From Planctomycetota bacterium (GTDB taxonomy: Bacteria > Planctomycetota > PLA2 > JAEUHO01): a stretch of 64,000 nucleotides of DNA. Location: the NCBI GenBank assembly GCA_965223505.1, contig CBDCWP010000040.1, positions 1 through 64,000 of the forward strand, written 5' to 3'. The notes beneath the pieces are model-generated. The model saw nothing but the letters and a program-made list of their open reading frames with translations. It did no database searches and was not told the origin of the DNA. How positions within the stretch are numbered: the stretch's first letter is position 1; every line of letters begins with the position of its first letter. A program made the position numbers and the translations under genes. Of this stretch, positions 1-64,000 are shown one piece after another.

Positions 1-285
1 CGCGCCCCCGGCCTTCTCCGCCTCCGCCAACACCTGCGCGACCTCGTCTTTCGACGGGACGCAATACGCGAGTGTCACCCCGCGAAAGCCCCGGCCCGCG
101 GACGGAACGCCGGCGTCCTCCGCCAGCTCGTCGCGCTGGTACAGCCCCAGTGCCATCGACTGCAGGTCGTAGCGAACGAGCTTCTCCGGCTCGCCCTCGT
201 CCTTCCACCCGAGCGCGTCGTAGAACGCCTTCGCCCGCGCCAAGTCCTCGACACCCAACGTCACGATGCTGACGCGTTGGTCCAT
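1..285 (-). CDS. VOC/glyoxalase-family protein (3' end runs off the window)
   Basis: Not in the ORF track. Manual translation from ATG at 285 (GGAG upstream) gives MDQRVSIVTLGVEDLARAKAFYDALGW...GFRGVTLAYCVPSKDEVAQVLAEAEKAGG, a typical VOC pattern. Confidence 0.85.
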   Translation of the reverse strand, partial: MDQRVSIVTLGVEDLARAKAFYDALGWKDEGEPEKLVRYDLQSMALGLYQRDELAEDAGVPSAGRGFRGVTLAYCVPSKDEVAQVLAEAEKAGGA

Positions 286-300
286 TACGTCTCCCTGAGA

Positions 301-482
301 CTAGGCTCTGTTTCGAAACTGCCGCTGCTGCGCCCGGCGATCCTCTTGCTGCGCCCCGCCCGAACTCGGAACCTCGTCCTCGACGGGCACAGAGCCCGCC
401 TGCGGCGAGAACCGCTCGTTCAGACTCGGGCTCGCATCGGTCTCCCCGGGCTCGCGACGCGGCATTTCGAAACGGAGCCTAG
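301..482. mobile_element. MITE-like element with terminal inverted repeats flanked by CTAG
   Basis: CTAGGCTCTGTTTCGAAA (301-318) is the inverse of TTTCGAAACGGAGCCTAG (465-482), 17/18 match. Internal blocks match the element at ~24760-24970. Confidence 0.7.
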
Positions 483-1763
483 TCACCGATCGATGCCCGC
501 CACGCGTCGTACAGCTCGGCCTCCGTGGCGCCGAAGGCACTCTTCGCCGCCGCGCTCGTGTCCGACCCGTCGCCGAGCGCCACGAGGAACGACGGCAGCG
601 CCCCCGTGCCGTACCGCTCGACCAACCACGTCACGAAGGAAACAGTCTGCGCGTAGTACAGACGCACCAGATTCGTGTCCGACACGCCCGACACGCGGAT
701 CTCGCGGGAAGTGCCGCAGTGTGAGCAGGTTGTCGCGTTCCTTCAGCTGCCGGATCCAGCGCGCGTCGCGCTCGCGCTGCAGCCGCAGGGACGCGGACTG
801 CGGTTCCTCGTACTGCGCGATGCCCTCGTGCCACCACGAAGGCAGACCGGGCGTCGCTTCGTGCAGCACGTGATGCGTGAACTCGTGCGTCAGCACACGC
901 GCCGCCGCGTCCTGCAGTCGCTCGAGATTCAGAATCGGAACGCGCAGCGTGCCGCGCTGGTACACCGCGCCGACCCAGCCGTGCGCCATCGTCACCGCCT
1001 GGAACCCGTCACCGGGATAGAGGATGACGCGCGCCGCGGACTTCGGTGTCACGCCCAGGTCCGAGACGACATGGCTGTAGGCGTCTTCGAGGATCGTCAG
1101 CGCCAGCCGCACGGTTTCGGGGTCCGCGTCCGCCGGGTACTTCACGCGGAAGTTGCCGCTCGAGTGCGACAGGTACTGCGCCTCGGTCTCGAGCTGTACG
1201 CGCAGGGACGACAGCTGCTGCCGAAGATCGGTGCGCGCTGGCGCGAGCGCCAACGCCTTCTCGAGCGCCTCGGCCGCCTCGAGCAGCTCGCCTTCGCGCT
1301 CCCGGATCTGCGCCGTCAGGATCCAGACCTCGACGAACGCCGGGCTCTTGCGGGCCAGGACCTGCACCTCGCGCAGCGCGTCGCCGGCGCGACCGAGCAG
1401 CAACAGGGCGCGCGCGCGCCAGACCTGGTAGCGCAGCCGGCGCGGATGCAGCTCGAGCGCGCGATCGAGGTCGTTGCGCGCCTGCGCCACCTCCTGCTCC
1501 GCGCGCAACCGGCTCTCCGCGCGGCGCGACAGCGCGAGTGCGAGGTTCTTCTTCGCCTCGACGCTCTCCGGAACGAGCGCGAGAGCCTGCTCGAAGGTCT
1601 CGATGGCCTGCGCATGCGTCACGTCGTTGCGCCGATGGGCCGACTCGAGCTCGCGGGCCGCGACACCCGTCAGGCGGCGCGCCTCGGTCCACGCTTCGTC
1701 TCCCGCGAACGCGGTCGTCGCGAGCGCGAGCAGCACGAGAAACGAGACGTACGAACGGAACAT
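479..1763 (-). pseudogene. Secreted TPR + peptidase MA-like metalloprotease, apparently frameshifted near 700-715
   Basis: Signal peptide MFRSYVSFLVLLALATTAFA, TPR-like helices and HEFTH...PSWWHEGIAQY in frame 483..1919. The family-typical C-terminus (LYYAQTVSFVTWLVERYG...ELYDAWRA) is in a different frame (479..694). Confidence 0.7.
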
Positions 1764-1809
1764 GCGTGGATTGGAACCCGGGACGGGACAGGCCGTCTCG
1801 CATTCGACG

Positions 1810-1844
1810 AAAAAAGGGGCCCGGCGCTTGCGCCGGGCCCCTTT
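1810..1844 (-). terminator. Rho-independent terminator
   Basis: On the minus strand AAAGGGGCCCGGC-GCAA-GCCGGGCCCCTTT forms a hairpin ending in a U-tract, just downstream of the stop at 1868. Confidence 0.85.
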
Positions 1845-1867
1845 GGGAGTTTCGTCGGTCGAGCGCG

Positions 1868-2545
1868 CTACTCGGACGCTTCGACCTTGTTCTCGGGACC
1901 GAAGTTGTCCGCGAACCACTGCGTGATGCTGTTCGGCTGGCCGCGTCCCACCGAGATCACGACCAACGCGCCGGCGATGCTGATCGCTGCAGCGAGGAAG
2001 AGGACCGCGTACACCAACGGATGCGTGCGCGGCTCTTCGATCACGACACGACGCGCGGGACCGCGCGCGGCCTGACGACGGCCGCCGCCGGCGCCCATGT
2101 CCTCGATCTCTTCGGCTTCGTCGAGCGCGTCGTCTTCGGTGAAGTCGATCGGCTCGGTCGACATGCCCACGTCACCGGAGTCGATGAACGTGTCCTGGCT
2201 GGAGATCTCGGCCGTCTTCATCCCGCCCTGCGCGGTCAGATCCGGCTCGGCCAGCAAGTCGTCCGAGAGCGTGTCTTCGCTGCCGGAGCCGACGTTGACG
2301 GTCGGCTGGCTGTCGTCGTCCTCGAGACTGATCTCGGTCAACGACGTCTCGGACGTCTGCCCACCGCGACCGCTGCGGCCGGCGAGGCCGTCGATCTCGG
2401 TGCGCTTGAACTTCATCTGCTCGCCTTCGCGGAAGGCGCGGATCTCACCCTCCGAGACGAGCCGCTTCAGGCGGTTCTCATCGATGTTCAGCTGCCGCAG
2501 AACCTCGTCGAACGTGTAGAACTCGCCACTCTTGGATTTGGCCAC
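1868..2545 (-). CDS. Excisionase-like helix-turn-helix protein with acidic linker and C-terminal TM helix
   Basis: FYTFDEVLRQLNIDENRLKRLVSEGEIRAFREGEQMKFKRTEID (HTH_17-like), long D/E/S-rich linker, hydrophobic LVYAVLFLAAAISIAGALVVISV. Probable GTG start at 2545. Confidence 0.75.
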   Translation of the reverse strand: MAKSKSGEFYTFDEVLRQLNIDENRLKRLVSEGEIRAFREGEQMKFKRTEIDGLAGRSGRGGQTSETSLTEISLEDDDSQPTVNVGSGSEDTLSDDLLAEPDLTAQGGMKTAEISSQDTFIDSGDVGMSTEPIDFTEDDALDEAEEIEDMGAGGGRRQAARGPARRVVIEEPRTHPLVYAVLFLAAAISIAGALVVISVGRGQPNSITQWFADNFGPENKVEASE

Positions 2546-2757
2546 GCGTGGACCCCCCAGGAAACTGGTTTCGGCAATGGTCGAGACGCTCCCTCCCGAG
2601 GCACGCCCGACCCGGCGCGCTGCGGGGGCAGCACACCGAGCGCGAAGCATCCCAGAAGGAGGGGTTGCGATCAAGGTTCCGGCGGTAGGGCCGCCCGGAA
2701 CCCGTCCATTGTAGCGGGTTTGACGCTGGCCCGTGGCCCTATCAGGCGCCTACGGCC

Positions 2758-3348
2758 CTACTTGGAGGCGTCGATCACCTTCGTGGGGAGGCCGCCGGCG
2801 CCCTTGTCGGCCGCCTTCTTCTTGCCCCAGACGGCCTCGAACTTCTCCTTCAGCTGCTCGCGCGTGAACTCGGAGAGGTCGCGGTAGCCCTCGGCGCGCA
2901 GGTCGTAGTCGATGTGGCGCGCTGCGAGCAGCCTGAGACCGCCCTTGTCGCCGCGACGCAGCGGCCGGTTGCCGCTGACGAGGCCCTTGTACTGATAGAC
3001 CAGCACCCGCTGCGCGACGGTGTCGAAGTAGTAGACCACCGCGTCGCCGCCCGGCGCCGAAGCGGCCAGCGCGATGGCGCGGTTGTTGGAGTCGCTGTTC
3101 CCGCCGCCGGGGTTGGGCGCGCCGCGCTCGAACGTGGACGACGGGGGACTCGGCAGCGTCGGCCCCGTGGCGCTGGGCGCCGGTGTCGGCGTGTTCGAGC
3201 CGGCCGGCGGCAGGATCGGCGTGTTGGGCGGGTCGTCGGCCATGGCGCCCCGCAGGCCCAGGGCGGGAACGAACACCAGCAGGAGGGTCGCGGCCCACCC
3301 ACCGGCGAAGAAGCCGATCAACAGCGACGAACGTGACATTCGAGACAT
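2758..3348 (-). CDS. Hypothetical membrane-anchored protein with Pro-rich linker
   Basis: N-terminal TM (LLIGFFAGGWAATLLLVFVPAL), Pro/Thr-rich linker, globular C-terminal part with protein-like composition. Confidence 0.6.
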   Translation of the reverse strand: MSRMSRSSLLIGFFAGGWAATLLLVFVPALGLRGAMADDPPNTPILPPAGSNTPTPAPSATGPTLPSPPSSTFERGAPNPGGGNSDSNNRAIALAASAPGGDAVVYYFDTVAQRVLVYQYKGLVSGNRPLRRGDKGGLRLLAARHIDYDLRAEGYRDLSEFTREQLKEKFEAVWGKKKAADKGAGGLPTKVIDASK

Positions 3349-3424
3349 GACGCGTACTCCGTCCGAGCAGGAGCGGCAGCGCTCCCGCACCCCGAATTTC
3401 TATCCCGCGCCTCTCACCGGGCTG

Positions 3425-4957
3425 TCACGGGGACCCCGTGGTCCCCGGAGCGGCCTCGGAGGCGGCTTCCGGGGCGGTCTCGGGCGCCTCCCCGTCCGCC
3501 TCGTCACCGGTATCCACTGGCAGGATGACCGTGAAGGCGGCCCCCTCGCCGGGCGCGCTGGTCACCTCGATGCGCCCCCCGTGGTTCGTCACGATGTTGT
3601 GAACGACCGCCAGGCCGAGTCCCGTGCCCTCGCCGACGTCCTTCGTCGTGAAGAACATGTCGAAGCAGCGGTCCTGGTCCTCGGCGCTCATGCCGGCGCC
3701 GTTGTCGATCACCTGGAGCCGCACCTCTTCGTCTTCGCGCGACACGCGGATCTCGATGCGGCCCGAGCCCTCCTTGATCGCGTCGGCCGCGTTCAGCACG
3801 AGATTCAGCGTCACCTGCTGCAGCTCGTGATCGTCGCCGAAGACCATGGCGACGCCGGGCTCCGGAAGGTCGCGGACGAGCTCGATGTCGCGGTCCTTGA
3901 TGCGGTGCATCGCGAGCGGGAGGCTCTTCGACACCACCAGGGCGAGATCCGCCGGGCGCGGCTCCACACGCCGCGGCGTGAACGTCAGGAACTTCTTCAC
4001 CGTCTGCTCGACTCGGCCGAGGCCGTCGGCGACGAGATCCAGGTATTGCGCCGTCTTCTCCGCCGACAGGTCACCGCGGGCGAGCGAACGCAGCGCGTTC
4101 TTCATGCCGCCCAGCGGGTTGTTGATCTCGTGCGCCAACCCGGCCGCCAGCTTGCCCGTCGCCGCGAGGCGCTGTGCGATGGCCAGATGCTGCTCGGCCT
4201 TCTTGATGCGCGTCAACGCCGTGAGTACGCGGTCTTCCAGATGCCCCTGGTACTCGGCCATCTCGTGCGCCATGCGGTTGAACGCGTTGATCGTCCGGCC
4301 GAGCTCGTCGGAGGACCCGCGCGCGTTGATGACGACGCTGTAGTCCCCTTCGGCAATGCGGTCCGCGGCGGTCGCCAGCTCCCGCAGCGGCCGGATGAGG
4401 TACTTCGAGATCAACCAGAACATGAGCACCGCGAGTACGACGATGCCGACCACCATCACGACGTAGAGTGCCTGCACGCCTGCGCGCCGGTCGTGCGGAA
4501 TGGCGACGAGCGTGTAGGGCGGGCCCTTGTACTCCGTGTTGATCGGAATCACGGCGAGCACGTCCTCGCGGTCGAGATACGAGCCGAGCAACGTGACCTC
4601 GCGGTAGTACGCGATGATCTCGTCGCGCTTCTCCTGGTCCTCGACCTCCGCGCCGCGGCCGGCCTGGGCCCAGTACGAACGCACGTCCCAGATGCCCTTC
4701 GGATCCGGCTGGTCCTCCTCGACGCTGCTCTCGACGACGTACAGCTCCGCGACGGCGTCCGTGTTCGCGATCATCAGCGCGGTGTGGCGCACGTGCTCGC
4801 GGCTGCCGTACGTCTCGTTGGCGTGCGTGAGCGCGAGCCGCGTCCGCCAGCGCTCGTCTGCGCCCGGCCCGCTCGAAAGCAGCATCACCATCGCCAAGGC
4901 GCAGATCGAGCCCATGACGCCGAAGACGACCGCAATGAGCTTCACCCGAATCGACAC
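3425..4957 (-). CDS. HAMP-domain sensor histidine kinase
   Basis: Two TM segments, HAMP (IRPLRELATAADRIAEGDY...SSDELG), H-box LAHEINNPL, N-box NLVLNAADA, DNGAG, FFTTK, GTGLGL. Confidence 0.95.
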   Translation of the reverse strand: MSIRVKLIAVVFGVMGSICALAMVMLLSSGPGADERWRTRLALTHANETYGSREHVRHTALMIANTDAVAELYVVESSVEEDQPDPKGIWDVRSYWAQAGRGAEVEDQEKRDEIIAYYREVTLLGSYLDREDVLAVIPINTEYKGPPYTLVAIPHDRRAGVQALYVVMVVGIVVLAVLMFWLISKYLIRPLRELATAADRIAEGDYSVVINARGSSDELGRTINAFNRMAHEMAEYQGHLEDRVLTALTRIKKAEQHLAIAQRLAATGKLAAGLAHEINNPLGGMKNALRSLARGDLSAEKTAQYLDLVADGLGRVEQTVKKFLTFTPRRVEPRPADLALVVSKSLPLAMHRIKDRDIELVRDLPEPGVAMVFGDDHELQQVTLNLVLNAADAIKEGSGRIEIRVSREDEEVRLQVIDNGAGMSAEDQDRCFDMFFTTKDVGEGTGLGLAVVHNIVTNHGGRIEVTSAPGEGAAFTVILPVDTGDEADGEAPETAPEAASEAAPGTTGSP

Positions 4958-5043
4958 GGGTCCACGGTACCCGAGGATTCCTTCGCAATGCAGCGTCCAG
5001 ACATCAGGGCTACAGGCGCAGTTCCAGCGATACAGTTGTTGTC

Positions 5044-6906
5044 ATGGCGCCGACCCAACCCGCTTCCGGCTCTCCGACCGCAGCCGAGCCTTCTCGCGCC
5101 GACTCGATGCGCGTCGCGGAATCGGCACGCGAGGAGAAGCGCACGAAACCCTCGTTCGCCGCGGAGCTCTTCCTCGGCGAGATTCGCCATCGCCTGGTGG
5201 TGCCGTTCCCGGAACAGGACGCGGCCGATCGAGAGCGCGCCGACGCGTTCCTCGTGGAGCTCGAGAAGGCGCTGCGTGAGGAGATCGATCCGGACGAGGT
5301 CGACCGAACGGGCGTGCTGCCCGACGCCGCGCTGCGGCGGCTGTGGGACGTGGGCGCGTTCCGGATGAAGATTCCCGAGGCCCACGGAGGGCTCGGGTTC
5401 AGCCAGTGCAACTACAACCGCGCCGTGGCGCTTGCAGGCAGCTGGTGCGGCAGCACGGCGATCTGGCTGTCCGGGCACCAGAGCATCGGCGTGCCCACGC
5501 CGCTGAAGCTGTTCGGCACCGAAGAGCAGAAAGAGCGCTACCTGCCCCGTCTGGCGCAGGGCGAGCTCTCGGCGTTCGCCTTGACGGAGCCCGAGGTCGG
5601 CAGCGACCCGGCCCACATGCAGACGACCGCCGTCCCCGACGAAGCGACCGGCGGCTGGATCTTGAACGGCGAGAAGCTGTGGTGCACGAACGGCCCGAAG
5701 GCCGATCTCCTGATCGTGATGGCGCGCACGCCGGACCGGATCGTCAACGGCAAGCCGCGTCAGCAGATCTCCGCGTTCATCGTCGAGGCGGATCAGCCGG
5801 GCTTCGAGGCCGTGCACAGGTGCGACTTCATGGGCTATCGCGGAATCCAAAGCGGACTGCTGCGATTCGAGGACTGCAAGCTGCCGGCGGACAGCCTGCT
5901 GTGGAAGGAAGGCCAGGGTCTGAAGCTCGCGCTCATCACGCTGAACACGGGCCGATTGACGCTGCCCGCGACCAACACCGCCGTCGCGAAGCAGTGCTTG
6001 CGGATCGTGCGCAAGTGGGCATCGAAGCGCCGCCAATGGGGCGCGCCCATCGGCCGGCACGAAGCGGTCGCCGTGGAGGTGGGCGCGATCGCGGCGCACA
6101 CGTTCGCGATGGAGGCGTTTTGCGACTACGCGGCCTCGCTGGCGGACAGCGGCGACAGCGACATCCGCGTCGAAGCGGCGATGGCCAAGCTGTTCTGCTC
6201 GGAGACCGTGTTCCAGATCGCCGACCGGACGATGCAGGTGCGCGGCGGACGCGGGTACGAGAAGGCGCACTCGTTGAAGGCGCGCGGGGAGGATCCGGAT
6301 CCGGTCGAGCGCCTGTTCCGCGAGGCGCGACTGAACACGATCGTCGAAGGCACCAGCGAGATCATGCGGCTGTTCATCGCGCGCGAAGCGTTGGACCCGC
6401 ACCTCGAGCGCGCGGGCGCGCTCGCGGACCCCGAGGCGTCATTCGGCGCGAAGGCGTGGTCGTTCCTGAAGTGCGCGGCGTTCTATCCGTTCTGGTATCT
6501 GAAGCGGTGCGTGCCGTTGGTGACCGCGCCTGCGGGTGTGTCGCTCGAGCTACGGGGGCACTGGCGCGCAGTACGTAACGGCTCGCGTTCGTTGGCGCGG
6601 CGCATCCTGCGGTCGATGGCGCGGTTCGGGCCGTCGCTCGAGCACCGGCAGGCGGTCTTGGGCCGTCTGGTGGACGAGGCGGTGGACCTCGTCGCGATGG
6701 CACTGACGTTGAGTCGTGCGTCGATCAAGGGCGATGCGGCGTCGATCGAGTTGGCAGACTTGTTCTGCCGGCATGCGAGGGCACGCATCAAGGACAATCG
6801 GCGGGCGCCGTTGAAGCTGGACAAGACCGGAGCTGCGGTGGGACGCGCGGTCCTGGCGGGGAAGTACCGAGGCGTCGAAGAGGGCATCGCAAAGGACGGG
6901 GTGTAG
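5044..6906 (+). CDS. Acyl-CoA dehydrogenase (VLCAD/ACAD9-like, long form)
   Basis: GHQSIG, FGTEEQKERYLPRLA, AFALTEPEVGSD, LNGEKLWCTNG, RGGRGY, IVEGTSEIMRL. Confidence 0.93.
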   Translation: MAPTQPASGSPTAAEPSRADSMRVAESAREEKRTKPSFAAELFLGEIRHRLVVPFPEQDAADRERADAFLVELEKALREEIDPDEVDRTGVLPDAALRRLWDVGAFRMKIPEAHGGLGFSQCNYNRAVALAGSWCGSTAIWLSGHQSIGVPTPLKLFGTEEQKERYLPRLAQGELSAFALTEPEVGSDPAHMQTTAVPDEATGGWILNGEKLWCTNGPKADLLIVMARTPDRIVNGKPRQQISAFIVEADQPGFEAVHRCDFMGYRGIQSGLLRFEDCKLPADSLLWKEGQGLKLALITLNTGRLTLPATNTAVAKQCLRIVRKWASKRRQWGAPIGRHEAVAVEVGAIAAHTFAMEAFCDYAASLADSGDSDIRVEAAMAKLFCSETVFQIADRTMQVRGGRGYEKAHSLKARGEDPDPVERLFREARLNTIVEGTSEIMRLFIAREALDPHLERAGALADPEASFGAKAWSFLKCAAFYPFWYLKRCVPLVTAPAGVSLELRGHWRAVRNGSRSLARRILRSMARFGPSLEHRQAVLGRLVDEAVDLVAMALTLSRASIKGDAASIELADLFCRHARARIKDNRRAPLKLDKTGAAVGRAVLAGKYRGVEEGIAKDGV

Positions 6907-7240
6907 GGGCGACCCTCGTGGTCGCCCAACCGTTCGTCGATCAGCCGCGGAGCCATGCGCGCTTGGGCAGCCACAAGGGCTGCCCCTACAGGTCAGGCAC
7001 CACGTGGACCAGGTCGCGGTGAACGCGAGCGCGGATGTAGGGGCGCCCCTCGTGGTCGCCCAACCGCTCGTGGTCCAGGGGCGTACCCAATTGGGCAGCC
7101 ACAAGGGCTGCCCCTACATGTGATCCGTCACGTGAACGGGAACGGGAGCGGATGTAGGGGGCGACCCTCGTGGTCGCCCAACCGTTCGTCGATCGGGTCC
7201 GGGCTCGTGCCGCAGGACAGCCCCAAGACGAAGTCCCTAC
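6903..7240. repeat. Cluster of GTAG-type REP elements in inverted pairs (REPIN/BIME-like)
   Basis: GTAGGGGCGACCCTCGTGGTCGCCC or near-identical variants at 6903, 7037 and 7154. Inverted variant GGGCAGCCACAAGGGCTGCCCCTAC at 6965 and 7093. Degenerate copy ending ~7240. Confidence 0.9.
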
Positions 7241-7281
7241 CTGCCGGATCCGGGTTCGGGGAGCGGGAGCAGGAGCGAGAT

Positions 7282-7707
7282 CTACCGCGTCAGACGAACG
7301 TACGAATCGCAGATCCGCACGCCGCGACCCGCGTCGCCGCACAAACGCACCGTCGCATCGAGCACCGCACCCGTCGGGAACGCCACCAACCACGTCCGCT
7401 CACCCTCGAGCTCGTCCGGCGTCAAGACATGAACGGCCTCGCCCTCGAGCAGGAGCACGCCGTGGGGCAGGTGCAGCTGCAGCTCGCACCCCTCGACGCC
7501 CGCAGCACGACGCCACGTCGCGCGAATGCGCGCCCGATCCCGCGTCGGCCGCTCCACGATCGCGGCGTCGAGCGATCCGACGAAGGCGTTCGGCTTGCCG
7601 ACGCCTGGTTCGAACACCGCGCCCGGGCCGGCCTCACGCACCCGCTCCTCGCCGCAACCCGCAAGGGCCGCGCAAGACAGCAGAACGATGACGATGCGAA
7701 CGGTCAT
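7282..7707 (-). CDS. Hypothetical lipoprotein
   Basis: C-terminal 141 aa of ORF 7282..9561, starting MTVRIVIVLLSCAALAG-C (lipobox), 8 nt after the upstream stop. Confidence 0.65.
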   Translation of the reverse strand: MTVRIVIVLLSCAALAGCGEERVREAGPGAVFEPGVGKPNAFVGSLDAAIVERPTRDRARIRATWRRAAGVEGCELQLHLPHGVLLLEGEAVHVLTPDELEGERTWLVAFPTGAVLDATVRLCGDAGRGVRICDSYVRLTR

Positions 7708-7715
7708 GCCGGGTC

Positions 7716-9320
7716 CTAGTTGATGCTCGGAACGAGGGTGTAGGTGGTGGCGTTGCCGCCGATGCAGTTGGCCACGACCTTCACGATGTACGTGCCTGCC
7801 GGAACGAGCAGCGGTCCGATCGTCTCGGTCAAGCCGCCGAACGTCGACGACGCGACCGGCGCGAAGACGTTGCTGTTGTCGAAGAGGAACAGGTCGAGGT
7901 TGTCGTTGCCGGGATTCGGGTCGACGTTCAAGACGAACGTCACCGTCATCGGCGCGGCGATCGTGAACTGATACCACGCCGAGCTGTCGAGCCCGTTGCA
8001 CAGGCCCGACGTCGAGTCGACGCTCCCGTTCTCGTTGACTCCGTCCGCGATCGGCGTCGGCCAGACGTCGCTGCCGGTGAGCGGCCAGTCGATCTGCTGA
8101 TCTTCGGGCGTGCCTTCGAGCAACGTCATGAGGTCGGCGTTCGTGAGCGTCGCCGACAACCCCAGCAAGCGCTGGAGCAACAGGCCGATGTACGGCGCGT
8201 CCGACGCCGGCGAGAACGACACCAGCGCCTGGTACAGCTCGCTCAGCGGGATGCTCACGAGATCGCCGTCGGTGTCGGCCGGGCCGGCGCCGCCGTCCAC
8301 GAGATCCCAGAGAATCTCCGCGACCGTCCACTCGCCGCCGATGCCGTCGGCGTGCGCGGGCCCGGTCATCACGCTCTCGATGCTCTGATCCAGACCGAGA
8401 CCGCCCGCGGTTCCGATGGAGTCCACGTAGTCGGGCGAGCCGAGACACAGGCACGCGAACCCCGTCGCCTGTCCCTCGCTGAACGCGAAGTTGGGCTCGA
8501 GCTCGAAGTGCGGGAAGTGCGCGCCGCCGGGGTTCATGACGTACGCGGCGTCGAACTCGACGAAGTGACCGAACTCGTGCGCGATCACCGCGTCGTCGAA
8601 GTAGTCCGTGTCGCTTCCGTCCAGATTCCCCGTCGCGCCGCCGAAGAGCACGATCGAGTTCGAGTTGGGGTCGAACTGCGTGCCCACCGCGCCGTTGTTG
8701 CCGAGCTGGGTGTAGCAGTGGACGTCGCCCAGGTTCACACCGGCGCCCGTCGCGACGTCGAAGCAGGTGACGAGCACGTCGAGCGCGCCGAAGCCGATCG
8801 CCGGGCGCGGGGTGCCGTCGGGCGCGCCGACGGGATACAGGACCGTCACGTTCACGACCACGTTGGGGTCCGCGGCGAACGGCGCCGACGCCTGGGCGAA
8901 GACGTTCGCCGACGCGTGCACGTTCACCGGCGGCGGCAACGCGTCGTGGACGGTGATCTGCCGCGCGGCGTCCAAGTCCGTCCGGCTGAGCGGCACCACC
9001 TCGAGCGCCGCGCCGGCGGGCGCGTTGACGACCAGCGCGTAGGTGCCGTTCGCCGCGGTGCTCGTGCTCCCGTACACCGTCCCCCCGCCCGCGGCGCGAA
9101 CGAGCACGTCGACGAACCGCGCGGGCCGCGTGATGATCGGCACGTCCAGCCCGACGCCGGGCGTCAGCGTGAGCCGCTGGTACTCGATCGTGCCGTTGAC
9201 GCTGACCGCGATCGGCGGGGCCGGGGGGCCCCCACCGCCGCCGCAGCCGGACAGGGCGAGGAGCGCGAGCAGGCCGGCTGCGATCGTTCGGGGCATGCGG
9301 AGGGCCATCCTCATCCTCAT
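7716..9320 (-). CDS. Lipoprotein zinc metallopeptidase with C-terminal PPC-like domain
   Basis: Lipobox LSG-C followed by GGGGG, VIAHEFGH and downstream AFSEG, C-terminal NLDLFLFD...ETI...VPAGTYIVKV. Confidence 0.75.
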   Translation of the reverse strand: MRMRMALRMPRTIAAGLLALLALSGCGGGGGPPAPPIAVSVNGTIEYQRLTLTPGVGLDVPIITRPARFVDVLVRAAGGGTVYGSTSTAANGTYALVVNAPAGAALEVVPLSRTDLDAARQITVHDALPPPVNVHASANVFAQASAPFAADPNVVVNVTVLYPVGAPDGTPRPAIGFGALDVLVTCFDVATGAGVNLGDVHCYTQLGNNGAVGTQFDPNSNSIVLFGGATGNLDGSDTDYFDDAVIAHEFGHFVEFDAAYVMNPGGAHFPHFELEPNFAFSEGQATGFACLCLGSPDYVDSIGTAGGLGLDQSIESVMTGPAHADGIGGEWTVAEILWDLVDGGAGPADTDGDLVSIPLSELYQALVSFSPASDAPYIGLLLQRLLGLSATLTNADLMTLLEGTPEDQQIDWPLTGSDVWPTPIADGVNENGSVDSTSGLCNGLDSSAWYQFTIAAPMTVTFVLNVDPNPGNDNLDLFLFDNSNVFAPVASSTFGGLTETIGPLLVPAGTYIVKVVANCIGGNATTYTLVPSIN

Positions 9321-9609
9321 CGACGCGGGCTGGGTCGTTCTTGATGTCGCGCGAACGGCTAGGGGCCTGCCCCCAGGGGATCGCGGTGCCCGGCCAAAGC
9401 CCCGGTCCGGCCGCCGGAATCCCGTCGCTGCGAGGCCAGCCTAGCCGGATCCGCGGCGGCGGCCAGGAGCGGCCGCGATCCGCCCGATTCCGGCCAGGCG
9501 GCGGACCGGGCGGTTTGGCGCATGCGGGCGCTCGGTCGGAACGGGGCCCGAGAGGCGCCATCTGCGCCTCCGCGCCGCCGAAAACGACCGAACGTCCGCC
9601 CGTCGCCGG

Positions 9610-10764
9610 CTAGAAGCCCTTCTCGAGGCTCTCGATGATCTTCAGCAGCGGCAGGAAGAGGCCCAGCACGATCAAGAAGACCGCGCCGCCCATGAAGACG
9701 ATCAGGATCGGCTCGATGATGCTGACGAGCGAGCCGACGGCCACGTCGACCTCGTCGTCGTAGTTGTCGGCGACGCGGATGAGCATCTTGTCGAGCTCGC
9801 CCGTCTCCTCGCCGACGTCGATCATGTTCACGACGATGTCGTCGAAGATCCCGCTCTCGCCGAGCGGCTCTGCGATGGTGCCGCCCTCGGAGATCGAGTC
9901 GCGCACCTTCTCCAGCGCTTCCTGCATGATCACGTTGCCTGCCGTGTGCTGGCAGATGTCGAGCGCTTCGAGGATCGGCACGCCGGACGCGATCAGCGTT
10001 CCGAACGTGCGGCTGAACCGCGCGACCACGATCTTGCGCGCCAACGGACCGATGATGGGCAGCCGCAGCTTGACGCGGTCCCCGAGCCTTCGTCCGAAGC
10101 GGGTGTTCATGAAGGCCTTGAACGCCGCCACCAGGACGATGATGCCGATCAGCATCACCCACCACTTCTCGAGCAGGAAGTTCGAGAAGGCCTGGAGGTA
10201 CTGCGTGAGCGTGGGCAGCTCGCCGAGCTGCGGCATCGACGCGAAGACCTTCTCGAACTTCGGGACGACGAAGATCATGATCAGCAGCAGGATGGCGATC
10301 GTGACGGTGAAGACCACCGCCGGGTAGATCATCGCGCCCTTGATGCGCTTCTTCAGCCGCTCGGCCTTCTCGAGGAAGCCTGCGAGACGCGAGAGGATCA
10401 CGTCGAGCACGCCGCCGGCCTCGCCGGCCTTCACCATGTTGGTGTAGAGGTTGTCGAAGACGGTCGCGTGCTTGCCGAGGCTCTCGGACAGCGGCGAGCC
10501 GGACTCGACCTCTTCCGACACCTCGACGAGCACGGACTTGAACGGACCGCGGTCGAGCTGGCCCTCGAGGATCTTCAGGCTGCGCACGATCGGCAGCCCG
10601 GCGTCCTGCAGCGTCGAGAGCTGCGTCGTGAACTGGGTCAGCGCCTTGGTCGAGACCCTGACGCGGCGTCCGAGCTTCTTGCGCGCGGGGGGCGGCGCCT
10701 GTCCGCCTCCGCGTCCGGCCCGGCTACCGCCGCCCTTCTTCTGGCCTGCGGGGATCTTCGGCAT
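9610..10764 (-). CDS. pilC: Type IV pilus / T2SS platform protein (PilC/GspF)
   Basis: FTTQLSTLQDAGLP, NMVKAGEAGGVL, AMIYP, RFSRTFGTLIASGVP, GEETGELDKML, IEP. Confidence 0.93.
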   Translation of the reverse strand: MPKIPAGQKKGGGSRAGRGGGQAPPPARKKLGRRVRVSTKALTQFTTQLSTLQDAGLPIVRSLKILEGQLDRGPFKSVLVEVSEEVESGSPLSESLGKHATVFDNLYTNMVKAGEAGGVLDVILSRLAGFLEKAERLKKRIKGAMIYPAVVFTVTIAILLLIMIFVVPKFEKVFASMPQLGELPTLTQYLQAFSNFLLEKWWVMLIGIIVLVAAFKAFMNTRFGRRLGDRVKLRLPIIGPLARKIVVARFSRTFGTLIASGVPILEALDICQHTAGNVIMQEALEKVRDSISEGGTIAEPLGESGIFDDIVVNMIDVGEETGELDKMLIRVADNYDDEVDVAVGSLVSIIEPILIVFMGGAVFLIVLGLFLPLLKIIESLEKGF

Positions 10765-10832
10765 CGCTACTGGTCTCCTCGCTCACCTGGCGAACACCGG
10801 TTGTACGGCATTCGTTTCGGGGTCCCTCGCAA

Positions 10833-12563
10833 TCACAGGGCCATTGACTCCCGGATCACCTCCTCGACGGTGGTGACGCCGTCGAAGATCGCCATCAGGC
10901 CCGATTCACGCAAGGTTCGCATGCCCTCGCGCCGGCCCTGGGCGCGCAGCTCGTCCGACGAAACGCCGTCGAGCACCAGCTGGCGCAGGGCGTCGGACAT
11001 CATCAGCATCTCGAAGATCGCCGTACGGCCCTTGTAGCCAGTTCCGTTGCAGCGCGCACAGCCCTGGCCGTACGCGAACTTCTTGTCGCCGAGCTCCTGC
11101 TCTTCGAGGTTGAGCTCCATCAGCACCTCGGCGCCCGGCGTGTAGGTGACCTTGCACTGGTCGCAGATGCGCCGCACCAGTCGCTGGGCGATGATCGCCT
11201 CGACCGTCGCGGCGACGAGGAACGGCTCGATGCCCAGGTCGAGCATGCGCGTCACCGCCTGCGGGGCGTCGTTGGTGTGCAGCGTCGAGAACACGACGTG
11301 ACCGGTCAGCGCCGCCTCGACCGCGATCGTCGCGGTGTCGTAGTCGCGGATCTCGCCGACGAGGATCATGTCCGGGTCCTGACGCAGGATCGCGCGCAGG
11401 CAGTTCGCGTACGTGACGCCGATCTCCTCGTTCACCTGGATCTGCGAGATGCCCTCGAGCTCGTACTCGACCGGATCTTCCGTCGTGATGATCTTGATGC
11501 CGACGTCGTTGGCGAAGTTGAGCGCGGAGTAGAGCGTCGTCGTCTTGCCGGACCCCGTCGGTCCCGTCACCAGCACGATGCCGTGCGGAAGCTTGATCAG
11601 CTTCTTCATCGCTTCGAGCTCTTGTTCGCGAAGTCCCACGTTCTCGAGCTCGAGCGAGACGACGGAGCGGTCGAGCACGCGAATCACGCACGACTCTCCG
11701 AACATCGTCGGCAGCGTGCTCACGCGCAGGTCGACGGGACGACCGCCTATGGAGATCTCGATGCGCCCGTCCTGCGGCAACCGCGTCTCGGCGATGTCCA
11801 AACCGGACATGACCTTCACGCGGCTGATCAGCGGCAGCGCGAGGTGCAGCGGCGGCGCTTCGAGCTCGTAGAGCGCGCCGTCGACGCGATAGCGAATCTT
11901 GAAGTCGCCGTCGAACGGCTCGAGGTGGATGTCGGAGGCGCGGTCGCGAATCGCCTGGAACAGGATGTACTGCAACAGCTTGATGACCGGCGGCGAGTTG
12001 GCCATCGCCTCCTGGTCTTCGAGATCGATGTCGCCGCGCACGGCGCCGGCCGGAACGTCCATCTGCGACACGACCGTGTCGACGAGGTCCTTCATCGAGT
12101 CCTCGTCGCCGTAGTGCTCCTCGACGAGCTTCTTGATCTCGGCTTCGGGCGCCAGCACGCCCTCTACGTCGGAGCCCGTCATGAACTCCAGATCGGGCAA
12201 GAGCCCCGTGTTCTGGGGGTTTCCGAGCGCCACGACGAGCTTGTTGCCCTCGGCGCGCACCGGGATGCAGTTGAACATCTTCGCGGTGTTGGCGTCGATG
12301 CGCTCGAGCAGCTCCTCCGTGAACGTCACCGTCGAGAGGTCGAGCATCTCGAGGCCGGCCTGCCGGGCCAGCGCGAGCTGCAAGTCGGCATCGCTCAGGT
12401 GGCCGAGCTCGATCAGGATCTGACCGATCTGTCCGCCCTTGTCGCGCTGGACCGAGAGCGCCTCCTGGATCATCCCCTCGTGGACGACTTTCATCTCCTT
12501 GAGGATCTGCCCGAGGAGCTTCTTGGTCCGCGTGTAGCGATAGTCACCCGCGTGCTGTGCCAT
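10833..12563 (-). CDS. pilB: Type IV pilus assembly ATPase PilB (GspE family)
   Basis: MshEN-like N-terminus, ASDIHLEP, GPTGSGKTTT, TEDPVEY, RQDPD..VGEIRD, TGH..STLHTN, two CxxC pairs. Confidence 0.93.
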   Translation of the reverse strand: MAQHAGDYRYTRTKKLLGQILKEMKVVHEGMIQEALSVQRDKGGQIGQILIELGHLSDADLQLALARQAGLEMLDLSTVTFTEELLERIDANTAKMFNCIPVRAEGNKLVVALGNPQNTGLLPDLEFMTGSDVEGVLAPEAEIKKLVEEHYGDEDSMKDLVDTVVSQMDVPAGAVRGDIDLEDQEAMANSPPVIKLLQYILFQAIRDRASDIHLEPFDGDFKIRYRVDGALYELEAPPLHLALPLISRVKVMSGLDIAETRLPQDGRIEISIGGRPVDLRVSTLPTMFGESCVIRVLDRSVVSLELENVGLREQELEAMKKLIKLPHGIVLVTGPTGSGKTTTLYSALNFANDVGIKIITTEDPVEYELEGISQIQVNEEIGVTYANCLRAILRQDPDMILVGEIRDYDTATIAVEAALTGHVVFSTLHTNDAPQAVTRMLDLGIEPFLVAATVEAIIAQRLVRRICDQCKVTYTPGAEVLMELNLEEQELGDKKFAYGQGCARCNGTGYKGRTAIFEMLMMSDALRQLVLDGVSSDELRAQGRREGMRTLRESGLMAIFDGVTTVEEVIRESMAL

Positions 12564-12566
12564 CGG

Positions 12567-13640
12567 CTAGATCTCTCCGAGCTTCTCACGCATCGCGCGC
12601 GGGTTCTGGCACTTGAGCAGGAGCTGGTCCTTGCCGATCGTCCCGGCTTCGTAGAGCTCCCAGAGGTGGTCGTCGAGCAGGAACATGCCCTTCTGGCGGC
12701 CGGTCTGGATCGCGCTGGGGATCTTGAAGGTCTCGGCCTTGCGAACGTGGTTCTCGATGCCGGGCGTCATGACCATGACCTCGAAGCCGGCCACCATGCC
12801 CGACCCGTCCGCGCGCGGCATCAGCACCTGGCTGATGACGCCGATGAGCGACACCGAGAGCTGCACGCGCACCATCTCCTGCTGCTCCGGCGGAAACTGG
12901 TCGATGATGCGGTCCACGGTCCTGGCCGAACCCGTCGTATGCAGGGTGCCGAGCACGAGGTGACCGGTCTCGGCGGCCGTGATCGCCGTGGAGATCGTGT
13001 CGAGGTCGCGCATCTCGCCCAGCAGGATGACGTCGGGGTCCTCGCGCAGCGCGCGTCGAATCGCTTCGGGGAAGGACGTGACGTCGGTTCCGACCTCGCG
13101 CTGGTTGACGATGCACGAGCGGTGCGGGTGGAAGTACTCGATCGGGTCCTCGATCGTGATGATGTGGTGCTCGCGGTTCTCGTTGATGTGGTCGATCATC
13201 GTTGCGAGCGTCGTCGTCTTGCCGCAGCCCGTCGGGCCGGTGATGAGCAGCAGCCCGCGCGGCCGGTCGAGCAGGTCGATGACGTCCCCCGACAGCCCGA
13301 TCTGCTCGAACGTGAGCAGCTCGTTCGGAATCTGCCGGCAGACCATCGTCGGGTTGCCCTTCTGCTTGAAGACGGCGACGCGGAAGCGCGCCTTGTCGCC
13401 GTGCGCCCAACCGAAGTCGGCGCTGCCGACCTCGTCGAACTCCTCCTTCTTGAGCTTCGGGATGATCTCGTCGATGAGCGCGCCGGCCTCTTCCTTGGTG
13501 AGCGCCGGGTGCTTGATGTCGCGCAGGCGGCCCTTCAGGCGCAGCACGGGCGGTCGCCCCACCGTGATGTGCAGGTCGCTCGCGCCGGTCTCGACCATGG
13601 TGTCGAACAGGCGGTGGATGTCTTCGCCGACGATGGGCAT
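12567..13640 (-). CDS. pilT: Type IV pilus retraction ATPase PilT
   Basis: GASDLHI, GPTGCGKTTTLA, TIEDPIEY, ALREDPDVILLGEMRD, AAETGHLVLGTLHT. Confidence 0.93.
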   Translation of the reverse strand: MPIVGEDIHRLFDTMVETGASDLHITVGRPPVLRLKGRLRDIKHPALTKEEAGALIDEIIPKLKKEEFDEVGSADFGWAHGDKARFRVAVFKQKGNPTMVCRQIPNELLTFEQIGLSGDVIDLLDRPRGLLLITGPTGCGKTTTLATMIDHINENREHHIITIEDPIEYFHPHRSCIVNQREVGTDVTSFPEAIRRALREDPDVILLGEMRDLDTISTAITAAETGHLVLGTLHTTGSARTVDRIIDQFPPEQQEMVRVQLSVSLIGVISQVLMPRADGSGMVAGFEVMVMTPGIENHVRKAETFKIPSAIQTGRQKGMFLLDDHLWELYEAGTIGKDQLLLKCQNPRAMREKLGEI

Positions 13641-13695
13641 GGCTTCGGACTCTCCGGAACTTGGTTAGTTTGTTATCACCGACCGGAAGGTCGGT

Positions 13696-15387
13696 TTACA
13701 CCGCAACGGCTTCGCCGTCGGTGTTCATCTCGGAACCGGCGACGCGCAGGACTTCCTCGATCGTGGTCACGCCGGCCAGCACCTTGCGGATGCCGTCTTC
13801 GCGCAGGCTGCGCAGGCCGCCCGTCAGGCGGGCCTGCTCCCGGATCTCCATGGTGCTGCCGCCGCGGTAGGTCGTCTCGCGGATCTGCGGGTCCATCACG
13901 AACATCTCGAAGATGCCGATGCGGCCGCGGTAGCCCTCGAAGCGGCACTCGCGGCAGCCGATGGCCTGATAGATGTCGCGGCCGGCGATGTCCTCCGCGC
14001 GCAGGCCCACGGCCGCGAGCAGGTGCGCCGGGGGCGTGTGGGGCTTGCGGCACGTCTCGCACAGCCGCCGCACGAGACGCTGCGCGAGGACGGCCATGAT
14101 CGCGGTGGAGACGAGGAACGGCTTCACGCCCATGTCGATCAGACGAGTCAGCGCGGAGGGCGCGTCGTTGGTGTGAAGCGTCGAGAACACGAGGTGGCCG
14201 GTCAGCGAAGCCTGAATGGCGATCTCGGCGGTCTCGGCGTCGCGAATCTCACCCACGAGGATGATGTTCGGCGCCTGACGCAGCATGGCGCGCAGGATGC
14301 GCGCGAAGTCGAGCCCGATGCCGTGGCGAACCTCCGCCTGGTTGATGCCCGCGAGGTGGTACTCGACCGGGTTCTCCGCCGTGATGATCTTGACGTTCGG
14401 TTGGTTGAGCGTCTTGAGCGCGGCGTAGAGCGTCGTCGTCTTGCCGGACCCGGTCGGGCCGGTGACGAGGAAGATGCCGTTGGGGCGCTTGATCACGCGA
14501 TCGAAGCGGTCCCGGTCGTCGCCGGTGAAGCCGAGGTCGTCGAGATCGACGAGCGCCACCTCCCTATCGAGGATGCGCATCACGATCTGCTCGCCCGTTG
14601 CCGTCGGAATCAGGGAAACGCGCATGTCGATGGGCCGCCCCATCAGCTGGATGTTGATGCGCCCGTCCTGCGGCTTGCGGTGCTCGGAGATGTCCATGCG
14701 CGCCATCACCTTCAGGCGCGTGATGACGGGACCGGCGAGCTCCTTGTCGAGGGAGTGCGCTTCGAAGCAGACGCCGTCGACGCGGTAGCGAACGCGGACG
14801 CGCTCGACCATGGGCTCGACGTGGATGTCGGACGCGCGCTGCGCGAGCGCCTGCTCCATGATCTCGTGGACGAGTCGGATGACGGGCGCGTCCTCGTCCT
14901 CCTCCTCTTCCTCGCGGCCCCGGACCTTCTTCTTGATCTCGACCTTCTCGCCCAGCCCGTACGACTCGGCGCGCACGTTGTTCAGCGCGGACGAGGGCGT
15001 CAGCGCGAACGCGAGCTCGCGGTTCAGCACGAACCGCAGGTCGTCCACGGTGAACGTGACCATCGGATCGTCCGTCGCGAGGATGAGCTTCCCCTGGTGC
15101 AGCTTCACCGGGACGATGCCGAAGTCCTGCACGACCTGCGTCGGCACCAGCTCGACGACCTCGGGCGCGATGTGGGCGCGAGAGAGGTCCACGAACGGAA
15201 GCTTGAACTGACGGCACAGCGCCTTGGTCAGCTGGGTCTCGTCGATGAAGCCAAGATCGACCATCGCTTTGCCCAGCTTGGTGCCGGGAATGCGGCGCTG
15301 GTAGTCGAGCGCCTCCTTGAGCTTGCGCTCGTCGATGGCCCCCATCTCCATGAGGATCTGACCGATCTGGCGGTGACCTGTAGACAT
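13696..15387 (-). CDS. pilB: Second PilB/GspE-family ATPase
   Basis: Probable start MSTGHRQIGQILMEMG at 15387. ASDIHVEP, GPTGSGKTTT, TAENPVEY, RQAPNIILVGEIRD, STLHTNDA, two CxxC pairs. Confidence 0.9.
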   Translation of the reverse strand: MSTGHRQIGQILMEMGAIDERKLKEALDYQRRIPGTKLGKAMVDLGFIDETQLTKALCRQFKLPFVDLSRAHIAPEVVELVPTQVVQDFGIVPVKLHQGKLILATDDPMVTFTVDDLRFVLNRELAFALTPSSALNNVRAESYGLGEKVEIKKKVRGREEEEEDEDAPVIRLVHEIMEQALAQRASDIHVEPMVERVRVRYRVDGVCFEAHSLDKELAGPVITRLKVMARMDISEHRKPQDGRINIQLMGRPIDMRVSLIPTATGEQIVMRILDREVALVDLDDLGFTGDDRDRFDRVIKRPNGIFLVTGPTGSGKTTTLYAALKTLNQPNVKIITAENPVEYHLAGINQAEVRHGIGLDFARILRAMLRQAPNIILVGEIRDAETAEIAIQASLTGHLVFSTLHTNDAPSALTRLIDMGVKPFLVSTAIMAVLAQRLVRRLCETCRKPHTPPAHLLAAVGLRAEDIAGRDIYQAIGCRECRFEGYRGRIGIFEMFVMDPQIRETTYRGGSTMEIREQARLTGGLRSLREDGIRKVLAGVTTIEEVLRVAGSEMNTDGEAVAV

Positions 15388-15564
15388 GGGTCGGGCTCGG
15401 CTCCCTTCGATTGGGGCGTGGGGTATAGCACATCGCGGGCCAGGGCCGCCACGTGACGAAAGGGTTACCCACGGGGCGACAATCGGCACTCCGACGGTCC
15501 CCCGGCAGCCCGTTCGACCCGCCGCCGGTTCGCAGGACCCCGACCCCGTCAGGAGGAGGCACCC

Positions 15565-16455
15565 ATGGCTCGCACAGGTACAGGTTCGCTGCTGGCCCTC
15601 GTGGGGTGCGCCGCCCTCGTCTTGGGGGGCTGTGGCCTGATGGGGGGCGGCGCGACGACCCCGCCGCGGCAGCTGCAGCTCAACCGCGACACGCCCGAGA
15701 AGGCGTACGAGTACTTCAAGGAGATGGCGCGGGCCAATCAGACTGGAGCCGAGTGGGACACCTTCAGCCCGAACTTCAAGCGGATGCTGAACCAGGCCGT
15801 CGGCCGCAACGTGGACCTCGGCGACTACAACCTCGCGCGGGGCACCGTGGCGACGAACAGCCAGGCGGACATGCAGCTCCTGCTCAACAGCACCCTCGTC
15901 GGGGTGCAGTACACGAACGACGCGCGCACCGAAGCGCTGGTCACGATCTCGGCCGGCGGCAAGTCCATCTCGCCCAAGTTCGTCCGGCTCACGCGCTGGG
16001 AGGTGCAGCTCAAGGGCGAGGACGACCCGTACACCGACTTCGTCTCGAGCGCGGGACAGGTGACGCGGATCGGACCGGACGGGTCGATCACGGTCATGAT
16101 CCGGCCGCCGCAGTACACGGCGGACTTCCTTCGCTCCGTGCGACCGGAGCAGGTGGACGCGGTGCGCGTCGAGGCCCAGTGGTACGTGGACGACTTCGGC
16201 GGGCTCGACGCGTTGGTCGGCGAGTCCGCGGCCGGCGAAGGCACGCAGCAGCCGGCGCCGCAACCCACGCCGCAGCCGCGGCCGCGGGAAGCCATTCCGG
16301 GCACCGGACCGTCGCCGACGCCGCTGCCGCCTTCGGGCGGCGGGTTCGGTTCCCCGGACGGCAGCCCCCCCACCGGTTTCGGTTCCCCGGACGGCGGTTC
16401 GTCGGGTGGCTTCGGTTCGCCCGACGGGAGCGGTTTCGGCTCACCGGACGGCTAG
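15565..16455 (+). CDS. Hypothetical lipoprotein with C-terminal GFGSPDG repeats
   Basis: AGGAGG RBS, lipobox LGG-C, globular core, Pro-rich linker, four GFGSPDG copies ending at the stop. Confidence 0.75.
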   Translation: MARTGTGSLLALVGCAALVLGGCGLMGGGATTPPRQLQLNRDTPEKAYEYFKEMARANQTGAEWDTFSPNFKRMLNQAVGRNVDLGDYNLARGTVATNSQADMQLLLNSTLVGVQYTNDARTEALVTISAGGKSISPKFVRLTRWEVQLKGEDDPYTDFVSSAGQVTRIGPDGSITVMIRPPQYTADFLRSVRPEQVDAVRVEAQWYVDDFGGLDALVGESAAGEGTQQPAPQPTPQPRPREAIPGTGPSPTPLPPSGGGFGSPDGSPPTGFGSPDGGSSGGFGSPDGSGFGSPDG

Positions 16456-16543
16456 CGGCGCGGAGCGCCCAAATCACCCGCGTCTGCTCTTTCGCCGTCG
16501 ATGCCTGCGGGTACGTTGCGCATCCAGGCGACGGAGAATGTCG

Positions 16544-19210
16544 ATGCAAGACGCCGGCACAGAGGCGCCCGTGGTGGACACGGCGCGCCTGATCTGGCAT
16601 TTCGGACCCGGTGAGGCAGACGGCCGGGCGGACATGAAGGACGTCCTCGGCGGCAAGGGCGCCAACCTCGCCGAGATGTGCCGCATCGGTCTGCCGGTGC
16701 CGCCCGGGTTCACCATCGCGACGACGGTCTGCAAGCAGTACTACGACAACGGAGGCAAGCTGCCGCAGGACGTCGTTGCCGGCCTGCACGAGGCCGTGGG
16801 CCGCCTCGAGACGCACAGCGGCAAGAAGTTCGGCGATCCCGAGCGGCCGTTGCTCGTCTCGGTCCGCAGCGGCGCGGCGCTCTCCATGCCCGGCATGATG
16901 GACACCGTTCTCAATCTCGGTCTGAACGCCGCTGCAACCGAGGGCATGGCGGCCATGACCGGCAACCGCCGCTTCGCGCTCGACGCGCGCCGTCGGTTCA
17001 TCCAGATGTTCGCGAACGTGGTCGAAGGCGTCTCGCTCGAGCACTTCGAGCTCGTCCTCGACAACGCGCAGCGCGCGGCCGGCGTGGCGTCCGACACCGA
17101 GCTCGACGCGGACGTGCTGGAAGGCGTCGTGAAGGACTACCTCGAGATCTACCAGCGCGAGACCGGCGCCGCGTTCCCCGAAGATCCGTACGACCAGCTC
17201 GAGCGGTCGGTATCCGCGGTCTTCGGTTCGTGGATGGGCAATCGCGCGGTCGAGTACCGCGAGATCCACGACATCACGGGACTGGTCGGCACCGCCGTCA
17301 ACGTGCAGACCATGGTGTTCGGCAACCTCGGGCCCACCTCGGGCACGGGAGTCTGCTTCACGCGTGATCCGTCGACGGGTGAAAACGTCTTCTACGGCGA
17401 ATACCTGATGAACGCGCAGGGCGAAGACGTCGTCGCGGGCATTCGGACGCCCCAGGAGCTCTCCGGCCTCGCGAACGAGAGCGCGAAGGTGTACGAGCAG
17501 CTCGAGGGCGTACGCGATCTCCTCGAGCGTCACTACAAGGACATGCAGGACATCGAGTTCACGATCGAAGAGGACGTGCTCTACATTCTGCAGACGCGAA
17601 CAGGCAAGCGCACCGCGCGGTCGGCCGTGCGCATCGCCGTCGAGATGGCCGACAGCGGGTTGATCTCCCGTGAGGAAGCGGTCGGACGCATCGCGCCCGA
17701 CGAGCTCGACCGGCTGCTGCACCCGCAGTTCGATCCGGACGCGGAGCGCGACGTGCTCGCCACCGGTCTCCCGGCGAGCCCCGGCGCGGTGAGCGGCAAG
17801 GTCGTCTTCACGGCGGAGGACGCCAAGGAATGGAAGGCGCGCGGCGAGTCCGTCATCCTCGTGCGCAACGAGACGAGCCCGGAGGACGTGGGCGGCATGC
17901 ACGCGGCGGAGGGCATCCTGACGGCGACGGGCGGCATGACGTCGCACGCGGCGGTGGTTGCGCGTGGCATGGGCAAGTGCTGCGTCGCCGGTGCCGGCAC
18001 GGTGCGCATCGACTACGGCGCCGCGACGTTTCGCGTCGACGACCGGACCGTGAAGGAAGGCGAGATCATCTCGCTCGACGGCACCGCGGGCGAGGTGATG
18101 TGGGGCGCGGTCAAGACGATGGCCGCCGACCCGGGCGCCGAGTTCGAGACGTTGTTGTCGTGGGCCGACGAGCTGCGCCGCATGAAGGTGCGGGCCAACG
18201 CCGACACGCCCGACGACGCGACCCTGGCCCGGCGCTTCGGCGCGCAGGGCATCGGCCTTTGCCGTACGGAGCACATGTTTTTCGGGGACGACCGCATCAC
18301 GGCGATGCGCGAGATGATCCTGGCGGAGGTGGAGGCCGACCGGCGCGTCGCGCTGCAGAAGCTCCTGCCGTTCCAGCGCGAGGACTTCGCCGGCATCCTG
18401 CGGGCGATGGACGGCCTGCCGGTGACGATTCGGCTGCTCGATCCGCCGCTGCACGAGTTCCTGCCGCACGAGGACGATGCGATCGAAGCCGTGGCCGACG
18501 CGCTCGGCATCGCGGCGTCGGCGGTGAAGGACCGCGCCGCCCGTCTGCACGAGATGAACCCGATGCTCGGGCATCGCGGGTGCCGTCTGGGGATCACCTA
18601 TCCGGAGATCTACGAGATGCAGGTGCGCGCGATCTACGAAGCCGCAGCGCAGGGTCTCGAGGCGGGGCGGTCGCCCAAGCCCGAGGTGATGATCCCGTTG
18701 GTGGGCTCGCTTACCGAGTACACGACCCTTCGCGATCAGCTCGTCGCGGTTGCGGACGGCGTGCTGCGCGAGCGCGGCGCGAAGCTCGACGTGGTGTTCG
18801 GCACGATGATCGAGATCCCGCGCGCCGCGCTGCAGGCGCAGCAGATCGGCGCCGAGGCGGACTTCTTCTCGTTCGGAACGAACGACTTGACGCAGCTCAC
18901 GTTCGGATTCAGCCGTGACGACATCGGCTCGTTCTTGCCGGACTACCTCGAACAGGGCGTCTTGCCGGCCGACCCGTTCCAGACGATCGACCAGGACGGC
19001 GTGGGCGAGCTGGTGCGGCTGGGTACGGAGCGCGGTCGTCTGGCGAAGCCGGACCTCAAGGTGGGAATCTGCGGCGAGCACGGCGGCGAGCCGGCGAGCA
19101 TTCACTTCTGCGAGCGCGTCGGGCTGGATTACGTGTCGTGCTCACCGTTCCGCGTACCGATTGCCCGACTGGCTTCGGCGCAGGCCGCGACGAGCCGACG
19201 CACGCCGTAG
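16544..19210 (+). CDS. ppdK: Pyruvate, phosphate dikinase
   Basis: LGGKGANLAEM, PVPPGFTI, LLVSVRSGA..SMPGMMDT, GGMTSHAAVVARGMG, GIGLCRTEHMF, FSFGTNDLTQ, GICGEHGG. Start chosen by GGAG spacing. Confidence 0.97.
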   Translation: MQDAGTEAPVVDTARLIWHFGPGEADGRADMKDVLGGKGANLAEMCRIGLPVPPGFTIATTVCKQYYDNGGKLPQDVVAGLHEAVGRLETHSGKKFGDPERPLLVSVRSGAALSMPGMMDTVLNLGLNAAATEGMAAMTGNRRFALDARRRFIQMFANVVEGVSLEHFELVLDNAQRAAGVASDTELDADVLEGVVKDYLEIYQRETGAAFPEDPYDQLERSVSAVFGSWMGNRAVEYREIHDITGLVGTAVNVQTMVFGNLGPTSGTGVCFTRDPSTGENVFYGEYLMNAQGEDVVAGIRTPQELSGLANESAKVYEQLEGVRDLLERHYKDMQDIEFTIEEDVLYILQTRTGKRTARSAVRIAVEMADSGLISREEAVGRIAPDELDRLLHPQFDPDAERDVLATGLPASPGAVSGKVVFTAEDAKEWKARGESVILVRNETSPEDVGGMHAAEGILTATGGMTSHAAVVARGMGKCCVAGAGTVRIDYGAATFRVDDRTVKEGEIISLDGTAGEVMWGAVKTMAADPGAEFETLLSWADELRRMKVRANADTPDDATLARRFGAQGIGLCRTEHMFFGDDRITAMREMILAEVEADRRVALQKLLPFQREDFAGILRAMDGLPVTIRLLDPPLHEFLPHEDDAIEAVADALGIAASAVKDRAARLHEMNPMLGHRGCRLGITYPEIYEMQVRAIYEAAAQGLEAGRSPKPEVMIPLVGSLTEYTTLRDQLVAVADGVLRERGAKLDVVFGTMIEIPRAALQAQQIGAEADFFSFGTNDLTQLTFGFSRDDIGSFLPDYLEQGVLPADPFQTIDQDGVGELVRLGTERGRLAKPDLKVGICGEHGGEPASIHFCERVGLDYVSCSPFRVPIARLASAQAATSRRTP

Positions 19211-19455
19211 GGGCGACCCTCGTGGTCGCCCCACCCGTCAGGTCCGGGCTCATGCGCGGTTGGGCAGCCACAAGGGCTGCCCCTACAGGTCTTGCGCCAC
19301 GTGGACGTGAACGTGCACCTGATCGTGCACGACACCTCCGCGACCGCGAGGCGGTGAACGCAGGTGCGGATGTAGGGGCGACCCTCGTGGTCGCCCAACC
19401 CGTCGATCAGGTCCGGGCTCATGCGCGGTTGGGCAGCCACAAGGGCTGCCCCTAC
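19207..19455. repeat. Second cluster of the same GTAG REP family (two inverted pairs)
   Basis: GTAGGGGCGACCCTCGTGGTCGCCC at 19207 and 19372. GGGCAGCCACAAGGGCTGCCCCTAC at 19262 and 19431. Confidence 0.9.
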
Positions 19456-21149
19456 CCGTCGATCGCCTCGATCGACGCGTCGACACGCTCCGTTACGTAC
19501 GTCCAGTGCGACCATCGCTTCCGCGCCGCGCGGAGGTCGGACAGCGCTCGCTTGGCTTCGAATCCGTAGTTCTCCAGCGAGCGCGCTGCGATCGTGATCG
19601 CTTGCCCGCCCATCTCCTCGTCTCGGAGCACCGCGATCAGTGCGTCGACGGCGTCCTTGGCATGCTCGGTCGTCGCGTACGTTCCGAGCGCTCGAATCGC
19701 GTCCATGCGACCCCAACGCGTGCGCTTCGGTCCATCGACCACGATGTCGAAGACGCGCTTGTCGGGATTCGCCGATCCATCGATCCCCGCAAGCGCACTC
19801 TGGTACACCGAGACTTCGTTGGGCTCGTCGAGCGCACGTAACAACGCCTCGGTCGTCTCCTTCGTCGGCTCCCGCAGCGAGCCCAGCACGCGAACGGCGT
19901 GGACGCGCAGCCAGCTGTCCTGATCGTGCAGCACACGCTTGTCGAGGGCGGGGAAGACGAGCGACGCCTTGGCCTTGAGGCGCGGCAGCAGCTCGAGCGC
20001 ACGTTGCGCCACAGCGAAATTCTCGTCCACGATCGGCACGAGCAACGCGGCCAGCCGATCCGAATCGCCCCCCTGCTCCATGAGCGCCGAGACGCCCTCG
20101 ACACGGGCGAACGGCCGTGCGAACTCGATGCGCTGCCAGAGCACCTCGCGTCCCTGGTCGCCGATCGACGCCAGGGCCTTGGCCGCGGCGGCGAACGGCG
20201 CGTCGAAGTCCTTGCTCTCGAAGATCGCCCGCAGCGCGCGCAGCACGCGTTCGTCTTCGGACTCCATGCGGCTGAGCGCGAAGATGGCGCCGGTGTGAAG
20301 CGTCGCGTCGTCCTCGGCCAGCACCGCGAGCACGGAACGCAGCATGGACTGGGCCGCCACGCCCGACTCGCCGATGTCCTCGAGGACGGTCTGGCGCAGA
20401 TCGGGGCCGCCGTCGACGAGCACGATGCGCCACGTTTCGAAGACGTCCTCGCTCGCCCCACCGACGGCGAAGAGGGCGTCGGCGGTCTTGCAGCGAAGCG
20501 CCGTGCGCTCGTTCGGATCGCGGGTCATCTTGTGCAGCCACGGCAGCGCGTCCTTCGCGGCGGGGCCGATGCCGCCCAACGCCTCGATCATGGCGTTGCG
20601 GACGTAGATGTCGCGCTCCTTGCCTTCGAGATGCGCGAGCAGCACGGGCACGGCGGGCGCCGCGACGTTCTTCATCTCACCGAGGACGATGGCGACACGC
20701 CGGCGTAGCTCTTCTTCGTCGTCCCCGAGGGCGTCGATGAGCGGTTGAACGGCCGGTTTGCCGATCGCCACGAGCGACCGTCGCACGGCCTCGATGTTCC
20801 AGCCGTTCTCCATGCGCTCGACATCGTGCTCTTCGCGCAACCGCTCGATGAGCACACCGACGAGCTCGGGCGACGCGCGTGCGAGCGCTGCGAGGCGTTC
20901 GACGACGGCGTCGACGCCGGCCGCCTTCGTCAATGCCAGGATCTCGCGTGCGTCGGTCAGCTCGGCGAGCGGGTCAGCGGCGTCCGTCGCGTCGTCCATG
21001 CGTCCGGTGAGGCCGGCGCGATGCACCTTGTCATCGCCGGCCCCCGGCGTGGCGCGATCTTCGGACTCACTCGACAGCAACAGAACGAACAGTCCGACCA
21101 CGAACAACAAGAGCAAGACGACGACCGGCTGAGCGATGCGCAATGTCAC
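19452..21149 (-). CDS. Membrane-anchored HEAT-repeat protein
   Basis: N-terminal TM, then repeats such as AVQPLIDALGDDEEELRRRVAIVLGEM and ALGGIGPAAKDALPWL. Confidence 0.85.
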   Translation of the reverse strand: MTLRIAQPVVVLLLLFVVGLFVLLLSSESEDRATPGAGDDKVHRAGLTGRMDDATDAADPLAELTDAREILALTKAAGVDAVVERLAALARASPELVGVLIERLREEHDVERMENGWNIEAVRRSLVAIGKPAVQPLIDALGDDEEELRRRVAIVLGEMKNVAAPAVPVLLAHLEGKERDIYVRNAMIEALGGIGPAAKDALPWLHKMTRDPNERTALRCKTADALFAVGGASEDVFETWRIVLVDGGPDLRQTVLEDIGESGVAAQSMLRSVLAVLAEDDATLHTGAIFALSRMESEDERVLRALRAIFESKDFDAPFAAAAKALASIGDQGREVLWQRIEFARPFARVEGVSALMEQGGDSDRLAALLVPIVDENFAVAQRALELLPRLKAKASLVFPALDKRVLHDQDSWLRVHAVRVLGSLREPTKETTEALLRALDEPNEVSVYQSALAGIDGSANPDKRVFDIVVDGPKRTRWGRMDAIRALGTYATTEHAKDAVDALIAVLRDEEMGGQAITIAARSLENYGFEAKRALSDLRAARKRWSHWTYVTERVDASIEAIDG

Positions 21150-22876
21150 TCCTTGACGATCTTGTCGATCGTGTGCCGGAGCGCATTCGCCTTCGGGTCG
21201 GCCGCGCCGCGGCGAAGCTTCCGAAGCTCCGGCAACAGGTCCTTGGCGGCCCGGCCCATCTCGCCGACCTCGTACAAGACGATGTAGAAGACGCGGTCGT
21301 GACCGTCCCGCAGGCCGCGCAACCAGAGATCCGTTTCGCCGGCGGCGTCATCGCCCAGCACACGACGCACGCCGCGGAACCCGACCACGCGCATCTGCCA
21401 GTCGGGCGACCGCACGGCCGCCAACACAGCGTCCCTGACGCGTTCGTCCGACGCGGCCCGCTGCTGCAGCCAGTGCAGCGCAAGCGACTTCACGGACGGC
21501 TTCGGGTCGTCCTGCAGTGCGAGAAGCGCGTCGATCAACGCGGGCGAGATGCCCTCGATCTCGTCGATGACACTCAGCGCGTCGGAACGCACGCCTTGAT
21601 CCGCGTGCGTGAAGCCGCGCTGGAGGACCGCCGCGTCGTCGAGCGTGGGCTCCAGTCGCGACAGCAGGACGTATGCGTTTCGAAGCGTCTTGACGTCTTC
21701 CGTTTCGAAGGCCGGCATGAGCAACGGTCGCAGCGCGGACGCTTCCGTCGAAAGTTCGCGGAGGATGCCCACGGCGTGCACGCGCGCGGGCGCGGCCCTG
21801 CCGTCCAAGCTCGCCATCAACGCGTTGCGCCCGTCGTCCCCCATGCGTCCCAGCGCGTACGCGGCGTCGCTGCGATACTGCCAGTCGAAACGCTCGGCGT
21901 CGTGGAAGACCTCGAGCAGCAGCGCGACGGCGTCGGGGTGCGCGGCGCCGATCGACGCAAGCGCTCGTACCCCCTGTTTGCTCAGCCGCTCGTCCTCGTC
22001 CTTGCGAACGACGGCGACGATCAAGGGGATCAGCGCCTTGCCGCGGCCCTTGTCCATCGAGAGCGTCTGCAGTAGATGCAGCTTGCCGGTGTACGAGTCG
22101 CCCTCGAACAACGTCTTTACCGTCGCGAGCGTCTCGCCGTCCGACTCCGCGATGCGAAGCAGGGCGTCGATGGCCGCGTGCTCGACGACCTCGTCGGCCT
22201 CGCCGCCCCGCACCAGCGTATGCAGCTGCGGCAACGCGTCGGATGCCGGCGGCCCGATGCCGCCCAGCCCGTTCACCAGCGCGGCACACTCGTACTTGCC
22301 CAGGTCGTTCACGCCGCAGCGCGCAACGAGCTCGGGAACGGCCGGGGCGCCGGCGGCGCCGAAGAACCCGATGCTCTGGGCGACGCGGATGCGCATCTCC
22401 TCGTCGGTGTCGTTCAGTGCGGCGACGAGCGCGTCCAGGGCCGGTCGCCCGACTGCGACGAGCGCGCGGCGCACGTTGAGCAAGGTCATGCCCGCTTTGG
22501 GCGGCCCGAGCGGGTCGCGCATCGGCGCTGCCCGCTCGCCGTCCCGTTCCGGACGCAGCCAGCCGATCAGCTGCTGCACGTACGCGGGATCGTCCGCGGC
22601 CAGCGCGGCGATGCGTTTCGCGGCCGGATGGTCTCTCTCTTGCGTGAGCGACGTCACCAGCGCGCGCAGATCCGTTTCGTCGCCGAGCTTCTCGGCAGGG
22701 ACGTTCGCACGCTCGGGTGCGCCCTTCAGATGCGCCCGCTCCTCGTCGATGCCGGAGGACTCGGGCTGCCCCGACTCCTGCGTCGGCGGAATGGCGAAGT
22801 CGAACAGATCGACGGCAAACCACCCGAGCAGCGCGACGAAGATCAGCGCCAGCGTCAGGCGTGTTCGCTGTCCCAC
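21146..22876 (-). CDS. Membrane-anchored HEAT-repeat protein (paralog of the neighbour)
   Basis: N-terminal TM, VRRALVAVGRPALDALVAALNDTDEEMRIRVA, GLGGIGPPASDALPQL. Stop overlaps the next start. Confidence 0.85.
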   Translation of the reverse strand: MGQRTRLTLALIFVALLGWFAVDLFDFAIPPTQESGQPESSGIDEERAHLKGAPERANVPAEKLGDETDLRALVTSLTQERDHPAAKRIAALAADDPAYVQQLIGWLRPERDGERAAPMRDPLGPPKAGMTLLNVRRALVAVGRPALDALVAALNDTDEEMRIRVAQSIGFFGAAGAPAVPELVARCGVNDLGKYECAALVNGLGGIGPPASDALPQLHTLVRGGEADEVVEHAAIDALLRIAESDGETLATVKTLFEGDSYTGKLHLLQTLSMDKGRGKALIPLIVAVVRKDEDERLSKQGVRALASIGAAHPDAVALLLEVFHDAERFDWQYRSDAAYALGRMGDDGRNALMASLDGRAAPARVHAVGILRELSTEASALRPLLMPAFETEDVKTLRNAYVLLSRLEPTLDDAAVLQRGFTHADQGVRSDALSVIDEIEGISPALIDALLALQDDPKPSVKSLALHWLQQRAASDERVRDAVLAAVRSPDWQMRVVGFRGVRRVLGDDAAGETDLWLRGLRDGHDRVFYIVLYEVGEMGRAAKDLLPELRKLRRGAADPKANALRHTIDKIVKE

Positions 22877-22889
22877 CCCGAACCTCCGA

Positions 22890-23846
22890 TCAGACCGGCA
22901 CCTCGAGCGTCTCGAGCAGATCGGAGAGGATCTTCTCGCGCTCGTCGCTCATGCCGTCGCCGCCCGGCGCGGCGCCCAACACGCGGTGGGCGAGCACGGG
23001 GACGGCGAGGGCCTTGACGTCATCCGGAATGACGAAGTCGCGCCCGGCGATGAAGGCGAACGCCTGCGATGCGCGCGTCAACGCGATGTTGCCGCGCGGG
23101 CTCGCGCCGAGCGTCAGGTGCTTGCTGCCGCGGGTCGCGCGCGCGATCGAGAGGATGTAGTCGAGGATCGACTCGTCGACCCGCACCGCGCGCGAGAACT
23201 TGCGCAGGAGCTGGACGTCGCCCGCGCTCAAGACGGGCTGGAGATCCTGGATCGGATGGCGCGATTGCTGGGCGCGCACCACGGCCTTCTCGTCGGCCGG
23301 CGACGGATAGCCGATGCGCACGCGCAACATGAATCGGTCGAGCTGGCTCTCGGGCAGCGGGTAGGTGCCCTCGAACTCGTAGGGGTTTTGCGTCGCGATG
23401 ACGAAGAACGGCGTGGGCAGGTCGTGCGTCTTGCGGTCGACCGTGACCTGGAAGTCGTTCATCGCCTCGAGGAGCGCCGACTGCGTGCGCGGCGTCGCGC
23501 GGTTGATCTCGTCGGCGACGAGCACGTTCGTGAAGATCGGCCCGGGCTTGAACTCGAATTCCCCGGTGTTCTGCGCGTAGATCGCGACGCCGACGATGTC
23601 GCTCGGGAGCAGGTCCGGCGTGAACTGGACGCGTCGGAAGTCGGCCTTCATCGAGAGGGCCAGGCTCTTCGCCAAGACGGTCTTGCCCACGCCCGGCACG
23701 TCCTCGAGCAGCACGTGACCGCCCGCCAGCAGGCCGGTGAGGACGAGACGAACGACGTCGGGCTTGCCGAGGAACACGCTCTTGACGTTCTCCTCGAGCG
23801 CCTTGACGAGCTCGCGCTCGCGCGAAACCGCCTGCGGTTCGGTCAT
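22890..23846 (-). CDS. moxR: MoxR-family AAA+ ATPase
   Basis: GHVLLEDVPGVGKT, RVQFTPDLLPSD, ADEINRATPRTQSALLEAM, ATQNP, GTYPLPESQLDRF, GASPR. Confidence 0.95.
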   Translation of the reverse strand: MTEPQAVSRERELVKALEENVKSVFLGKPDVVRLVLTGLLAGGHVLLEDVPGVGKTVLAKSLALSMKADFRRVQFTPDLLPSDIVGVAIYAQNTGEFEFKPGPIFTNVLVADEINRATPRTQSALLEAMNDFQVTVDRKTHDLPTPFFVIATQNPYEFEGTYPLPESQLDRFMLRVRIGYPSPADEKAVVRAQQSRHPIQDLQPVLSAGDVQLLRKFSRAVRVDESILDYILSIARATRGSKHLTLGASPRGNIALTRASQAFAFIAGRDFVIPDDVKALAVPVLAHRVLGAAPGGDGMSDEREKILSDLLETLEVPV

Positions 23847-23850
23847 CGAA

Positions 23851-24618
23851 TCACTCCGCTGCGAGCTTGGCTGCGACCTCTTCGGAGACGTCGAGGTTGG
23901 TCGTGACGGTCTGCACGTCGTCGTTGTCTTCCAACAAGGTCTGAATGCGCATGACCTGACGCGCCACCTTCTCGTCCGCCTCGATCGTGTTGCTGGGGAT
24001 CATGGCGAACTCGGCGCGGCGGGTCTCGATGCCGGCATCCGCAAGGGCCTTCTTCACGTCCTCGAAGGCACCGGCGTCGCAGGTGATCTCGAAGTAGGCG
24101 TCGTCCGTGCCTGCGTCTTCCGAGACGATGTCTTCGGCGCCGGCTTCGAGCGTCACCTCGAAGAGCTGCTCCTCCGACGCGTTGGCGGCGGGCACCTCGA
24201 AGATCCCCTTGCGCTCGAACAGATAGGCGACCGAGCCCGTCGCCCCCATCGAGCCGCCGTTCTTGTCGAAGATCGTGCGGATCTCGGAGCTGGTGCGGTT
24301 GCGGTTGTCGGTGAGCGTCTCGACGAGGAGTGCCACGCCGCCCGGGCCGTAGCCTTCGTAAGTCAGGTCGGTGAAGTCCTCGCCGCCGGCGGCGCCGCTG
24401 GCGCGGTCGATGGCGCGTTTGATGGTGTCCTTGGGCATGTTCGCCGCGCGGGCTTTGTCGCAGGCGAGGGAGAGGCGCGGATTGTCGCGTTCGTTGGGTC
24501 CCCCCTGCTTGACGGCGGCCATGATGAGCTTCGAGATCTTGGAGAAGGTCTTGCCGCGCTTGGCGTCGGCGCGGCCCTTTTTGTGCATGATGTTGGCGAA
24601 GTGGCTGTGGCCTGCCAT
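23851..24618 (-). CDS. yebC: YebC/PmpR family protein
   Basis: MAGHSHFANIMHKK, NMPKDTI, YEGYGPGG, TDNRNRT, GSVAYLFERKG. Confidence 0.95.
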   Translation of the reverse strand: MAGHSHFANIMHKKGRADAKRGKTFSKISKLIMAAVKQGGPNERDNPRLSLACDKARAANMPKDTIKRAIDRASGAAGGEDFTDLTYEGYGPGGVALLVETLTDNRNRTSSEIRTIFDKNGGSMGATGSVAYLFERKGIFEVPAANASEEQLFEVTLEAGAEDIVSEDAGTDDAYFEITCDAGAFEDVKKALADAGIETRRAEFAMIPSNTIEADEKVARQVMRIQTLLEDNDDVQTVTTNLDVSEEVAAKLAAE

Positions 24619-24757
24619 GGAGGTCTCCCGAAGGTCTCGGATCAGTGTACCCGCGTCGCCTCATGCAGCACTTGCAACGAAGCACTGCAACGCGGGTTCA
24701 GTCACGCGACCCATCCACCCCGAAACGGCATGCGAGCGCGGGCGGTTATCCGTTCAA

Positions 24758-24970
24758 ACCGTCCCAAAACGCCGAGCGAGCGCGGCGAGACCGAAGTGAG
24801 GCGTAGGCGATGGGAGGTGGGTCACCGGAGGCGTACGGAAGTACGTCGAGGATGGCCCACCGAGCCGCAGCGAGAGGATCGTCGTGCGCAGCCGGCGTTT
24901 TTCGAGGATGGGCCGCGGAGCAGCGCCCAGCCGCAGCGAGAGGATCGTCGTGCGCAGCCGGCGTTCCTAG
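24758..24970. repeat. Second copy of the MITE-like family, with a 37-bp partial duplication
   Basis: Imperfect inverted ends (AAAACGCCG at 24766 / CGGCGTTTTT at 24893). Exact 37-bp direct repeat at 24863-24899 and 24929-24965. Three blocks match 301-482 in reverse complement. Confidence 0.65.
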
Positions 24971-25365
24971 CGTTTCGAGAACTGGAAGCGAGCCCGCGCC
25001 CCCCTCTGTCCGTACTTCTTGCGCTCCTTGACGCGCGCGTCGCGGGTCAGGAAGTGCGAGTCACGCAGCTTCTCTTCGAGGGCGTCGTCGGCCTTGACGA
25101 GCGCGCGGGAGAGCCCGTGGCGCACGGCGTCGGCTTGGCCCTGGGGGCCGCCGCCCTTGACGTTGACGAAGACGTCGTAGGTGCTCTCGGTCTCGGTCAG
25201 GGTGAGCGGCGAACGCACCGCAAGACGGGTCGCGTCGCTCACGAAGTAGTCGCGCCACTCGCGCTTGTTGACCATCATCACGCCTTCGCCGGGGCAGATG
25301 CGAACGCGAGCGATCGCCTTCTTGCGACGACCGGTGCCCCAGATGTACGTCTTGTTCTTGGCCAT
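24967..25365 (-). CDS. rpsI: 30S ribosomal protein S9
   Basis: GTGRRKKAIARV, GGGPQGQADAVRHG, LTRDARVKERKKYG, ARARFQFSKR. Confidence 0.98.
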   Translation of the reverse strand: MAKNKTYIWGTGRRKKAIARVRICPGEGVMMVNKREWRDYFVSDATRLAVRSPLTLTETESTYDVFVNVKGGGPQGQADAVRHGLSRALVKADDALEEKLRDSHFLTRDARVKERKKYGQRGARARFQFSKR

Positions 25366-25372
25366 CGTTTCC

Positions 25373-25831
25373 CTAGCCCTCCTTCTTGCGGCCGGTCCCG
25401 AAGGAAAGGGGTTCCGGCTTCTGGGCGTGATGATCGTGTTCGGCGCCCGGGAAGACCTTGAGCTTCTTGAGCATGTGACGCCCCAGCGTGGTCTTCGGGA
25501 GCATGCGGCGCACGGCGAGACGAATGATCTCCTCCGGCTTCCGCTCGTTCATGGTGGCGTAGCTCTCCTCGACGAGTCCACCGGGGTAGCCGGTGTGGCG
25601 TCGGTACACCTTGTCTTCCGCCTTGCGGCCGGTGACCTGCACGTCTTTCGCATTGATGACGACGATGAAGTCGCCGGTGTCGGCGTGGGGCGTGTAGATG
25701 GGCTTGTGCTTGCCCATGAGCATCTTGGCGATCTCCGTCGACATGCGGCCCAGGATCTCCTGGGACGCGTCGACGACGTACCACCGGGCGTTGGCCCGGT
25801 CGGTGCTCGTGACGGTGGTCTTCTGCTGCAT
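25373..25831 (-). CDS. rplM: 50S ribosomal protein L13
   Basis: WYVVDA...LGRM...LMGKHKPIYTPHADTGDFIVVINA...HTGYPGGL...AVRRMLPK. Start MQQKT at 25831. Confidence 0.98.
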   Translation of the reverse strand: MQQKTTVTSTDRANARWYVVDASQEILGRMSTEIAKMLMGKHKPIYTPHADTGDFIVVINAKDVQVTGRKAEDKVYRRHTGYPGGLVEESYATMNERKPEEIIRLAVRRMLPKTTLGRHMLKKLKVFPGAEHDHHAQKPEPLSFGTGRKKEG

Positions 25832-26001
25832 GGAATCGGGTTCCAACGGATCCCCGCGGCGATGGTCGCGTTTGGGGCTCGTTCGGGCGGGCAAAGGGAA
25901 CGAGGGTACGTAGCGGAAGGAGGGGGTCAAGCCGGGGTGGGCGCCCGAAAAACGGGGCTCCAAGGCGGGAGACGGAACACGGCGGCGGTTGGGGGGGCGT
26001 C

Positions 26002-27633
26002 CTAGGGGGCTCGATACAGCAGCGTGTACGCCCCCACCGGCCCCGCGTCGCCCACACGCACCGACAGCTGCGGAACGCGCCCGTACCGCAGGCGCTTCGG
26101 ATCGACCTCTCCGGTGAGGAAGCCGCGCGTGAAGCCGCCGAATCGATAGGGCTCGTCGTCCAGCGCCGGTCCGGGGCTGGTCGTCTCGCGGACCGCCCAG
26201 GCGGCCCCGTTCGGCCCGATCGCCACCGTCCCGTCCGCGAGGAGCCGGCCGCCCAGCAGACGCACGAATCCGCCCCCGCTGAAGCGCACCGGCCCTCGGA
26301 AGCCTGCCGGGCCGGCGGCGATGTGGACGGCCTCGATCCGCCGTCCGTGCTTGCCGCCCAGGTCGATCAACAGACCCTCGACCGCCGGTCCGGCGGAGGT
26401 CGGCGTGATCCAGGCGACCCCGGCGCCCGCCGCGAACGACAGGAGCAGCGTTCCGAGCAGGATCCGCGTGTCGCCGCGAAGCAGCCAGCCGAACGCGAGC
26501 AGGGCGAGCGCGTACGCGGCCAGCAACCAGCCCGCGGGCCTGCGCGAGTCCGGATCGTCGCGCCAGCGCGGGAACGCGTCCGGCGCGACAGGCGCGAGCA
26601 ACGTGCGATCGAAGACGGTGAAGACCGGGCGCACCCAGAGGTCGTCGCGCAGCAGCTCGAACACCATGTCGGAGGACACCGCGCGGACGACGCGGCCGAG
26701 CCCGAGCCGACGCATACCCGCGACGCCCTCGCGCTCGCCGTGACCCGCTTGGCGCAGGCGCGCATCGAGCAAGGGGGGCCACGCGTCACCGAGCGGAGGG
26801 CCGATCAGCAGTCCGCCGCGACGCACGAAGTGGCTGACCGCGAGCGAACGCGCCGCCGCGTCGGTCTCGTCCCACGCTTCGGTCTTCACGTAGATCGCGT
26901 CGAACGCGTCGAGGTCGAGCGCGTCGCGGAACGCGAACTCCGAACCGTGCACGATCGTCACGCCGTCGAAGCGCCACGACGGATCCACCCCCGGCCCGCC
27001 GTCCAAGGCGAGCAGGACCGGTCCCCGCAGCGGCAGCCGTCCTTCGGCCGCGGGCACCCACCACGGTCCCTTTCCTTCGGCGAGGTACGGAGGGCGTGCC
27101 GCCCGCGTCGGCGCGAGCGGCCGCAGACCGATCGGCCCCGAGGACACGGGCGGCGCTTCTCGAGACGCACTGGCGGTCGGCTCGAGCAGCGGATTGAGCT
27201 CGCGCGGAAGCACGTCCAGACCGGCGCCGGCGAGGACCACCCCACCGCCGACCAACGACGCGACGAGCGCGGCCGTCACGAAGCGCACACGCGGTGGGAA
27301 GACGGACAGCGCCATCGCGACGACGGCGATCGACCAGACGGCGGCGCCCGGCAGGGTCCACACCGCGTCGGCCCGCGGCGTCGAGAGCACCACGAACGCG
27401 AAGAACGGCAGCGAAGCCAGGGTGAACGTGATCGGTCGCAGGATGACACCGAGCCCCCGTCCGGATCCCGACGGCGCCACGCAGAGCAGGAACAGCGCGA
27501 AGATCCCGACGCCGAGCACGAGCGCGCCCTGGGGGTCGTCGGGCAACAGGCCGCCCAGCTCGAGGCCGGCGGACGGCAGCGCGACCACGGCGAGCAGGCA
27601 GGCGAGCAGCGGTGCGGCGAGGTCGCGAGTCAT
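26002..27633 (-). CDS. Hypothetical multi-pass membrane protein with large soluble domains
   Basis: Start MTRDLAAPLL at 27633, about five N-terminal TM segments, a soluble domain, then two more TM segments. Confidence 0.6.
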   Translation of the reverse strand: MTRDLAAPLLACLLAVVALPSAGLELGGLLPDDPQGALVLGVGIFALFLLCVAPSGSGRGLGVILRPITFTLASLPFFAFVVLSTPRADAVWTLPGAAVWSIAVVAMALSVFPPRVRFVTAALVASLVGGGVVLAGAGLDVLPRELNPLLEPTASASREAPPVSSGPIGLRPLAPTRAARPPYLAEGKGPWWVPAAEGRLPLRGPVLLALDGGPGVDPSWRFDGVTIVHGSEFAFRDALDLDAFDAIYVKTEAWDETDAAARSLAVSHFVRRGGLLIGPPLGDAWPPLLDARLRQAGHGEREGVAGMRRLGLGRVVRAVSSDMVFELLRDDLWVRPVFTVFDRTLLAPVAPDAFPRWRDDPDSRRPAGWLLAAYALALLAFGWLLRGDTRILLGTLLLSFAAGAGVAWITPTSAGPAVEGLLIDLGGKHGRRIEAVHIAAGPAGFRGPVRFSGGGFVRLLGGRLLADGTVAIGPNGAAWAVRETTSPGPALDDEPYRFGGFTRGFLTGEVDPKRLRYGRVPQLSVRVGDAGPVGAYTLLYRAP

Positions 27634-27676
27634 CGGGTGTCCGACACTACCCAACGAGACAAGGACGCCGGGGTTC

Positions 27677-28591
27677 CTACTCTGTCTGTTTCCACCGGAC
27701 ATCGAGCCGGCGCGGAACACGCCGGGCGATGATCTGCTCCTCGAGTCGCTCGAGCTTCGTTCGGTAGGTGTCCTCGAACGGAACGTTCTCGAGATCGCGC
27801 TCGGTGCGGCCCCACTGGACCTCGATGGTGCGCGGCTTCTGGCCGGGGCGAACCGGCTCCAACCGAATCGTGAACGCGACTTCGCCGAGGTGGCGGTTGC
27901 CACCTCGGGACGGGAAGCGCGAGACGTCGATCGTCCGCACGACGACGCGGCCCTTGAGGTCGCGGTACAGCCGCGCGGCGACGCGCGCCGCCTCGACGGC
28001 CTCCTGCACCTGCTCGAGCCGGTCCTCCCACGCAACGCCCCAGCGCTCGGGCATCCGCGATCGGATGCCGACGACCTCCGGCAAGGCGTGCGGGATGCCG
28101 CGCAAGTACGACTTGTACGGATCGTGCGGCAACAAGCAGTGATCCGAGGTCAGCAGACGCTCGCCGACGCGGGCAACGGGCACGCGCATCACCGGCTGTA
28201 CGACGACCCGTTTCGGGAAGATCACGCGCACCTCACGCACCTCGCGCACCATCGGGTGGCGTGCGACCAGGTCGCGAACGCGCCACTCCGCCTCCGGATC
28301 GAACACCGAGACGGACAGGTTCCGAAACGGCCGGTAGTTCGTCAGCCAGGGTCGCGTGTCGTCGTCGAGCCATCCCGGAAGATCGGCGAACTTCAACGAC
28401 GCCGCGTCGAGGCGGTAGCCGTCGATCTTGTATGCCTGCGCGCGTGCTTGCCGCATCACGACCGCGCCCGCGAGCGCGATCAACGCAACGGTGCCGACGC
28501 GCATGAGCACGCGGCCCAAGGGAGAGGCGAGTACGTCGCGCAAGCGCGCGACGTACCCGAGGTCGGATGCCGACTGTCCTCGACGCGCCAT
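27677..28591 (-). CDS. ftsQ: FtsQ/DivIB-like protein (single TM + POTRA-like domain)
   Basis: Basic N-tail, one TM, then SVFD...RHPMVREVREVRVIFPKRVVVQPVMRVPVARV, matching the FtsQ pattern 'pwV..v.v.r.fP..l.v...eR.PvA'. Ends RRLDVRW, like the FtsQ 'yiDlR' motif. Confidence 0.6.
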   Translation of the reverse strand: MARRGQSASDLGYVARLRDVLASPLGRVLMRVGTVALIALAGAVVMRQARAQAYKIDGYRLDAASLKFADLPGWLDDDTRPWLTNYRPFRNLSVSVFDPEAEWRVRDLVARHPMVREVREVRVIFPKRVVVQPVMRVPVARVGERLLTSDHCLLPHDPYKSYLRGIPHALPEVVGIRSRMPERWGVAWEDRLEQVQEAVEAARVAARLYRDLKGRVVVRTIDVSRFPSRGGNRHLGEVAFTIRLEPVRPGQKPRTIEVQWGRTERDLENVPFEDTYRTKLERLEEQIIARRVPRRLDVRWKQTE

Positions 28592-28737
28592 GCGTCTCCC
28601 CTCCGCAGACCGATCGCCCTGTCCGCGAACGGTTTGCAGACCATCAAATCGGTCTGCGATGCGCCGGCCTGTAACCCCGGGGCCAAATCCCCTAACGGAT
28701 TCGGGCGTTACCGTCGTGAACTCGTAGGGTTGAGGGC

Positions 28738-29382
28738 ATGCGGAGTCTTCTCTGGGGCGGGATCATCGGCGCGTCGCTCTGCGGCATCCTGGGGCCGACG
28801 TTCGTGACGTCGGCGGCGCAGCGACCGGAAGCGAACGAAGTGCGCGAGGCGCCGCCTCCCGACGTGCAGCGCGTCGGCCACTTCATCGAGCTCGAAGACG
28901 GACGGCGCTTGGCGCGGCTGGACGGCTGGTTGCGTCGCGGCGAACGCTATCGACTGACGATCGGCGCCACGGGGTCCGACGTCGAGCCGCTGCCGGGCTG
29001 GCGCGGCGTCGCCGGCGCGAACACGCTCACCGCGCAAGAGCTCGACGCCTTGCTGCGCGACGGCGCGCTCGCCGCGTACGTCGTTCGAAGAGACGGGTCG
29101 AATACCGAAGCGACGGTGCGCGCCGGCGCCCGCGAGCGCCTTCCGATCCGCAAGACGGGCGCCGACGGCCGCGTCGATTTTCGCGCGCGCACGGACGAGG
29201 CCCATGTGACGCGCATCGAGGTGGACACCGGCGTACTCGCGTTCGGGACATACACGCTCGAGATCGAAGCGCGGGGCGAGGTGCGACTGCGCAGCGAGTT
29301 TCGGCTCGGCGACGACGGCGGCGCGATCGTCACCTTCGAGACGACGGGCGGGCTTCACCGCATCGGAACGGAGCGACCGTGA
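28738..29382 (+). CDS. Hypothetical exported protein
   Basis: Hydrophobic N-terminus, beta-rich C-terminus, stop overlaps the next start (GTGA). Confidence 0.55.
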   Translation: MRSLLWGGIIGASLCGILGPTFVTSAAQRPEANEVREAPPPDVQRVGHFIELEDGRRLARLDGWLRRGERYRLTIGATGSDVEPLPGWRGVAGANTLTAQELDALLRDGALAAYVVRRDGSNTEATVRAGARERLPIRKTGADGRVDFRARTDEAHVTRIEVDTGVLAFGTYTLEIEARGEVRLRSEFRLGDDGGAIVTFETTGGLHRIGTERP

Positions 29383-30749
29383 TGAAGGCATTCGTGCTCG
29401 TGTCGGTTGTCTGCCTACTGGCCACGGCACCGTTGTCCGCCGACGAGGCGGAACCGAACGTCGACCCGGCGACGTGGAAACAGAGAAACGTCGAGTCGAA
29501 GTGGGTCGTGTATCGACGTGCGGCGGCGGATGCGCAGAGCAAGAAGAGCTGGTGGACGTTCCTCGCCGAGAACGAGGACTTCGAGCTGCTCGAGATGATC
29601 GCCGTGTACGAGAGCTGGCGTGGGCCCGGCGAGCTGCTGCTGCGCCACGGCGCGCCGCAGGGGATCCGCGCAGCGGTGTGGACGCTTTGGGACGTCAGTA
29701 GTCACTCGTTCGAGCACGCGGCCGTTACCGTGCTCAAGAACCACGCGGCGAAGACGCTGGGCTGGCTCGACAAGTACATGGGGAAGGAGACGCCGCTCGG
29801 CAAGGCCGCGCCCATTCGTGCGCTGCGGACGGAGCTCGAGAAGCTGAAGGTAGAGCCGGAGGACCCCGGCAACGCGCTGCCGCCGCTCGAGCCCCGTGTG
29901 GTGTTCCGTCACCTGCGAGCGCCCGCGAAGCTCGCCGTCGTCGGCGCGGACGTCCCGCTGAAGCTGCGCGACGACGCCGTGTACCAGCATCAGGTGGTGC
30001 GAGCCATCGAGGGCCACGGACGCTCGGGCCGACACACCGGGGAGAGCTGGGGCGCTCTCGAGACGCTGCTCGATCACGAGGATCCGGTGGTTCGTCGCGC
30101 GACGTGCCTGGCGTATTCGACCCACGGCGGACCCATTCCGCTACGCAAGCTGCTGGACCTGATCGACGCGGATGAGCAGCCGGACGCGGTTCGCGAAGCG
30201 GCGGTGCTCGCATTCAGCAAGTTGACCTACCCGGTGGTGCGCGTGCGCATGATCGAGATCGCGACGCAGACCGACCACCCGGCGTGGCGGGCGGCGGTCT
30301 CGCGCCTGATCGACACACGCGAGGACTTTCTCTTCGAGCCGCTGAGCCTGCTGATGGCGCAGTCGGAGGACGCGGACACGAAGTCCTTCCTCGTCGACGA
30401 GGTCGCGCGCCTCGCACAGCAGGTGCGGGACCCGAACGTCTTCGCCCGCGACGCCGAACGGCGGCTGGTGATCGCGACGTGGTTGCAGTTGACGGGCCAT
30501 CCGCTGGCCGCCAACTACGCGCAGTGGACGCTCGCGCGCTTTCAGAAATTCGAAAAGCACCCCAAGGTTCGAAGTGCGCTCTGGACGGTCTTCGGCAAGT
30601 TCGACGCGACCGCGTGGCTCGACGGCCGGCCCGAGCTCGGTTCCGGCAGTGGATCGGCGCCGTCGATCGAGACCGTGACCAAGATGGTCCGCGCGCAAGC
30701 CGAGCGGCTTCTCAAGGGCGAGCCGAATGCGGGGCGTCGACCTCGGTGA
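29379..30749 (+). CDS. Secreted HEAT-repeat-containing protein
   Basis: Signal peptide MKAFVLVSVVCLLATAPLSA. HEAT-like segments ALETLLDHEDPVVRRAT and DAVREAAVLAF. Confidence 0.7.
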   Translation: MMKAFVLVSVVCLLATAPLSADEAEPNVDPATWKQRNVESKWVVYRRAAADAQSKKSWWTFLAENEDFELLEMIAVYESWRGPGELLLRHGAPQGIRAAVWTLWDVSSHSFEHAAVTVLKNHAAKTLGWLDKYMGKETPLGKAAPIRALRTELEKLKVEPEDPGNALPPLEPRVVFRHLRAPAKLAVVGADVPLKLRDDAVYQHQVVRAIEGHGRSGRHTGESWGALETLLDHEDPVVRRATCLAYSTHGGPIPLRKLLDLIDADEQPDAVREAAVLAFSKLTYPVVRVRMIEIATQTDHPAWRAAVSRLIDTREDFLFEPLSLLMAQSEDADTKSFLVDEVARLAQQVRDPNVFARDAERRLVIATWLQLTGHPLAANYAQWTLARFQKFEKHPKVRSALWTVFGKFDATAWLDGRPELGSGSGSAPSIETVTKMVRAQAERLLKGEPNAGRRPR

Positions 30750-30819
30750 GCGTGGGCTGTGCGCGGGTTGGTACAGCGAGGTGTCCACCCCGTGGTCGAT
30801 CGATCCGTCGCGTTCGAGG

Positions 30820-31063
30820 CACGCCACACCGGTTTGGTCCGCCGCACGTTGCGTCCGGGGTACGGCGTGCCGGGGTGGAGCAGCGTCTCGACGCCGTCGG
30901 ACTCGTAGCCGAACGCCTGCGCGACGAAGTCGTGCTGCTCCGGATGGGCGTCGCCGCAGACGACGTGGACGTCGTCGCCGCGTCGCGCGAACGCCTGCAG
31001 GACGCAGTGGATCCAGCGGTCTCGAGACCGGGACAGCGAGCGGCCGTGCAGAAAGCAGATCAT
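30820..31063 (-). pseudogene. Possible remnant of a glycosyltransferase (GT4-like) N-terminus
   Basis: MICFLHGRSLSRSRDRWIHCVLQAFARRGDDVHVVCGDAHPEQHDFVAQAFGY resembles GT-B N-termini (beta strand, G-rich loop, 'l.r.Gh.VhVvc'). No downstream domain follows. Confidence 0.4.
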
Positions 31064-31172
31064 CGACAGTGCGCTCGTCAGCCTTTCAGGTCGGAGCGAT
31101 CTGCGGGCGGCGCCACACCCGCGATTGCCGGCGTGAACAACGTCTTCGACATTCACCGCTATCCTGAAGTCG

Positions 31173-34100
31173 ATGCGGCGGTGGGTGCCTCTCCTGGGGC
31201 TGGTCTTGATCGGCGTGGGGGTCGTTTGGTGGGTGGCCGACGCCCGCGGCCCCCTCGAAACGGGCGAACAGCAGTCGAACGCGGCCGGACCGGCGACCGA
31301 AGAGAACGCCACCGGCCTGCAGGGCCGCTCGAAGGCGACGCCTCCGAAGCCGCTCGTCGACGGTCGTATCGAAGGAACCGTGCTCGCCGGCGGAGTCGGC
31401 GCGGCGGCGCGGGTCGAGTTGCTCCGCACCGCGGGTCCGCCGGCCCATGTGCCGCCGTTCGCCTGGCAGATGGACCGGAGCCGCGCACAGATGCTGTTGC
31501 GCCCGCTCCGGCCGGACGCGGAGGTGGTTTCCACCGACGACACGAGCGGGGACGGGGCGTTCTCTTTGCCCGTGCACGCACGCGGCATCTACGAGTTGCG
31601 TGCCACGTCGACGGACGGCCGCGTCGGCATCGTGCGCGTGCACGTACTCAACGCGTCGGGCATCACTCATGCGACCGTCCACATCGGCGGAAGCGAGCCG
31701 TCGCTTCACGGTACCGTGCGGCATGCGGACGGCCGTGCCTTCGAAGGTTGGGTCTCCGTCGCGCCCGCGAACATGCTGTGGAACAAGGACGCGGCATGGC
31801 GCACGGTCTTCACGGAGCTTGACGCCAAGGGGCGGTACGCCTTTTACGGGTTGCCGTCAGGCGAGGTGGACGTCACGGCTGTGCAACCCGGCGTGATGCT
31901 CTATCAGGCCGACTTCACTCGGATTCCGCACAAGGGGCCGTTCGATCTCGTCGTCGATGGCGGCAAACACAGCGTCTACGGCACTGTCATCCACGACGAC
32001 ACCGAGGAACCCATGGCGGGCGTCTTCGTGGAGGCGCTGAGGGGTCCGCCGTTCCGATCGATCGCAGTCGTGACCGACGCCGAGGGCGGGTTTCGCATCG
32101 CGATGCCCACGAAGGTCAGCTCCGTCTACGCCAGAAAACACGGATTCGCGACCGCTGTCTACGGCGCGCTCCGCAAGCGCTACCCGCTGGTGCTGCGCAT
32201 GCGGCCCGCCGGAACCGTTCGCGGACGGATCTTCGACGTCGCGACGGGCGACGGCGTGGCGGGCGTGCCGATCCGGGGGTTGGTATGGACCGGATATCCG
32301 CTGCGCGGCAATCCCTGGACGGTCTCGAGCGAGAATGGCGACTACGAGCTCACGGGTCTACATGGCGGCGACGTGCAGGTGGTCGCGTGGGGCAACGGCT
32401 GGGCGCCCGCGAAATTCGAGAAGGGCGAGGGGCCGGGCGTCTACGTCACGTGCGTGCCGGGAGAGAGCGTCAGGGTCGACATCGCCGTGCAGCGCGGCGG
32501 CGTGCTCGCGGGCCGCGTGGTCGACGAGAGCGGCGCCGGCGTCCCGGGCACCGAGGTTCGCATTGCCGACGAAGACACCGTCAACCAGTACGGCAACTAC
32601 GTCGGCGACGCCGTGACTGATGCGACGGGCTACTTCGAGCTCGACGGCATCGCGCCCTCCGACGGGGTGCACGCGAACACCAAGTCCCCGAACCATCCGT
32701 CGACCACCACCGGCCCCTACACGATCCGCTCCGGCGAGAGGACCGAGATCGAGATCGAGCTCGGCCCCCCGCGCTGGTGCACGGTCACGCTTCTCGACGC
32801 AGCAACCGGGTCGCCGATCGAGGGCGGTCACGTTCGCGCTCGGACGAAGCGAAGCGACGGCGAGTACCAGTCGCATGGAACGTGGCGGCAGACCGACGCG
32901 CGCGGCGAAGCCCGGCTCGGACCGCTCGACGCCGGCACGCCGGCCGTGACCTACTACGCGGCGGGATACCTGACGAAGCGGAGTGAGCTCGGCTGGGGAT
33001 GGATCGCGGTCGAGAACGCACCGGAGAAAGGCGAGTTCGCGACGACGATCCGTCTCGACCGCGGCACCCCCATCACCGGGCGCATCGTCGCCGGAGCCGC
33101 AAAGGACGTGACGAAGACGACGCTTTGGATCCGCCCGTCCGAGGCGCCGGGGTACGAGACATGGACGGGCCATGGACGGCCGGAGAGCGACGGAGCGTTC
33201 GAGCTGACCGCACCGCCGACCGGTCGGTACACGATCACGGCCATGCTGCACGATCGCGGCAACAGCTACTCCGCCGCGGAGGACGTCGAGGCAGGGGCGA
33301 CCGACGTGATGCTCGATCTGAAGATCCAGGCTTCGAACTTCGGGCAGGACCCCAACCAGCAGGAGAACGTCTGGCGCATTCGGGTTCTCGGACCGGACGG
33401 CAAGCCGGTCCGCGACGCCCGTGGGGTCACCGTGCACGAGTATGCCGGCGGGATGTCGTCGAGCAACATCGACACAGCCGGCGGGGAGTTCGAGTTTACG
33501 GTCTACGAACGCGCCGAACGCGTGAGGCTCCTCGTAACCGGCGCGCGCACGAGCACGGGCGAGCCCGCTGCCAGTGGGTACTTCGGCCCTTGGGATCCCG
33601 AAGGCGGCGAAGACACGGTCACGCTGTCGGCGGCCGAGTCGATCGAGGGCCGTGTCGTCGATCAGAACGGCAAGGGGATCCAAGGCGTGTCCGTAACGGC
33701 GTACGGCATCGCGCCGGACGAGTGGACGAAGAGCCTCGGATCCGCGGCGCACGGCTCGATGCGGACGCGCCCGGACGGGTCGTTCCGCATCGACGGGCTG
33801 GGCACCGGCACCTACCGGATCCAGGCCGAACCGCCCGCCGGTCATCTCGGTGTCGAGGCGATCGAAACGAAGTCCGGGCGACGCGACATACGGATTGAGC
33901 TTCGACGCGGCATCGACGTCGTCGTGACGGTTCTCGATCCCGACGGCAGACCGGCCGTCGGTGCCAACGTGCACGTCAGATCCAACGACGAGGCGACATC
34001 TCCCTCGTCGGACGCCACGGCGGATGCGCGCGGCGAAGCGCTGCTACGGAACCTGCGCAAGGACGGTGTCTACAAGCTCTACGTCGAGTTCGAAGAGAGT

Positions 34101-34925
34101 GACGAGGTCCAGTACTCGCACGAGACCGAAACCTGGTCGCCACAGGCCGAGACGGTGCGGTTCGTGCGCACATACCGGATCGATGGCGTCGTCGAGGACG
34201 CGACGGGCCGGTCCATCCCCGGCATCTCCGTGGCGGCCCTGGACGATGCCGGGAATTGGCGGTGGGCACGAACGACGAACGCCGGCCGCTTCGTTGTCGA
34301 CGAGCTGGCAAAGGGCCCGGTGCGGATGTGGACGCTGCGCCGTTACATCGACGAAGAGCGGGTACTCGAGCGGACCGCGAAGGTCATGCAGGCCGGCGCC
34401 AAGGACGTCGTCCTGGCGTTCGATGCGGGCTGGGTCATCGAGGTGGTCGTCGCGAACGCCACGCCCAACTCGATGCTGCGCATCGCGCTGACGGACCCGG
34501 AGGGAACGCGGCCGAAGGGCGACGATCCCAGCCAGATCTGGAACGGCCGGCAGACGTTCATCGAGGTGAAGCGCGACAAGCGGTACCAGATCTACGTCGG
34601 CCCGACGCCCGACGGCCGCTACGCCTACCACGACGGTCCGATTCCTGACTCGGGCCGGCTCGAGCTGAAGCTGGAAAAGGGCGCGACGATCGAGGGTAAG
34701 GTCACGAACGCCGCAGGACGCCCGGCCGCACGGAACGTCGTGCGACTCGCGGACCGCGGCGTGTATGTGCAGTCCCCGATCGCACCCGACGGCACGTACC
34801 GGCTGCCGGGCGTTCCACCCGGGACGTGGAGCGTGAGCTGCGCGCTGGTCGTCAATCGCACCGTCGTGAAGAAGGAGGCGGAGGTCGTTGCCGGCGGCAC
34901 CGCAAACTTCGACTTCCGTCGCTAG
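31173..34925 (+). CDS. Large membrane-anchored protein with tandem carboxypeptidase-regulatory-like (beta-sandwich) repeats
   Basis: N-terminal TM. Repeated G.V.D..G.PV.G..V...TD..G.F.L.GL..G.Y motifs, e.g. IEGRVVDQNGKGIQGVSV...TRPDGSFRIDGLGTGTY. Confidence 0.85.
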   Translation: MRRWVPLLGLVLIGVGVVWWVADARGPLETGEQQSNAAGPATEENATGLQGRSKATPPKPLVDGRIEGTVLAGGVGAAARVELLRTAGPPAHVPPFAWQMDRSRAQMLLRPLRPDAEVVSTDDTSGDGAFSLPVHARGIYELRATSTDGRVGIVRVHVLNASGITHATVHIGGSEPSLHGTVRHADGRAFEGWVSVAPANMLWNKDAAWRTVFTELDAKGRYAFYGLPSGEVDVTAVQPGVMLYQADFTRIPHKGPFDLVVDGGKHSVYGTVIHDDTEEPMAGVFVEALRGPPFRSIAVVTDAEGGFRIAMPTKVSSVYARKHGFATAVYGALRKRYPLVLRMRPAGTVRGRIFDVATGDGVAGVPIRGLVWTGYPLRGNPWTVSSENGDYELTGLHGGDVQVVAWGNGWAPAKFEKGEGPGVYVTCVPGESVRVDIAVQRGGVLAGRVVDESGAGVPGTEVRIADEDTVNQYGNYVGDAVTDATGYFELDGIAPSDGVHANTKSPNHPSTTTGPYTIRSGERTEIEIELGPPRWCTVTLLDAATGSPIEGGHVRARTKRSDGEYQSHGTWRQTDARGEARLGPLDAGTPAVTYYAAGYLTKRSELGWGWIAVENAPEKGEFATTIRLDRGTPITGRIVAGAAKDVTKTTLWIRPSEAPGYETWTGHGRPESDGAFELTAPPTGRYTITAMLHDRGNSYSAAEDVEAGATDVMLDLKIQASNFGQDPNQQENVWRIRVLGPDGKPVRDARGVTVHEYAGGMSSSNIDTAGGEFEFTVYERAERVRLLVTGARTSTGEPAASGYFGPWDPEGGEDTVTLSAAESIEGRVVDQNGKGIQGVSVTAYGIAPDEWTKSLGSAAHGSMRTRPDGSFRIDGLGTGTYRIQAEPPAGHLGVEAIETKSGRRDIRIELRRGIDVVVTVLDPDGRPAVGANVHVRSNDEATSPSSDATADARGEALLRNLRKDGVYKLYVEFEESDEVQYSHETETWSPQAETVRFVRTYRIDGVVEDATGRSIPGISVAALDDAGNWRWARTTNAGRFVVDELAKGPVRMWTLRRYIDEERVLERTAKVMQAGAKDVVLAFDAGWVIEVVVANATPNSMLRIALTDPEGTRPKGDDPSQIWNGRQTFIEVKRDKRYQIYVGPTPDGRYAYHDGPIPDSGRLELKLEKGATIEGKVTNAAGRPAARNVVRLADRGVYVQSPIAPDGTYRLPGVPPGTWSVSCALVVNRTVVKKEAEVVAGGTANFDFRR

Positions 34926-35650
34926 ATCCAGGGCGTGAGCAGCAAGCGGATTGCGAGCAACGTCAGCACGACCTTGTACATCCAGAAGAACGCGCGTTCG
35001 CTGACTCTGTGCAGAAGCGCGCGCCCCGTGACGGTTCCGAACACCACGGCGACCGCCATCGGAATGACGACGTCGAGGTGATCGATCACCGAGAAGCCGA
35101 CGGTCGAGAACCAGACGATCTTGAGCGTGTGCATGTAGGCCTGGCACACGGCCTTCGTCGCGACGACCTGCTCCTTCTTGAATCCGCCCCGCAGGAAGAA
35201 CGGCGCGATCAGCGGGCCCGTCGCGCCGACCACGACGCCCAGTAGCCCGGCGATGACGCCCGAGATCCCGAACGCCGCATTCTCGGGCAGGTGCTGGATC
35301 CCCCACTTCGGCGTCCACGTCGCGTACAGCACCGCCGCGCCGAACATCACCTTCAACGTCACCGGATCGAGCGCATCGACGATCATGAGGCCGAAGTACG
35401 GCAGCGGCAGCGCGGGCACGGCGTGCCAGAGGAACGGCCGCCAACGAACGTACTTGAAGAGCAGCACGAGCCGCGTCGAGTTCGACATCAGCTGCACGAA
35501 CGCGTGCAGCGGAATCGCCAGCGCCGGCTCCAAGCCGGCCATGTACATCGCCGCGAGCAGCATGATGCCGCCGCCCATGCCCAGGAGGCCGGAGATCGTC
35601 GACGTCACGTACGAGACGGCAACGAGGACGATCATGGTCACGGTGGGCAT
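34922..35650 (-). CDS. Sulfite exporter TauE/SafE family membrane protein
   Basis: ISGLLGMGGGIML and second-half GLLGVVVGATGP repeats, about eight TM segments. Confidence 0.85.
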   Translation of the reverse strand: MPTVTMIVLVAVSYVTSTISGLLGMGGGIMLLAAMYMAGLEPALAIPLHAFVQLMSNSTRLVLLFKYVRWRPFLWHAVPALPLPYFGLMIVDALDPVTLKVMFGAAVLYATWTPKWGIQHLPENAAFGISGVIAGLLGVVVGATGPLIAPFFLRGGFKKEQVVATKAVCQAYMHTLKIVWFSTVGFSVIDHLDVVIPMAVAVVFGTVTGRALLHRVSERAFFWMYKVVLTLLAIRLLLTPWI

Positions 35651-35695
35651 GGCGCCGCCGATCCTCAGCGGCGAAACCGCGCTTCCCAAGCGAAT

Positions 35696-36541
35696 CTACG
35701 CCGAGGAGGGACCGAGCGCCTCGATGACGTAGCCCGTCGGGTAGCTTCGGTGCGTCATGCCGTCGGTGCGCAGGCGCGGCCGTCGACGAGGCGGCAGGCC
35801 GCGCACGACGAGCGCTCGAGCCCGAAGCAGCGTGGGGACGGCCCGCCGCATGAACGGCGACGGCTTGGGGAATCCGAACGCGTCGACGACGCGATCGTCG
35901 AGCAGTGCGTAGATCCCCGCACGCACGATCGGCTTGAGCACGTTCGGGAACCAGCTCACGAAGAGCGCGACGGTCGCGGCGCCGACGCGCGCATTCGTTG
36001 CGTGAGGCCGAAAGTGGTCGCGCTCGTACTCGCGATTGAAGCGCTCGAACGTCGCGTAGTCGTCCGGGATGTCGTCGATCTTCATGCGACGCCCGACCGC
36101 GCGCCAGAAGTGAAACTGCGCCAGCCGCTCCTGCATGCACATCGGCCGCCAGCCGAAGCGGGCATTCCAGCGAATCGGTTCGAAGACGAAGGTCGAGAGC
36201 ACGTAGAGAAAGTCGTCGTTTCGGATCTCGTGGCGGCCGTGCAACCGGTTCATGCGCCGAAGCGCGCGCCGACCGCGGTCGCTGTCGTAGCCCCACTCCA
36301 TCAGCTCGCTGACGATGATGTCGGTGTCGTCGTAGCGGCGCTGGGGACGTTCGCGGAACTCACCGGTTCGGTCGAGCAGCGTCGAGATGCTCGGAACGCA
36401 GTACGAACGGAAGAGCGCGAATTCGAGCGAGCGCGTGGTGTCGAACGGGAAGTCGTAGCACGTCGAGAGGTGGACGATGCGTTGGTGATCCCGCACCGGA
36501 TCGAGCGTACGTATCTCGTCGCGAACGGCGAACTTCGCCAC
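35696..36541 (-). CDS. MpaB/DUF2236-family oxygenase-like protein
   Basis: ALFRSYCVPSIS.LL..TGEF...PQRRYDDT, RMNRLHG...IRNDDFLYVLSTF, FWRAVGRRMKIDDIP. Confidence 0.85.
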   Translation of the reverse strand: MAKFAVRDEIRTLDPVRDHQRIVHLSTCYDFPFDTTRSLEFALFRSYCVPSISTLLDRTGEFRERPQRRYDDTDIIVSELMEWGYDSDRGRRALRRMNRLHGRHEIRNDDFLYVLSTFVFEPIRWNARFGWRPMCMQERLAQFHFWRAVGRRMKIDDIPDDYATFERFNREYERDHFRPHATNARVGAATVALFVSWFPNVLKPIVRAGIYALLDDRVVDAFGFPKPSPFMRRAVPTLLRARALVVRGLPPRRRPRLRTDGMTHRSYPTGYVIEALGPSSA

Positions 36542-36743
36542 GTGTGCCTCCGCGCCGAATCATACGTGCGCGCCGGCCTACGCATTCGCGTCCTGCGTCC
36601 TCTAATTAGGCTGCTCGGACACTCCACGCATACCTACGCGGCGGCGCGCCGGATGGGACGCGGAAGGTCGATGAGGACGACGTGGCGTGGTCGACCCACG
36701 CGAGGAGGACGAAGGGGCCTTCGGCGCCCAGTCCGGCGCGCCG

Positions 36744-37631
36744 CTAGCGCCAGGTTTGCACCTCGAGCTCGAGCTCGACGCCGAACTTGTCGAGCACGGT
36801 GCGGCGGATCAGGCGGATGAGGTCCTGCACGTCGTCGGCCGTCGCGCCGTCCACGTTCTCGATGAAGTTGGCGTGGATCGGCGACACGCGCGCACCGCCG
36901 ATCGCGCGGCCCTTGAGACCGGCGTGCTCGATCAAGTACCCCGCCGATCGCTTCTCGTCGTCTTGCGGGTTCTTGAAGATGCAGCCGGCGCTCTTCGCCG
37001 ACAAGGGTTGGGTGTCCCGCTTCCAGCGCATCGCCGTGTCGAACAGCGTGCGTTGCGAGCGCTCCGTCAGTGAGGGGTCGCGGCGGAACGCGGCACCCGT
37101 TACGAGGCACCCCTCGAACGGACTACTGCGGTAGCCGAAGTCACACCGGCGCGGCTGCATCCGTCGGACCTCGCCGGCCGGATCCAAGTACGTCACCTCG
37201 ACCAGCGCGTCCGACACGGCCCCGAAGCGCCCCCCCGCGTTCATGAACACGACGCCGCCGACGCTTCCCGGTATCCCGGGACAGCCCGGCAGCGCGGGGA
37301 TGCCGAGCGTGATCGCCTGGCGAACGAGCGAAGGGAAGCTGTTGCCCGCGCCGACCTCGACGCGGTCCTCGTGAACGCGAAAGTGGCAGAGCCGACGCGT
37401 CGCCAGGACGGCGCCCTGAATGCGCCCTTCGCCGATCAGCAGGTTGTAGCCGCCGCCCAGGTAGCGCAGCGGCACGCCGTGCTCGCGGCACACGCGCACG
37501 ATCCGCACCGCCTCGTCCTCGGTCTGCGGCTCGAACAGGAAGTCCGGCTTGCCGCCGACCGCCAGCGACGTGCGCGACGCCAGGCGCTCGACCCGGCGTC
37601 TGGCCTCACTGAAGTCGCGCGGCAAGACCAT
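36744..37631 (-). CDS. murB: UDP-N-acetylenolpyruvoylglucosamine reductase
   Basis: TSLAVGG, LGGGYNLL, GIPGSVGGVVFMNAG, FGYRSS, QP..AKSAGCIFKNP, HANFIEN, LELEV. Confidence 0.95.
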   Translation of the reverse strand: MVLPRDFSEARRRVERLASRTSLAVGGKPDFLFEPQTEDEAVRIVRVCREHGVPLRYLGGGYNLLIGEGRIQGAVLATRRLCHFRVHEDRVEVGAGNSFPSLVRQAITLGIPALPGCPGIPGSVGGVVFMNAGGRFGAVSDALVEVTYLDPAGEVRRMQPRRCDFGYRSSPFEGCLVTGAAFRRDPSLTERSQRTLFDTAMRWKRDTQPLSAKSAGCIFKNPQDDEKRSAGYLIEHAGLKGRAIGGARVSPIHANFIENVDGATADDVQDLIRLIRRTVLDKFGVELELEVQTWR

Positions 37632-39009
37632 GCGCCACCTCGTCCACGTTGCCCGCCCCCATCGTGACCACGACGTCGCCGGCGCGCAGGTTCGCCGCGC
37701 CGTGCTCGACGAGGTCGTCGAGCTGCTCGACCGTCAGCGCCTGCCCGCCTTCGTTGCGGATGTGCAGCGCGAGGTCTTCGGACGTGACCTTGCGCCGCTC
37801 CTCTTCGCTGTCGCGCGCGAAGTAGATCGGCGGCATCCAGACCTGATCCGCCTCGGCCAACGTCGCGGCGAACTCCTTCATCAGGCAGCGGGTTCGACTG
37901 GCCTGGTGCGGTTGGAAGATCACGACGAGGCGACGGTCGGCGTACCGGCGGCGCAGGGCACGCACGACGGCGCGGATCTCGGTCGGATGGTGACCGTAGT
38001 CGTCGTAGATGAGCACCTCCCCGCGCTCGGCGACACGCTCCAACCGGCGGCCCACGCCCTGGAAGGCGACGAGGCCCTCGCGGACGGCGTCGAACGACAG
38101 GCCGCTGTTGCAGAGCGCCGCGGCGGCGCCGGTCGCGTTGAGCACGTTGTGCCGGCCGAGCATCGGAATCTCGAGCTCGCCGAGCAGCGTTCCGGCGCGG
38201 CGAAGCTCGAAGCGCATGCCCGCGCCGTCGTCGAGCAGCGCCGGATCCGAGCAGTGCCAGCGCGCATCGTCGCCGAACCCGTAGGTCTCGATCGACGCCT
38301 TCAAGCGCGCGTCGCCTTCGAAGACCGGCGCATACGCGTCGTTGACGACGAGCGTTCCCTCCGCGGGCAAGCGCGCCGCGAACACGCGGAACGACTCCTG
38401 GATCTCCGCCAGGTCCCGGTAGTAGTCCAGGTGGTCTTCGTCGACATTGGTCACGACCGCGACGAACGGGTTGTGGGCGTGAAACGAGCGGTCGAACTCG
38501 CACGACTCCACGACGAAGTGACGCCCGGCGCCGACGCGCGCGCCCGATTCGAACTCCCGCAGCTCCCCCCCCACGACGAAGCTCGGATCCTCGCCCGCGT
38601 GCATCAGGCACGACGCCAGCATGGACGACGTGGTGGTCTTGCCGTGGCAGCCGGCGACGCAGATCGCGAGCGTCTCCGACATGAGCGCGCCGAGAAGCTC
38701 CGCGTACTTCCACGTCTGGACGCCGCGCGCCCGAGCGGCTTCGAGCTGCGGGTGGATCTCGGGCACCGCGGCCGAGAACACCAGCAGGTCGAGGTCGTCG
38801 GGCAGGGCCGACGCGTCCTCGCGGTCGTCGACGGCGATGCCCAGCGAGGCGAGCTGCGCGCAGCGCTCGCCCGGCGCGCGGTCGCTGCCCCGCACGTTCA
38901 GGCCGCGCGCCTTCAGCAGGCGCGCCGCGCCGCTCATGCCGACGCCCTCGGCGCCGATCAGGAACGCGGAGTGGTGTCCGTTCAGGGCTTGGGGGTTGGG
39001 CTGGATCAC
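37606..39009 (-). CDS. murC: UDP-N-acetylmuramate--L-alanine ligase
   Basis: IGAEGVGMSG, VAGCHGKTTTSSM, ESCEFDRSF, TNVDEDHLDYY, GVGRRLE, DDYGHHPTEI, FQPHQ, MGAG. GTG start overlaps the murG stop. Confidence 0.95.
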   Translation of the reverse strand: MIQPNPQALNGHHSAFLIGAEGVGMSGAARLLKARGLNVRGSDRAPGERCAQLASLGIAVDDREDASALPDDLDLLVFSAAVPEIHPQLEAARARGVQTWKYAELLGALMSETLAICVAGCHGKTTTSSMLASCLMHAGEDPSFVVGGELREFESGARVGAGRHFVVESCEFDRSFHAHNPFVAVVTNVDEDHLDYYRDLAEIQESFRVFAARLPAEGTLVVNDAYAPVFEGDARLKASIETYGFGDDARWHCSDPALLDDGAGMRFELRRAGTLLGELEIPMLGRHNVLNATGAAAALCNSGLSFDAVREGLVAFQGVGRRLERVAERGEVLIYDDYGHHPTEIRAVVRALRRRYADRRLVVIFQPHQASRTRCLMKEFAATLAEADQVWMPPIYFARDSEEERRKVTSEDLALHIRNEGGQALTVEQLDDLVEHGAANLRAGDVVVTMGAGNVDEVAHGLAARLQ

Positions 39010-40148
39010 CGCGGTCGCACCGGCTCCTCTCGTTCCAACAATCGGATGAGATCGTCGGCGGTTTGACCCGCTGCGTCGGCTTCCAGGTTCTCGTAGCTTC
39101 GACGCATGTCGGCGAGCGCGGCGTCGTCTTCGAGCAAGGAGGTGACGTCCTTCACGATGCGCTCCGGCGAGAGGTCCTGCTCCTCGATCAGGTGCGCGCC
39201 GCCCGCCCGAACGAGCGCTTCGGCGTTGCGCCACTGCTGCCGGTCGGCGTGATGGGGATAGGGCACCAGCACCGCGGGCGTTCGCGTGGCGGCCAGCTCG
39301 GCGCAGGTGTTGGCACCGGCCCGCGCCAGCACCAGATCCGCGGTCTTGTACGCGCTGCCCATGTCCTGCACATAGGGCGTTACGTGGTGCACGAGCCGCA
39401 GGCGTTCGTACGTGGCGTCGATGTCGGCGCGTTGGCCGCCGACGGAGTGCAGGATCTGGATGCGCTCACGGATGCCGGGGTCGTCGACGAGCGCCGCGCG
39501 GATCCCGATGAGCCAGCGGTCGTACAAGCCCTGGGCGCCGAGGCTGCCGCCGAGGATGAGCAGCGTACGGCGGGACGGATCGAGGCCGAAGGCCGCAGGA
39601 TCGCGCCGGCCGCCGAGCACCTGGGTACGCAGCAGCGGGCCGGTCACCCGCACGCTCTCGCTGTGGAGGTGGCTGCGGGCTTCGTCGCAGGGCGCGTAGA
39701 TGCGGTCGGCCCAGCCTTGCATGTGGCGCACGACGACGCCGGGCACGGCGTCGGCGACGATGAACACGAGCGGCACCTTGGCGATGCGTGCGGCGACGGC
39801 CGCGGGCAGGCAGGGCCAGCCGCCGAGCGCGACCACCGCGCCGACGCGCTCGCGCCGGATCACTGCGAGCGCGCGCATTACGCCGCGGACGGTCAGCGGA
39901 CCGAACTCGAAGACGGCGCGCGGCGTCTTCGGCAGTCGGGAGGCGGGGACCTCCCGGGGCGCGTCGCGCTCCTTGAACCACTCCCGCTCTTTGGTCTCGC
40001 CGGGTGTGGCGAACACGGATTCAATGCCGCGGGCGCGCAGGGCCTCCGCGAGGGCGAATCCGGGCGCGAGGTGCCCGGCGGTGCCCCCGCCTGCGAACAA
40101 GACGCGGCTGCGAGCGGCGACGGCAGGGGTGTCGGGGGCGCGGACCAT
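39006..40148 (-). CDS. murG: Undecaprenyl-PP-MurNAc-pentapeptide GlcNAc transferase
   Basis: AGGGTAGH, ILGGSLGA, ADLVLARAGANT.AEL, LVPYP...QQWRNA. Confidence 0.95.
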   Translation of the reverse strand: MVRAPDTPAVAARSRVLFAGGGTAGHLAPGFALAEALRARGIESVFATPGETKEREWFKERDAPREVPASRLPKTPRAVFEFGPLTVRGVMRALAVIRRERVGAVVALGGWPCLPAAVAARIAKVPLVFIVADAVPGVVVRHMQGWADRIYAPCDEARSHLHSESVRVTGPLLRTQVLGGRRDPAAFGLDPSRRTLLILGGSLGAQGLYDRWLIGIRAALVDDPGIRERIQILHSVGGQRADIDATYERLRLVHHVTPYVQDMGSAYKTADLVLARAGANTCAELAATRTPAVLVPYPHHADRQQWRNAEALVRAGGAHLIEEQDLSPERIVKDVTSLLEDDAALADMRRSYENLEADAAGQTADDLIRLLEREEPVRPR

Positions 40149-40208
40149 GAGGGCTTGCAGCGTAGCGGGGCGGGTGGACGGCGCCCGCCCCGCCGCTCGA
40201 GCCGGTGT

Positions 40209-41906
40209 CTACCGCCCGGGGAAGCGCGGGATCGGTCCGCGGCGCACCGGCCGCGGCGTCGGGTTGAGCGGCGCCTGGCGGACGCGGATGTTCGCCGTGA
40301 TGCCGAGATCATGCGCGCGCAGACTGCGGTCGGCGTAGGCCACCAACCGGTAGCGGCCGGCGGCGACCGAGCTCGGAATGCTCGTCATGATGCGCGTCGG
40401 CGTCCAGGTGTCGATCGGCAGCGGGATCTTGCGGCCGGCCGAGTCCAGGAGCTGGAACGACTGGTCCTGACGGATGCCGAATTTGCCGTCCAGATGGAAG
40501 CGCTGGCCGATCGACACGTCGATGCTGCGTGTCGTGAACTTCGGCCGCAGTGTGCGGCGGAAGCCCCAGTCGACGTAGGCGTGCGGCTGGCGTGCGTGAA
40601 TCGGTCCGACGCGGACGCGCATACCCGTATCGCTGCCGTCCCACCATCGCAACGTAATCACTCGGTCCTCGAAGAAGTAACCGCGGCCCGTTCCATAGGC
40701 CCACTTGTTGCGCCCATCCACACCGCGGTAGACGAGCGTCCGGTCTTCCTGGCCCGCGGGACGTCCGGGTGCAGGGATCTTCAAGAGGACGTGGTCGTCA
40801 TTCGTACGCACGTGCCAGATCAGCACGCCTCGGTCGCGGCCGCCGGCCCAGTTGATGCGATCCATGGCGCCGAGTGCCTTGGTGCGGTACTCGATGAGGA
40901 AGTACTCGTTCGGGCCCTTTGTGGGGCTGTGGAGCAGGATCGGCCGGGTGTCGCGACCGCCGAGCTGTGGTGCGACGAGCTTGGCCTGGCCCTCCTGGCG
41001 GAACGTGAACACGCGCGGCTCGATCCAGCCGAGGCGCATGCGGTGCCACGGATCCAGGTAGGTCGCAAACGGACTGTCCACCGCCCCCATGGTGCCGGAC
41101 ATCAGCGTCGCCCAGCCGTTCAGGCGAAAGCCCGCTCCGTAGACATCGATCGTTCCGAGCGTGTGCGCAAGCTCGTGCGCAAGCGTCGCGAAACCGACGC
41201 CTTCACCGGCGCTCATGATCTTGCCACCGTAGCGCAGGCGGGTGCCCGGCAGATCGAAGTTGCGATCACGCGCCGCGCCGCAGTTCTCACATGTGTATTG
41301 CAGACGCGGATTGGCCGGACGGCCACCGACCATTCGAGGTTCTGCGCCGATGTAGAGAATCGTCAGCTCGTCCGACGTGACGGTTCCGTCGCGGTTGCGG
41401 TCGTAAGGAGCGAAGTTGAAGAGCCGCCGGCGGGACACCTCTTGGATCATGCCGTCGAGGTGCATCTCCCACGTCCAGCTCGCGTCCTGCTGGGGACACA
41501 TCCGACGCCCATTCACCCTCGGGTTGATCGCGCAAAGGTGGAAACGTTCGTCTGCCGCGTTGCTGCCCATCGGAACGCTGCGGACGGGCCCGACGATGCC
41601 GGCCTTCACGAAGGTGAACTTGCCGCCGCTCGCGTTGGTGAAGTACGCGTTGAGACTCGGGTTGGACGACGATCGGCGATTGCCGAAGAGCAGCTGGTCG
41701 TAGTAGGCGGCGTTGTGTGGCGCGTGGAAGCGCACGTCCTGGAAGTCGCCGAGGACGACGAGCAAGGGCCGGCGGCCGACGGCGGCCTTGCCGTTCCACT
41801 TCATGGTGCCGTAGCCGAACTTGTCGGCCGGGGAGGCCGCGTCGCTCGGCCCGGCCTGGAACAGGAGGGCAAAGAGCACGACGGCGAGGAGTGCGAGGGG
41901 TTTCAT
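40209..41906 (-). CDS. Secreted M6-family (immune inhibitor A-like) metalloprotease
   Basis: Signal peptide MKPLALLAVVLFALLFQAG, SLNAYFTNASGGKF, TLAHELAHTLGTIDVY, TLMSG (Met-turn), LDPWHRMRLGWI, EYFLIEYR, GVLIWHV. Confidence 0.85.
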   Translation of the reverse strand: MKPLALLAVVLFALLFQAGPSDAASPADKFGYGTMKWNGKAAVGRRPLLVVLGDFQDVRFHAPHNAAYYDQLLFGNRRSSSNPSLNAYFTNASGGKFTFVKAGIVGPVRSVPMGSNAADERFHLCAINPRVNGRRMCPQQDASWTWEMHLDGMIQEVSRRRLFNFAPYDRNRDGTVTSDELTILYIGAEPRMVGGRPANPRLQYTCENCGAARDRNFDLPGTRLRYGGKIMSAGEGVGFATLAHELAHTLGTIDVYGAGFRLNGWATLMSGTMGAVDSPFATYLDPWHRMRLGWIEPRVFTFRQEGQAKLVAPQLGGRDTRPILLHSPTKGPNEYFLIEYRTKALGAMDRINWAGGRDRGVLIWHVRTNDDHVLLKIPAPGRPAGQEDRTLVYRGVDGRNKWAYGTGRGYFFEDRVITLRWWDGSDTGMRVRVGPIHARQPHAYVDWGFRRTLRPKFTTRSIDVSIGQRFHLDGKFGIRQDQSFQLLDSAGRKIPLPIDTWTPTRIMTSIPSSVAAGRYRLVAYADRSLRAHDLGITANIRVRQAPLNPTPRPVRRGPIPRFPGR

Positions 41907-42116
41907 GGGGAGGTCTCCGGGTCGGGGGCCCGGCGCCCCTAGAGGATGGGGGCTCCCGAACGGGGGCGGCTGTAGACAGGGAGGCCTGGTTACTCGCCCA
42001 CGATGAGCTTCGCCGTCTCCCCTGCCCGCACCCCGTGGAGTACGTCGACCGTCGGCGAGGACGACTTCGAACTGGTACGTCCCCGGTGCAACGCCCCAGA
42101 CTCGGAACGTTTGGTC

Positions 42117-42284
42117 CGGGGCGCATTCACTCGGGCGCTTTGCAAGGCGATTCGAGAGTCGAACGGCAGGTTGACCTACACCGAAGCGATTCGGCGAGCG
42201 AGTCGAAGTCTGCGATCGTTCTCTCGGAGGCCCCAACTCGAGTGTCCGCCCGCATTGGAGTCTCAGCAGCTGTTCACGCCGCTG
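42117..42284 (+). pseudogene. Possible remnant of a caspase-family (metacaspase) C-terminal region
   Basis: RGAFTRALCKAIRESNGRLTYTEAIRRASRSLRSFSRRPQLECPPALESQQLF resembles the 'GaFT.aL...l......tY.el..........Q.PQl' tail. No His/Cys catalytic region upstream. Confidence 0.45.
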
Positions 42285-42302
42285 ACCTGGGCACGGACAC
42301 TT

Positions 42303-43481
42303 CTACTCCCAGGGATCGGTGGTCGTCGCGGCCGCCGTCTTGCGCGCGACGTTCACGATCAGCCCGACGCAGACCGACGCCATCAGCAGGTTGCTGCCGC
42401 CGACGCTGATGAACGGCAACGACACCCCCTTCGTCGGCACCGTCGCCGTCACCACCGCGATGTTCACCAACGCCTGGAACGTCACGATGAAGGTCGCGCC
42501 CGCCGCCAGGTAGAACGCGTGCGCGTTCAGCGACCGCGCATGCCACGCCACCCGACGGCCGTACCAGACCAGCAGCATGTACGCGATCACCACGCCGGCA
42601 CAGCCCAGGAACCCCAACTCCTCGCCGATGACGGCGAAGATGAAGTCCGTCTGCGACTCGGCCACGTAGTGGAGCTTCTGCGTGCCCTCGCCCAGCCCCG
42701 TGCCGAACCACTGGCCCGACCCGATCGCGACGAGCGACTCGCCGGTCTGGCTGCCGGCCTTCGGACCTTCCGCGAACGCGTCGATGCGCTTGCTCACGTG
42801 GCCGAAGCGGCGATACGCGTACACCACGATCAACGGCGTCACCATCAACGCGAACGGAACGAAGCGCGTCGGACGAACGCCCGCGAGGCCGAGCAGCACC
42901 ACCGCCTCGGCCACGATGAACAACGACGTCCCGAGATCCGGCGCCACGAGCACCAGCACCGCGCCGACGCCGACGGGTGCGAGGATCGCCAACAACGGCG
43001 TGCGCGTGCCGAATGCGTTCGCGCGCTCGCGGCTCGAGAGCTGGTCCGCCAGGAACAGCAGCGCGCCGATCTTCAGGAACTCGCTGGGTTGGATCGAGAA
43101 CGGCCCCACGAACAGCCAGCGCCGGCTCTGGTTGCGCAGCGGACCGAGGATGAGGGTCAGCAGCAGCAGCGCGATCGAGCCGTAGAGCACCGGCTTCGCC
43201 GCGCGGCGCAACCACGAGAGCGGCACGCATGAGACCGCCCAGCCCACGATCGCCGCGAGCACGACCCAGCGCACCTGGCGCACGAGGTTGCGGCTTGGAT
43301 CCACGATCGTCTTGCCGATGTCGGCGTCCACGTTGAACCCCGCCTGCTTCGCGGCGGTCGACGAGTAGACCATCACCAAACCGAGCGCGACCAGGCCGAC
43401 GGCGACGCCGAACACCATGCGGCCGGCGTGCAGGATCTGATGTCCCGTTCCGCGCGACAGGGGGAGGGGCTCGCCCGTCAT
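42303..43481 (-). CDS. ftsW: SEDS peptidoglycan glycosyltransferase FtsW
   Basis: GLVMVYSS, RRWL..GPFSIQPSEFLK, PDLGT, AIGSG..FGTGLG, TDFIFAVIGEELG, PTKGVSLPFISVGGS. Confidence 0.93.
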   Translation of the reverse strand: MTGEPLPLSRGTGHQILHAGRMVFGVAVGLVALGLVMVYSSTAAKQAGFNVDADIGKTIVDPSRNLVRQVRWVVLAAIVGWAVSCVPLSWLRRAAKPVLYGSIALLLLTLILGPLRNQSRRWLFVGPFSIQPSEFLKIGALLFLADQLSSRERANAFGTRTPLLAILAPVGVGAVLVLVAPDLGTSLFIVAEAVVLLGLAGVRPTRFVPFALMVTPLIVVYAYRRFGHVSKRIDAFAEGPKAGSQTGESLVAIGSGQWFGTGLGEGTQKLHYVAESQTDFIFAVIGEELGFLGCAGVVIAYMLLVWYGRRVAWHARSLNAHAFYLAAGATFIVTFQALVNIAVVTATVPTKGVSLPFISVGGSNLLMASVCVGLIVNVARKTAAATTTDPWE

Positions 43482-43485
43482 CCGA

Positions 43486-44931
43486 TCACCTCATCTTCAG
43501 CGACGCGAGCGCGACCAGGACGCAGATCACGCTGACGATCCAGAACCGCACGGTCACCTTGTTCTCGTGCAGCCCGAGCTGTTCGTAGTGATGGTGGAAC
43601 GGGGCGCACTTGAACCAGCGCTTGCCCGTCGGGTTGGCCTCGCCCCGCTTCGCCGCCGCGCGGCGGGTCGCCTTGAAGTACGTGCGCTGCCAGATCACCG
43701 ACAGCGCCTCGGCGACGAACAACCCGCCCGCGATCAGCAGCGTGAACTCGTGGCGCAGGGCCACCGCCATCACGCCCAGGATGCCCCCGATCGAGAGCGA
43801 TCCGGTGTCCCCCATGAAGACCTGCGCCGGATAGCTGTTGAACCACAGGAATCCCAGCGACCCGCCGACCAGCGCCGACGCGATGATGGCCAGCTCGCCT
43901 GCATCCTCCACGTAGAACAGGTACAGCGTCCGCGAGAAGTCCACGCGCCCGACCAGATACGCAACGGCCGCGAACGCGACCGCCACCGTCGCCGTCGTGC
44001 CGATCGCCAAGCCGTCCAGCCCGTCCGTCAGGTTGACGGCGTTGCTCGCGCCGACGATCACCAGGATCCCCAGTGGGATGAAGAGCAACCCGAGGTCGAA
44101 GCAGAACTTCTTGAAGAAGGGAATCTGCAGGTCGGCGCGGTGATGGTCGTTCGGATCCGGCCACGCGGCAGGGAGGCGCACCTCACGCCCCAGGTGCGGC
44201 GTGAACATCCGATACCGCGACTCTTCGGGCGCGGCGTGATCGGCGGCGTGCGCCGGCTCGCGCAGCGCCTCGGGCGTGGCGTCGGCGGGGGCGATGCCGT
44301 TGAGCAGCGCGATCTCGCGTGCGCGCTCCTCGTTGCCGAGGTACTTGCCGGCAATCGATCGCCACGACTCGCCGGGCTTGACCGGGTGGCGCTTGACCCA
44401 CTTGAGCTTGTAGGGGTTCTCCTTGAGGCTCGGGCCGCGCAGCCAGGGCGTGTCGTCCTTCGCGTTGCCGAGCGCGTAGAGCACCGTGATGGCCGTCATC
44501 GCGATCCCCAGCTGCGTGAAGAGCTTCTGCTTCTCACTGATGCCCTGTGCGCCCGGGTGCGCGAGCTTGCGCCAGTCGTCCCACGCACCGAGCGCGCCGA
44601 ACGCGAGGAAGGAGAGCAGGACGATCCAGGTGAGCGGGGTGTCCAACCGCGCGAAGAGGAACCCGGACAGGGCGACGCCGATGAGCAGGATGACGCCGCC
44701 CATCGTCGGTACGTCGGACTTCGCACTGCGCTTGGCGTCCACGTCGTCGCTGCCGGTCTTGCTGTAGCCGGCGATCTTGCGCTTGCGCAGGCTCTCGACG
44801 ATGCCGGGGCCCACCACCGTCGCGACGAGGAACGCGAGAATCGCGGCGAACGTCGCGCGGAAGGTGATGTACTGGATGAGCCGGAAGCCGGATACGAAGT
44901 CCTCGAGCGGGGCGAAGAGGTGGTAGAGCAT
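43486..44931 (-). CDS. mraY: Phospho-N-acetylmuramoyl-pentapeptide transferase with internal LysM-like insertion
   Basis: Start MLYHL at 44931. YITFR, PTMGG, WDDWRK, SNAVNLTDGLDGLA, GFLWFNSYPAQVFMGDTGSL, APFHHHYE. 481 aa because of the insertion at 44131-44469. Confidence 0.93.
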   Translation of the reverse strand: MLYHLFAPLEDFVSGFRLIQYITFRATFAAILAFLVATVVGPGIVESLRKRKIAGYSKTGSDDVDAKRSAKSDVPTMGGVILLIGVALSGFLFARLDTPLTWIVLLSFLAFGALGAWDDWRKLAHPGAQGISEKQKLFTQLGIAMTAITVLYALGNAKDDTPWLRGPSLKENPYKLKWVKRHPVKPGESWRSIAGKYLGNEERAREIALLNGIAPADATPEALREPAHAADHAAPEESRYRMFTPHLGREVRLPAAWPDPNDHHRADLQIPFFKKFCFDLGLLFIPLGILVIVGASNAVNLTDGLDGLAIGTTATVAVAFAAVAYLVGRVDFSRTLYLFYVEDAGELAIIASALVGGSLGFLWFNSYPAQVFMGDTGSLSIGGILGVMAVALRHEFTLLIAGGLFVAEALSVIWQRTYFKATRRAAAKRGEANPTGKRWFKCAPFHHHYEQLGLHENKVTVRFWIVSVICVLVALASLKMR

Positions 44932-45028
44932 CGACTCCGGAACTCTGGTTCGGATCTGTGAGGTACCGCGGCGGCGCACGGGGCGCCCCCACGATGCGGA
45001 ACTGTAAGACGTGCGGCCCCCACGCCGG

Positions 45029-46444
45029 CTACGTCCGAGGGCCCCCGAGGTAGGCGCCGCCCGCTGGGTCGGCCGCCCGCGCCATTTCACGGACGTGCTC
45101 GAGCAGCTGCTCGAGCGCCATGCCGCGCGAGGCCTTGAACATCCAGGCGTCGCCGGGCCGTGGGTCGAAGCCCGGGTCCCGGATCGCGTCCTCGAGGGTC
45201 TCGTGCCAGTGCACGCGATCCGCCGACATGCCGCGCCCCACGGCCTCCTCGACGACGATCCGCGCGCTCGGCCCGACGGCCCAGAGCACGTCGATGCCCT
45301 CGTGGGCGACCTTGCGGCCGAGCGAACGGTGGCAGCGCTCCGACTCCTCGCCGAGCTCGAGCATCTCGCCCAGCACGGCCACGCGCCGGCCCCCGCAGTC
45401 GCGCAGACGCAGCTCGCGAATCGCCTCGTCCATGCTGCGCGGGTTGGCGTTGTAGGCGTCGTTGATGAGCACGACGTCGCCGACCTGCTCGCGGCTCATG
45501 CGCATGGGCGGCGCGGCGTAGCGCGCGAGCGCCGCGCGGACCGCCATCGGATCCTGATCGAGCCACAGGGCGACGGCGACGGCGGCGAGCGCGTTGGCGA
45601 CGTTGTGCAGCCCGTACGCGGGGATCTCGAACGGCATGCGTCCGTACAGGTAGAAGCCGACGCCCTCGGGCGTGGCCTGCGCGTCGATGCCGTAGACGTC
45701 CGCGTCCTCCCACGTCCCGAACGTCACGACGTGCGACTCGACCTGCTCCATGATCTCGCGGCAGTAGTAGTTGTCGGCGTTGATGATCGCCGCACCGTCT
45801 TCGGGCAGTCCCTTCAGCAGGGCCGCCTTCTCCTTCATCACGCCGCGCACGGTGCCGAGGCCTTCGAGGTGCGCCTCCTCGACGTTTGTCAGCACGCCGA
45901 CCGTCGGCCGCGCGATGCCGGTGAGATACTCGATCTCGCCCGGCGCGTTCGTGCCGATCTCCACGACGCACGCGCGCGTCGTGCCGTCCATCTGCAGCAG
46001 CGTGAGCGGGACGCCGATGGCGTTGTTGTACGACGCCGGGCTCGCGACGACGTCCTCGCCGAGGATCAGCCGCACCATCTCCTTCACCGTGGTCTTGCCG
46101 CAGGATCCGGTGATGCCGATCACCGGCACGTCGAAGCGCGTCCGGTGCCAGCGCGCCAGGTCGCCGAGCGCCTTCGTCGTGTCATCGACGACGATCGTAT
46201 TGGCCGACCGGCGTCCGAACTCCGCGTCCTTCGCGACCAGACTGAATCCCGCGCCGTTGAGGAACGCCTCGTTGATGAACCGGTGCGCGTCGAAGCGCTT
46301 GCCGACGATCGGCACGAAGAGCGCCCCCGCAGGCACGTCGCGGCTGTCCGTCGTGACGGCGGTGATGACGGGATCACCGTCCACCGGGCCTGCGGGCTCT
46401 CCGCCCGTCGCGCGCAGGACTTCGCTGTATCGAATCGGTTCCAT
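45029..46444 (-). CDS. murF: UDP-N-acetylmuramoyl-tripeptide--D-alanyl-D-alanine ligase
   Basis: TDSR, GITGSCGKTTVKEM, SYNNAIGVPLTLL, EIGTN..GEI, AHLEG, INDAYNANP.SM, VLGEMLELG, KASRGM.LE. Confidence 0.95.
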   Translation of the reverse strand: MEPIRYSEVLRATGGEPAGPVDGDPVITAVTTDSRDVPAGALFVPIVGKRFDAHRFINEAFLNGAGFSLVAKDAEFGRRSANTIVVDDTTKALGDLARWHRTRFDVPVIGITGSCGKTTVKEMVRLILGEDVVASPASYNNAIGVPLTLLQMDGTTRACVVEIGTNAPGEIEYLTGIARPTVGVLTNVEEAHLEGLGTVRGVMKEKAALLKGLPEDGAAIINADNYYCREIMEQVESHVVTFGTWEDADVYGIDAQATPEGVGFYLYGRMPFEIPAYGLHNVANALAAVAVALWLDQDPMAVRAALARYAAPPMRMSREQVGDVVLINDAYNANPRSMDEAIRELRLRDCGGRRVAVLGEMLELGEESERCHRSLGRKVAHEGIDVLWAVGPSARIVVEEAVGRGMSADRVHWHETLEDAIRDPGFDPRPGDAWMFKASRGMALEQLLEHVREMARAADPAGGAYLGGPRT

Positions 46445-46456
46445 GCTTCTACCTCA

Positions 46457-47983
46457 CTATGCCTGAGGGGCACCCCAGGAAGGGTCGCGCGCCGCGCGCT
46501 CGTCGAGCGCCGCCCGCACCTCTTTCACGTCGTCGAAAGGGACCTTCTCCGTCCCCAAAACCTGATACGTCTCGTGGCCCTTGCCGGCCACCAGCACGGT
46601 CGCGCCGGCCGGCGCTTCGAGCACCGCCCGGCGAATCGCCTCGCGCCGGTCCACGACGCGAAGCACACGTTCCTTCAGCCCGGACGGTGCGTCGTCGGCG
46701 CACAGCTCGGACGTCATCTGATCGAGAATCTGCTCCGGGTCCTCGGAGCGCGGGTTGTCGCTCGTGAAGTACGCGAGCGTGCACGCTTCGGCGGCGACGC
46801 GGCCCATGCGCGGACGCTTGAACGCGTCTCGGTCGCCGCCGCATCCGACCACGCAGATCAACGGATCGGCGCCGACGTCGGTCAGGAACGAGAGCACCTG
46901 GCGCAGCGCGTCCTCCGTGTGCGCGTAGTCGACGAACACGTACAGGTCGTCGCTCGCCACGCGCTCGAGCCTTCCGGGCACCCCCTCCAAGCTGCACGCG
47001 CCTTCGACGGCGTGAATCGGATCGATGCCGAGCGCCATGCAGCCGCCGACGGCGGCGAGCAGGTTCATCACGTTGTGCCTGCCGGTGAGCGGCGTCCGCA
47101 CGTCGACCTGACCGTCACCGGCGACGACGAGCCGGAACGACGTGCCGTCGAGGCCGAGCTGCACGTCGTCGGCTTGCAGGTCGGACTCGGTGCTCGTTCC
47201 GTAGGTGAGCACGGACCCGCGGCAGCGTGCAGCGAGGCGCGTCCAAGCGCCGTCTTCGCGGTTGAGCACCGCGACGCCCGAGGGAGGCAGCTCGGAGAAC
47301 AGCTTCGACTTCGCTTCGAAGTAGGCCTCCGGGGAGCCGTGGTAGTCGAGATGGTCGCTCGCCAGGTTCGTGAAGATCGCGACGCGGAACTCGAGTCCCT
47401 CCGTCCGCGCTTGATCGAGCGCGTGGCTCGACACCTCCATGACGGCCGCAGTGCAGCCGGCGTCGCGCGCGCGCGCGAGCAACCAGCGCAGCTCGAGCGC
47501 TCCGGGTGTCGTGTTGCCCGCGGGCACGGGGTCGCCGTCGCCGAGGTCGTGCGCGATCGTCCCTAGCAGCGCGGTCGCATGGCCGCAGGCGCGCAGCGCG
47601 GCCGCGGTCATGTGGGCCGACGTCGTCTTGCCCTTGGTGCCGGTGATCGCGATCAGGTCGAGCGCGTCCTGCGGTCGGCCGTACCAGGCGTCGGCTGCTG
47701 ACCGCAGCGCCCCGTCGACGTCGTCGACGAGCAACGTCGGGAGGCCGGGCAGCTCGCTGTCGCAGACGACGACCACGGCGCCGCGCTCGACGGCGTCGAT
47801 GGCGTACTGCGCGCCGTCCTCCAGGGTGCCGCGGCGCGCGAAGAACGCCTCCCCGGTCTGCACGTCGCGGGAGTCGTCGGCCAGTCCGCGCACCTGCGCG
47901 CCGGCTTGGACGTTCGCCAACACGCCCTGCACGATCTCGCGCAGCGCGCCGACGTTCCGGGGACGGTCCGCGACCACGTTCAC
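46457..47983 (-). CDS. murE: UDP-N-acetylmuramoyl-L-Ala-D-Glu--2,6-diaminopimelate ligase
   Basis: DDSR, ITGTKGKTT, MEVSSHALDQ, FTNL..DHLDYH, VPGRLE, DYAHT, GCGGDRD..KRP.MG, TSDNPR (meso-DAP type), AGKGHE. GTG start overlaps the ftsI stop. Confidence 0.95.
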   Translation of the reverse strand: MNVVADRPRNVGALREIVQGVLANVQAGAQVRGLADDSRDVQTGEAFFARRGTLEDGAQYAIDAVERGAVVVVCDSELPGLPTLLVDDVDGALRSAADAWYGRPQDALDLIAITGTKGKTTSAHMTAAALRACGHATALLGTIAHDLGDGDPVPAGNTTPGALELRWLLARARDAGCTAAVMEVSSHALDQARTEGLEFRVAIFTNLASDHLDYHGSPEAYFEAKSKLFSELPPSGVAVLNREDGAWTRLAARCRGSVLTYGTSTESDLQADDVQLGLDGTSFRLVVAGDGQVDVRTPLTGRHNVMNLLAAVGGCMALGIDPIHAVEGACSLEGVPGRLERVASDDLYVFVDYAHTEDALRQVLSFLTDVGADPLICVVGCGGDRDAFKRPRMGRVAAEACTLAYFTSDNPRSEDPEQILDQMTSELCADDAPSGLKERVLRVVDRREAIRRAVLEAPAGATVLVAGKGHETYQVLGTEKVPFDDVKEVRAALDERAARDPSWGAPQA

Positions 47984-49845
47984 CGCTCCTCCTTCAGTGG
48001 CTCTTCCGTGCTGAGGAACGCCGGGGACGCGAGCGTGGCCGTCGGCGCGATGCCGGCGTCGGACGGCGCCACGTTCCAGTACGCGAGCGTGCGCTCGATC
48101 ACCTCGCGCACGGACGCGGCCGCGACCTGGGCGCCGTACTTGCGGCGCTCGCGCTCCACCTTGCCCATGACGAGCACCACGACGCACGGGTCCTCGAACG
48201 GCGCGAACGCGGCGAGCGAGCAGATGTTGAAGTCGGCTCTCCCTTCGCGCTGTACGGCCGTGCCGGTCTTCGCCGCCGCCGCGTACCGCGCGCCGCGGAA
48301 CTGGTGGCGCGCCGTGCCCGCGAGCACGCACTGCCGCATGCCTTCGCGCACGACGGCGAGGTGCCTCGGATCGCACAGCCGCGGTCCCGTGCACGGACGG
48401 GGCTTTCGACGCAGGATCAACGTCGGCCGCACGACACGCGCGTCGTCGCGCGCGATCGCGGCGATGGAGCAGATGAGTTGCATCGGCGTGATCGCGAACG
48501 CGTTCCCGTACGCGGCGCGATGGGCCCACCACCACGGCCACTTGCCGTCCACGTCCGGCGCGAGTCGTCCCCCGCGCTCGTTCGGGAGGTCGATGCCGGT
48601 CGGATTCGTCAGGCCCAGGTGCAGCCAGAGGTCGCGCATGCCCTCGCGGCCGAGCCGGTGGGCGAGCTTCGCCGCGCCGGTGTTGCTGCTCTCCGCGATC
48701 AGCCGTACGACGGTGCCGCGGCCGATGAAGTGATCGTCGTGGATGTCGTGTGCCTCGCCTTCGAGCCGCGCGACAAGCGGCATGAAGATCTCCTCGTCCG
48801 CCTTGACGACACCGTGTTCCAGCGCCCACGCGACGGTGATCGGCTTGAAGACGCTGCCCACCTCGTAGCGCTCCTGGATCGCGAAGTTGAGCTTGGCCGG
48901 CTCGCGGTTGGGGTCGAACGTCGGACGGTTCGCCAACGCGAGCACCTCGCCGGTGCGCGGATCGAGCACGATGCCGCACAACTGCACGGGCGCCGTGTCG
49001 CCCACGACGCGGTCGAGCGCGGCTTCCATGAAGTGCTGGATGACGAGATCGATCGTCAGGCGCACGTCGCCGCCGCGCGTGCTCGACCGGTCCATGTCGC
49101 CGTTCGCGGCCATCAAGCGCCGGCGCCCGTCGCGAAACACCGGAATCGTCGCGCGCTTGCCGGAGAGGAAGCCGTTGTAGCGGCCCTCGATGCCGACACG
49201 ACCGGCGGAGACGTCGTACGGAACCTCGCCCACGACGTGCGCGGCGTAGGTCTCGTTGGGGTACGAGCGGATCTCCTCGCGCTCGACGCGGATCCCGAAC
49301 AGCCCGCGGCGGTGAAGCTGCGTGTCGGACAGCATGCTCACCACGTCGAGCCGGTCGATGAGCAGCGGGTCCTCGATGTGCTTTCGCAGGACCTTGTAGC
49401 GGCGAACGGGCTTGCCGTTCTTCGCGGCGACCGCTCGCTCGTGCTCGATGCGTTCGCGAATCTGCCACGGCGCAGGGTCGCCGCCGAGCACGGCGGACGC
49501 CTGGAGCGCGAAGACGCGTACGTCCTTGATGACGCTCGGATGCGGGTCGACCCACACCAACCGCGCGGGCCGGCTGTTGGCGAGCGGCCAGCCACCGCGG
49601 TCCAGAATGCTTCCGCGCCGTGCCTGGAACTCGAAATTCGACGTGTGCCGGCGGTCGGCCTGCTGCCGGTAGCCGTCGCCTTCGACGATCTGCAGCTTGG
49701 CAAGGCGGCCGAGCAGCAACGCGAAGAGCACCAGGAGCGTGCCGAACACGAAGTTCGTTCGGAACCGCCGGACGGCCTCCAGCGTGCGGCGCAGCTGCCA
49801 CGGCGGAACCGTGCGCGGGACGTGGGTGACGGCGCGGCGCTTCAT
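47980..49845 (-). CDS. ftsI: Class B penicillin-binding protein (FtsI-like transpeptidase)
   Basis: Single TM, RGSILDR, RSYP, LTID..IQ, SxxK (GSVFK), SxN (SSN), KTG (AKTGTA). Canonical dcw position. Confidence 0.9.
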   Translation of the reverse strand: MKRRAVTHVPRTVPPWQLRRTLEAVRRFRTNFVFGTLLVLFALLLGRLAKLQIVEGDGYRQQADRRHTSNFEFQARRGSILDRGGWPLANSRPARLVWVDPHPSVIKDVRVFALQASAVLGGDPAPWQIRERIEHERAVAAKNGKPVRRYKVLRKHIEDPLLIDRLDVVSMLSDTQLHRRGLFGIRVEREEIRSYPNETYAAHVVGEVPYDVSAGRVGIEGRYNGFLSGKRATIPVFRDGRRRLMAANGDMDRSSTRGGDVRLTIDLVIQHFMEAALDRVVGDTAPVQLCGIVLDPRTGEVLALANRPTFDPNREPAKLNFAIQERYEVGSVFKPITVAWALEHGVVKADEEIFMPLVARLEGEAHDIHDDHFIGRGTVVRLIAESSNTGAAKLAHRLGREGMRDLWLHLGLTNPTGIDLPNERGGRLAPDVDGKWPWWWAHRAAYGNAFAITPMQLICSIAAIARDDARVVRPTLILRRKPRPCTGPRLCDPRHLAVVREGMRQCVLAGTARHQFRGARYAAAAKTGTAVQREGRADFNICSLAAFAPFEDPCVVVLVMGKVERERRKYGAQVAAASVREVIERTLAYWNVAPSDAGIAPTATLASPAFLSTEEPLKEER

Positions 49846-50192
49846 CGATCGCCTCCCTCGTCACCGAGCACGCGGAACACGTGGCGGCCCTGGGGCGCGA
49901 AGTCGCGCGGCGCCTTGTCGTGCGGATCGATCGTCGGCATGAAGTTCGGGAACGGATCCGATGGATCGCAGACGTCGCACTCGCGATCCCACTCCTCGAG
50001 CAGGTAACGCGGCGTGAGCGTCGCCGCGATGTCGGCGTCGATCTCGCGCAGCTGGCGCTCCAACGAGTCGCGCCGACGTTCCACCTCCAGCACGCGATAC
50101 CGCAGACGGCAGACCTCGCTGTGCTCGCATACGGCAACGAGCGCGACCGCTACGACGGCCAGCAACACCGCGATGGTCGTTACGACGTTCAC
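49842..50192 (-). CDS. ftsL: FtsL-like bitopic coiled-coil protein
   Basis: TM followed by a heptad coiled coil (LRYRVLEVERRRDSLERQLREIDADIAATLTPRYL). Lies between rsmH and ftsI with 4-bp overlaps on both sides. Confidence 0.6.
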   Translation of the reverse strand: MNVVTTIAVLLAVVAVALVAVCEHSEVCRLRYRVLEVERRRDSLERQLREIDADIAATLTPRYLLEEWDRECDVCDPSDPFPNFMPTIDPHDKAPRDFAPQGRHVFRVLGDEGGDR

Positions 50193-51112
50193 CGTTTTCC
50201 TTCGTCCTCATCCTTCGCGCGCTCGAACGCGCGCAGTCGCGCGGGGCGGGCCCGCGGATTGCGTTTCACCTCCGCTTCCGTCGGCCGGATTGGTTTCTTG
50301 GTCAGGATGGTCCCGAGGCGGTCGCGCTTCGCTTCGCGAAACGCCGCCTTGACCTCGCGCTCCTCACCGCTGTGGAAGCAGATGACGACGAGGCGCCCCC
50401 CCGGCGCCAACGCGCGCACCGCCGCGCGCAGCCCGCGCCGCAGGTGCGCGATCTCCTCGTTCACCGCCATGCGCAACCCCTGCAGGCTGCGCGTGGCCGC
50501 GTCGATGCGCCGAACACGCAGCGCCGCGGAGCGAATGACGTCGGCGAGCTGCCCCGCCGAGCGGATGGGACGCGCCCGCACGATCGCGCGCGCGACGGCG
50601 CGCGCACGCGGCTCCTCGCCGAGCTCGTGCAAGATGTCGGCGAGCTCACGCTCCGACGCGTGGTTCACCAGATCGCTTGCCGAGCGCGACGCGTCCGTTG
50701 GATCGAAGCGCATGTCGGGCACCGCGTCCTCGAATCGAAACGAGAACCCGCGGCTCTCGTCGTCGAGCTGCATCGACGACAACCCGAGATCGAGCAGCAC
50801 CCCCACTGCGCTGTCGATCCCCATCGACTCGAGCACGGACGCAAGGTCCGCGTACGACTGATGGGCGAGCGTCGCGCGCGCTCCGAACGGCTCGAGCGTT
50901 CGCTTCGCGATGTCGAGCGCTTGCGGGTCGCGGTCGAGCCCGAGCAGCGTCACGCCCGGCGCGGCCTCGAGGATCGCGGTCGCATGACCGCCCGCCCCGA
51001 CCGTGCCGTCGACCACGAGGCCCCCGGCGGTCGCCGCGTTCCCGGCGAAGAGATGCAGGAGCACCTCCTCGACCAATACCGGCTGATGGAACTGGAAAAG
51101 ATCGTCCGTCAC
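50189..51112 (-). CDS. rsmH: 16S rRNA m4C1402 methyltransferase RsmH (MraW)
   Basis: HQPVL, DGTVGAGGH, GLDRD, DLGLSSMQLD...RGFSF, DMR, QGLRMAVNEE, FHSGE, NPRAR.ARLR. Confidence 0.96.
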   Translation of the reverse strand: MTDDLFQFHQPVLVEEVLLHLFAGNAATAGGLVVDGTVGAGGHATAILEAAPGVTLLGLDRDPQALDIAKRTLEPFGARATLAHQSYADLASVLESMGIDSAVGVLLDLGLSSMQLDDESRGFSFRFEDAVPDMRFDPTDASRSASDLVNHASERELADILHELGEEPRARAVARAIVRARPIRSAGQLADVIRSAALRVRRIDAATRSLQGLRMAVNEEIAHLRRGLRAAVRALAPGGRLVVICFHSGEEREVKAAFREAKRDRLGTILTKKPIRPTEAEVKRNPRARPARLRAFERAKDEDEGKR

Positions 51113-51128
51113 CGGGCCTGCGCCCGGC

Positions 51129-51560
51129 TCACTCGCCCCGACCCCCGGGTCCGTCCGGGGAGGCGCCGTCGCCGACGCTGCGCTCCCATCCGTCCGGATC
51201 CCAAAGCTCCAGGTAGTCCGCCATGCCCGCGACGCGCACCTGCCCGCCCGGGAAGTACTTCTTGATCCAGCGCTTGGGGATGCTGATGCGGCCGGGCCCC
51301 TTGATCTCGACCTCCTCGGCGGTCTGGAAGAAGACGCGCCGGTTCTGCTGGCTCCCCTTGAAGCGGTCCGGCGCGTGCTCCGCCGCCATGCGCTCGAACT
51401 TCGCGGCCGGATAGGCTTCCAAGCACGGCATCTCGTCGCTGGGCACGAGATACAGCCGTCCCTGGCTCTCGGCCTGGATCACGGCGGCGATCGGCGCAGG
51501 GATCACGATGCGATCCTTGTTGTCGATCTTGCGATCGCGAATGCCGGTGAAGAGCGCCAT
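51129..51560 (-). CDS. mraZ: Division/cell wall cluster regulator MraZ
   Basis: FTG....IDNKDRIVIPA, second repeat GRISIP, G..DYLELW. First gene of the dcw cluster. Confidence 0.88.
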   Translation of the reverse strand: MALFTGIRDRKIDNKDRIVIPAPIAAVIQAESQGRLYLVPSDEMPCLEAYPAAKFERMAAEHAPDRFKGSQQNRRVFFQTAEEVEIKGPGRISIPKRWIKKYFPGGQVRVAGMADYLELWDPDGWERSVGDGASPDGPGGRGE

Positions 51561-51659
51561 GGACCAGACCCTTGCTTTCGGCCCGAAACGAGCCGATTCC
51601 CCCCGAAGGCGCCCTCGCGGCCCTGCCCGGACCGATCCCTGCCCTTCAGGAACCGGAGA

Positions 51660-51686
51660 TTACACTTTCTTACACCAGGTGACAAC
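51660..51686 (-). promoter_or_regulatory. Putative MraZ-binding direct repeats
   Basis: Minus strand GTTGTCA-CCTG-GTGTAA-GAAA-GTGTAA: GTGT-type boxes at 10-bp period, about 100 bp upstream of mraZ. Confidence 0.5.
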
Positions 51687-52014
51687 GGGGAATTCATCGC
51701 CAGATTTGCGTTCGTAAATATCTGCATGCAAACAACTTGCGCACAGCAAACAGAAACCCGACAACGGCAAATGACACCTCAGCGGCGTGGAAATTCGGTG
51801 GAGAACGCTTCGGAAGTTGCTTCGACGAGCCGACTTATGCTCTTTCGCCGCGCACAGAGCGGCCACGGTGCGACCTGACGCCGGCCGTCTGTTCGCCCCC
51901 GGTCGAGCGCCGTCGCCGAGCCCCGAAGGCGATCCACAAGCGACGAGCGCGGGGGTGGGGCCATTCCGCCGTCCCCCGGCGCCCGGAGCGTACGATCTGC
52001 GCCGCGCGTTGCGC

Positions 52015-52125
52015 GAAGGACGGTCACGCCCCAGGGGGTCGGCGACCTCGAACCGGGTCAGGTCCGGAAGGAAGCAGCCCTAAGGGGCCCCGTTCGATGT
52101 CCTTGGGTCACCGTGACCGTCCTTC
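52015..52125 (+). ncRNA. ffs: Signal recognition particle RNA (small bacterial type)
   Basis: Conserved GGGTCAGGTCCGGAAGGAAGCAGCCC. Terminal helix GAAGGACGGTCACG / CGTGACCGTCCTTC. TACGAT -10-like hexamer at 51991. Confidence 0.95.
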
Positions 52126-52452
52126 TCGGAACGCGTTCGAACGCGCGGGATGCTCGGTCTGGCTTTGCCATCCGCTCCTCGCGTGGCAGTTCTTTACGCC
52201 CCGCCTCTCGGACCTCGCCGGCTCGGTCCTCGGATCGCTTCGCGCTCATCGGCGGCGAAGGTAGCAAGGATGGCTACGCCATACCGTCGCCCCCGCACGC
52301 CGAACGCGTCCCGGACGGGCCTGAGCAGGAACGACGCATTGAGACAGGAACGCGCGCCGGCTCGTCGCCCCGCGCACCGTTGGGGGCGCGAACCACTGGT
52401 CATTCCAACGCTTCGATCCCTTGTGATCGCAGTCAGAGCGAAGACGCCCGAG

Positions 52453-54219
52453 TCAGTAACCGAGGAGGTTGCCGCGCATCTTGCCCGCGCGCACGAAGTC
52501 CCTTGCGACACGCGCCCCCTGCACGAGACGCCGCTCCTTCAACGGATGACAGAGGAATCGCACCGTCGCCGTCAACGGAAGCTCCGACGGCAAGCCCGTC
52601 GTGATCAACGGATCGTCCCGCAACGCATCCGCCACACGAATCGCCGCCATCACCGTCTTGATGTGATGCGCCACGAAGATCGGTAGCGCCAACCGGCCGT
52701 TCACGCACGACGTCTTCAACGCCGACACCAGCTCGGACGTGCGCCCCCCCGCCATCCGTCGCGCGGCTTCGACGCCCGCAGCAGGATCCGCGACCTGTAT
52801 CGCACGCAACAGCGTTTCCGCGTCGGCGTCGGTCCCCGCCCCCACCGGCGACAGCTCGTCGCGGTCCTCCGCCGCGAGATCGAGCGGCTGCGTGTGCTGC
52901 GTGAACCGCGCGCTATGGAACAAGCCACGCAGCGCCTTCGGACTCGGATGCCGCAGGAGCGACTCGCGCACCGCGTCCGCATGCGTAAGCATGTGCGTGA
53001 CGTGCAGCCACCCTTCGCTGACCGTCTCGTCCGCCTGGATGCCGGGGTCGAAGCGCGCAACGCGCTCCGACGCAGCCGCGGCCAACGCCAGCGCGACCCG
53101 ATCCGGCGCGATCCGCTCCTCGAGGGCCGCTTCGACCGCATGGAGGGCATCCCGCAGCTCGCCGTCGAGCGCCGCGTCGACCAGCCATCGCGCGTCCCAC
53201 GCATCGCGGCTCGTCGCGTTCTCGTGCCACTCGTCGAGGCGCTCCAGACTCGGCTCCATCGCGGTGTTGAAGGCGCGCATGTACGGCAACGTGTCCTCGC
53301 GCGTCGCCGTCACGATGCCGGAGATCAAGGACGTCAAGACCGGGTGGGCGTGCTCCCACCCGATGAGTTGCAACAGCTCCTCCGCCTTGATGGTGTAGAT
53401 CTGCTCGTGGCCGTAGCTCAGGAAGTGGTCGGTTGCGAGGCGCGTCAACCAGTCGAAGACCACCTCGGGGCCGGCGCCGGCCTCGAGCGCGCCGCGAAAC
53501 AACGACTGCGCGTCCGCCTGCCGCTCGTCCTCCACGAGCTGCACGAGTCGCTCGCCGAGCAGGGCCCAGTCCGGCGCCTCGTCGGGCGGCTGCGCGTCGG
53601 CAAACTGCTGCTCCTCACGCCGGGCGTGCGGTTGAACGAGTGTGTGGACGGCCTCCATCAAGGGCTCGCGCGCAGCGTCACCGAAGTGATCGAAGAGCGC
53701 CGCGTAGTCCGCCGCCGCGGCCTGGCCGTGATCGAATCCGTACAGCGCGTGCCGCGCGGCCCAGTCACACGCGAAGCCGAGCACCTGCGCCGGCGTGCGT
53801 CCAAGCACCAACATGCGCTCGACGTCGCGCGCGGCATGCCCGAAGTCCTGTTCGTTGAAGGCGCGGTCGAGGCCCGCTTCGAGCTTCGGAAGCTGCGTCT
53901 CGGGCGGCGGCTCGGACAGATTCAAGTACACGTCGTCGTCGTTCAGACGAACCTCGTAGGCGCGGACGTCCTCACCGCCCATCACGCAGGCGCCGTCGCG
54001 CAGCCGGAACTTCCAGTTGTGCCAGGCGCAGGTGAGCGCGCCGTCCTTCACGTATCCCTGACGCAACGGATAGCCCTCGTGGGGACAGCGGTTGTCGATG
54101 GCCCGTACGGTGCCGCCCGACTCGCGGATGAGCAGGATCTGGTGCGAACCCTCCCGCACCGTGGCCATGCCGCCCCGCGGAAGCTCCTTCAGGCTGAGAA
54201 CCCGGGTCCAATCCGCCAT
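52453..54219 (-). CDS. Rieske [2Fe-2S] domain protein with long alpha-helical C-terminal region
   Basis: NRCPHEGYPL...LTCAWHNWKF (CxH...CxxH), followed by ~480 aa with several His-containing motifs. Confidence 0.85.
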   Translation of the reverse strand: MADWTRVLSLKELPRGGMATVREGSHQILLIRESGGTVRAIDNRCPHEGYPLRQGYVKDGALTCAWHNWKFRLRDGACVMGGEDVRAYEVRLNDDDVYLNLSEPPPETQLPKLEAGLDRAFNEQDFGHAARDVERMLVLGRTPAQVLGFACDWAARHALYGFDHGQAAAADYAALFDHFGDAAREPLMEAVHTLVQPHARREEQQFADAQPPDEAPDWALLGERLVQLVEDERQADAQSLFRGALEAGAGPEVVFDWLTRLATDHFLSYGHEQIYTIKAEELLQLIGWEHAHPVLTSLISGIVTATREDTLPYMRAFNTAMEPSLERLDEWHENATSRDAWDARWLVDAALDGELRDALHAVEAALEERIAPDRVALALAAAASERVARFDPGIQADETVSEGWLHVTHMLTHADAVRESLLRHPSPKALRGLFHSARFTQHTQPLDLAAEDRDELSPVGAGTDADAETLLRAIQVADPAAGVEAARRMAGGRTSELVSALKTSCVNGRLALPIFVAHHIKTVMAAIRVADALRDDPLITTGLPSELPLTATVRFLCHPLKERRLVQGARVARDFVRAGKMRGNLLGY

Positions 54220-54346
54220 GACGACTCCTCGACCTCGAGATTCTAGATCCGGCGCAGATCACGTGTCCGATCGCCCGAAATCTAGCATTTGAAAAGTTAT
54301 AACTATATTTATATAGCCCGGGCGCATAAATCAAGTGTAATATTTC

Positions 54347-54359
54347 CAAACCCTTGATT
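54347..54359 (-). promoter_or_regulatory. IHF-consensus site in AT-rich divergent promoter region
   Basis: Minus strand AATCAAGGGTTTG fits WATCAANNNNTTR exactly and lies next to an AT-rich tract. Confidence 0.4.
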
Positions 54360-54597
54360 CCAGCATGTTCACCGGATTCGACGCGGGTCTGAGACCGGGT
54401 TCTGCTTGAGAACGGACGCCTACGTTGCCGAAGGGGAGTCGCTGCTTTCGGACCGACCGAACGCCGTGCTGGAGGGCGCTGGTGGTCGCGCGGGGCCGGA
54501 CGCGGCATGAAAGCCAGATGCCGGCACGCCGTGCCGGGGCGTTCCCCGCTGACGCCCCGGGCCCCACGCGACGTGCTCGGCGAAGGAGGACCCCCCT

Positions 54598-55101
54598 ATG
54601 ACGCGCCGAAAGTTCGTCGCCGCAGCCGCTGTGTGCTTGGTCAGCGCACTGGCGGTACCCGCTCCTGCCAATGCGAAAACCACGAGCAGCGGTCAGCTCG
54701 CACCCGACATCGCGATCTCCCACGGATTCAACGGCATCAGCGCCAACGCTTCCCTCAAGGCGTGGCGTGGCACACCCGTCGTGATCAAGTTCTGGAGCCC
54801 GCGCTGTCCGCCGTGCCGCAAGCAGTTGCCCTCGTTGGAGAAGCTCCACAAGCGCTACAAGGCCAAGGGCCTTCACGTCGTCGCAATCTCGCTGGGCAAC
54901 AACGACCGCTCGAAGAAGTACATCGAGCAGAAGGGCCTGACCTTCCCCGTCGGCGTCGACGGTCGGAAGACGACGAGCTCGCGCTACGGCGTGCGCGCGA
55001 TTCCTGCGACGTTCCTCGTCGGGTGCGACGGCCGCCTGCGTGCCATCAACGGCTCGCTCGAGGACGCCGTGCGCAAGGAGCTCAAGCGCAAGAAGAAGTA
55101 G
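54598..55101 (+). CDS. TlpA/ResA-like exported thiol-disulfide oxidoreductase
   Basis: AAGGAGG RBS, Tat-like TRRKFV signal, APD, FWSPRCPPC (CxxC), YGVRAIP.TFLV. Confidence 0.88.
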   Translation: MTRRKFVAAAAVCLVSALAVPAPANAKTTSSGQLAPDIAISHGFNGISANASLKAWRGTPVVIKFWSPRCPPCRKQLPSLEKLHKRYKAKGLHVVAISLGNNDRSKKYIEQKGLTFPVGVDGRKTTSSRYGVRAIPATFLVGCDGRLRAINGSLEDAVRKELKRKKK

Positions 55102-55153
55102 AGCAGCGGCGGTCCGTCGGGGCGGCCGTCGCGGGCGCCCGTGATCCCCTGGC

Positions 55154-56218
55154 CTACGGCTGACCGCAGCCTTTCTTCAGCTGCTTCAGCCCTTCGCCCG
55201 GGCCCACGCTGACCAGCGTGTCGCCGGCCTTGATGACGACGTCGGGACCGGGATTGAACGCCGACTCCCCGTTCTCCTCGACGACCGCGACGACCATCAC
55301 GCCGAAGTCGCGACGAATCGGTGAGTCCTTCAGCGCGACGCCGTCCAGCGGTGAGCCCTTTTCGATCAGCACCTCTTCCATGCGGACACCGGCCGCCGTA
55401 CCGCTCTCCTCGCCGGCGCGCACGAGGTTGACCACGTTGGCGACGTGCGGCGTGAGGATCTGCCGCGCCATGTGTGTGGCGCCGATCGTGTAGGGCGAAA
55501 CGACGTGGGTCGCGCCGGCCACCATCAGCTTGCGCTCGGCGCGGCGATCGCGGGCGATCGCGACGATCGAGATGTCCTCGCGGGTCTCGCGCGCGTTCAA
55601 GATCGCGTAGACGTTCTCGGCGTCGGTGGGCAGCGTGCAGAGCAACGCGCGGGCGTGCGCCAAACCGGCCTTCTCGAGCGTGTCCTCCTCCGTCGCGTCC
55701 GCGAGCAGCCCCAGCAGCCCGTCCTTCTCGACGTCGTTGATGACGTGCTCGTCGTGGTCGATGACGACGAGCGGTACGTCGGACTTCATGATCTCCGCGG
55801 CGGTGATCTGCCCGAACCGCCCGTATCCGCACAAGATGAGATGGTCCTTCAGCTCGTTGATTTGACGTTGCATCCTTCGTCTCCCGAGGACCTCGCGAAT
55901 CCGCCCCTCCACCAGCGCCGCGGCCAGGGACGAGATGGCGGCCGAGACGACGCACACACCGGCCACGATGTAGAAGACCGAGAAGAGACGGCCCAGCGTG
56001 GTGTCGGCCTTGTCGCTGTATCCGACGGTCGAGACCGTGATCACGGCCTGGTAGAGGGCCTCGTCGAACGTGATGTCCCCGACGACCATGTACCCGACCG
56101 TGCCGACCGTCACGACGATGAGAATCGCGATCCCGAAGAACAGCGGGCGCGACTGTCGCGCGGCCCACTCGCGCAGCGGACCGTTCGGTCCCAGCAGGTG
56201 GATCGTGCGGCGGATCAT
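55154..56218 (-). CDS. Potassium channel protein (pore + RCK TrkA-N/TrkA-C)
   Basis: Two TM segments with filter-like TVSTVGYS, Rossmann CGYGRFG, DAT....L..AG, C-terminal FNPGPD.VIKAGD. Confidence 0.9.
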   Translation of the reverse strand: MIRRTIHLLGPNGPLREWAARQSRPLFFGIAILIVVTVGTVGYMVVGDITFDEALYQAVITVSTVGYSDKADTTLGRLFSVFYIVAGVCVVSAAISSLAAALVEGRIREVLGRRRMQRQINELKDHLILCGYGRFGQITAAEIMKSDVPLVVIDHDEHVINDVEKDGLLGLLADATEEDTLEKAGLAHARALLCTLPTDAENVYAILNARETREDISIVAIARDRRAERKLMVAGATHVVSPYTIGATHMARQILTPHVANVVNLVRAGEESGTAAGVRMEEVLIEKGSPLDGVALKDSPIRRDFGVMVVAVVEENGESAFNPGPDVVIKAGDTLVSVGPGEGLKQLKKGCGQP

Positions 56219-56263
56219 CTACGCGAAGTATGAACCGAACGGCGCACACCCGGAAGCCGAAGA

Positions 56264-56353
56264 TGGCGGAGAGGACAGGATTCGAACCTGCGATACCGTT
56301 TCCGGTATACGCGCTTTCCAAGCGCGCGCCTTCGACCACTCGGCCACCTCTCC
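56264..56353 (-). tRNA. tRNA-Ser(GGA)
   Basis: GGAGAGG...CCTCTCCGCCA acceptor stem with CCA, anticodon arm CGCGC-TTGGAAA-GCGCG, long variable arm, GGTTCGAATCC T-arm. Confidence 0.97.
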
Positions 56354-56425
56354 GCGCCACGGATGTCTGCGGAAGGATAGCGCCCAATCCCCGGGTCGCC
56401 CCGTTCGGATCGCGCCGGGGGCGCG

Positions 56426-57913
56426 CTACGCCTGGCGGAAGATGCCCGTGAGGTTGGAGTCGAGACCGGCCCGGAACACCAGGATGCCGTTCGCGACGCT
56501 GTAGCCGAACGCGGCGACGAACGGCGCGAAGTTGTCACCGTTGGGCGCCGGATCACCGTCCGCGGCGATCACGAACGGGCCGAAGGACGCGAAGATCCAG
56601 AACAAGCCGCTGCGGGCGTTCGAGAGCACGTTGGCGAAGGCGAACGACGCGTCGCGCGAGACCTGGTGATAGAGGCGCGAGCTGAGCCCCGGGAACACCG
56701 AGCTGTATGTCGTGCCCACCCCGAACTGCGCCGGCGCCGCGCGCACGTTGGAGATCGATGGGAACGGCGGCAACGACAGGTTCGTGATGACGAACGCCGA
56801 GAACGTGACCGGCGGCGCGCCGTTCACATCCGCGGTGAACTGGGGGATCACGGTGTCCGGCGACATGTCGAGCAGGTCGATCTGCCCGTACGTGCCCGAG
56901 CTGCCGGCGATGGCCAGCCCGGTGCGCACCAACAGCTGCACGGCGGTGTTGTTGCCGATGAAGACGAGATCGTCGTTGGCCGAGTCGGATCCCGTCGCGG
57001 CCCAGACGACGGAGCCGGAGCCGTACACGACCAGCGGTCCGCCGCTGTAGACGTCGTCCACGGTTCCGCCGGTCGGCAGCGCCTCGCCGGCGGAAAGCAC
57101 CTCGTCGAGCGGTACCTGGCCCGGTGCGGTCACGTACAGCCGCTCGACGCCGCCGACGACGGACGCCACGAACGCGACCTGCGTCCCCAACCGGTCGATG
57201 CCGAAGACCGTCAGCGTGTCCAGCGTCTGCGCGCCCGGCAGAGCGTCGCCCTCGCCGATCGTGCGCGTGATGCCGCTGCCGTCGCACTCGATCGAGAAGA
57301 GATCGGTCTCGCCGTTGTCCAGGTTGGCGAGGAAGAAGAACGTGGCGCCTTCGTCGACCTTCGCCTCGTCCGAGTCGAGCGCGAACAAGGCGCCCGTCGC
57401 CGGCGGCAACGCGTCGCCGTCGTAGACGACGTCGTGGATCTGCGTCACGGCGCCCGCGAGCGTCACGACCGCGGACAGCACCCCGAAGGTGCGGCCGCCC
57501 GTATTCGGATTGAGCACGACGTAGGCGACGACCTTGCCGCCCGGGCGCACCCAGACGCGGCCGAAGTCGGCGATCGTCTCGTCTCCGGCGTCCGGGACGG
57601 CCTCGCCGACCGCGAACACCTCGACGAGGCCGGCGCCCGGCAGCGCGGCGTACAGCACGGAGGTCTTCGTCGCGTGCGTCGTCGGCGCGACGAACACGGA
57701 GAAGCCGTCGTCGGCGGCATCCATGCGCGGCTGCGTCGGGAACGCGCCGAAGACCCCGCCGCCGTTCGGAATCGGATCGCCCTCGACGGCCAGCGCCACG
57801 AGCACGCCGGGCAGGCCGGGCACCGTGCCGGCATCGCCGCCACCGCCGCCGCAGGCCGGCAAGAGCGCCGCCGACGCCAGCAAGACCGCGAACAGCGCAG
57901 TGGAGACTCTCAC
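56426..57913 (-). CDS. Lipoprotein with tandem beta-rich repeats (probable beta-propeller)
   Basis: GAGGAGG RBS, GTG start, lipobox LPA-C + GGGGG. Recurrent 'a.eGd.lP.gg' units (VEGDPIPNGGG, YDGDALPP, GEGDALPG, AGEALPTGG, ADGDPAPNG). Confidence 0.7.
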   Translation of the reverse strand: MRVSTALFAVLLASAALLPACGGGGGDAGTVPGLPGVLVALAVEGDPIPNGGGVFGAFPTQPRMDAADDGFSVFVAPTTHATKTSVLYAALPGAGLVEVFAVGEAVPDAGDETIADFGRVWVRPGGKVVAYVVLNPNTGGRTFGVLSAVVTLAGAVTQIHDVVYDGDALPPATGALFALDSDEAKVDEGATFFFLANLDNGETDLFSIECDGSGITRTIGEGDALPGAQTLDTLTVFGIDRLGTQVAFVASVVGGVERLYVTAPGQVPLDEVLSAGEALPTGGTVDDVYSGGPLVVYGSGSVVWAATGSDSANDDLVFIGNNTAVQLLVRTGLAIAGSSGTYGQIDLLDMSPDTVIPQFTADVNGAPPVTFSAFVITNLSLPPFPSISNVRAAPAQFGVGTTYSSVFPGLSSRLYHQVSRDASFAFANVLSNARSGLFWIFASFGPFVIAADGDPAPNGDNFAPFVAAFGYSVANGILVFRAGLDSNLTGIFRQA

Positions 57914-58003
57914 GACATCCTCCTCAATGCAGGTCGGCGCCTGCCGTCGCCCCACCGGGATCACGCGGCCGAGCGGGCCGCCAGAGGTCGCGCGCGGCGC
58001 CCC

Positions 58004-59056
58004 CTACTTGAAGCTCTCGTTGATCTCGTCGAGCTGTTCGCGTGTCGGGCGCACCTTCTCCAGCGGCAGCGTGGCGAGCGGCTCGTCCGGCAGCTCGGCC
58101 ACGTCGGGCATGGTCGGCACGTCCGGGTCGACGTAGATGAGCCCCGTGAGGAACTCGTCTTCGTTCTGGTAGTCGCGGGCGAGCAGGTCGAGCGCGGCCT
58201 GCTTGTCGCGCGGATCGTGGTTCTCTTCCTCGAGGCGGCGAATCCAGACACTGCCGCCGTCGGGCATCGGAACCGAGACGGCCTCGCCGTCCTTGAACTC
58301 CTGCTCGGGCTGCTCCCAGTACGGCACGAAGCCGACCTCGTGGACGGCGCCTTCGTGGTCGCGGCCCCAGTCGTACGACTTCGTGGAGCCCTCGTGGTTG
58401 TTGAACGTGACGCAGGGGCTCATCACGTCGAGCATGCAGGTGCCGCCGTAGGCGATCGCCGCCTTGAGGATCTGCAGGAGCTGCTTGCGGTCCGCGGAGA
58501 ACGAGCGCGCCACGAACCCGCAGCCGAGGCTGATCGCCATCGCGCACAGGTCGATGGCCGGCAGGTCGTTGAGCGTGCCGTTCTTGAGCTTGCTGCCCTC
58601 GTCGGCGGTCGCCGAGAACTGGCCCTTGGTGAGTCCGTAGACGCCGTTGTTCTCGACCACGTAGATGCACGGGACGTTGCGGCGCATCATGTGGACGAAC
58701 TGGCCCATGCCGATGGACGCGGTGTCGCCGTCACCCGAGATGCCGATGCTCACGAGCTGCCGGTTGGCCATGTTCACGCCCGTCGCGATGGACGGCATGC
58801 GCCCGTGGACGGAGTTGAACCCCCAGGCGCCGTTCAGGAAGTAGGCCGGGGTCTTCGACGAGCACCCGATGCCCGAGAGCTTGGCGACCATGTGCGGCTC
58901 GACGCCCATCTCGTAGAACGCCGAGATGATCGTGTTTGTGATGACGTCGTGTCCGCAGCCCTTGCAGAGCGTGGACTGTCCGCCGCGGTACTCCTGGACC
59001 GTCAGACCGATGCGATTCGTCTTCGGTCCCGGTTTCTTGGCAGCCGGCGCGGTCAT
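58004..59056 (-). CDS. korB: 2-oxoacid:ferredoxin oxidoreductase beta subunit
   Basis: STLCKGCGH, SGIGCSSK, HGRMP, SGDGD, ENNGVYGLTKGQFSAT, SPCVTFNN. Confidence 0.95.
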   Translation of the reverse strand: MTAPAAKKPGPKTNRIGLTVQEYRGGQSTLCKGCGHDVITNTIISAFYEMGVEPHMVAKLSGIGCSSKTPAYFLNGAWGFNSVHGRMPSIATGVNMANRQLVSIGISGDGDTASIGMGQFVHMMRRNVPCIYVVENNGVYGLTKGQFSATADEGSKLKNGTLNDLPAIDLCAMAISLGCGFVARSFSADRKQLLQILKAAIAYGGTCMLDVMSPCVTFNNHEGSTKSYDWGRDHEGAVHEVGFVPYWEQPEQEFKDGEAVSVPMPDGGSVWIRRLEEENHDPRDKQAALDLLARDYQNEDEFLTGLIYVDPDVPTMPDVAELPDEPLATLPLEKVRPTREQLDEINESFK

Positions 59057-60894
59057 GACGCGCTCCCTTCCTGCGAGAGGATCTCATCGGTGACGGTGCG
59101 GGCGTCCAACGGCAACCCGCCGTAGTAGCGAACCGAACGAAGGCGCGACACGAGCTCCGGGAACTCCGTCTGCAGCATCGTGCGCATCTGTCCGTCACGG
59201 TTCTGCTCGACGACGTACACCCGCTCGTGCGCCAGCACCCACTCGCGAATCGAATCGGCGAACGGGAACCCGCGAATCCGCAGGTAGTCCACGTCCAGGT
59301 TGTTCTCGTTGCGCAGCTGATCGCGCGACTCTTCGACGGCGTCGTCGCTCGTCCCGAACGCGATCACGCCGACCGGATTGCCCGACCCCTCGGTCACCGG
59401 GCCGGGGACCATCTCGGCGGCCGTCCCGAGCTTGCGCTTGAGGCGGTCCACGTTGAACGCGTACGCCTCGTCGCTCTCCGTGTAGCGGGCATACTCGTCG
59501 TGGCCCGAGCCGCGCGTGAAGTACGCGCCCTTGCCGCCGGGGGTCCCGGGCAGCGTCCGATAGGGAATGCCGTCGCCGTCCACGTCCTTGTAGCGGCCCC
59601 AGTCTTCGACCTCCGCCAGACCCTTCTCGTCGAGCACCTTGCCGCGGCTGATGCCGTCCTCCGGGTACTCGAAGGGCTCGGCCATCCACAGGTTCATGCC
59701 GAGATCGAGATCCGACATGACGAACACGATGGTCTGCAGGTCCTCGGCGAGATCGAGCGCCTTGCCGGCGAACTCGTACGCCTCCTCGATGTTCGCGGGA
59801 TACAGGCACGGATGCCGCGTATCGCCGTGGGAGAGATACGCCGTCGAGATGATGTCGCCCTGCATCGTGCGCGTCGGCAGGCCCGTGCTGGGCCCCGTGC
59901 GCTGCACGTTGAAGATGACGCCGGGGATCTCCGCGTAGTAGCCGAGGCCCACGAACTCCGACATCAGGCTGATGCCGGGGCCGCTGGTGGCGGTCATGGC
60001 GCGCGCGCCGGCCCAGCCGGCGCCGATGACCATGCCGACGGCCGCGAGCTCGTCTTCCGCTTGCACGATGGCGATGTTGTTCCTGCCGGTCTCGGGATCG
60101 ACCCGGTACCTCTTCGACAGGTCGATCAGCGCTTCCGTCAGGCTGGAGGACGGCGTGATCGGATACCAGGTGGCCACGGTGACGCCGCCGAAGAGCGCGC
60201 CGATCGCGCTGGCGGTGTTGCCGTCGACGAGGATCTTGCCGGAGGTCTTGTCCATGCGCTCGACGCGGAAGCGCGGGCGGCGCGACTGGATGTTCTCCTG
60301 GGCCCACTTCAGCCCGGCCTCGACGGCCTCGAGGTTGATCGTGAGCGCCTTCGGCTTCTTCGCGAACGCCTTCTCGAGCGCCTTCTTGATCTCCTCGGGG
60401 TCGATGCCGATCAGCTCCGCCACGACGCCGACGTAGATCATGTTCACCACGAGACGGCGCAGGCTGACGACCGGGCAGATGTCCTTGACGATCTTGGAGA
60501 ACGGAACGGGATAGAAGTCCACGTCCGTCCGGAGGCCGTCCAGCCGCAGCGTCTCCTCGTAGATGACGCTGGCGCCGGGGGGCACGCCTTCGACGTCTTC
60601 CTTTGCCGTCTGGCTGTTCATGCAGACGACGACGTCGATCTCCTTGCGGCGCGCGGTGTAGCCGTCCGCATTGGCGCGGATGGTGAACCACGTCGGCAAG
60701 CCGGCGATGTTGCTCGGGAAGAGGTTCTTCCCTGAGACGGGAATCCCCATCTGGAAGATGGCACGCAGAAGGGTCTGGTTGGCCGTTTGGCTACCGGACC
60801 CGTTGACGGTCGCAACCTGAATGGACAGCCGGTTGACGATCGGCTCCGCGTGTGCCGTCGGAGTGGACTCCGATGCGGTACTGGGCTCGGTCAT
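59053..60894 (-). CDS. korA: 2-oxoacid:acceptor oxidoreductase alpha subunit (gamma-alpha fusion)
   Basis: TVNGSGSQ, WYPITPSS, QAEDELAA, TSGPGISLM.E, QRTGPSTGLPTRT.QGD, VVEQNRDGQM. Confidence 0.95.
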   Translation of the reverse strand: MTEPSTASESTPTAHAEPIVNRLSIQVATVNGSGSQTANQTLLRAIFQMGIPVSGKNLFPSNIAGLPTWFTIRANADGYTARRKEIDVVVCMNSQTAKEDVEGVPPGASVIYEETLRLDGLRTDVDFYPVPFSKIVKDICPVVSLRRLVVNMIYVGVVAELIGIDPEEIKKALEKAFAKKPKALTINLEAVEAGLKWAQENIQSRRPRFRVERMDKTSGKILVDGNTASAIGALFGGVTVATWYPITPSSSLTEALIDLSKRYRVDPETGRNNIAIVQAEDELAAVGMVIGAGWAGARAMTATSGPGISLMSEFVGLGYYAEIPGVIFNVQRTGPSTGLPTRTMQGDIISTAYLSHGDTRHPCLYPANIEEAYEFAGKALDLAEDLQTIVFVMSDLDLGMNLWMAEPFEYPEDGISRGKVLDEKGLAEVEDWGRYKDVDGDGIPYRTLPGTPGGKGAYFTRGSGHDEYARYTESDEAYAFNVDRLKRKLGTAAEMVPGPVTEGSGNPVGVIAFGTSDDAVEESRDQLRNENNLDVDYLRIRGFPFADSIREWVLAHERVYVVEQNRDGQMRTMLQTEFPELVSRLRSVRYYGGLPLDARTVTDEILSQEGSAS

Positions 60895-61051
60895 CTGGGT
60901 GTTTGCCGTTCTCGAAGGCGCGTCGCGCCTCGAAAAAACCGGCGGTCTCGAAACCGACCGCCGAACGCCGCGGATTGTACGAGCGGGGCGGACTGCGGCC
61001 CGAAAACACAGGGGGCCGTCCGGCGTTTCCGGGACGACCGCACAGCGCTGC

Positions 61052-62545
61052 TCAGCCGCCCTGCATGTGAAGACCGCGCAGCGCGTTGCGCGCCGCCCGC
61101 AGCAGCGTGCCGAGACGCTTCAAACGTTGCACCGCCGCCTCGTCGGGCGCCTCGACGGGGCCGGGCTGTACCCACGCCGCGGCCAGGTCCGGGATCGTGG
61201 TGTCGGGGCGCGTCATGCACGCAGCGAGCATCGCCGCACCCTGAGCGGGCCCTTCACGATGCGCGACCTGGCGCACCGGCACGCCCGCCGCCGCGGCGAT
61301 CAGTCCTCTCCAGAGGGAGGAGGTCGCGCCGCCGGAAGTGAGCCGCAGCTCCTCCACCTTCACGCCGGCCGCGCGCATCAGAAGCAGGACTTCGGCGATC
61401 GAGAGCGCGACGCCCTCGAGCACGGCCCGCGCGAGATGCCCGCGCGTGTGGATCGGCCGCAGCCCGACGAACGCGCCTGTCGCGAGCGGGTCGACCACGG
61501 GGCTGCGCTCGCCGACGAGTCCGGGCAGAAAGACCAACGGCGCCGGCGCGGGGTCGCTCGCACGGGCCGCCTCGATCACGTTGGCCATGGACGTGTCCCG
61601 CGCGAACGCCGTCTTGCGGATCCACTCGAGCGAACGCCCCGCCGAGAGGATCGTGCCGGTCGCCGCGTATCCGGTGGGCAGCACGTGCCGGTTCCACACC
61701 AGCCCGCCCGCCGTGCTGCGGTACTGATGCCAGCCGACGACGGTGCCGGACGTTCCGAGGATCACCGCGACCACGCCGCCGCCGACCGGGCCGCACGCCA
61801 GCGCAGCCGTCTCGTTGTCGCCCGCCCCGGCGGCGACCGGTGTCCCGACGGGGAGCCCGGTGGCCGCCGCGCCGTCCTCGTCGACGACGCCCGCCTCCTG
61901 CGCCGGAGCGTGGACGGGCGGCAGCCACGAACGCGCGAGATCGAAGATCGGTGTGAGGGTTTGCGACCACGTGTTGCGGCGGAAGTCGAACAGCTGTGTC
62001 GCCGACGCCTCCGTGCGATCGGTTGCGTACGTGCCCGTCAGGCGCAACCGGATCCAGTCCTTCGCGAAGACGAGGCGTGCGGTGCGCTCGGCGATGTCCG
62101 GATGGCGCCGCGACAGGTAGAGCCATTTCGGTAGCAACAGCCCGGGCAGCGCGTGCGCGCCCGCGCGCCGGCCGGCGGCGGGATAGATCGATCGAATTTC
62201 GTTCGCCTCCGCGTGCGCCCGTCCGTCCGCCCACAGCATCGCGCGACAGAGCGGTCGGCCGTTCGCATCGAGCGGAAGGAGTGCGTGCTTTTGCCCGGTC
62301 AAGCCCACGGCACGGATCCGCGCCTTCGGTGCGCTCGCAAGACAGCGCTGGATCGCGGCGACGGTCGCCTGCCACCAACCCTCCGCGTCCTGCTCCGCCT
62401 GCAGCGGCGCGTCCATCACCAGCTTCAGACCTTCCGCGGCCGACGCGAGCGTCGCGCCCCGCGCGTCGACGATGAGCGCCTTCACCGCCGACGTGCCGAC
62501 GTCGACGCCCAGGAAGGCCTCGTTTTTGGAGCGGCGTCCCCTCAC
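61052..62545 (-). CDS. xylB: Xylulokinase-like FGGY carbohydrate kinase
   Basis: LGVDVGTSAVK, GLTGQKH, LWADGR, KDWIRLRLTG, GAGDN, ILGTSG, GERSP, RAVLEGV, GAAMLA. Substrate not certain. Confidence 0.8.
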   Translation of the reverse strand: MRGRRSKNEAFLGVDVGTSAVKALIVDARGATLASAAEGLKLVMDAPLQAEQDAEGWWQATVAAIQRCLASAPKARIRAVGLTGQKHALLPLDANGRPLCRAMLWADGRAHAEANEIRSIYPAAGRRAGAHALPGLLLPKWLYLSRRHPDIAERTARLVFAKDWIRLRLTGTYATDRTEASATQLFDFRRNTWSQTLTPIFDLARSWLPPVHAPAQEAGVVDEDGAAATGLPVGTPVAAGAGDNETAALACGPVGGGVVAVILGTSGTVVGWHQYRSTAGGLVWNRHVLPTGYAATGTILSAGRSLEWIRKTAFARDTSMANVIEAARASDPAPAPLVFLPGLVGERSPVVDPLATGAFVGLRPIHTRGHLARAVLEGVALSIAEVLLLMRAAGVKVEELRLTSGGATSSLWRGLIAAAAGVPVRQVAHREGPAQGAAMLAACMTRPDTTIPDLAAAWVQPGPVEAPDEAAVQRLKRLGTLLRAARNALRGLHMQGG

Positions 62546-62589
62546 GCGCGCACGGTAGCCCCGACGTGCGGCGTCTACAATGCGGGGCC

Positions 62590-63540
62590 ATGTTCCGGCG
62601 GACCCTTTCAGCTCTCTTGCTCGTCGCGACCGCGGCGCCGTTGCATGGCTGCGGCGAGAAAGAGGACGTGCCGCTCCCGCCGCGCCGGCCGATCCGCATC
62701 GGCGCCGGACTCGACCAGAACACGGTGCTGCCCGACGGCCTCCGGCGCAAGACGGTGCTCACGCGCAGCTACAAGCTCGGCGAGAACACCGTCAACATGC
62801 ACGCGGAACCGTTCTCGCTGCGCCGCTTCGATCTCGAGGAGCCCGTCTGGATCGTCCGCTGGCAGTCCAACACGGAGAACGAGGACGGAACGCGCGCGCC
62901 GGACGACATCCACTGCCACACGATCATGGCGAACATGCCGGTCGTGCAGGAGGATTCGCAGCTGTTCCTCGGGCTCTTCACCGACGGGTTCGTGCCGAGG
63001 TTCGTGCTTCCGGAGGGCTTCGCGATTCGCATCGACCCGAGCGAGCGCATCTTCTTCCAGCCGATGTTCAACAACCGTCGCCCGACACCGCGGCACGCGC
63101 GCATGCGCCTCGAGGTCGACTACCTGCTCGACTCCGAGCGCAAGCGCGAGCTCGTCGCGCTGCAGTCGTTCAACATCAGTGCGCACATTCCCGAGCTCTA
63201 CTGGATCGAGCCGTACGAGACCGACACCCAGTCACGCATCATCGAGATGCCCGTTACGGGCCGCATTCACGCCATCGGCGCGCACCTGCACCCTTTCGGA
63301 AAGTCGGTGGAGCTGCGGCGCGAACGTGACCAGAAGGTGCAATTCATTGCCGTCATGGACGACGACGGTCCGATCGAAGACCAGCGGCTGAGCACGTACA
63401 GCTCGACGACGGGGTTCTTCGTTCGCCGCGGCGAGCGCTACCGCATCACCGGGGTCTACGAGAACACCTCGGAAGAACGCGTCGACGCAATGGCCGGCTT
63501 CTTCTTCCTGTACGATCCCAAGGGCAAGCCGGACGCATGA
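62590..63540 (+). CDS. Lipoprotein with copper monooxygenase (PHM/DBH)-like His/Met motifs
   Basis: Lipobox LHG-C, IHCH, GAHLHPFGK, 'YENTS...DAM' near the C-terminus, resembling Cu type II monooxygenase ligand patterns. Confidence 0.6.
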   Translation: MFRRTLSALLLVATAAPLHGCGEKEDVPLPPRRPIRIGAGLDQNTVLPDGLRRKTVLTRSYKLGENTVNMHAEPFSLRRFDLEEPVWIVRWQSNTENEDGTRAPDDIHCHTIMANMPVVQEDSQLFLGLFTDGFVPRFVLPEGFAIRIDPSERIFFQPMFNNRRPTPRHARMRLEVDYLLDSERKRELVALQSFNISAHIPELYWIEPYETDTQSRIIEMPVTGRIHAIGAHLHPFGKSVELRRERDQKVQFIAVMDDDGPIEDQRLSTYSSTTGFFVRRGERYRITGVYENTSEERVDAMAGFFFLYDPKGKPDA

Positions 63541-64000
63541 CCGCGACGCGCCGCCGCTACGTGCTGGGCGTCTCGCTGGTCGTGTTGGCCGCCGCGCTCC
63601 TCGTGCCGACTCTGCTGCGCGACAACGAGCCCAAGACGCTCGACGTCGAGACGCTTTCGATCGGCGACAGCGTATCGGCGCTGTACACGCTCACCGACCA
63701 GGACGAGCTGGAGCGCATCGAGGTCGGCGCGGGTGAAGTGTCGGTGGTGTGGTTCTGGAGTGTGTTGTGCGCGTGCGTCGGCGACTGCGAGCAACGCATC
63801 CGCACGCTGCTCGAGCGCTACGAGGGCAAGCAAGTCCGCTTCGTCGCCATCGACTCGAACCCGAACGACGCGCGCGAGGACATCGAGAGGCTTCGTAAGA
63901 AGCTCGGATCCCGGTACCCGGTGCGGCGGGACTACCACGGCGCCACGGCGATCTCGCTGGGGATCACAGCGTCGGCGTCGGTGGCCGTGATCGACGGCGA
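63537..64000 (+). CDS. Membrane-anchored redoxin/thioredoxin-fold protein (partial)
   Basis: Not in the ORF track. ATG at 63537 overlaps the upstream TGA. MTATRRRYVLGVSLVVLAAALLV...VVWFWSVLCACVGDCEQRI...VRFVAIDSN...YPVRRD, open to the window end. Confidence 0.75.
   Translation, partial: MTATRRRYVLGVSLVVLAAALLVPTLLRDNEPKTLDVETLSIGDSVSALYTLTDQDELERIEVGAGEVSVVWFWSVLCACVGDCEQRIRTLLERYEGKQVRFVAIDSNPNDAREDIERLRKKLGSRYPVRRDYHGATAISLGITASASVAVIDG

Follow-up and report, generated by a model that had tools for sequence, protein, structure and literature searches.

The mraY gene on the minus strand of a 64,000-nucleotide stretch of Planctomycetota DNA (contig CBDCWP010000040.1 of assembly GCA_965223505.1, hereafter the window) encodes, on the reading that we favor on balance, an MraY with a single divergent LysM-fold domain in its periplasmic TM4–TM5 connection, a domain that would have been inserted once in the ancestor of one bacterial family, kept by selection, and placed in putative contact with glycan. 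Few antibiotic targets of bacteria are as conserved or as intensively studied as MraY, and built-in accessory domains are rare in this enzyme. If its periplasmic face bears a wall-binding-type domain, this would lend natural support to the recent idea that this face has a regulatory role.

The mraY gene and its enlarged TM4–TM5 connection

The gene lies between murF, whose stop codon is 97 nt upstream, and ftsW, 4 nt downstream, and the genes immediately around it in the operon encode FtsW, a class B PBP, and MurG. The reading frame is open upstream to position 45090, and the start was taken at MLYHLF because relatives and the Aquifex MraY begin at an MLY motif. The product exceeds the cut-offs of both TIGR00445 mraY (333.2 bits, cut-off 192.05) and PF00953 Glycos_transf_4 (110.4 bits, cut-off 27), and contains the motifs DDWRK (residues 118–122), NLTDGLDG (300–307), FMGDTGS (372–378), and HHH (446–448). 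These match what we take to be the catalytic motifs of MraY (an Asp pair, NxTDGxDG, FMGDxGS, and HHH), a list that agrees with the one given in a preliminary description of this DNA. That description had also stated that the catalytic motifs are intact and the frame continuous, and indeed all four are present and no stops interrupt the frame. From the intact motifs and the dcw context we infer that the window's MraY would be a working lipid I synthase.

Canonical MraY enzymes (Aquifex aeolicus, 4J72; E. coli, 8G01/8TLU) can be aligned end to end with the window's MraY (E 6e-84 to 4j72), and agree with it in catalytic motifs, in number of helices, in having a periplasmic hairpin, and in a dcw context between murF and ftsW. 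An AlphaFold model of the full-length protein (pLDDT 87.7) agrees with the 4j72 alignment in its helices and in a hairpin at residues 267–279, with a predicted topology of ten helices. The window's MraY differs from canonical MraY by 12 additional residues (423–434) in cytoplasmic loop E and by a much longer stretch between TM4 and the hairpin. Here the blocks of the 4j72 alignment stop at query residue 151 and resume at 268, while the A. aeolicus chain moves only from 153 to 164, so the window's MraY has ~105 extra residues where solved MraYs have ~10.

The enlarged stretch lies between the landmarks ITVLYAL (residues 148–154) and LQIPFFK (268–274). Translation of positions 44131–44469 on the minus strand gives a stop-free segment of 113 amino acids, GNAKDD...HPVKPGESWRSIAGKYLGNEERAREIALLNGI...HLGREVRLP...DHHRAD, inside one open frame, in agreement with the 113-codon in-frame insert that had been reported between these two landmarks. 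The gene and the parts of the insert are as follows:

43486..44931, minus strand: mraY coding sequence (481 amino acids plus stop), recognized by TIGR00445 (333.2 bits), PF00953 (E 1.2e-31), four catalytic motifs, and the 4j72 alignment (E 6e-84)
44389..44469, minus strand: N-terminal flank of the insert, residues 155–181, motif PWLRGPSxKxxPY, defined by alignments and order-wide conservation
44170..44388, minus strand: divergent predicted LysM-fold core, residues 182–254, from AlphaFold, Pfam LysM (E 0.044, below cut-off), the insert profile, and structure search
44221..44286, minus strand: 22-residue Ala/Pro/Glu-rich extension, residues 216–237, in the LysM α2–β2 loop, seen as an alignment gap block
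44131..44169, minus strand: C-terminal flank of the insert, residues 255–267, WPDPxDHHRAD, leading into the periplasmic hairpin, defined by alignments and order-wide conservation
44092..44130, minus strand: canonical MraY periplasmic β-hairpin LQIPFFKKFCFDL, residues 268–280, followed by TM5, from the model and the 4j72 alignment

Both flanks of the LysM-like core are conserved in their own right. The N-terminal flank is also kept in a sister family that lacks the LysM domain, with R165, P173, and Y174 invariant or nearly so, and in the C-terminal flank almost no variation is seen at H264 and D267 in a second alignment. The hairpin that follows is modeled with strands at residues 267–270 and 273–279, and is aligned to the 4j72 chain from its residue 164 on.

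The site of insertion is the TM4–TM5 connection, ahead of the periplasmic β-hairpin. Between the cytoplasmic DDWRK and the cytoplasmic NLTDGLDG motifs the AlphaFold model contains exactly two helices (133–159 and 281–302), and the insert itself brings no hydrophobic segment (top 19-residue hydropathy 0.35). The part of the structural literature drawn on here describes MraY with periplasmic N- and C-termini, five cytoplasmic loops, and a periplasmic β-hairpin (PMC4790310). By homology to solved MraY, the insert is predicted to lie on the periplasmic face, opposite the catalytic site. The periplasmic location proposed in the preliminary description is thus upheld as a homology-based prediction, by the published topology of the TM4–TM5 connection together with the lack of a hydrophobic segment.

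Affinity of the insert to LysM domains

The insert is very likely a LysM-fold periplasmic domain, judging from structure prediction and sequence comparison together. AlphaFold models of the insert alone (pLDDT 77.4) and of the full-length protein both adopt the β–α–α–β arrangement expected of a LysM fold of ~45–65 residues, with a confidently predicted core, composed of β1 at residues ~180–183, helices at 190–198 and 201–210, and β2 at 250–253. A wide structure search with the insert returned a list made up almost only of LysM domains (Z 6.4 to 3.3), with Kbp (Z 6.4), 9gtp_P (Z 6.3, 36% identity over 56 residues), the Thermus thermophilus NlpC/P60 LysM (Z 6.0 and 5.7), and Ecp6 (Z 5.1) followed at lower scores by the AtlA LysM, the MltD LysM, and P2 gpX. 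All of these Z scores (at most 6.4) fall in the range where the search tool warns of a merely common arrangement, and a Foldseek search of the insert against the PDB returned nothing at E ≤ 0.001 (best 0.22).

Direct comparison with Pfam gives low scores throughout the family. The window's insert matches Pfam LysM (PF01476) with 14.2 bits (E 0.044) over profile positions 3–31 of 43, and the gathering cut-off of 20.9 bits is reached by none of the 23 family copies, the best relative scoring 20.3 bits. Thirteen of the 23 inserts match PF01476 at E ≤ 1, and among copies with a short α2–β2 loop four cover positions 1–43 of 43 and a fifth covers 1–42. Five of the 23 match Phage_tail_X (PF05489), and eight of the 22 relatives match neither LysM nor Phage_tail_X. 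Because every copy falls under the Pfam cut-off, domain databases will miss the LysM insert; Pfam annotation of ten close homologues gives only PF00953. A conserved domain can in this way escape domain-architecture databases when all of its copies fall just below threshold.

The reverse comparison gives much stronger matches. A profile built from the 23 inserts retrieved 3628 proteins at E ≤ 0.001 among 1.84 billion, with E values down to 1e-31, and the top proteins each match 3–6 times, over profile positions ~27–81. At the head of the list stand multi-LysM wall proteins of the usual kind, some of which also contain a muramidase, M23, VanY, or peptidase domain. When 27 matches drawn from the 150 listed (most of the top 22 and a few lower) were scanned with Pfam, 24 carried PF01476 above cut-off, two were MraY, and one belonged to no family. 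Against the PDB, the first match of the profile is a "LysM domain-containing protein" (9gtp_P, E 0.0034), aligned over the whole β–α–α–β unit. The alignment of the inserts retains the LysM hallmark positions (G-[DE]-[ST]-x, [IL]-A, N, and G-x-x-[ILV]-x-[LIV]-P), and among its invariant columns are two Ala and one Asn in the LysM helices. In the window's insert β1 opens with His, in place of the Tyr of the Pfam LysM consensus.

The low PF01476 scores, the Foldseek result, and Z scores of at most 6.4 would fit a chance or convergent β–α–α–β likeness, with the insert belonging to some other, undescribed family. We consider this very improbable, since proteins independently recognized by Pfam as multi-LysM are matched by the insert profile with E values down to 1e-31, the short-loop copies align across the full LysM profile, and the structure matches are almost uniformly LysM. 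The claim that the insert fits LysM therefore stands as far as the reverse profile search, the predicted fold, and the structure search are concerned, and falls short at the Pfam cut-off, which no copy reaches.

Comparison with known LysM modules places the insert among, and apart from, several groups. Hydrolase LysM modules (PF01476; E. faecalis AtlA, 2MKX; T. thermophilus NlpC/P60, 4UZ2/4UZ3; E. coli MltD, 1E0G) have the same β–α–α–β fold and hallmark positions, are extracytoplasmic as the insert is predicted to be, and have a homology to it that is visible with the family profile. Whereas these modules form terminal tandem arrays in soluble proteins, the insert is a single copy inside a polytopic synthase, below the Pfam cut-off, and in the window's copy the α2–β2 loop has 22 more residues. 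Closest to the insert in structure and in PDB sequence are Kbp/YgaU (7PVC) and baseplate modules (9GTP chain P; PF05489, P2 gpX, 2LTF), which have in common with the insert a "Y-x-G-D/N ... R/W-x-x-I-A-x-x-N-G" flavor, but reside in soluble or virion proteins rather than in the loop of a membrane enzyme. Within the phylum, multi-LysM repeat proteins from other families (loci L115 and L116) have repeats 48–49% identical to the first 40–45 residues of the MraY LysM. These proteins consist of one N-terminal helix and 4–6 tandem LysM repeats, with no enzyme domain seen, in contrast to the single insert of MraY. The inserted domain could plausibly have come from membrane-anchored multi-LysM proteins of this kind.

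Distribution, descent, and selection

A search with the insert profile found the same in-frame insert in 27 of the 28 other genomes of the family, so the insert is not a chance occurrence, and in the sole family genome without a match mraY is split over two contigs. Every complete mraY examined in the family keeps the insert. In the sister family the same search found it in none of the 11 genomes covered. In a 401-genome sample of the phylum the insert is present in all 16 family members, and it was not found in any MraY of the 384 genomes outside the family, where the profile gave only four weak matches. Two of these were opened and proved to be membrane-anchored multi-LysM proteins, not MraY, and the remaining two are short open frames (186 and 104 amino acids) broken by stop codons. 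An MraY alignment search of genome contigs gave, among the matches listed, only ordinary MraY genes of ~360 amino acids from other phyla. A search of the ESM Atlas with a stored MraY homologue gave, among the matches listed (of 30), ordinary MraY clusters with scores ≤0.83 (lead level), none listing LysM. No paper describing an MraY–LysM fusion was found in literature searches, consistent with the earlier remark that none has been characterized.

The breadth of this distribution also bears on the integrity of the sequence. An assembly chimera or frameshift artefact is effectively refuted as an explanation of the insert, and nothing was found in its support: the same in-frame insert recurs in 27 other genome assemblies, its G+C equals that of its flanks, and contigs of three public runs (two samples, one of which, with two runs, is probably the assembly's own source) span it with 0–1 differences and no indels. 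A fourth public run (small share) yielded only short pieces, of 90–95% likeness, on conserved parts of MraY. The public runs listed as containing the sequence included none of RNA.

A tree of the MraY core was determined from 31 rows after removal of the insert columns, with two fragments (L015 and L016) dropped; locus L027 (genome G040), in which no open frame containing NxTDGxDG was recovered, had been left out of the alignment. The 21 MraYs with a LysM domain all group together in a single clade (support 100/99). The TM4–TM5 loop of the sister family is already lengthened, without a LysM domain. The LysM insertion was probably a single event in the family ancestor, into a loop already lengthened in that order.

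The 22-residue loop extension, which is of low complexity, is a feature of only part of the family. It is present in nine of the 23 aligned members (the window's copy and eight others) and absent in 14, and the extended copies fall into two groups within an unresolved fork of the tree. The α2–β2 loop has the canonical short length of a LysM domain in 14 of the 23, and the window's copy departs from LysM in this respect. This loop is described as forming half of the sugar groove in the portion of the LysM literature used here (PMC4083421). In the five closest pairs, dN/dS is 0.11–0.18 for the LysM part and 0.06–0.15 for the MraY core; in more distant pairs, where dS is probably saturated, the values are 0.46–0.97 and 0.19–0.35. 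The LysM domain appears to evolve faster than the enzyme because its dN/dS is higher in the distant pairs. As judged from sequence comparison, it is nonetheless kept under purifying selection.

Possible roles of the periplasmic domain

We give roughly even chances to the proposition that the insert binds a peptidoglycan-type glycan, by analogy with LysM modules elsewhere. These recognize GlcNAc-X-GlcNAc in a groove between the β1–α1 and α2–β2 loops, and a single LysM binds weakly while more modules bind more strongly, according to the same partial source (PMC4083421). The corresponding groove of the insert would bind a GlcNAc-X-GlcNAc glycan as other LysM modules do, which would provide two weak contacts with wall or precursor per MraY dimer. 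Such contacts might hold MraY at sites of wall growth, or might inform the enzyme of the state of the precursor pool in the periplasm. The analogy suggests that MraY may be in contact with the wall whose synthesis it serves, or may sense it.

A regulatory version of this idea can be framed around earlier work on Pseudomonas and E. coli MraY. In the section of that work considered here, the changes in hyperactive MraY variants are located at the dimer interface, on its extracytoplasmic side, and externalized lipid II is proposed to inhibit the enzyme there (PMC10914600). It is conceivable, though we think it unlikely, that the LysM domain is a built-in sensor that sharpens or replaces lipid II feedback, such that precursor or wall status would throttle the first membrane step, and that the 22-residue extension retunes the ligand in a subgroup. 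The isolated insert, and MraY with and without it, are concrete constructs for testing periplasmic regulation.

The fold need not imply glycan binding. We know of no established glycan binding for Kbp or for the LysM-like modules of phage and injection-system baseplates, and the MraY domain could, like these, be a protein–protein or structural module, directed for example at the other protomer, at FtsW/PBP partners, or at another periplasmic protein. The best structural and sequence neighbors of the insert include baseplate proteins and Kbp (9gtp_P, 8kea_J, 9euf_L, 7aeb_M, 7pvc), the five copies that match Phage_tail_X point in the same direction, the groove-forming α2–β2 loop is variable in length, and FtsW, class B PBP, and MurG are encoded directly beside mraY. 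However, the LysM hallmark positions are retained, the top profile matches are multi-LysM wall proteins, and no partner has been identified, and so we assign this possibility a modest chance. That the insert is instead a tolerated passenger without a role in MraY function strikes us as improbable. The TM4–TM5 loop is permissive, being lengthened without LysM in the sister family, the insert outpaces the core in dN/dS among distant pairs, and the loop extension is of low complexity, all of which a passenger would explain; yet the insert is retained in all complete family mraY genes examined, its dN/dS in close pairs is 0.11–0.18, several of its columns are invariant, and both AlphaFold models predict its core confidently. 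A LysM-fold domain kept for its putative contact with glycan is the reading that we prefer.

FtsZ is absent from the source organism, and the preliminary description had tied the MraY–LysM architecture to a dcw cluster without ftsZ and ftsA. This connection did not hold up well. The portion of the literature consulted describes FtsZ loss as ancestral to the whole phylum (PMC12673574), whereas the LysM domain is limited to one family, so the link between them is weak. The LysM domain as compensation for missing FtsZ was rejected as stated, given the very different ranges of the two traits. MraY–LysM is of use as a lineage marker, and as a cell-biology lead for a group of FtsZ-less bacteria about whose wall synthesis and division little is understood. 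Within the organism's own genome the insert profile matches mraY as its sole site. PF01476 matches one further place in that genome, on contig C14.

The mraY gene and its surroundings

The mraY gene lies in a dcw-type operon on the minus strand of the window.

Genes of the dcw-type operon (window coordinates)
50189-51112 (-), rsmH
47980-49845 (-), class B PBP
46457 to about 48199 (-), murE
45029-46444 (-), murF
43486-44931 (-), mraY
42303-43481 (-), ftsW
40209-42236 (-), 675-aa open reading frame with a weak M6-metalloprotease match, between ftsW and murG
39006-40148 (-), murG
37606-39234 (-), murC
36744-37631 (-), murB

Although the reading frame of mraY extends upstream to 45090, the start is best read at MLYHLF (44931), where the MraY proteins of relatives and of Aquifex begin, giving 481 aa. 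With 333 bits it clears the TIGR00445 cut-off of 192; it also matches PF00953 and retains the catalytic motifs that the preliminary description called intact: DDWRK (118-122), NLTDGLDG (300-307), FMGDTGS (372-378) and HHH (446-448). The additional segment proposed there, 113 codons at 44131-44469 (-), translates exactly to the 113 residues quoted and is flanked by ITVLYAL (148-154) and LQIPFFK (268-274). Alignment to the Aquifex aeolicus MraY structure (4j72) stops at residue 151 and restarts at 268 while the chain gains only ~10 residues; compared with the Aquifex enzyme, the window's MraY therefore has ~105 extra residues between TM4 and the hairpin.

An assembly or frame artefact is excluded. 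The insert alone, used as a query, matches 27 of the 28 other genomes of the window's own family (f1), the sole miss being a genome in which mraY is divided over contig ends (G012). Its G+C content is that of its flanks, and contigs of public sequencing runs from two samples span it without indels (the assembly itself may derive from runs X1 and X2).

Two open reading frames of the operon stand at positions usually held by other genes. murD usually lies between ftsW and murG, a place occupied here by the 675-aa frame, which matches the M6 metalloprotease domain model TIGR03296 at 87 bits (E 1.8e-24), below its cut-off of 110.8, and has no match in a Pfam scan; murD is on a different contig of the genome (G000:C12:88641-89957). 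In the canonical dcw cluster ddl, ftsQ, ftsA and ftsZ come next after murB, where a 750-aa frame (34044-36296, -) without a match in NCBIfam or Pfam is found.

Identity of the inserted core

The direct match to Pfam LysM (PF01476) is weak. The window's insert matches at 14.2 bits (E 0.044), below the 20.9-bit cut-off and over profile positions 3-31 of 43 only. At E≤1, 13 of the 23 insert copies match LysM and five the related Phage_tail_X, with eight of the 22 relatives matching neither; none of the 23 reaches the cut-off, the best covering the full profile at 20.3 bits. The reverse search, with a profile of the 23 inserts, was clear: 3628 proteins were found at E≤0.001 among 1.84 billion representatives, the best matching the profile's core 3-6 times each. 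Among the 150 proteins listed, 27 were scanned; 24 proved to be genuine multi-LysM proteins, and in several of these the repeats are joined to muramidase, M23, VanY or C39-like domains; the other three are two MraY and a 99-aa protein without a family. Against PDB sequences, the top match (9gtp_P, E 0.0034, reaching the final G-x-E-L-x-L-P strand) comes from the baseplate of a Streptomyces injection system and is named 'LysM domain-containing protein'; it is followed by the Thermus thermophilus NlpC/P60 LysM pair.

AlphaFold models built from the full-length alignment (40 sequences, pLDDT 87.7) and from the insert alone (23 sequences, pLDDT 77.4) both predict strand 180-183, helices 190-198 and 201-210, and strand 250-253. 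Foldseek against the PDB returned no match at E≤0.001 (best 0.22), but its list is nevertheless LysM-rich. Exhaustive structure alignment listed 39 chains with Z≥2. Kbp (6.4) and 9gtp_P (6.3, 36% identity) head the list, which also includes NlpC/P60 LysM (6.0 and 5.7), SleL, Ecp6, plant LysM receptors, AtlA LysM, MltD LysM and P2 gpX, with unrelated folds in the last six rows only. Since this aligner may give Z values below 8 for nothing more than a widespread arrangement, the fold was weighed only jointly with the profile result. Together, they lead us to conclude that residues 182-254 form a divergent member of the LysM superfamily, in keeping with the LysM-like domain first proposed; threshold-based annotation will not call it.

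The Ala of the helix 1 I/L-A motif, the helix 2 Ala and the Asn ending helix 2 are invariant, and H182, L198, G199, R203, G247 and P254 nearly so. The α2-β2 loop has canonical length in 14 of 23 copies and carries ~22 extra Ala/Pro/Glu-rich, poorly conserved residues in the other nine, including the window's (216-237). These nine form two groups within an unresolved fork of the tree, and a single origin of the extension is possible. In the five closest pairs dN/dS is 0.11-0.18 for the LysM part, not far from the 0.06-0.15 of the core enzyme; the values for six pairs further apart, in which dS has probably reached saturation, are 0.46-0.97 and 0.19-0.35. The domain is thus constrained, yet faster-evolving than the enzyme.

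Elsewhere in the window's genome, recognisable LysM domains are scarce: a single place reaches the Pfam LysM cut-off (locus L120, G000:C14:46532-46672, +, 36.3 bits), and the MraY-insert profile does not match it at E≤0.01.

Distribution, history and novelty

MraY was matched in all 41 genomes (40 relatives and the window's own), and genes from 33 loci were aligned.

MraY length and TM4-TM5 loop by family
f1: 23 rows (two are fragments), 451-481 aa, conserved flanks plus LysM-type core (H-x-V-x-x-G-E/D-S/T-W ... Y-L-G-D ... R-A-x-E-I-A-x-x-N-G ... G-R-x-I-R-L-P)
f2, sister family in the same order: 6 rows, 406-429 aa, flanks kept (LRGPSxKPSPY ... DHRTDLQ), unrelated short filler between
Other families of the phylum: 4 rows, 360-399 aa, loop without such content

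The insert alone matches none of 11 f2 genomes. Across 401 genomes sampled evenly from the phylum it is found in 16 of 16 f1 genomes, and outside f1 there are four weak matches. Two are in proteins that are not MraY but carry a membrane anchor and 4-6 LysM repeats in tandem, and two are in open frames of only 186 and 104 aa, interrupted by a stop codon. After removal of the insert columns, all 21 LysM-bearing rows form one clade (support 100/99, stem 0.62) adjoining the f2 rows in the maximum-likelihood tree for the MraY core, so a single gain is the simplest history; the domain may also have been gained before f1 and f2 diverged and then lost from f2. The insert's flanks, PWLRGPSxKPxPY (44389-44469, -) and the His-rich WPDPxDHHRAD (44131-44169, -), are conserved in both families (loci L021, L022 and L030-L033). 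Thus either the periplasmic loop was already lengthened or f2 lost the core.

Other families of the phylum have proteins in which a single N-terminal helix is combined with 4-6 LysM repeats in tandem (L115:828-2393, -; L116:793-2508, -). Their single repeats share 48-49% identity with the start of the MraY LysM, and such proteins may represent the source type of the inserted domain.

The preliminary description tied the insert to a dcw cluster lacking ftsZ and ftsA. FtsZ (TIGR00065) was not found in the window's genome (92% complete), nor was FtsA above cut-off; these absences are among the grounds for regarding the genome as probably planctomycete. The proposed tie is weak: FtsZ loss is described as ancestral to Planctomycetota (PMC12673574), and only one family has the LysM, so the two are not specifically coupled. 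A search of accessible literature on MraY with LysM and on planctomycete MraY, dcw and FtsZ found no description of such a fusion, and 'LysM' is absent from the accessible text of the planctomycete papers PMC5147048 and PMC12673574; the leading papers pairing MraY and LysM concern a phage lysis protein named LysM. We class the protein as a known enzyme with a known domain type, in a combination and position not found described.

Membrane side and possible function

The MraY chain comprises ten helices and has its two ends in the periplasm; five of its loops are cytoplasmic, and it carries a β-hairpin on the periplasmic side (PMC4790310). In the model, the DDWRK and NLTDGLDG motifs, both cytoplasmic, are separated by exactly two helices (133-159 and 281-302), and the hairpin (267-279) comes immediately after the insert. 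Hydropathy scanning of the insert found no hydrophobic stretch (maximum over 19 residues 0.35), so the helix count is unchanged. By homology to solved relatives, the insert is predicted to be periplasmic, as originally suggested.

LysM modules bind GlcNAc-X-GlcNAc within a shallow groove built from the β1-α1 and α2-β2 loops, mostly through backbone contacts, and single modules bind weakly (PMC4083421, accessible text). If each protomer carries one LysM on its outer face, an MraY dimer would present two weak contacts, whose partners would be peptidoglycan strands or flipped precursor head-groups. Hyperactive MraY variants map to the extracytoplasmic side of the dimer interface, and externalised lipid II has been proposed to act there as a feedback inhibitor (PMC10914600), which makes a periplasmic ligand-binding addition mechanistically plausible. 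We give glycan or precursor binding about an even chance; if it occurs, tethering to wall-growth sites and sensing are both possible. In the window's subgroup the extended groove loop speaks either against binding of the canonical kind or for a ligand that has changed. The main rival is a role in protein rather than glycan contact, as in the baseplate and Kbp modules, the insert's nearest structural neighbours; we consider this rival rather unlikely.

A smaller addition is present in cytoplasmic loop E, where 12 residues (423-434; window 43630-43665, -) precede HHH by a short distance, as judged against two Aquifex-type MraY alignments (4j72 and 9zno).
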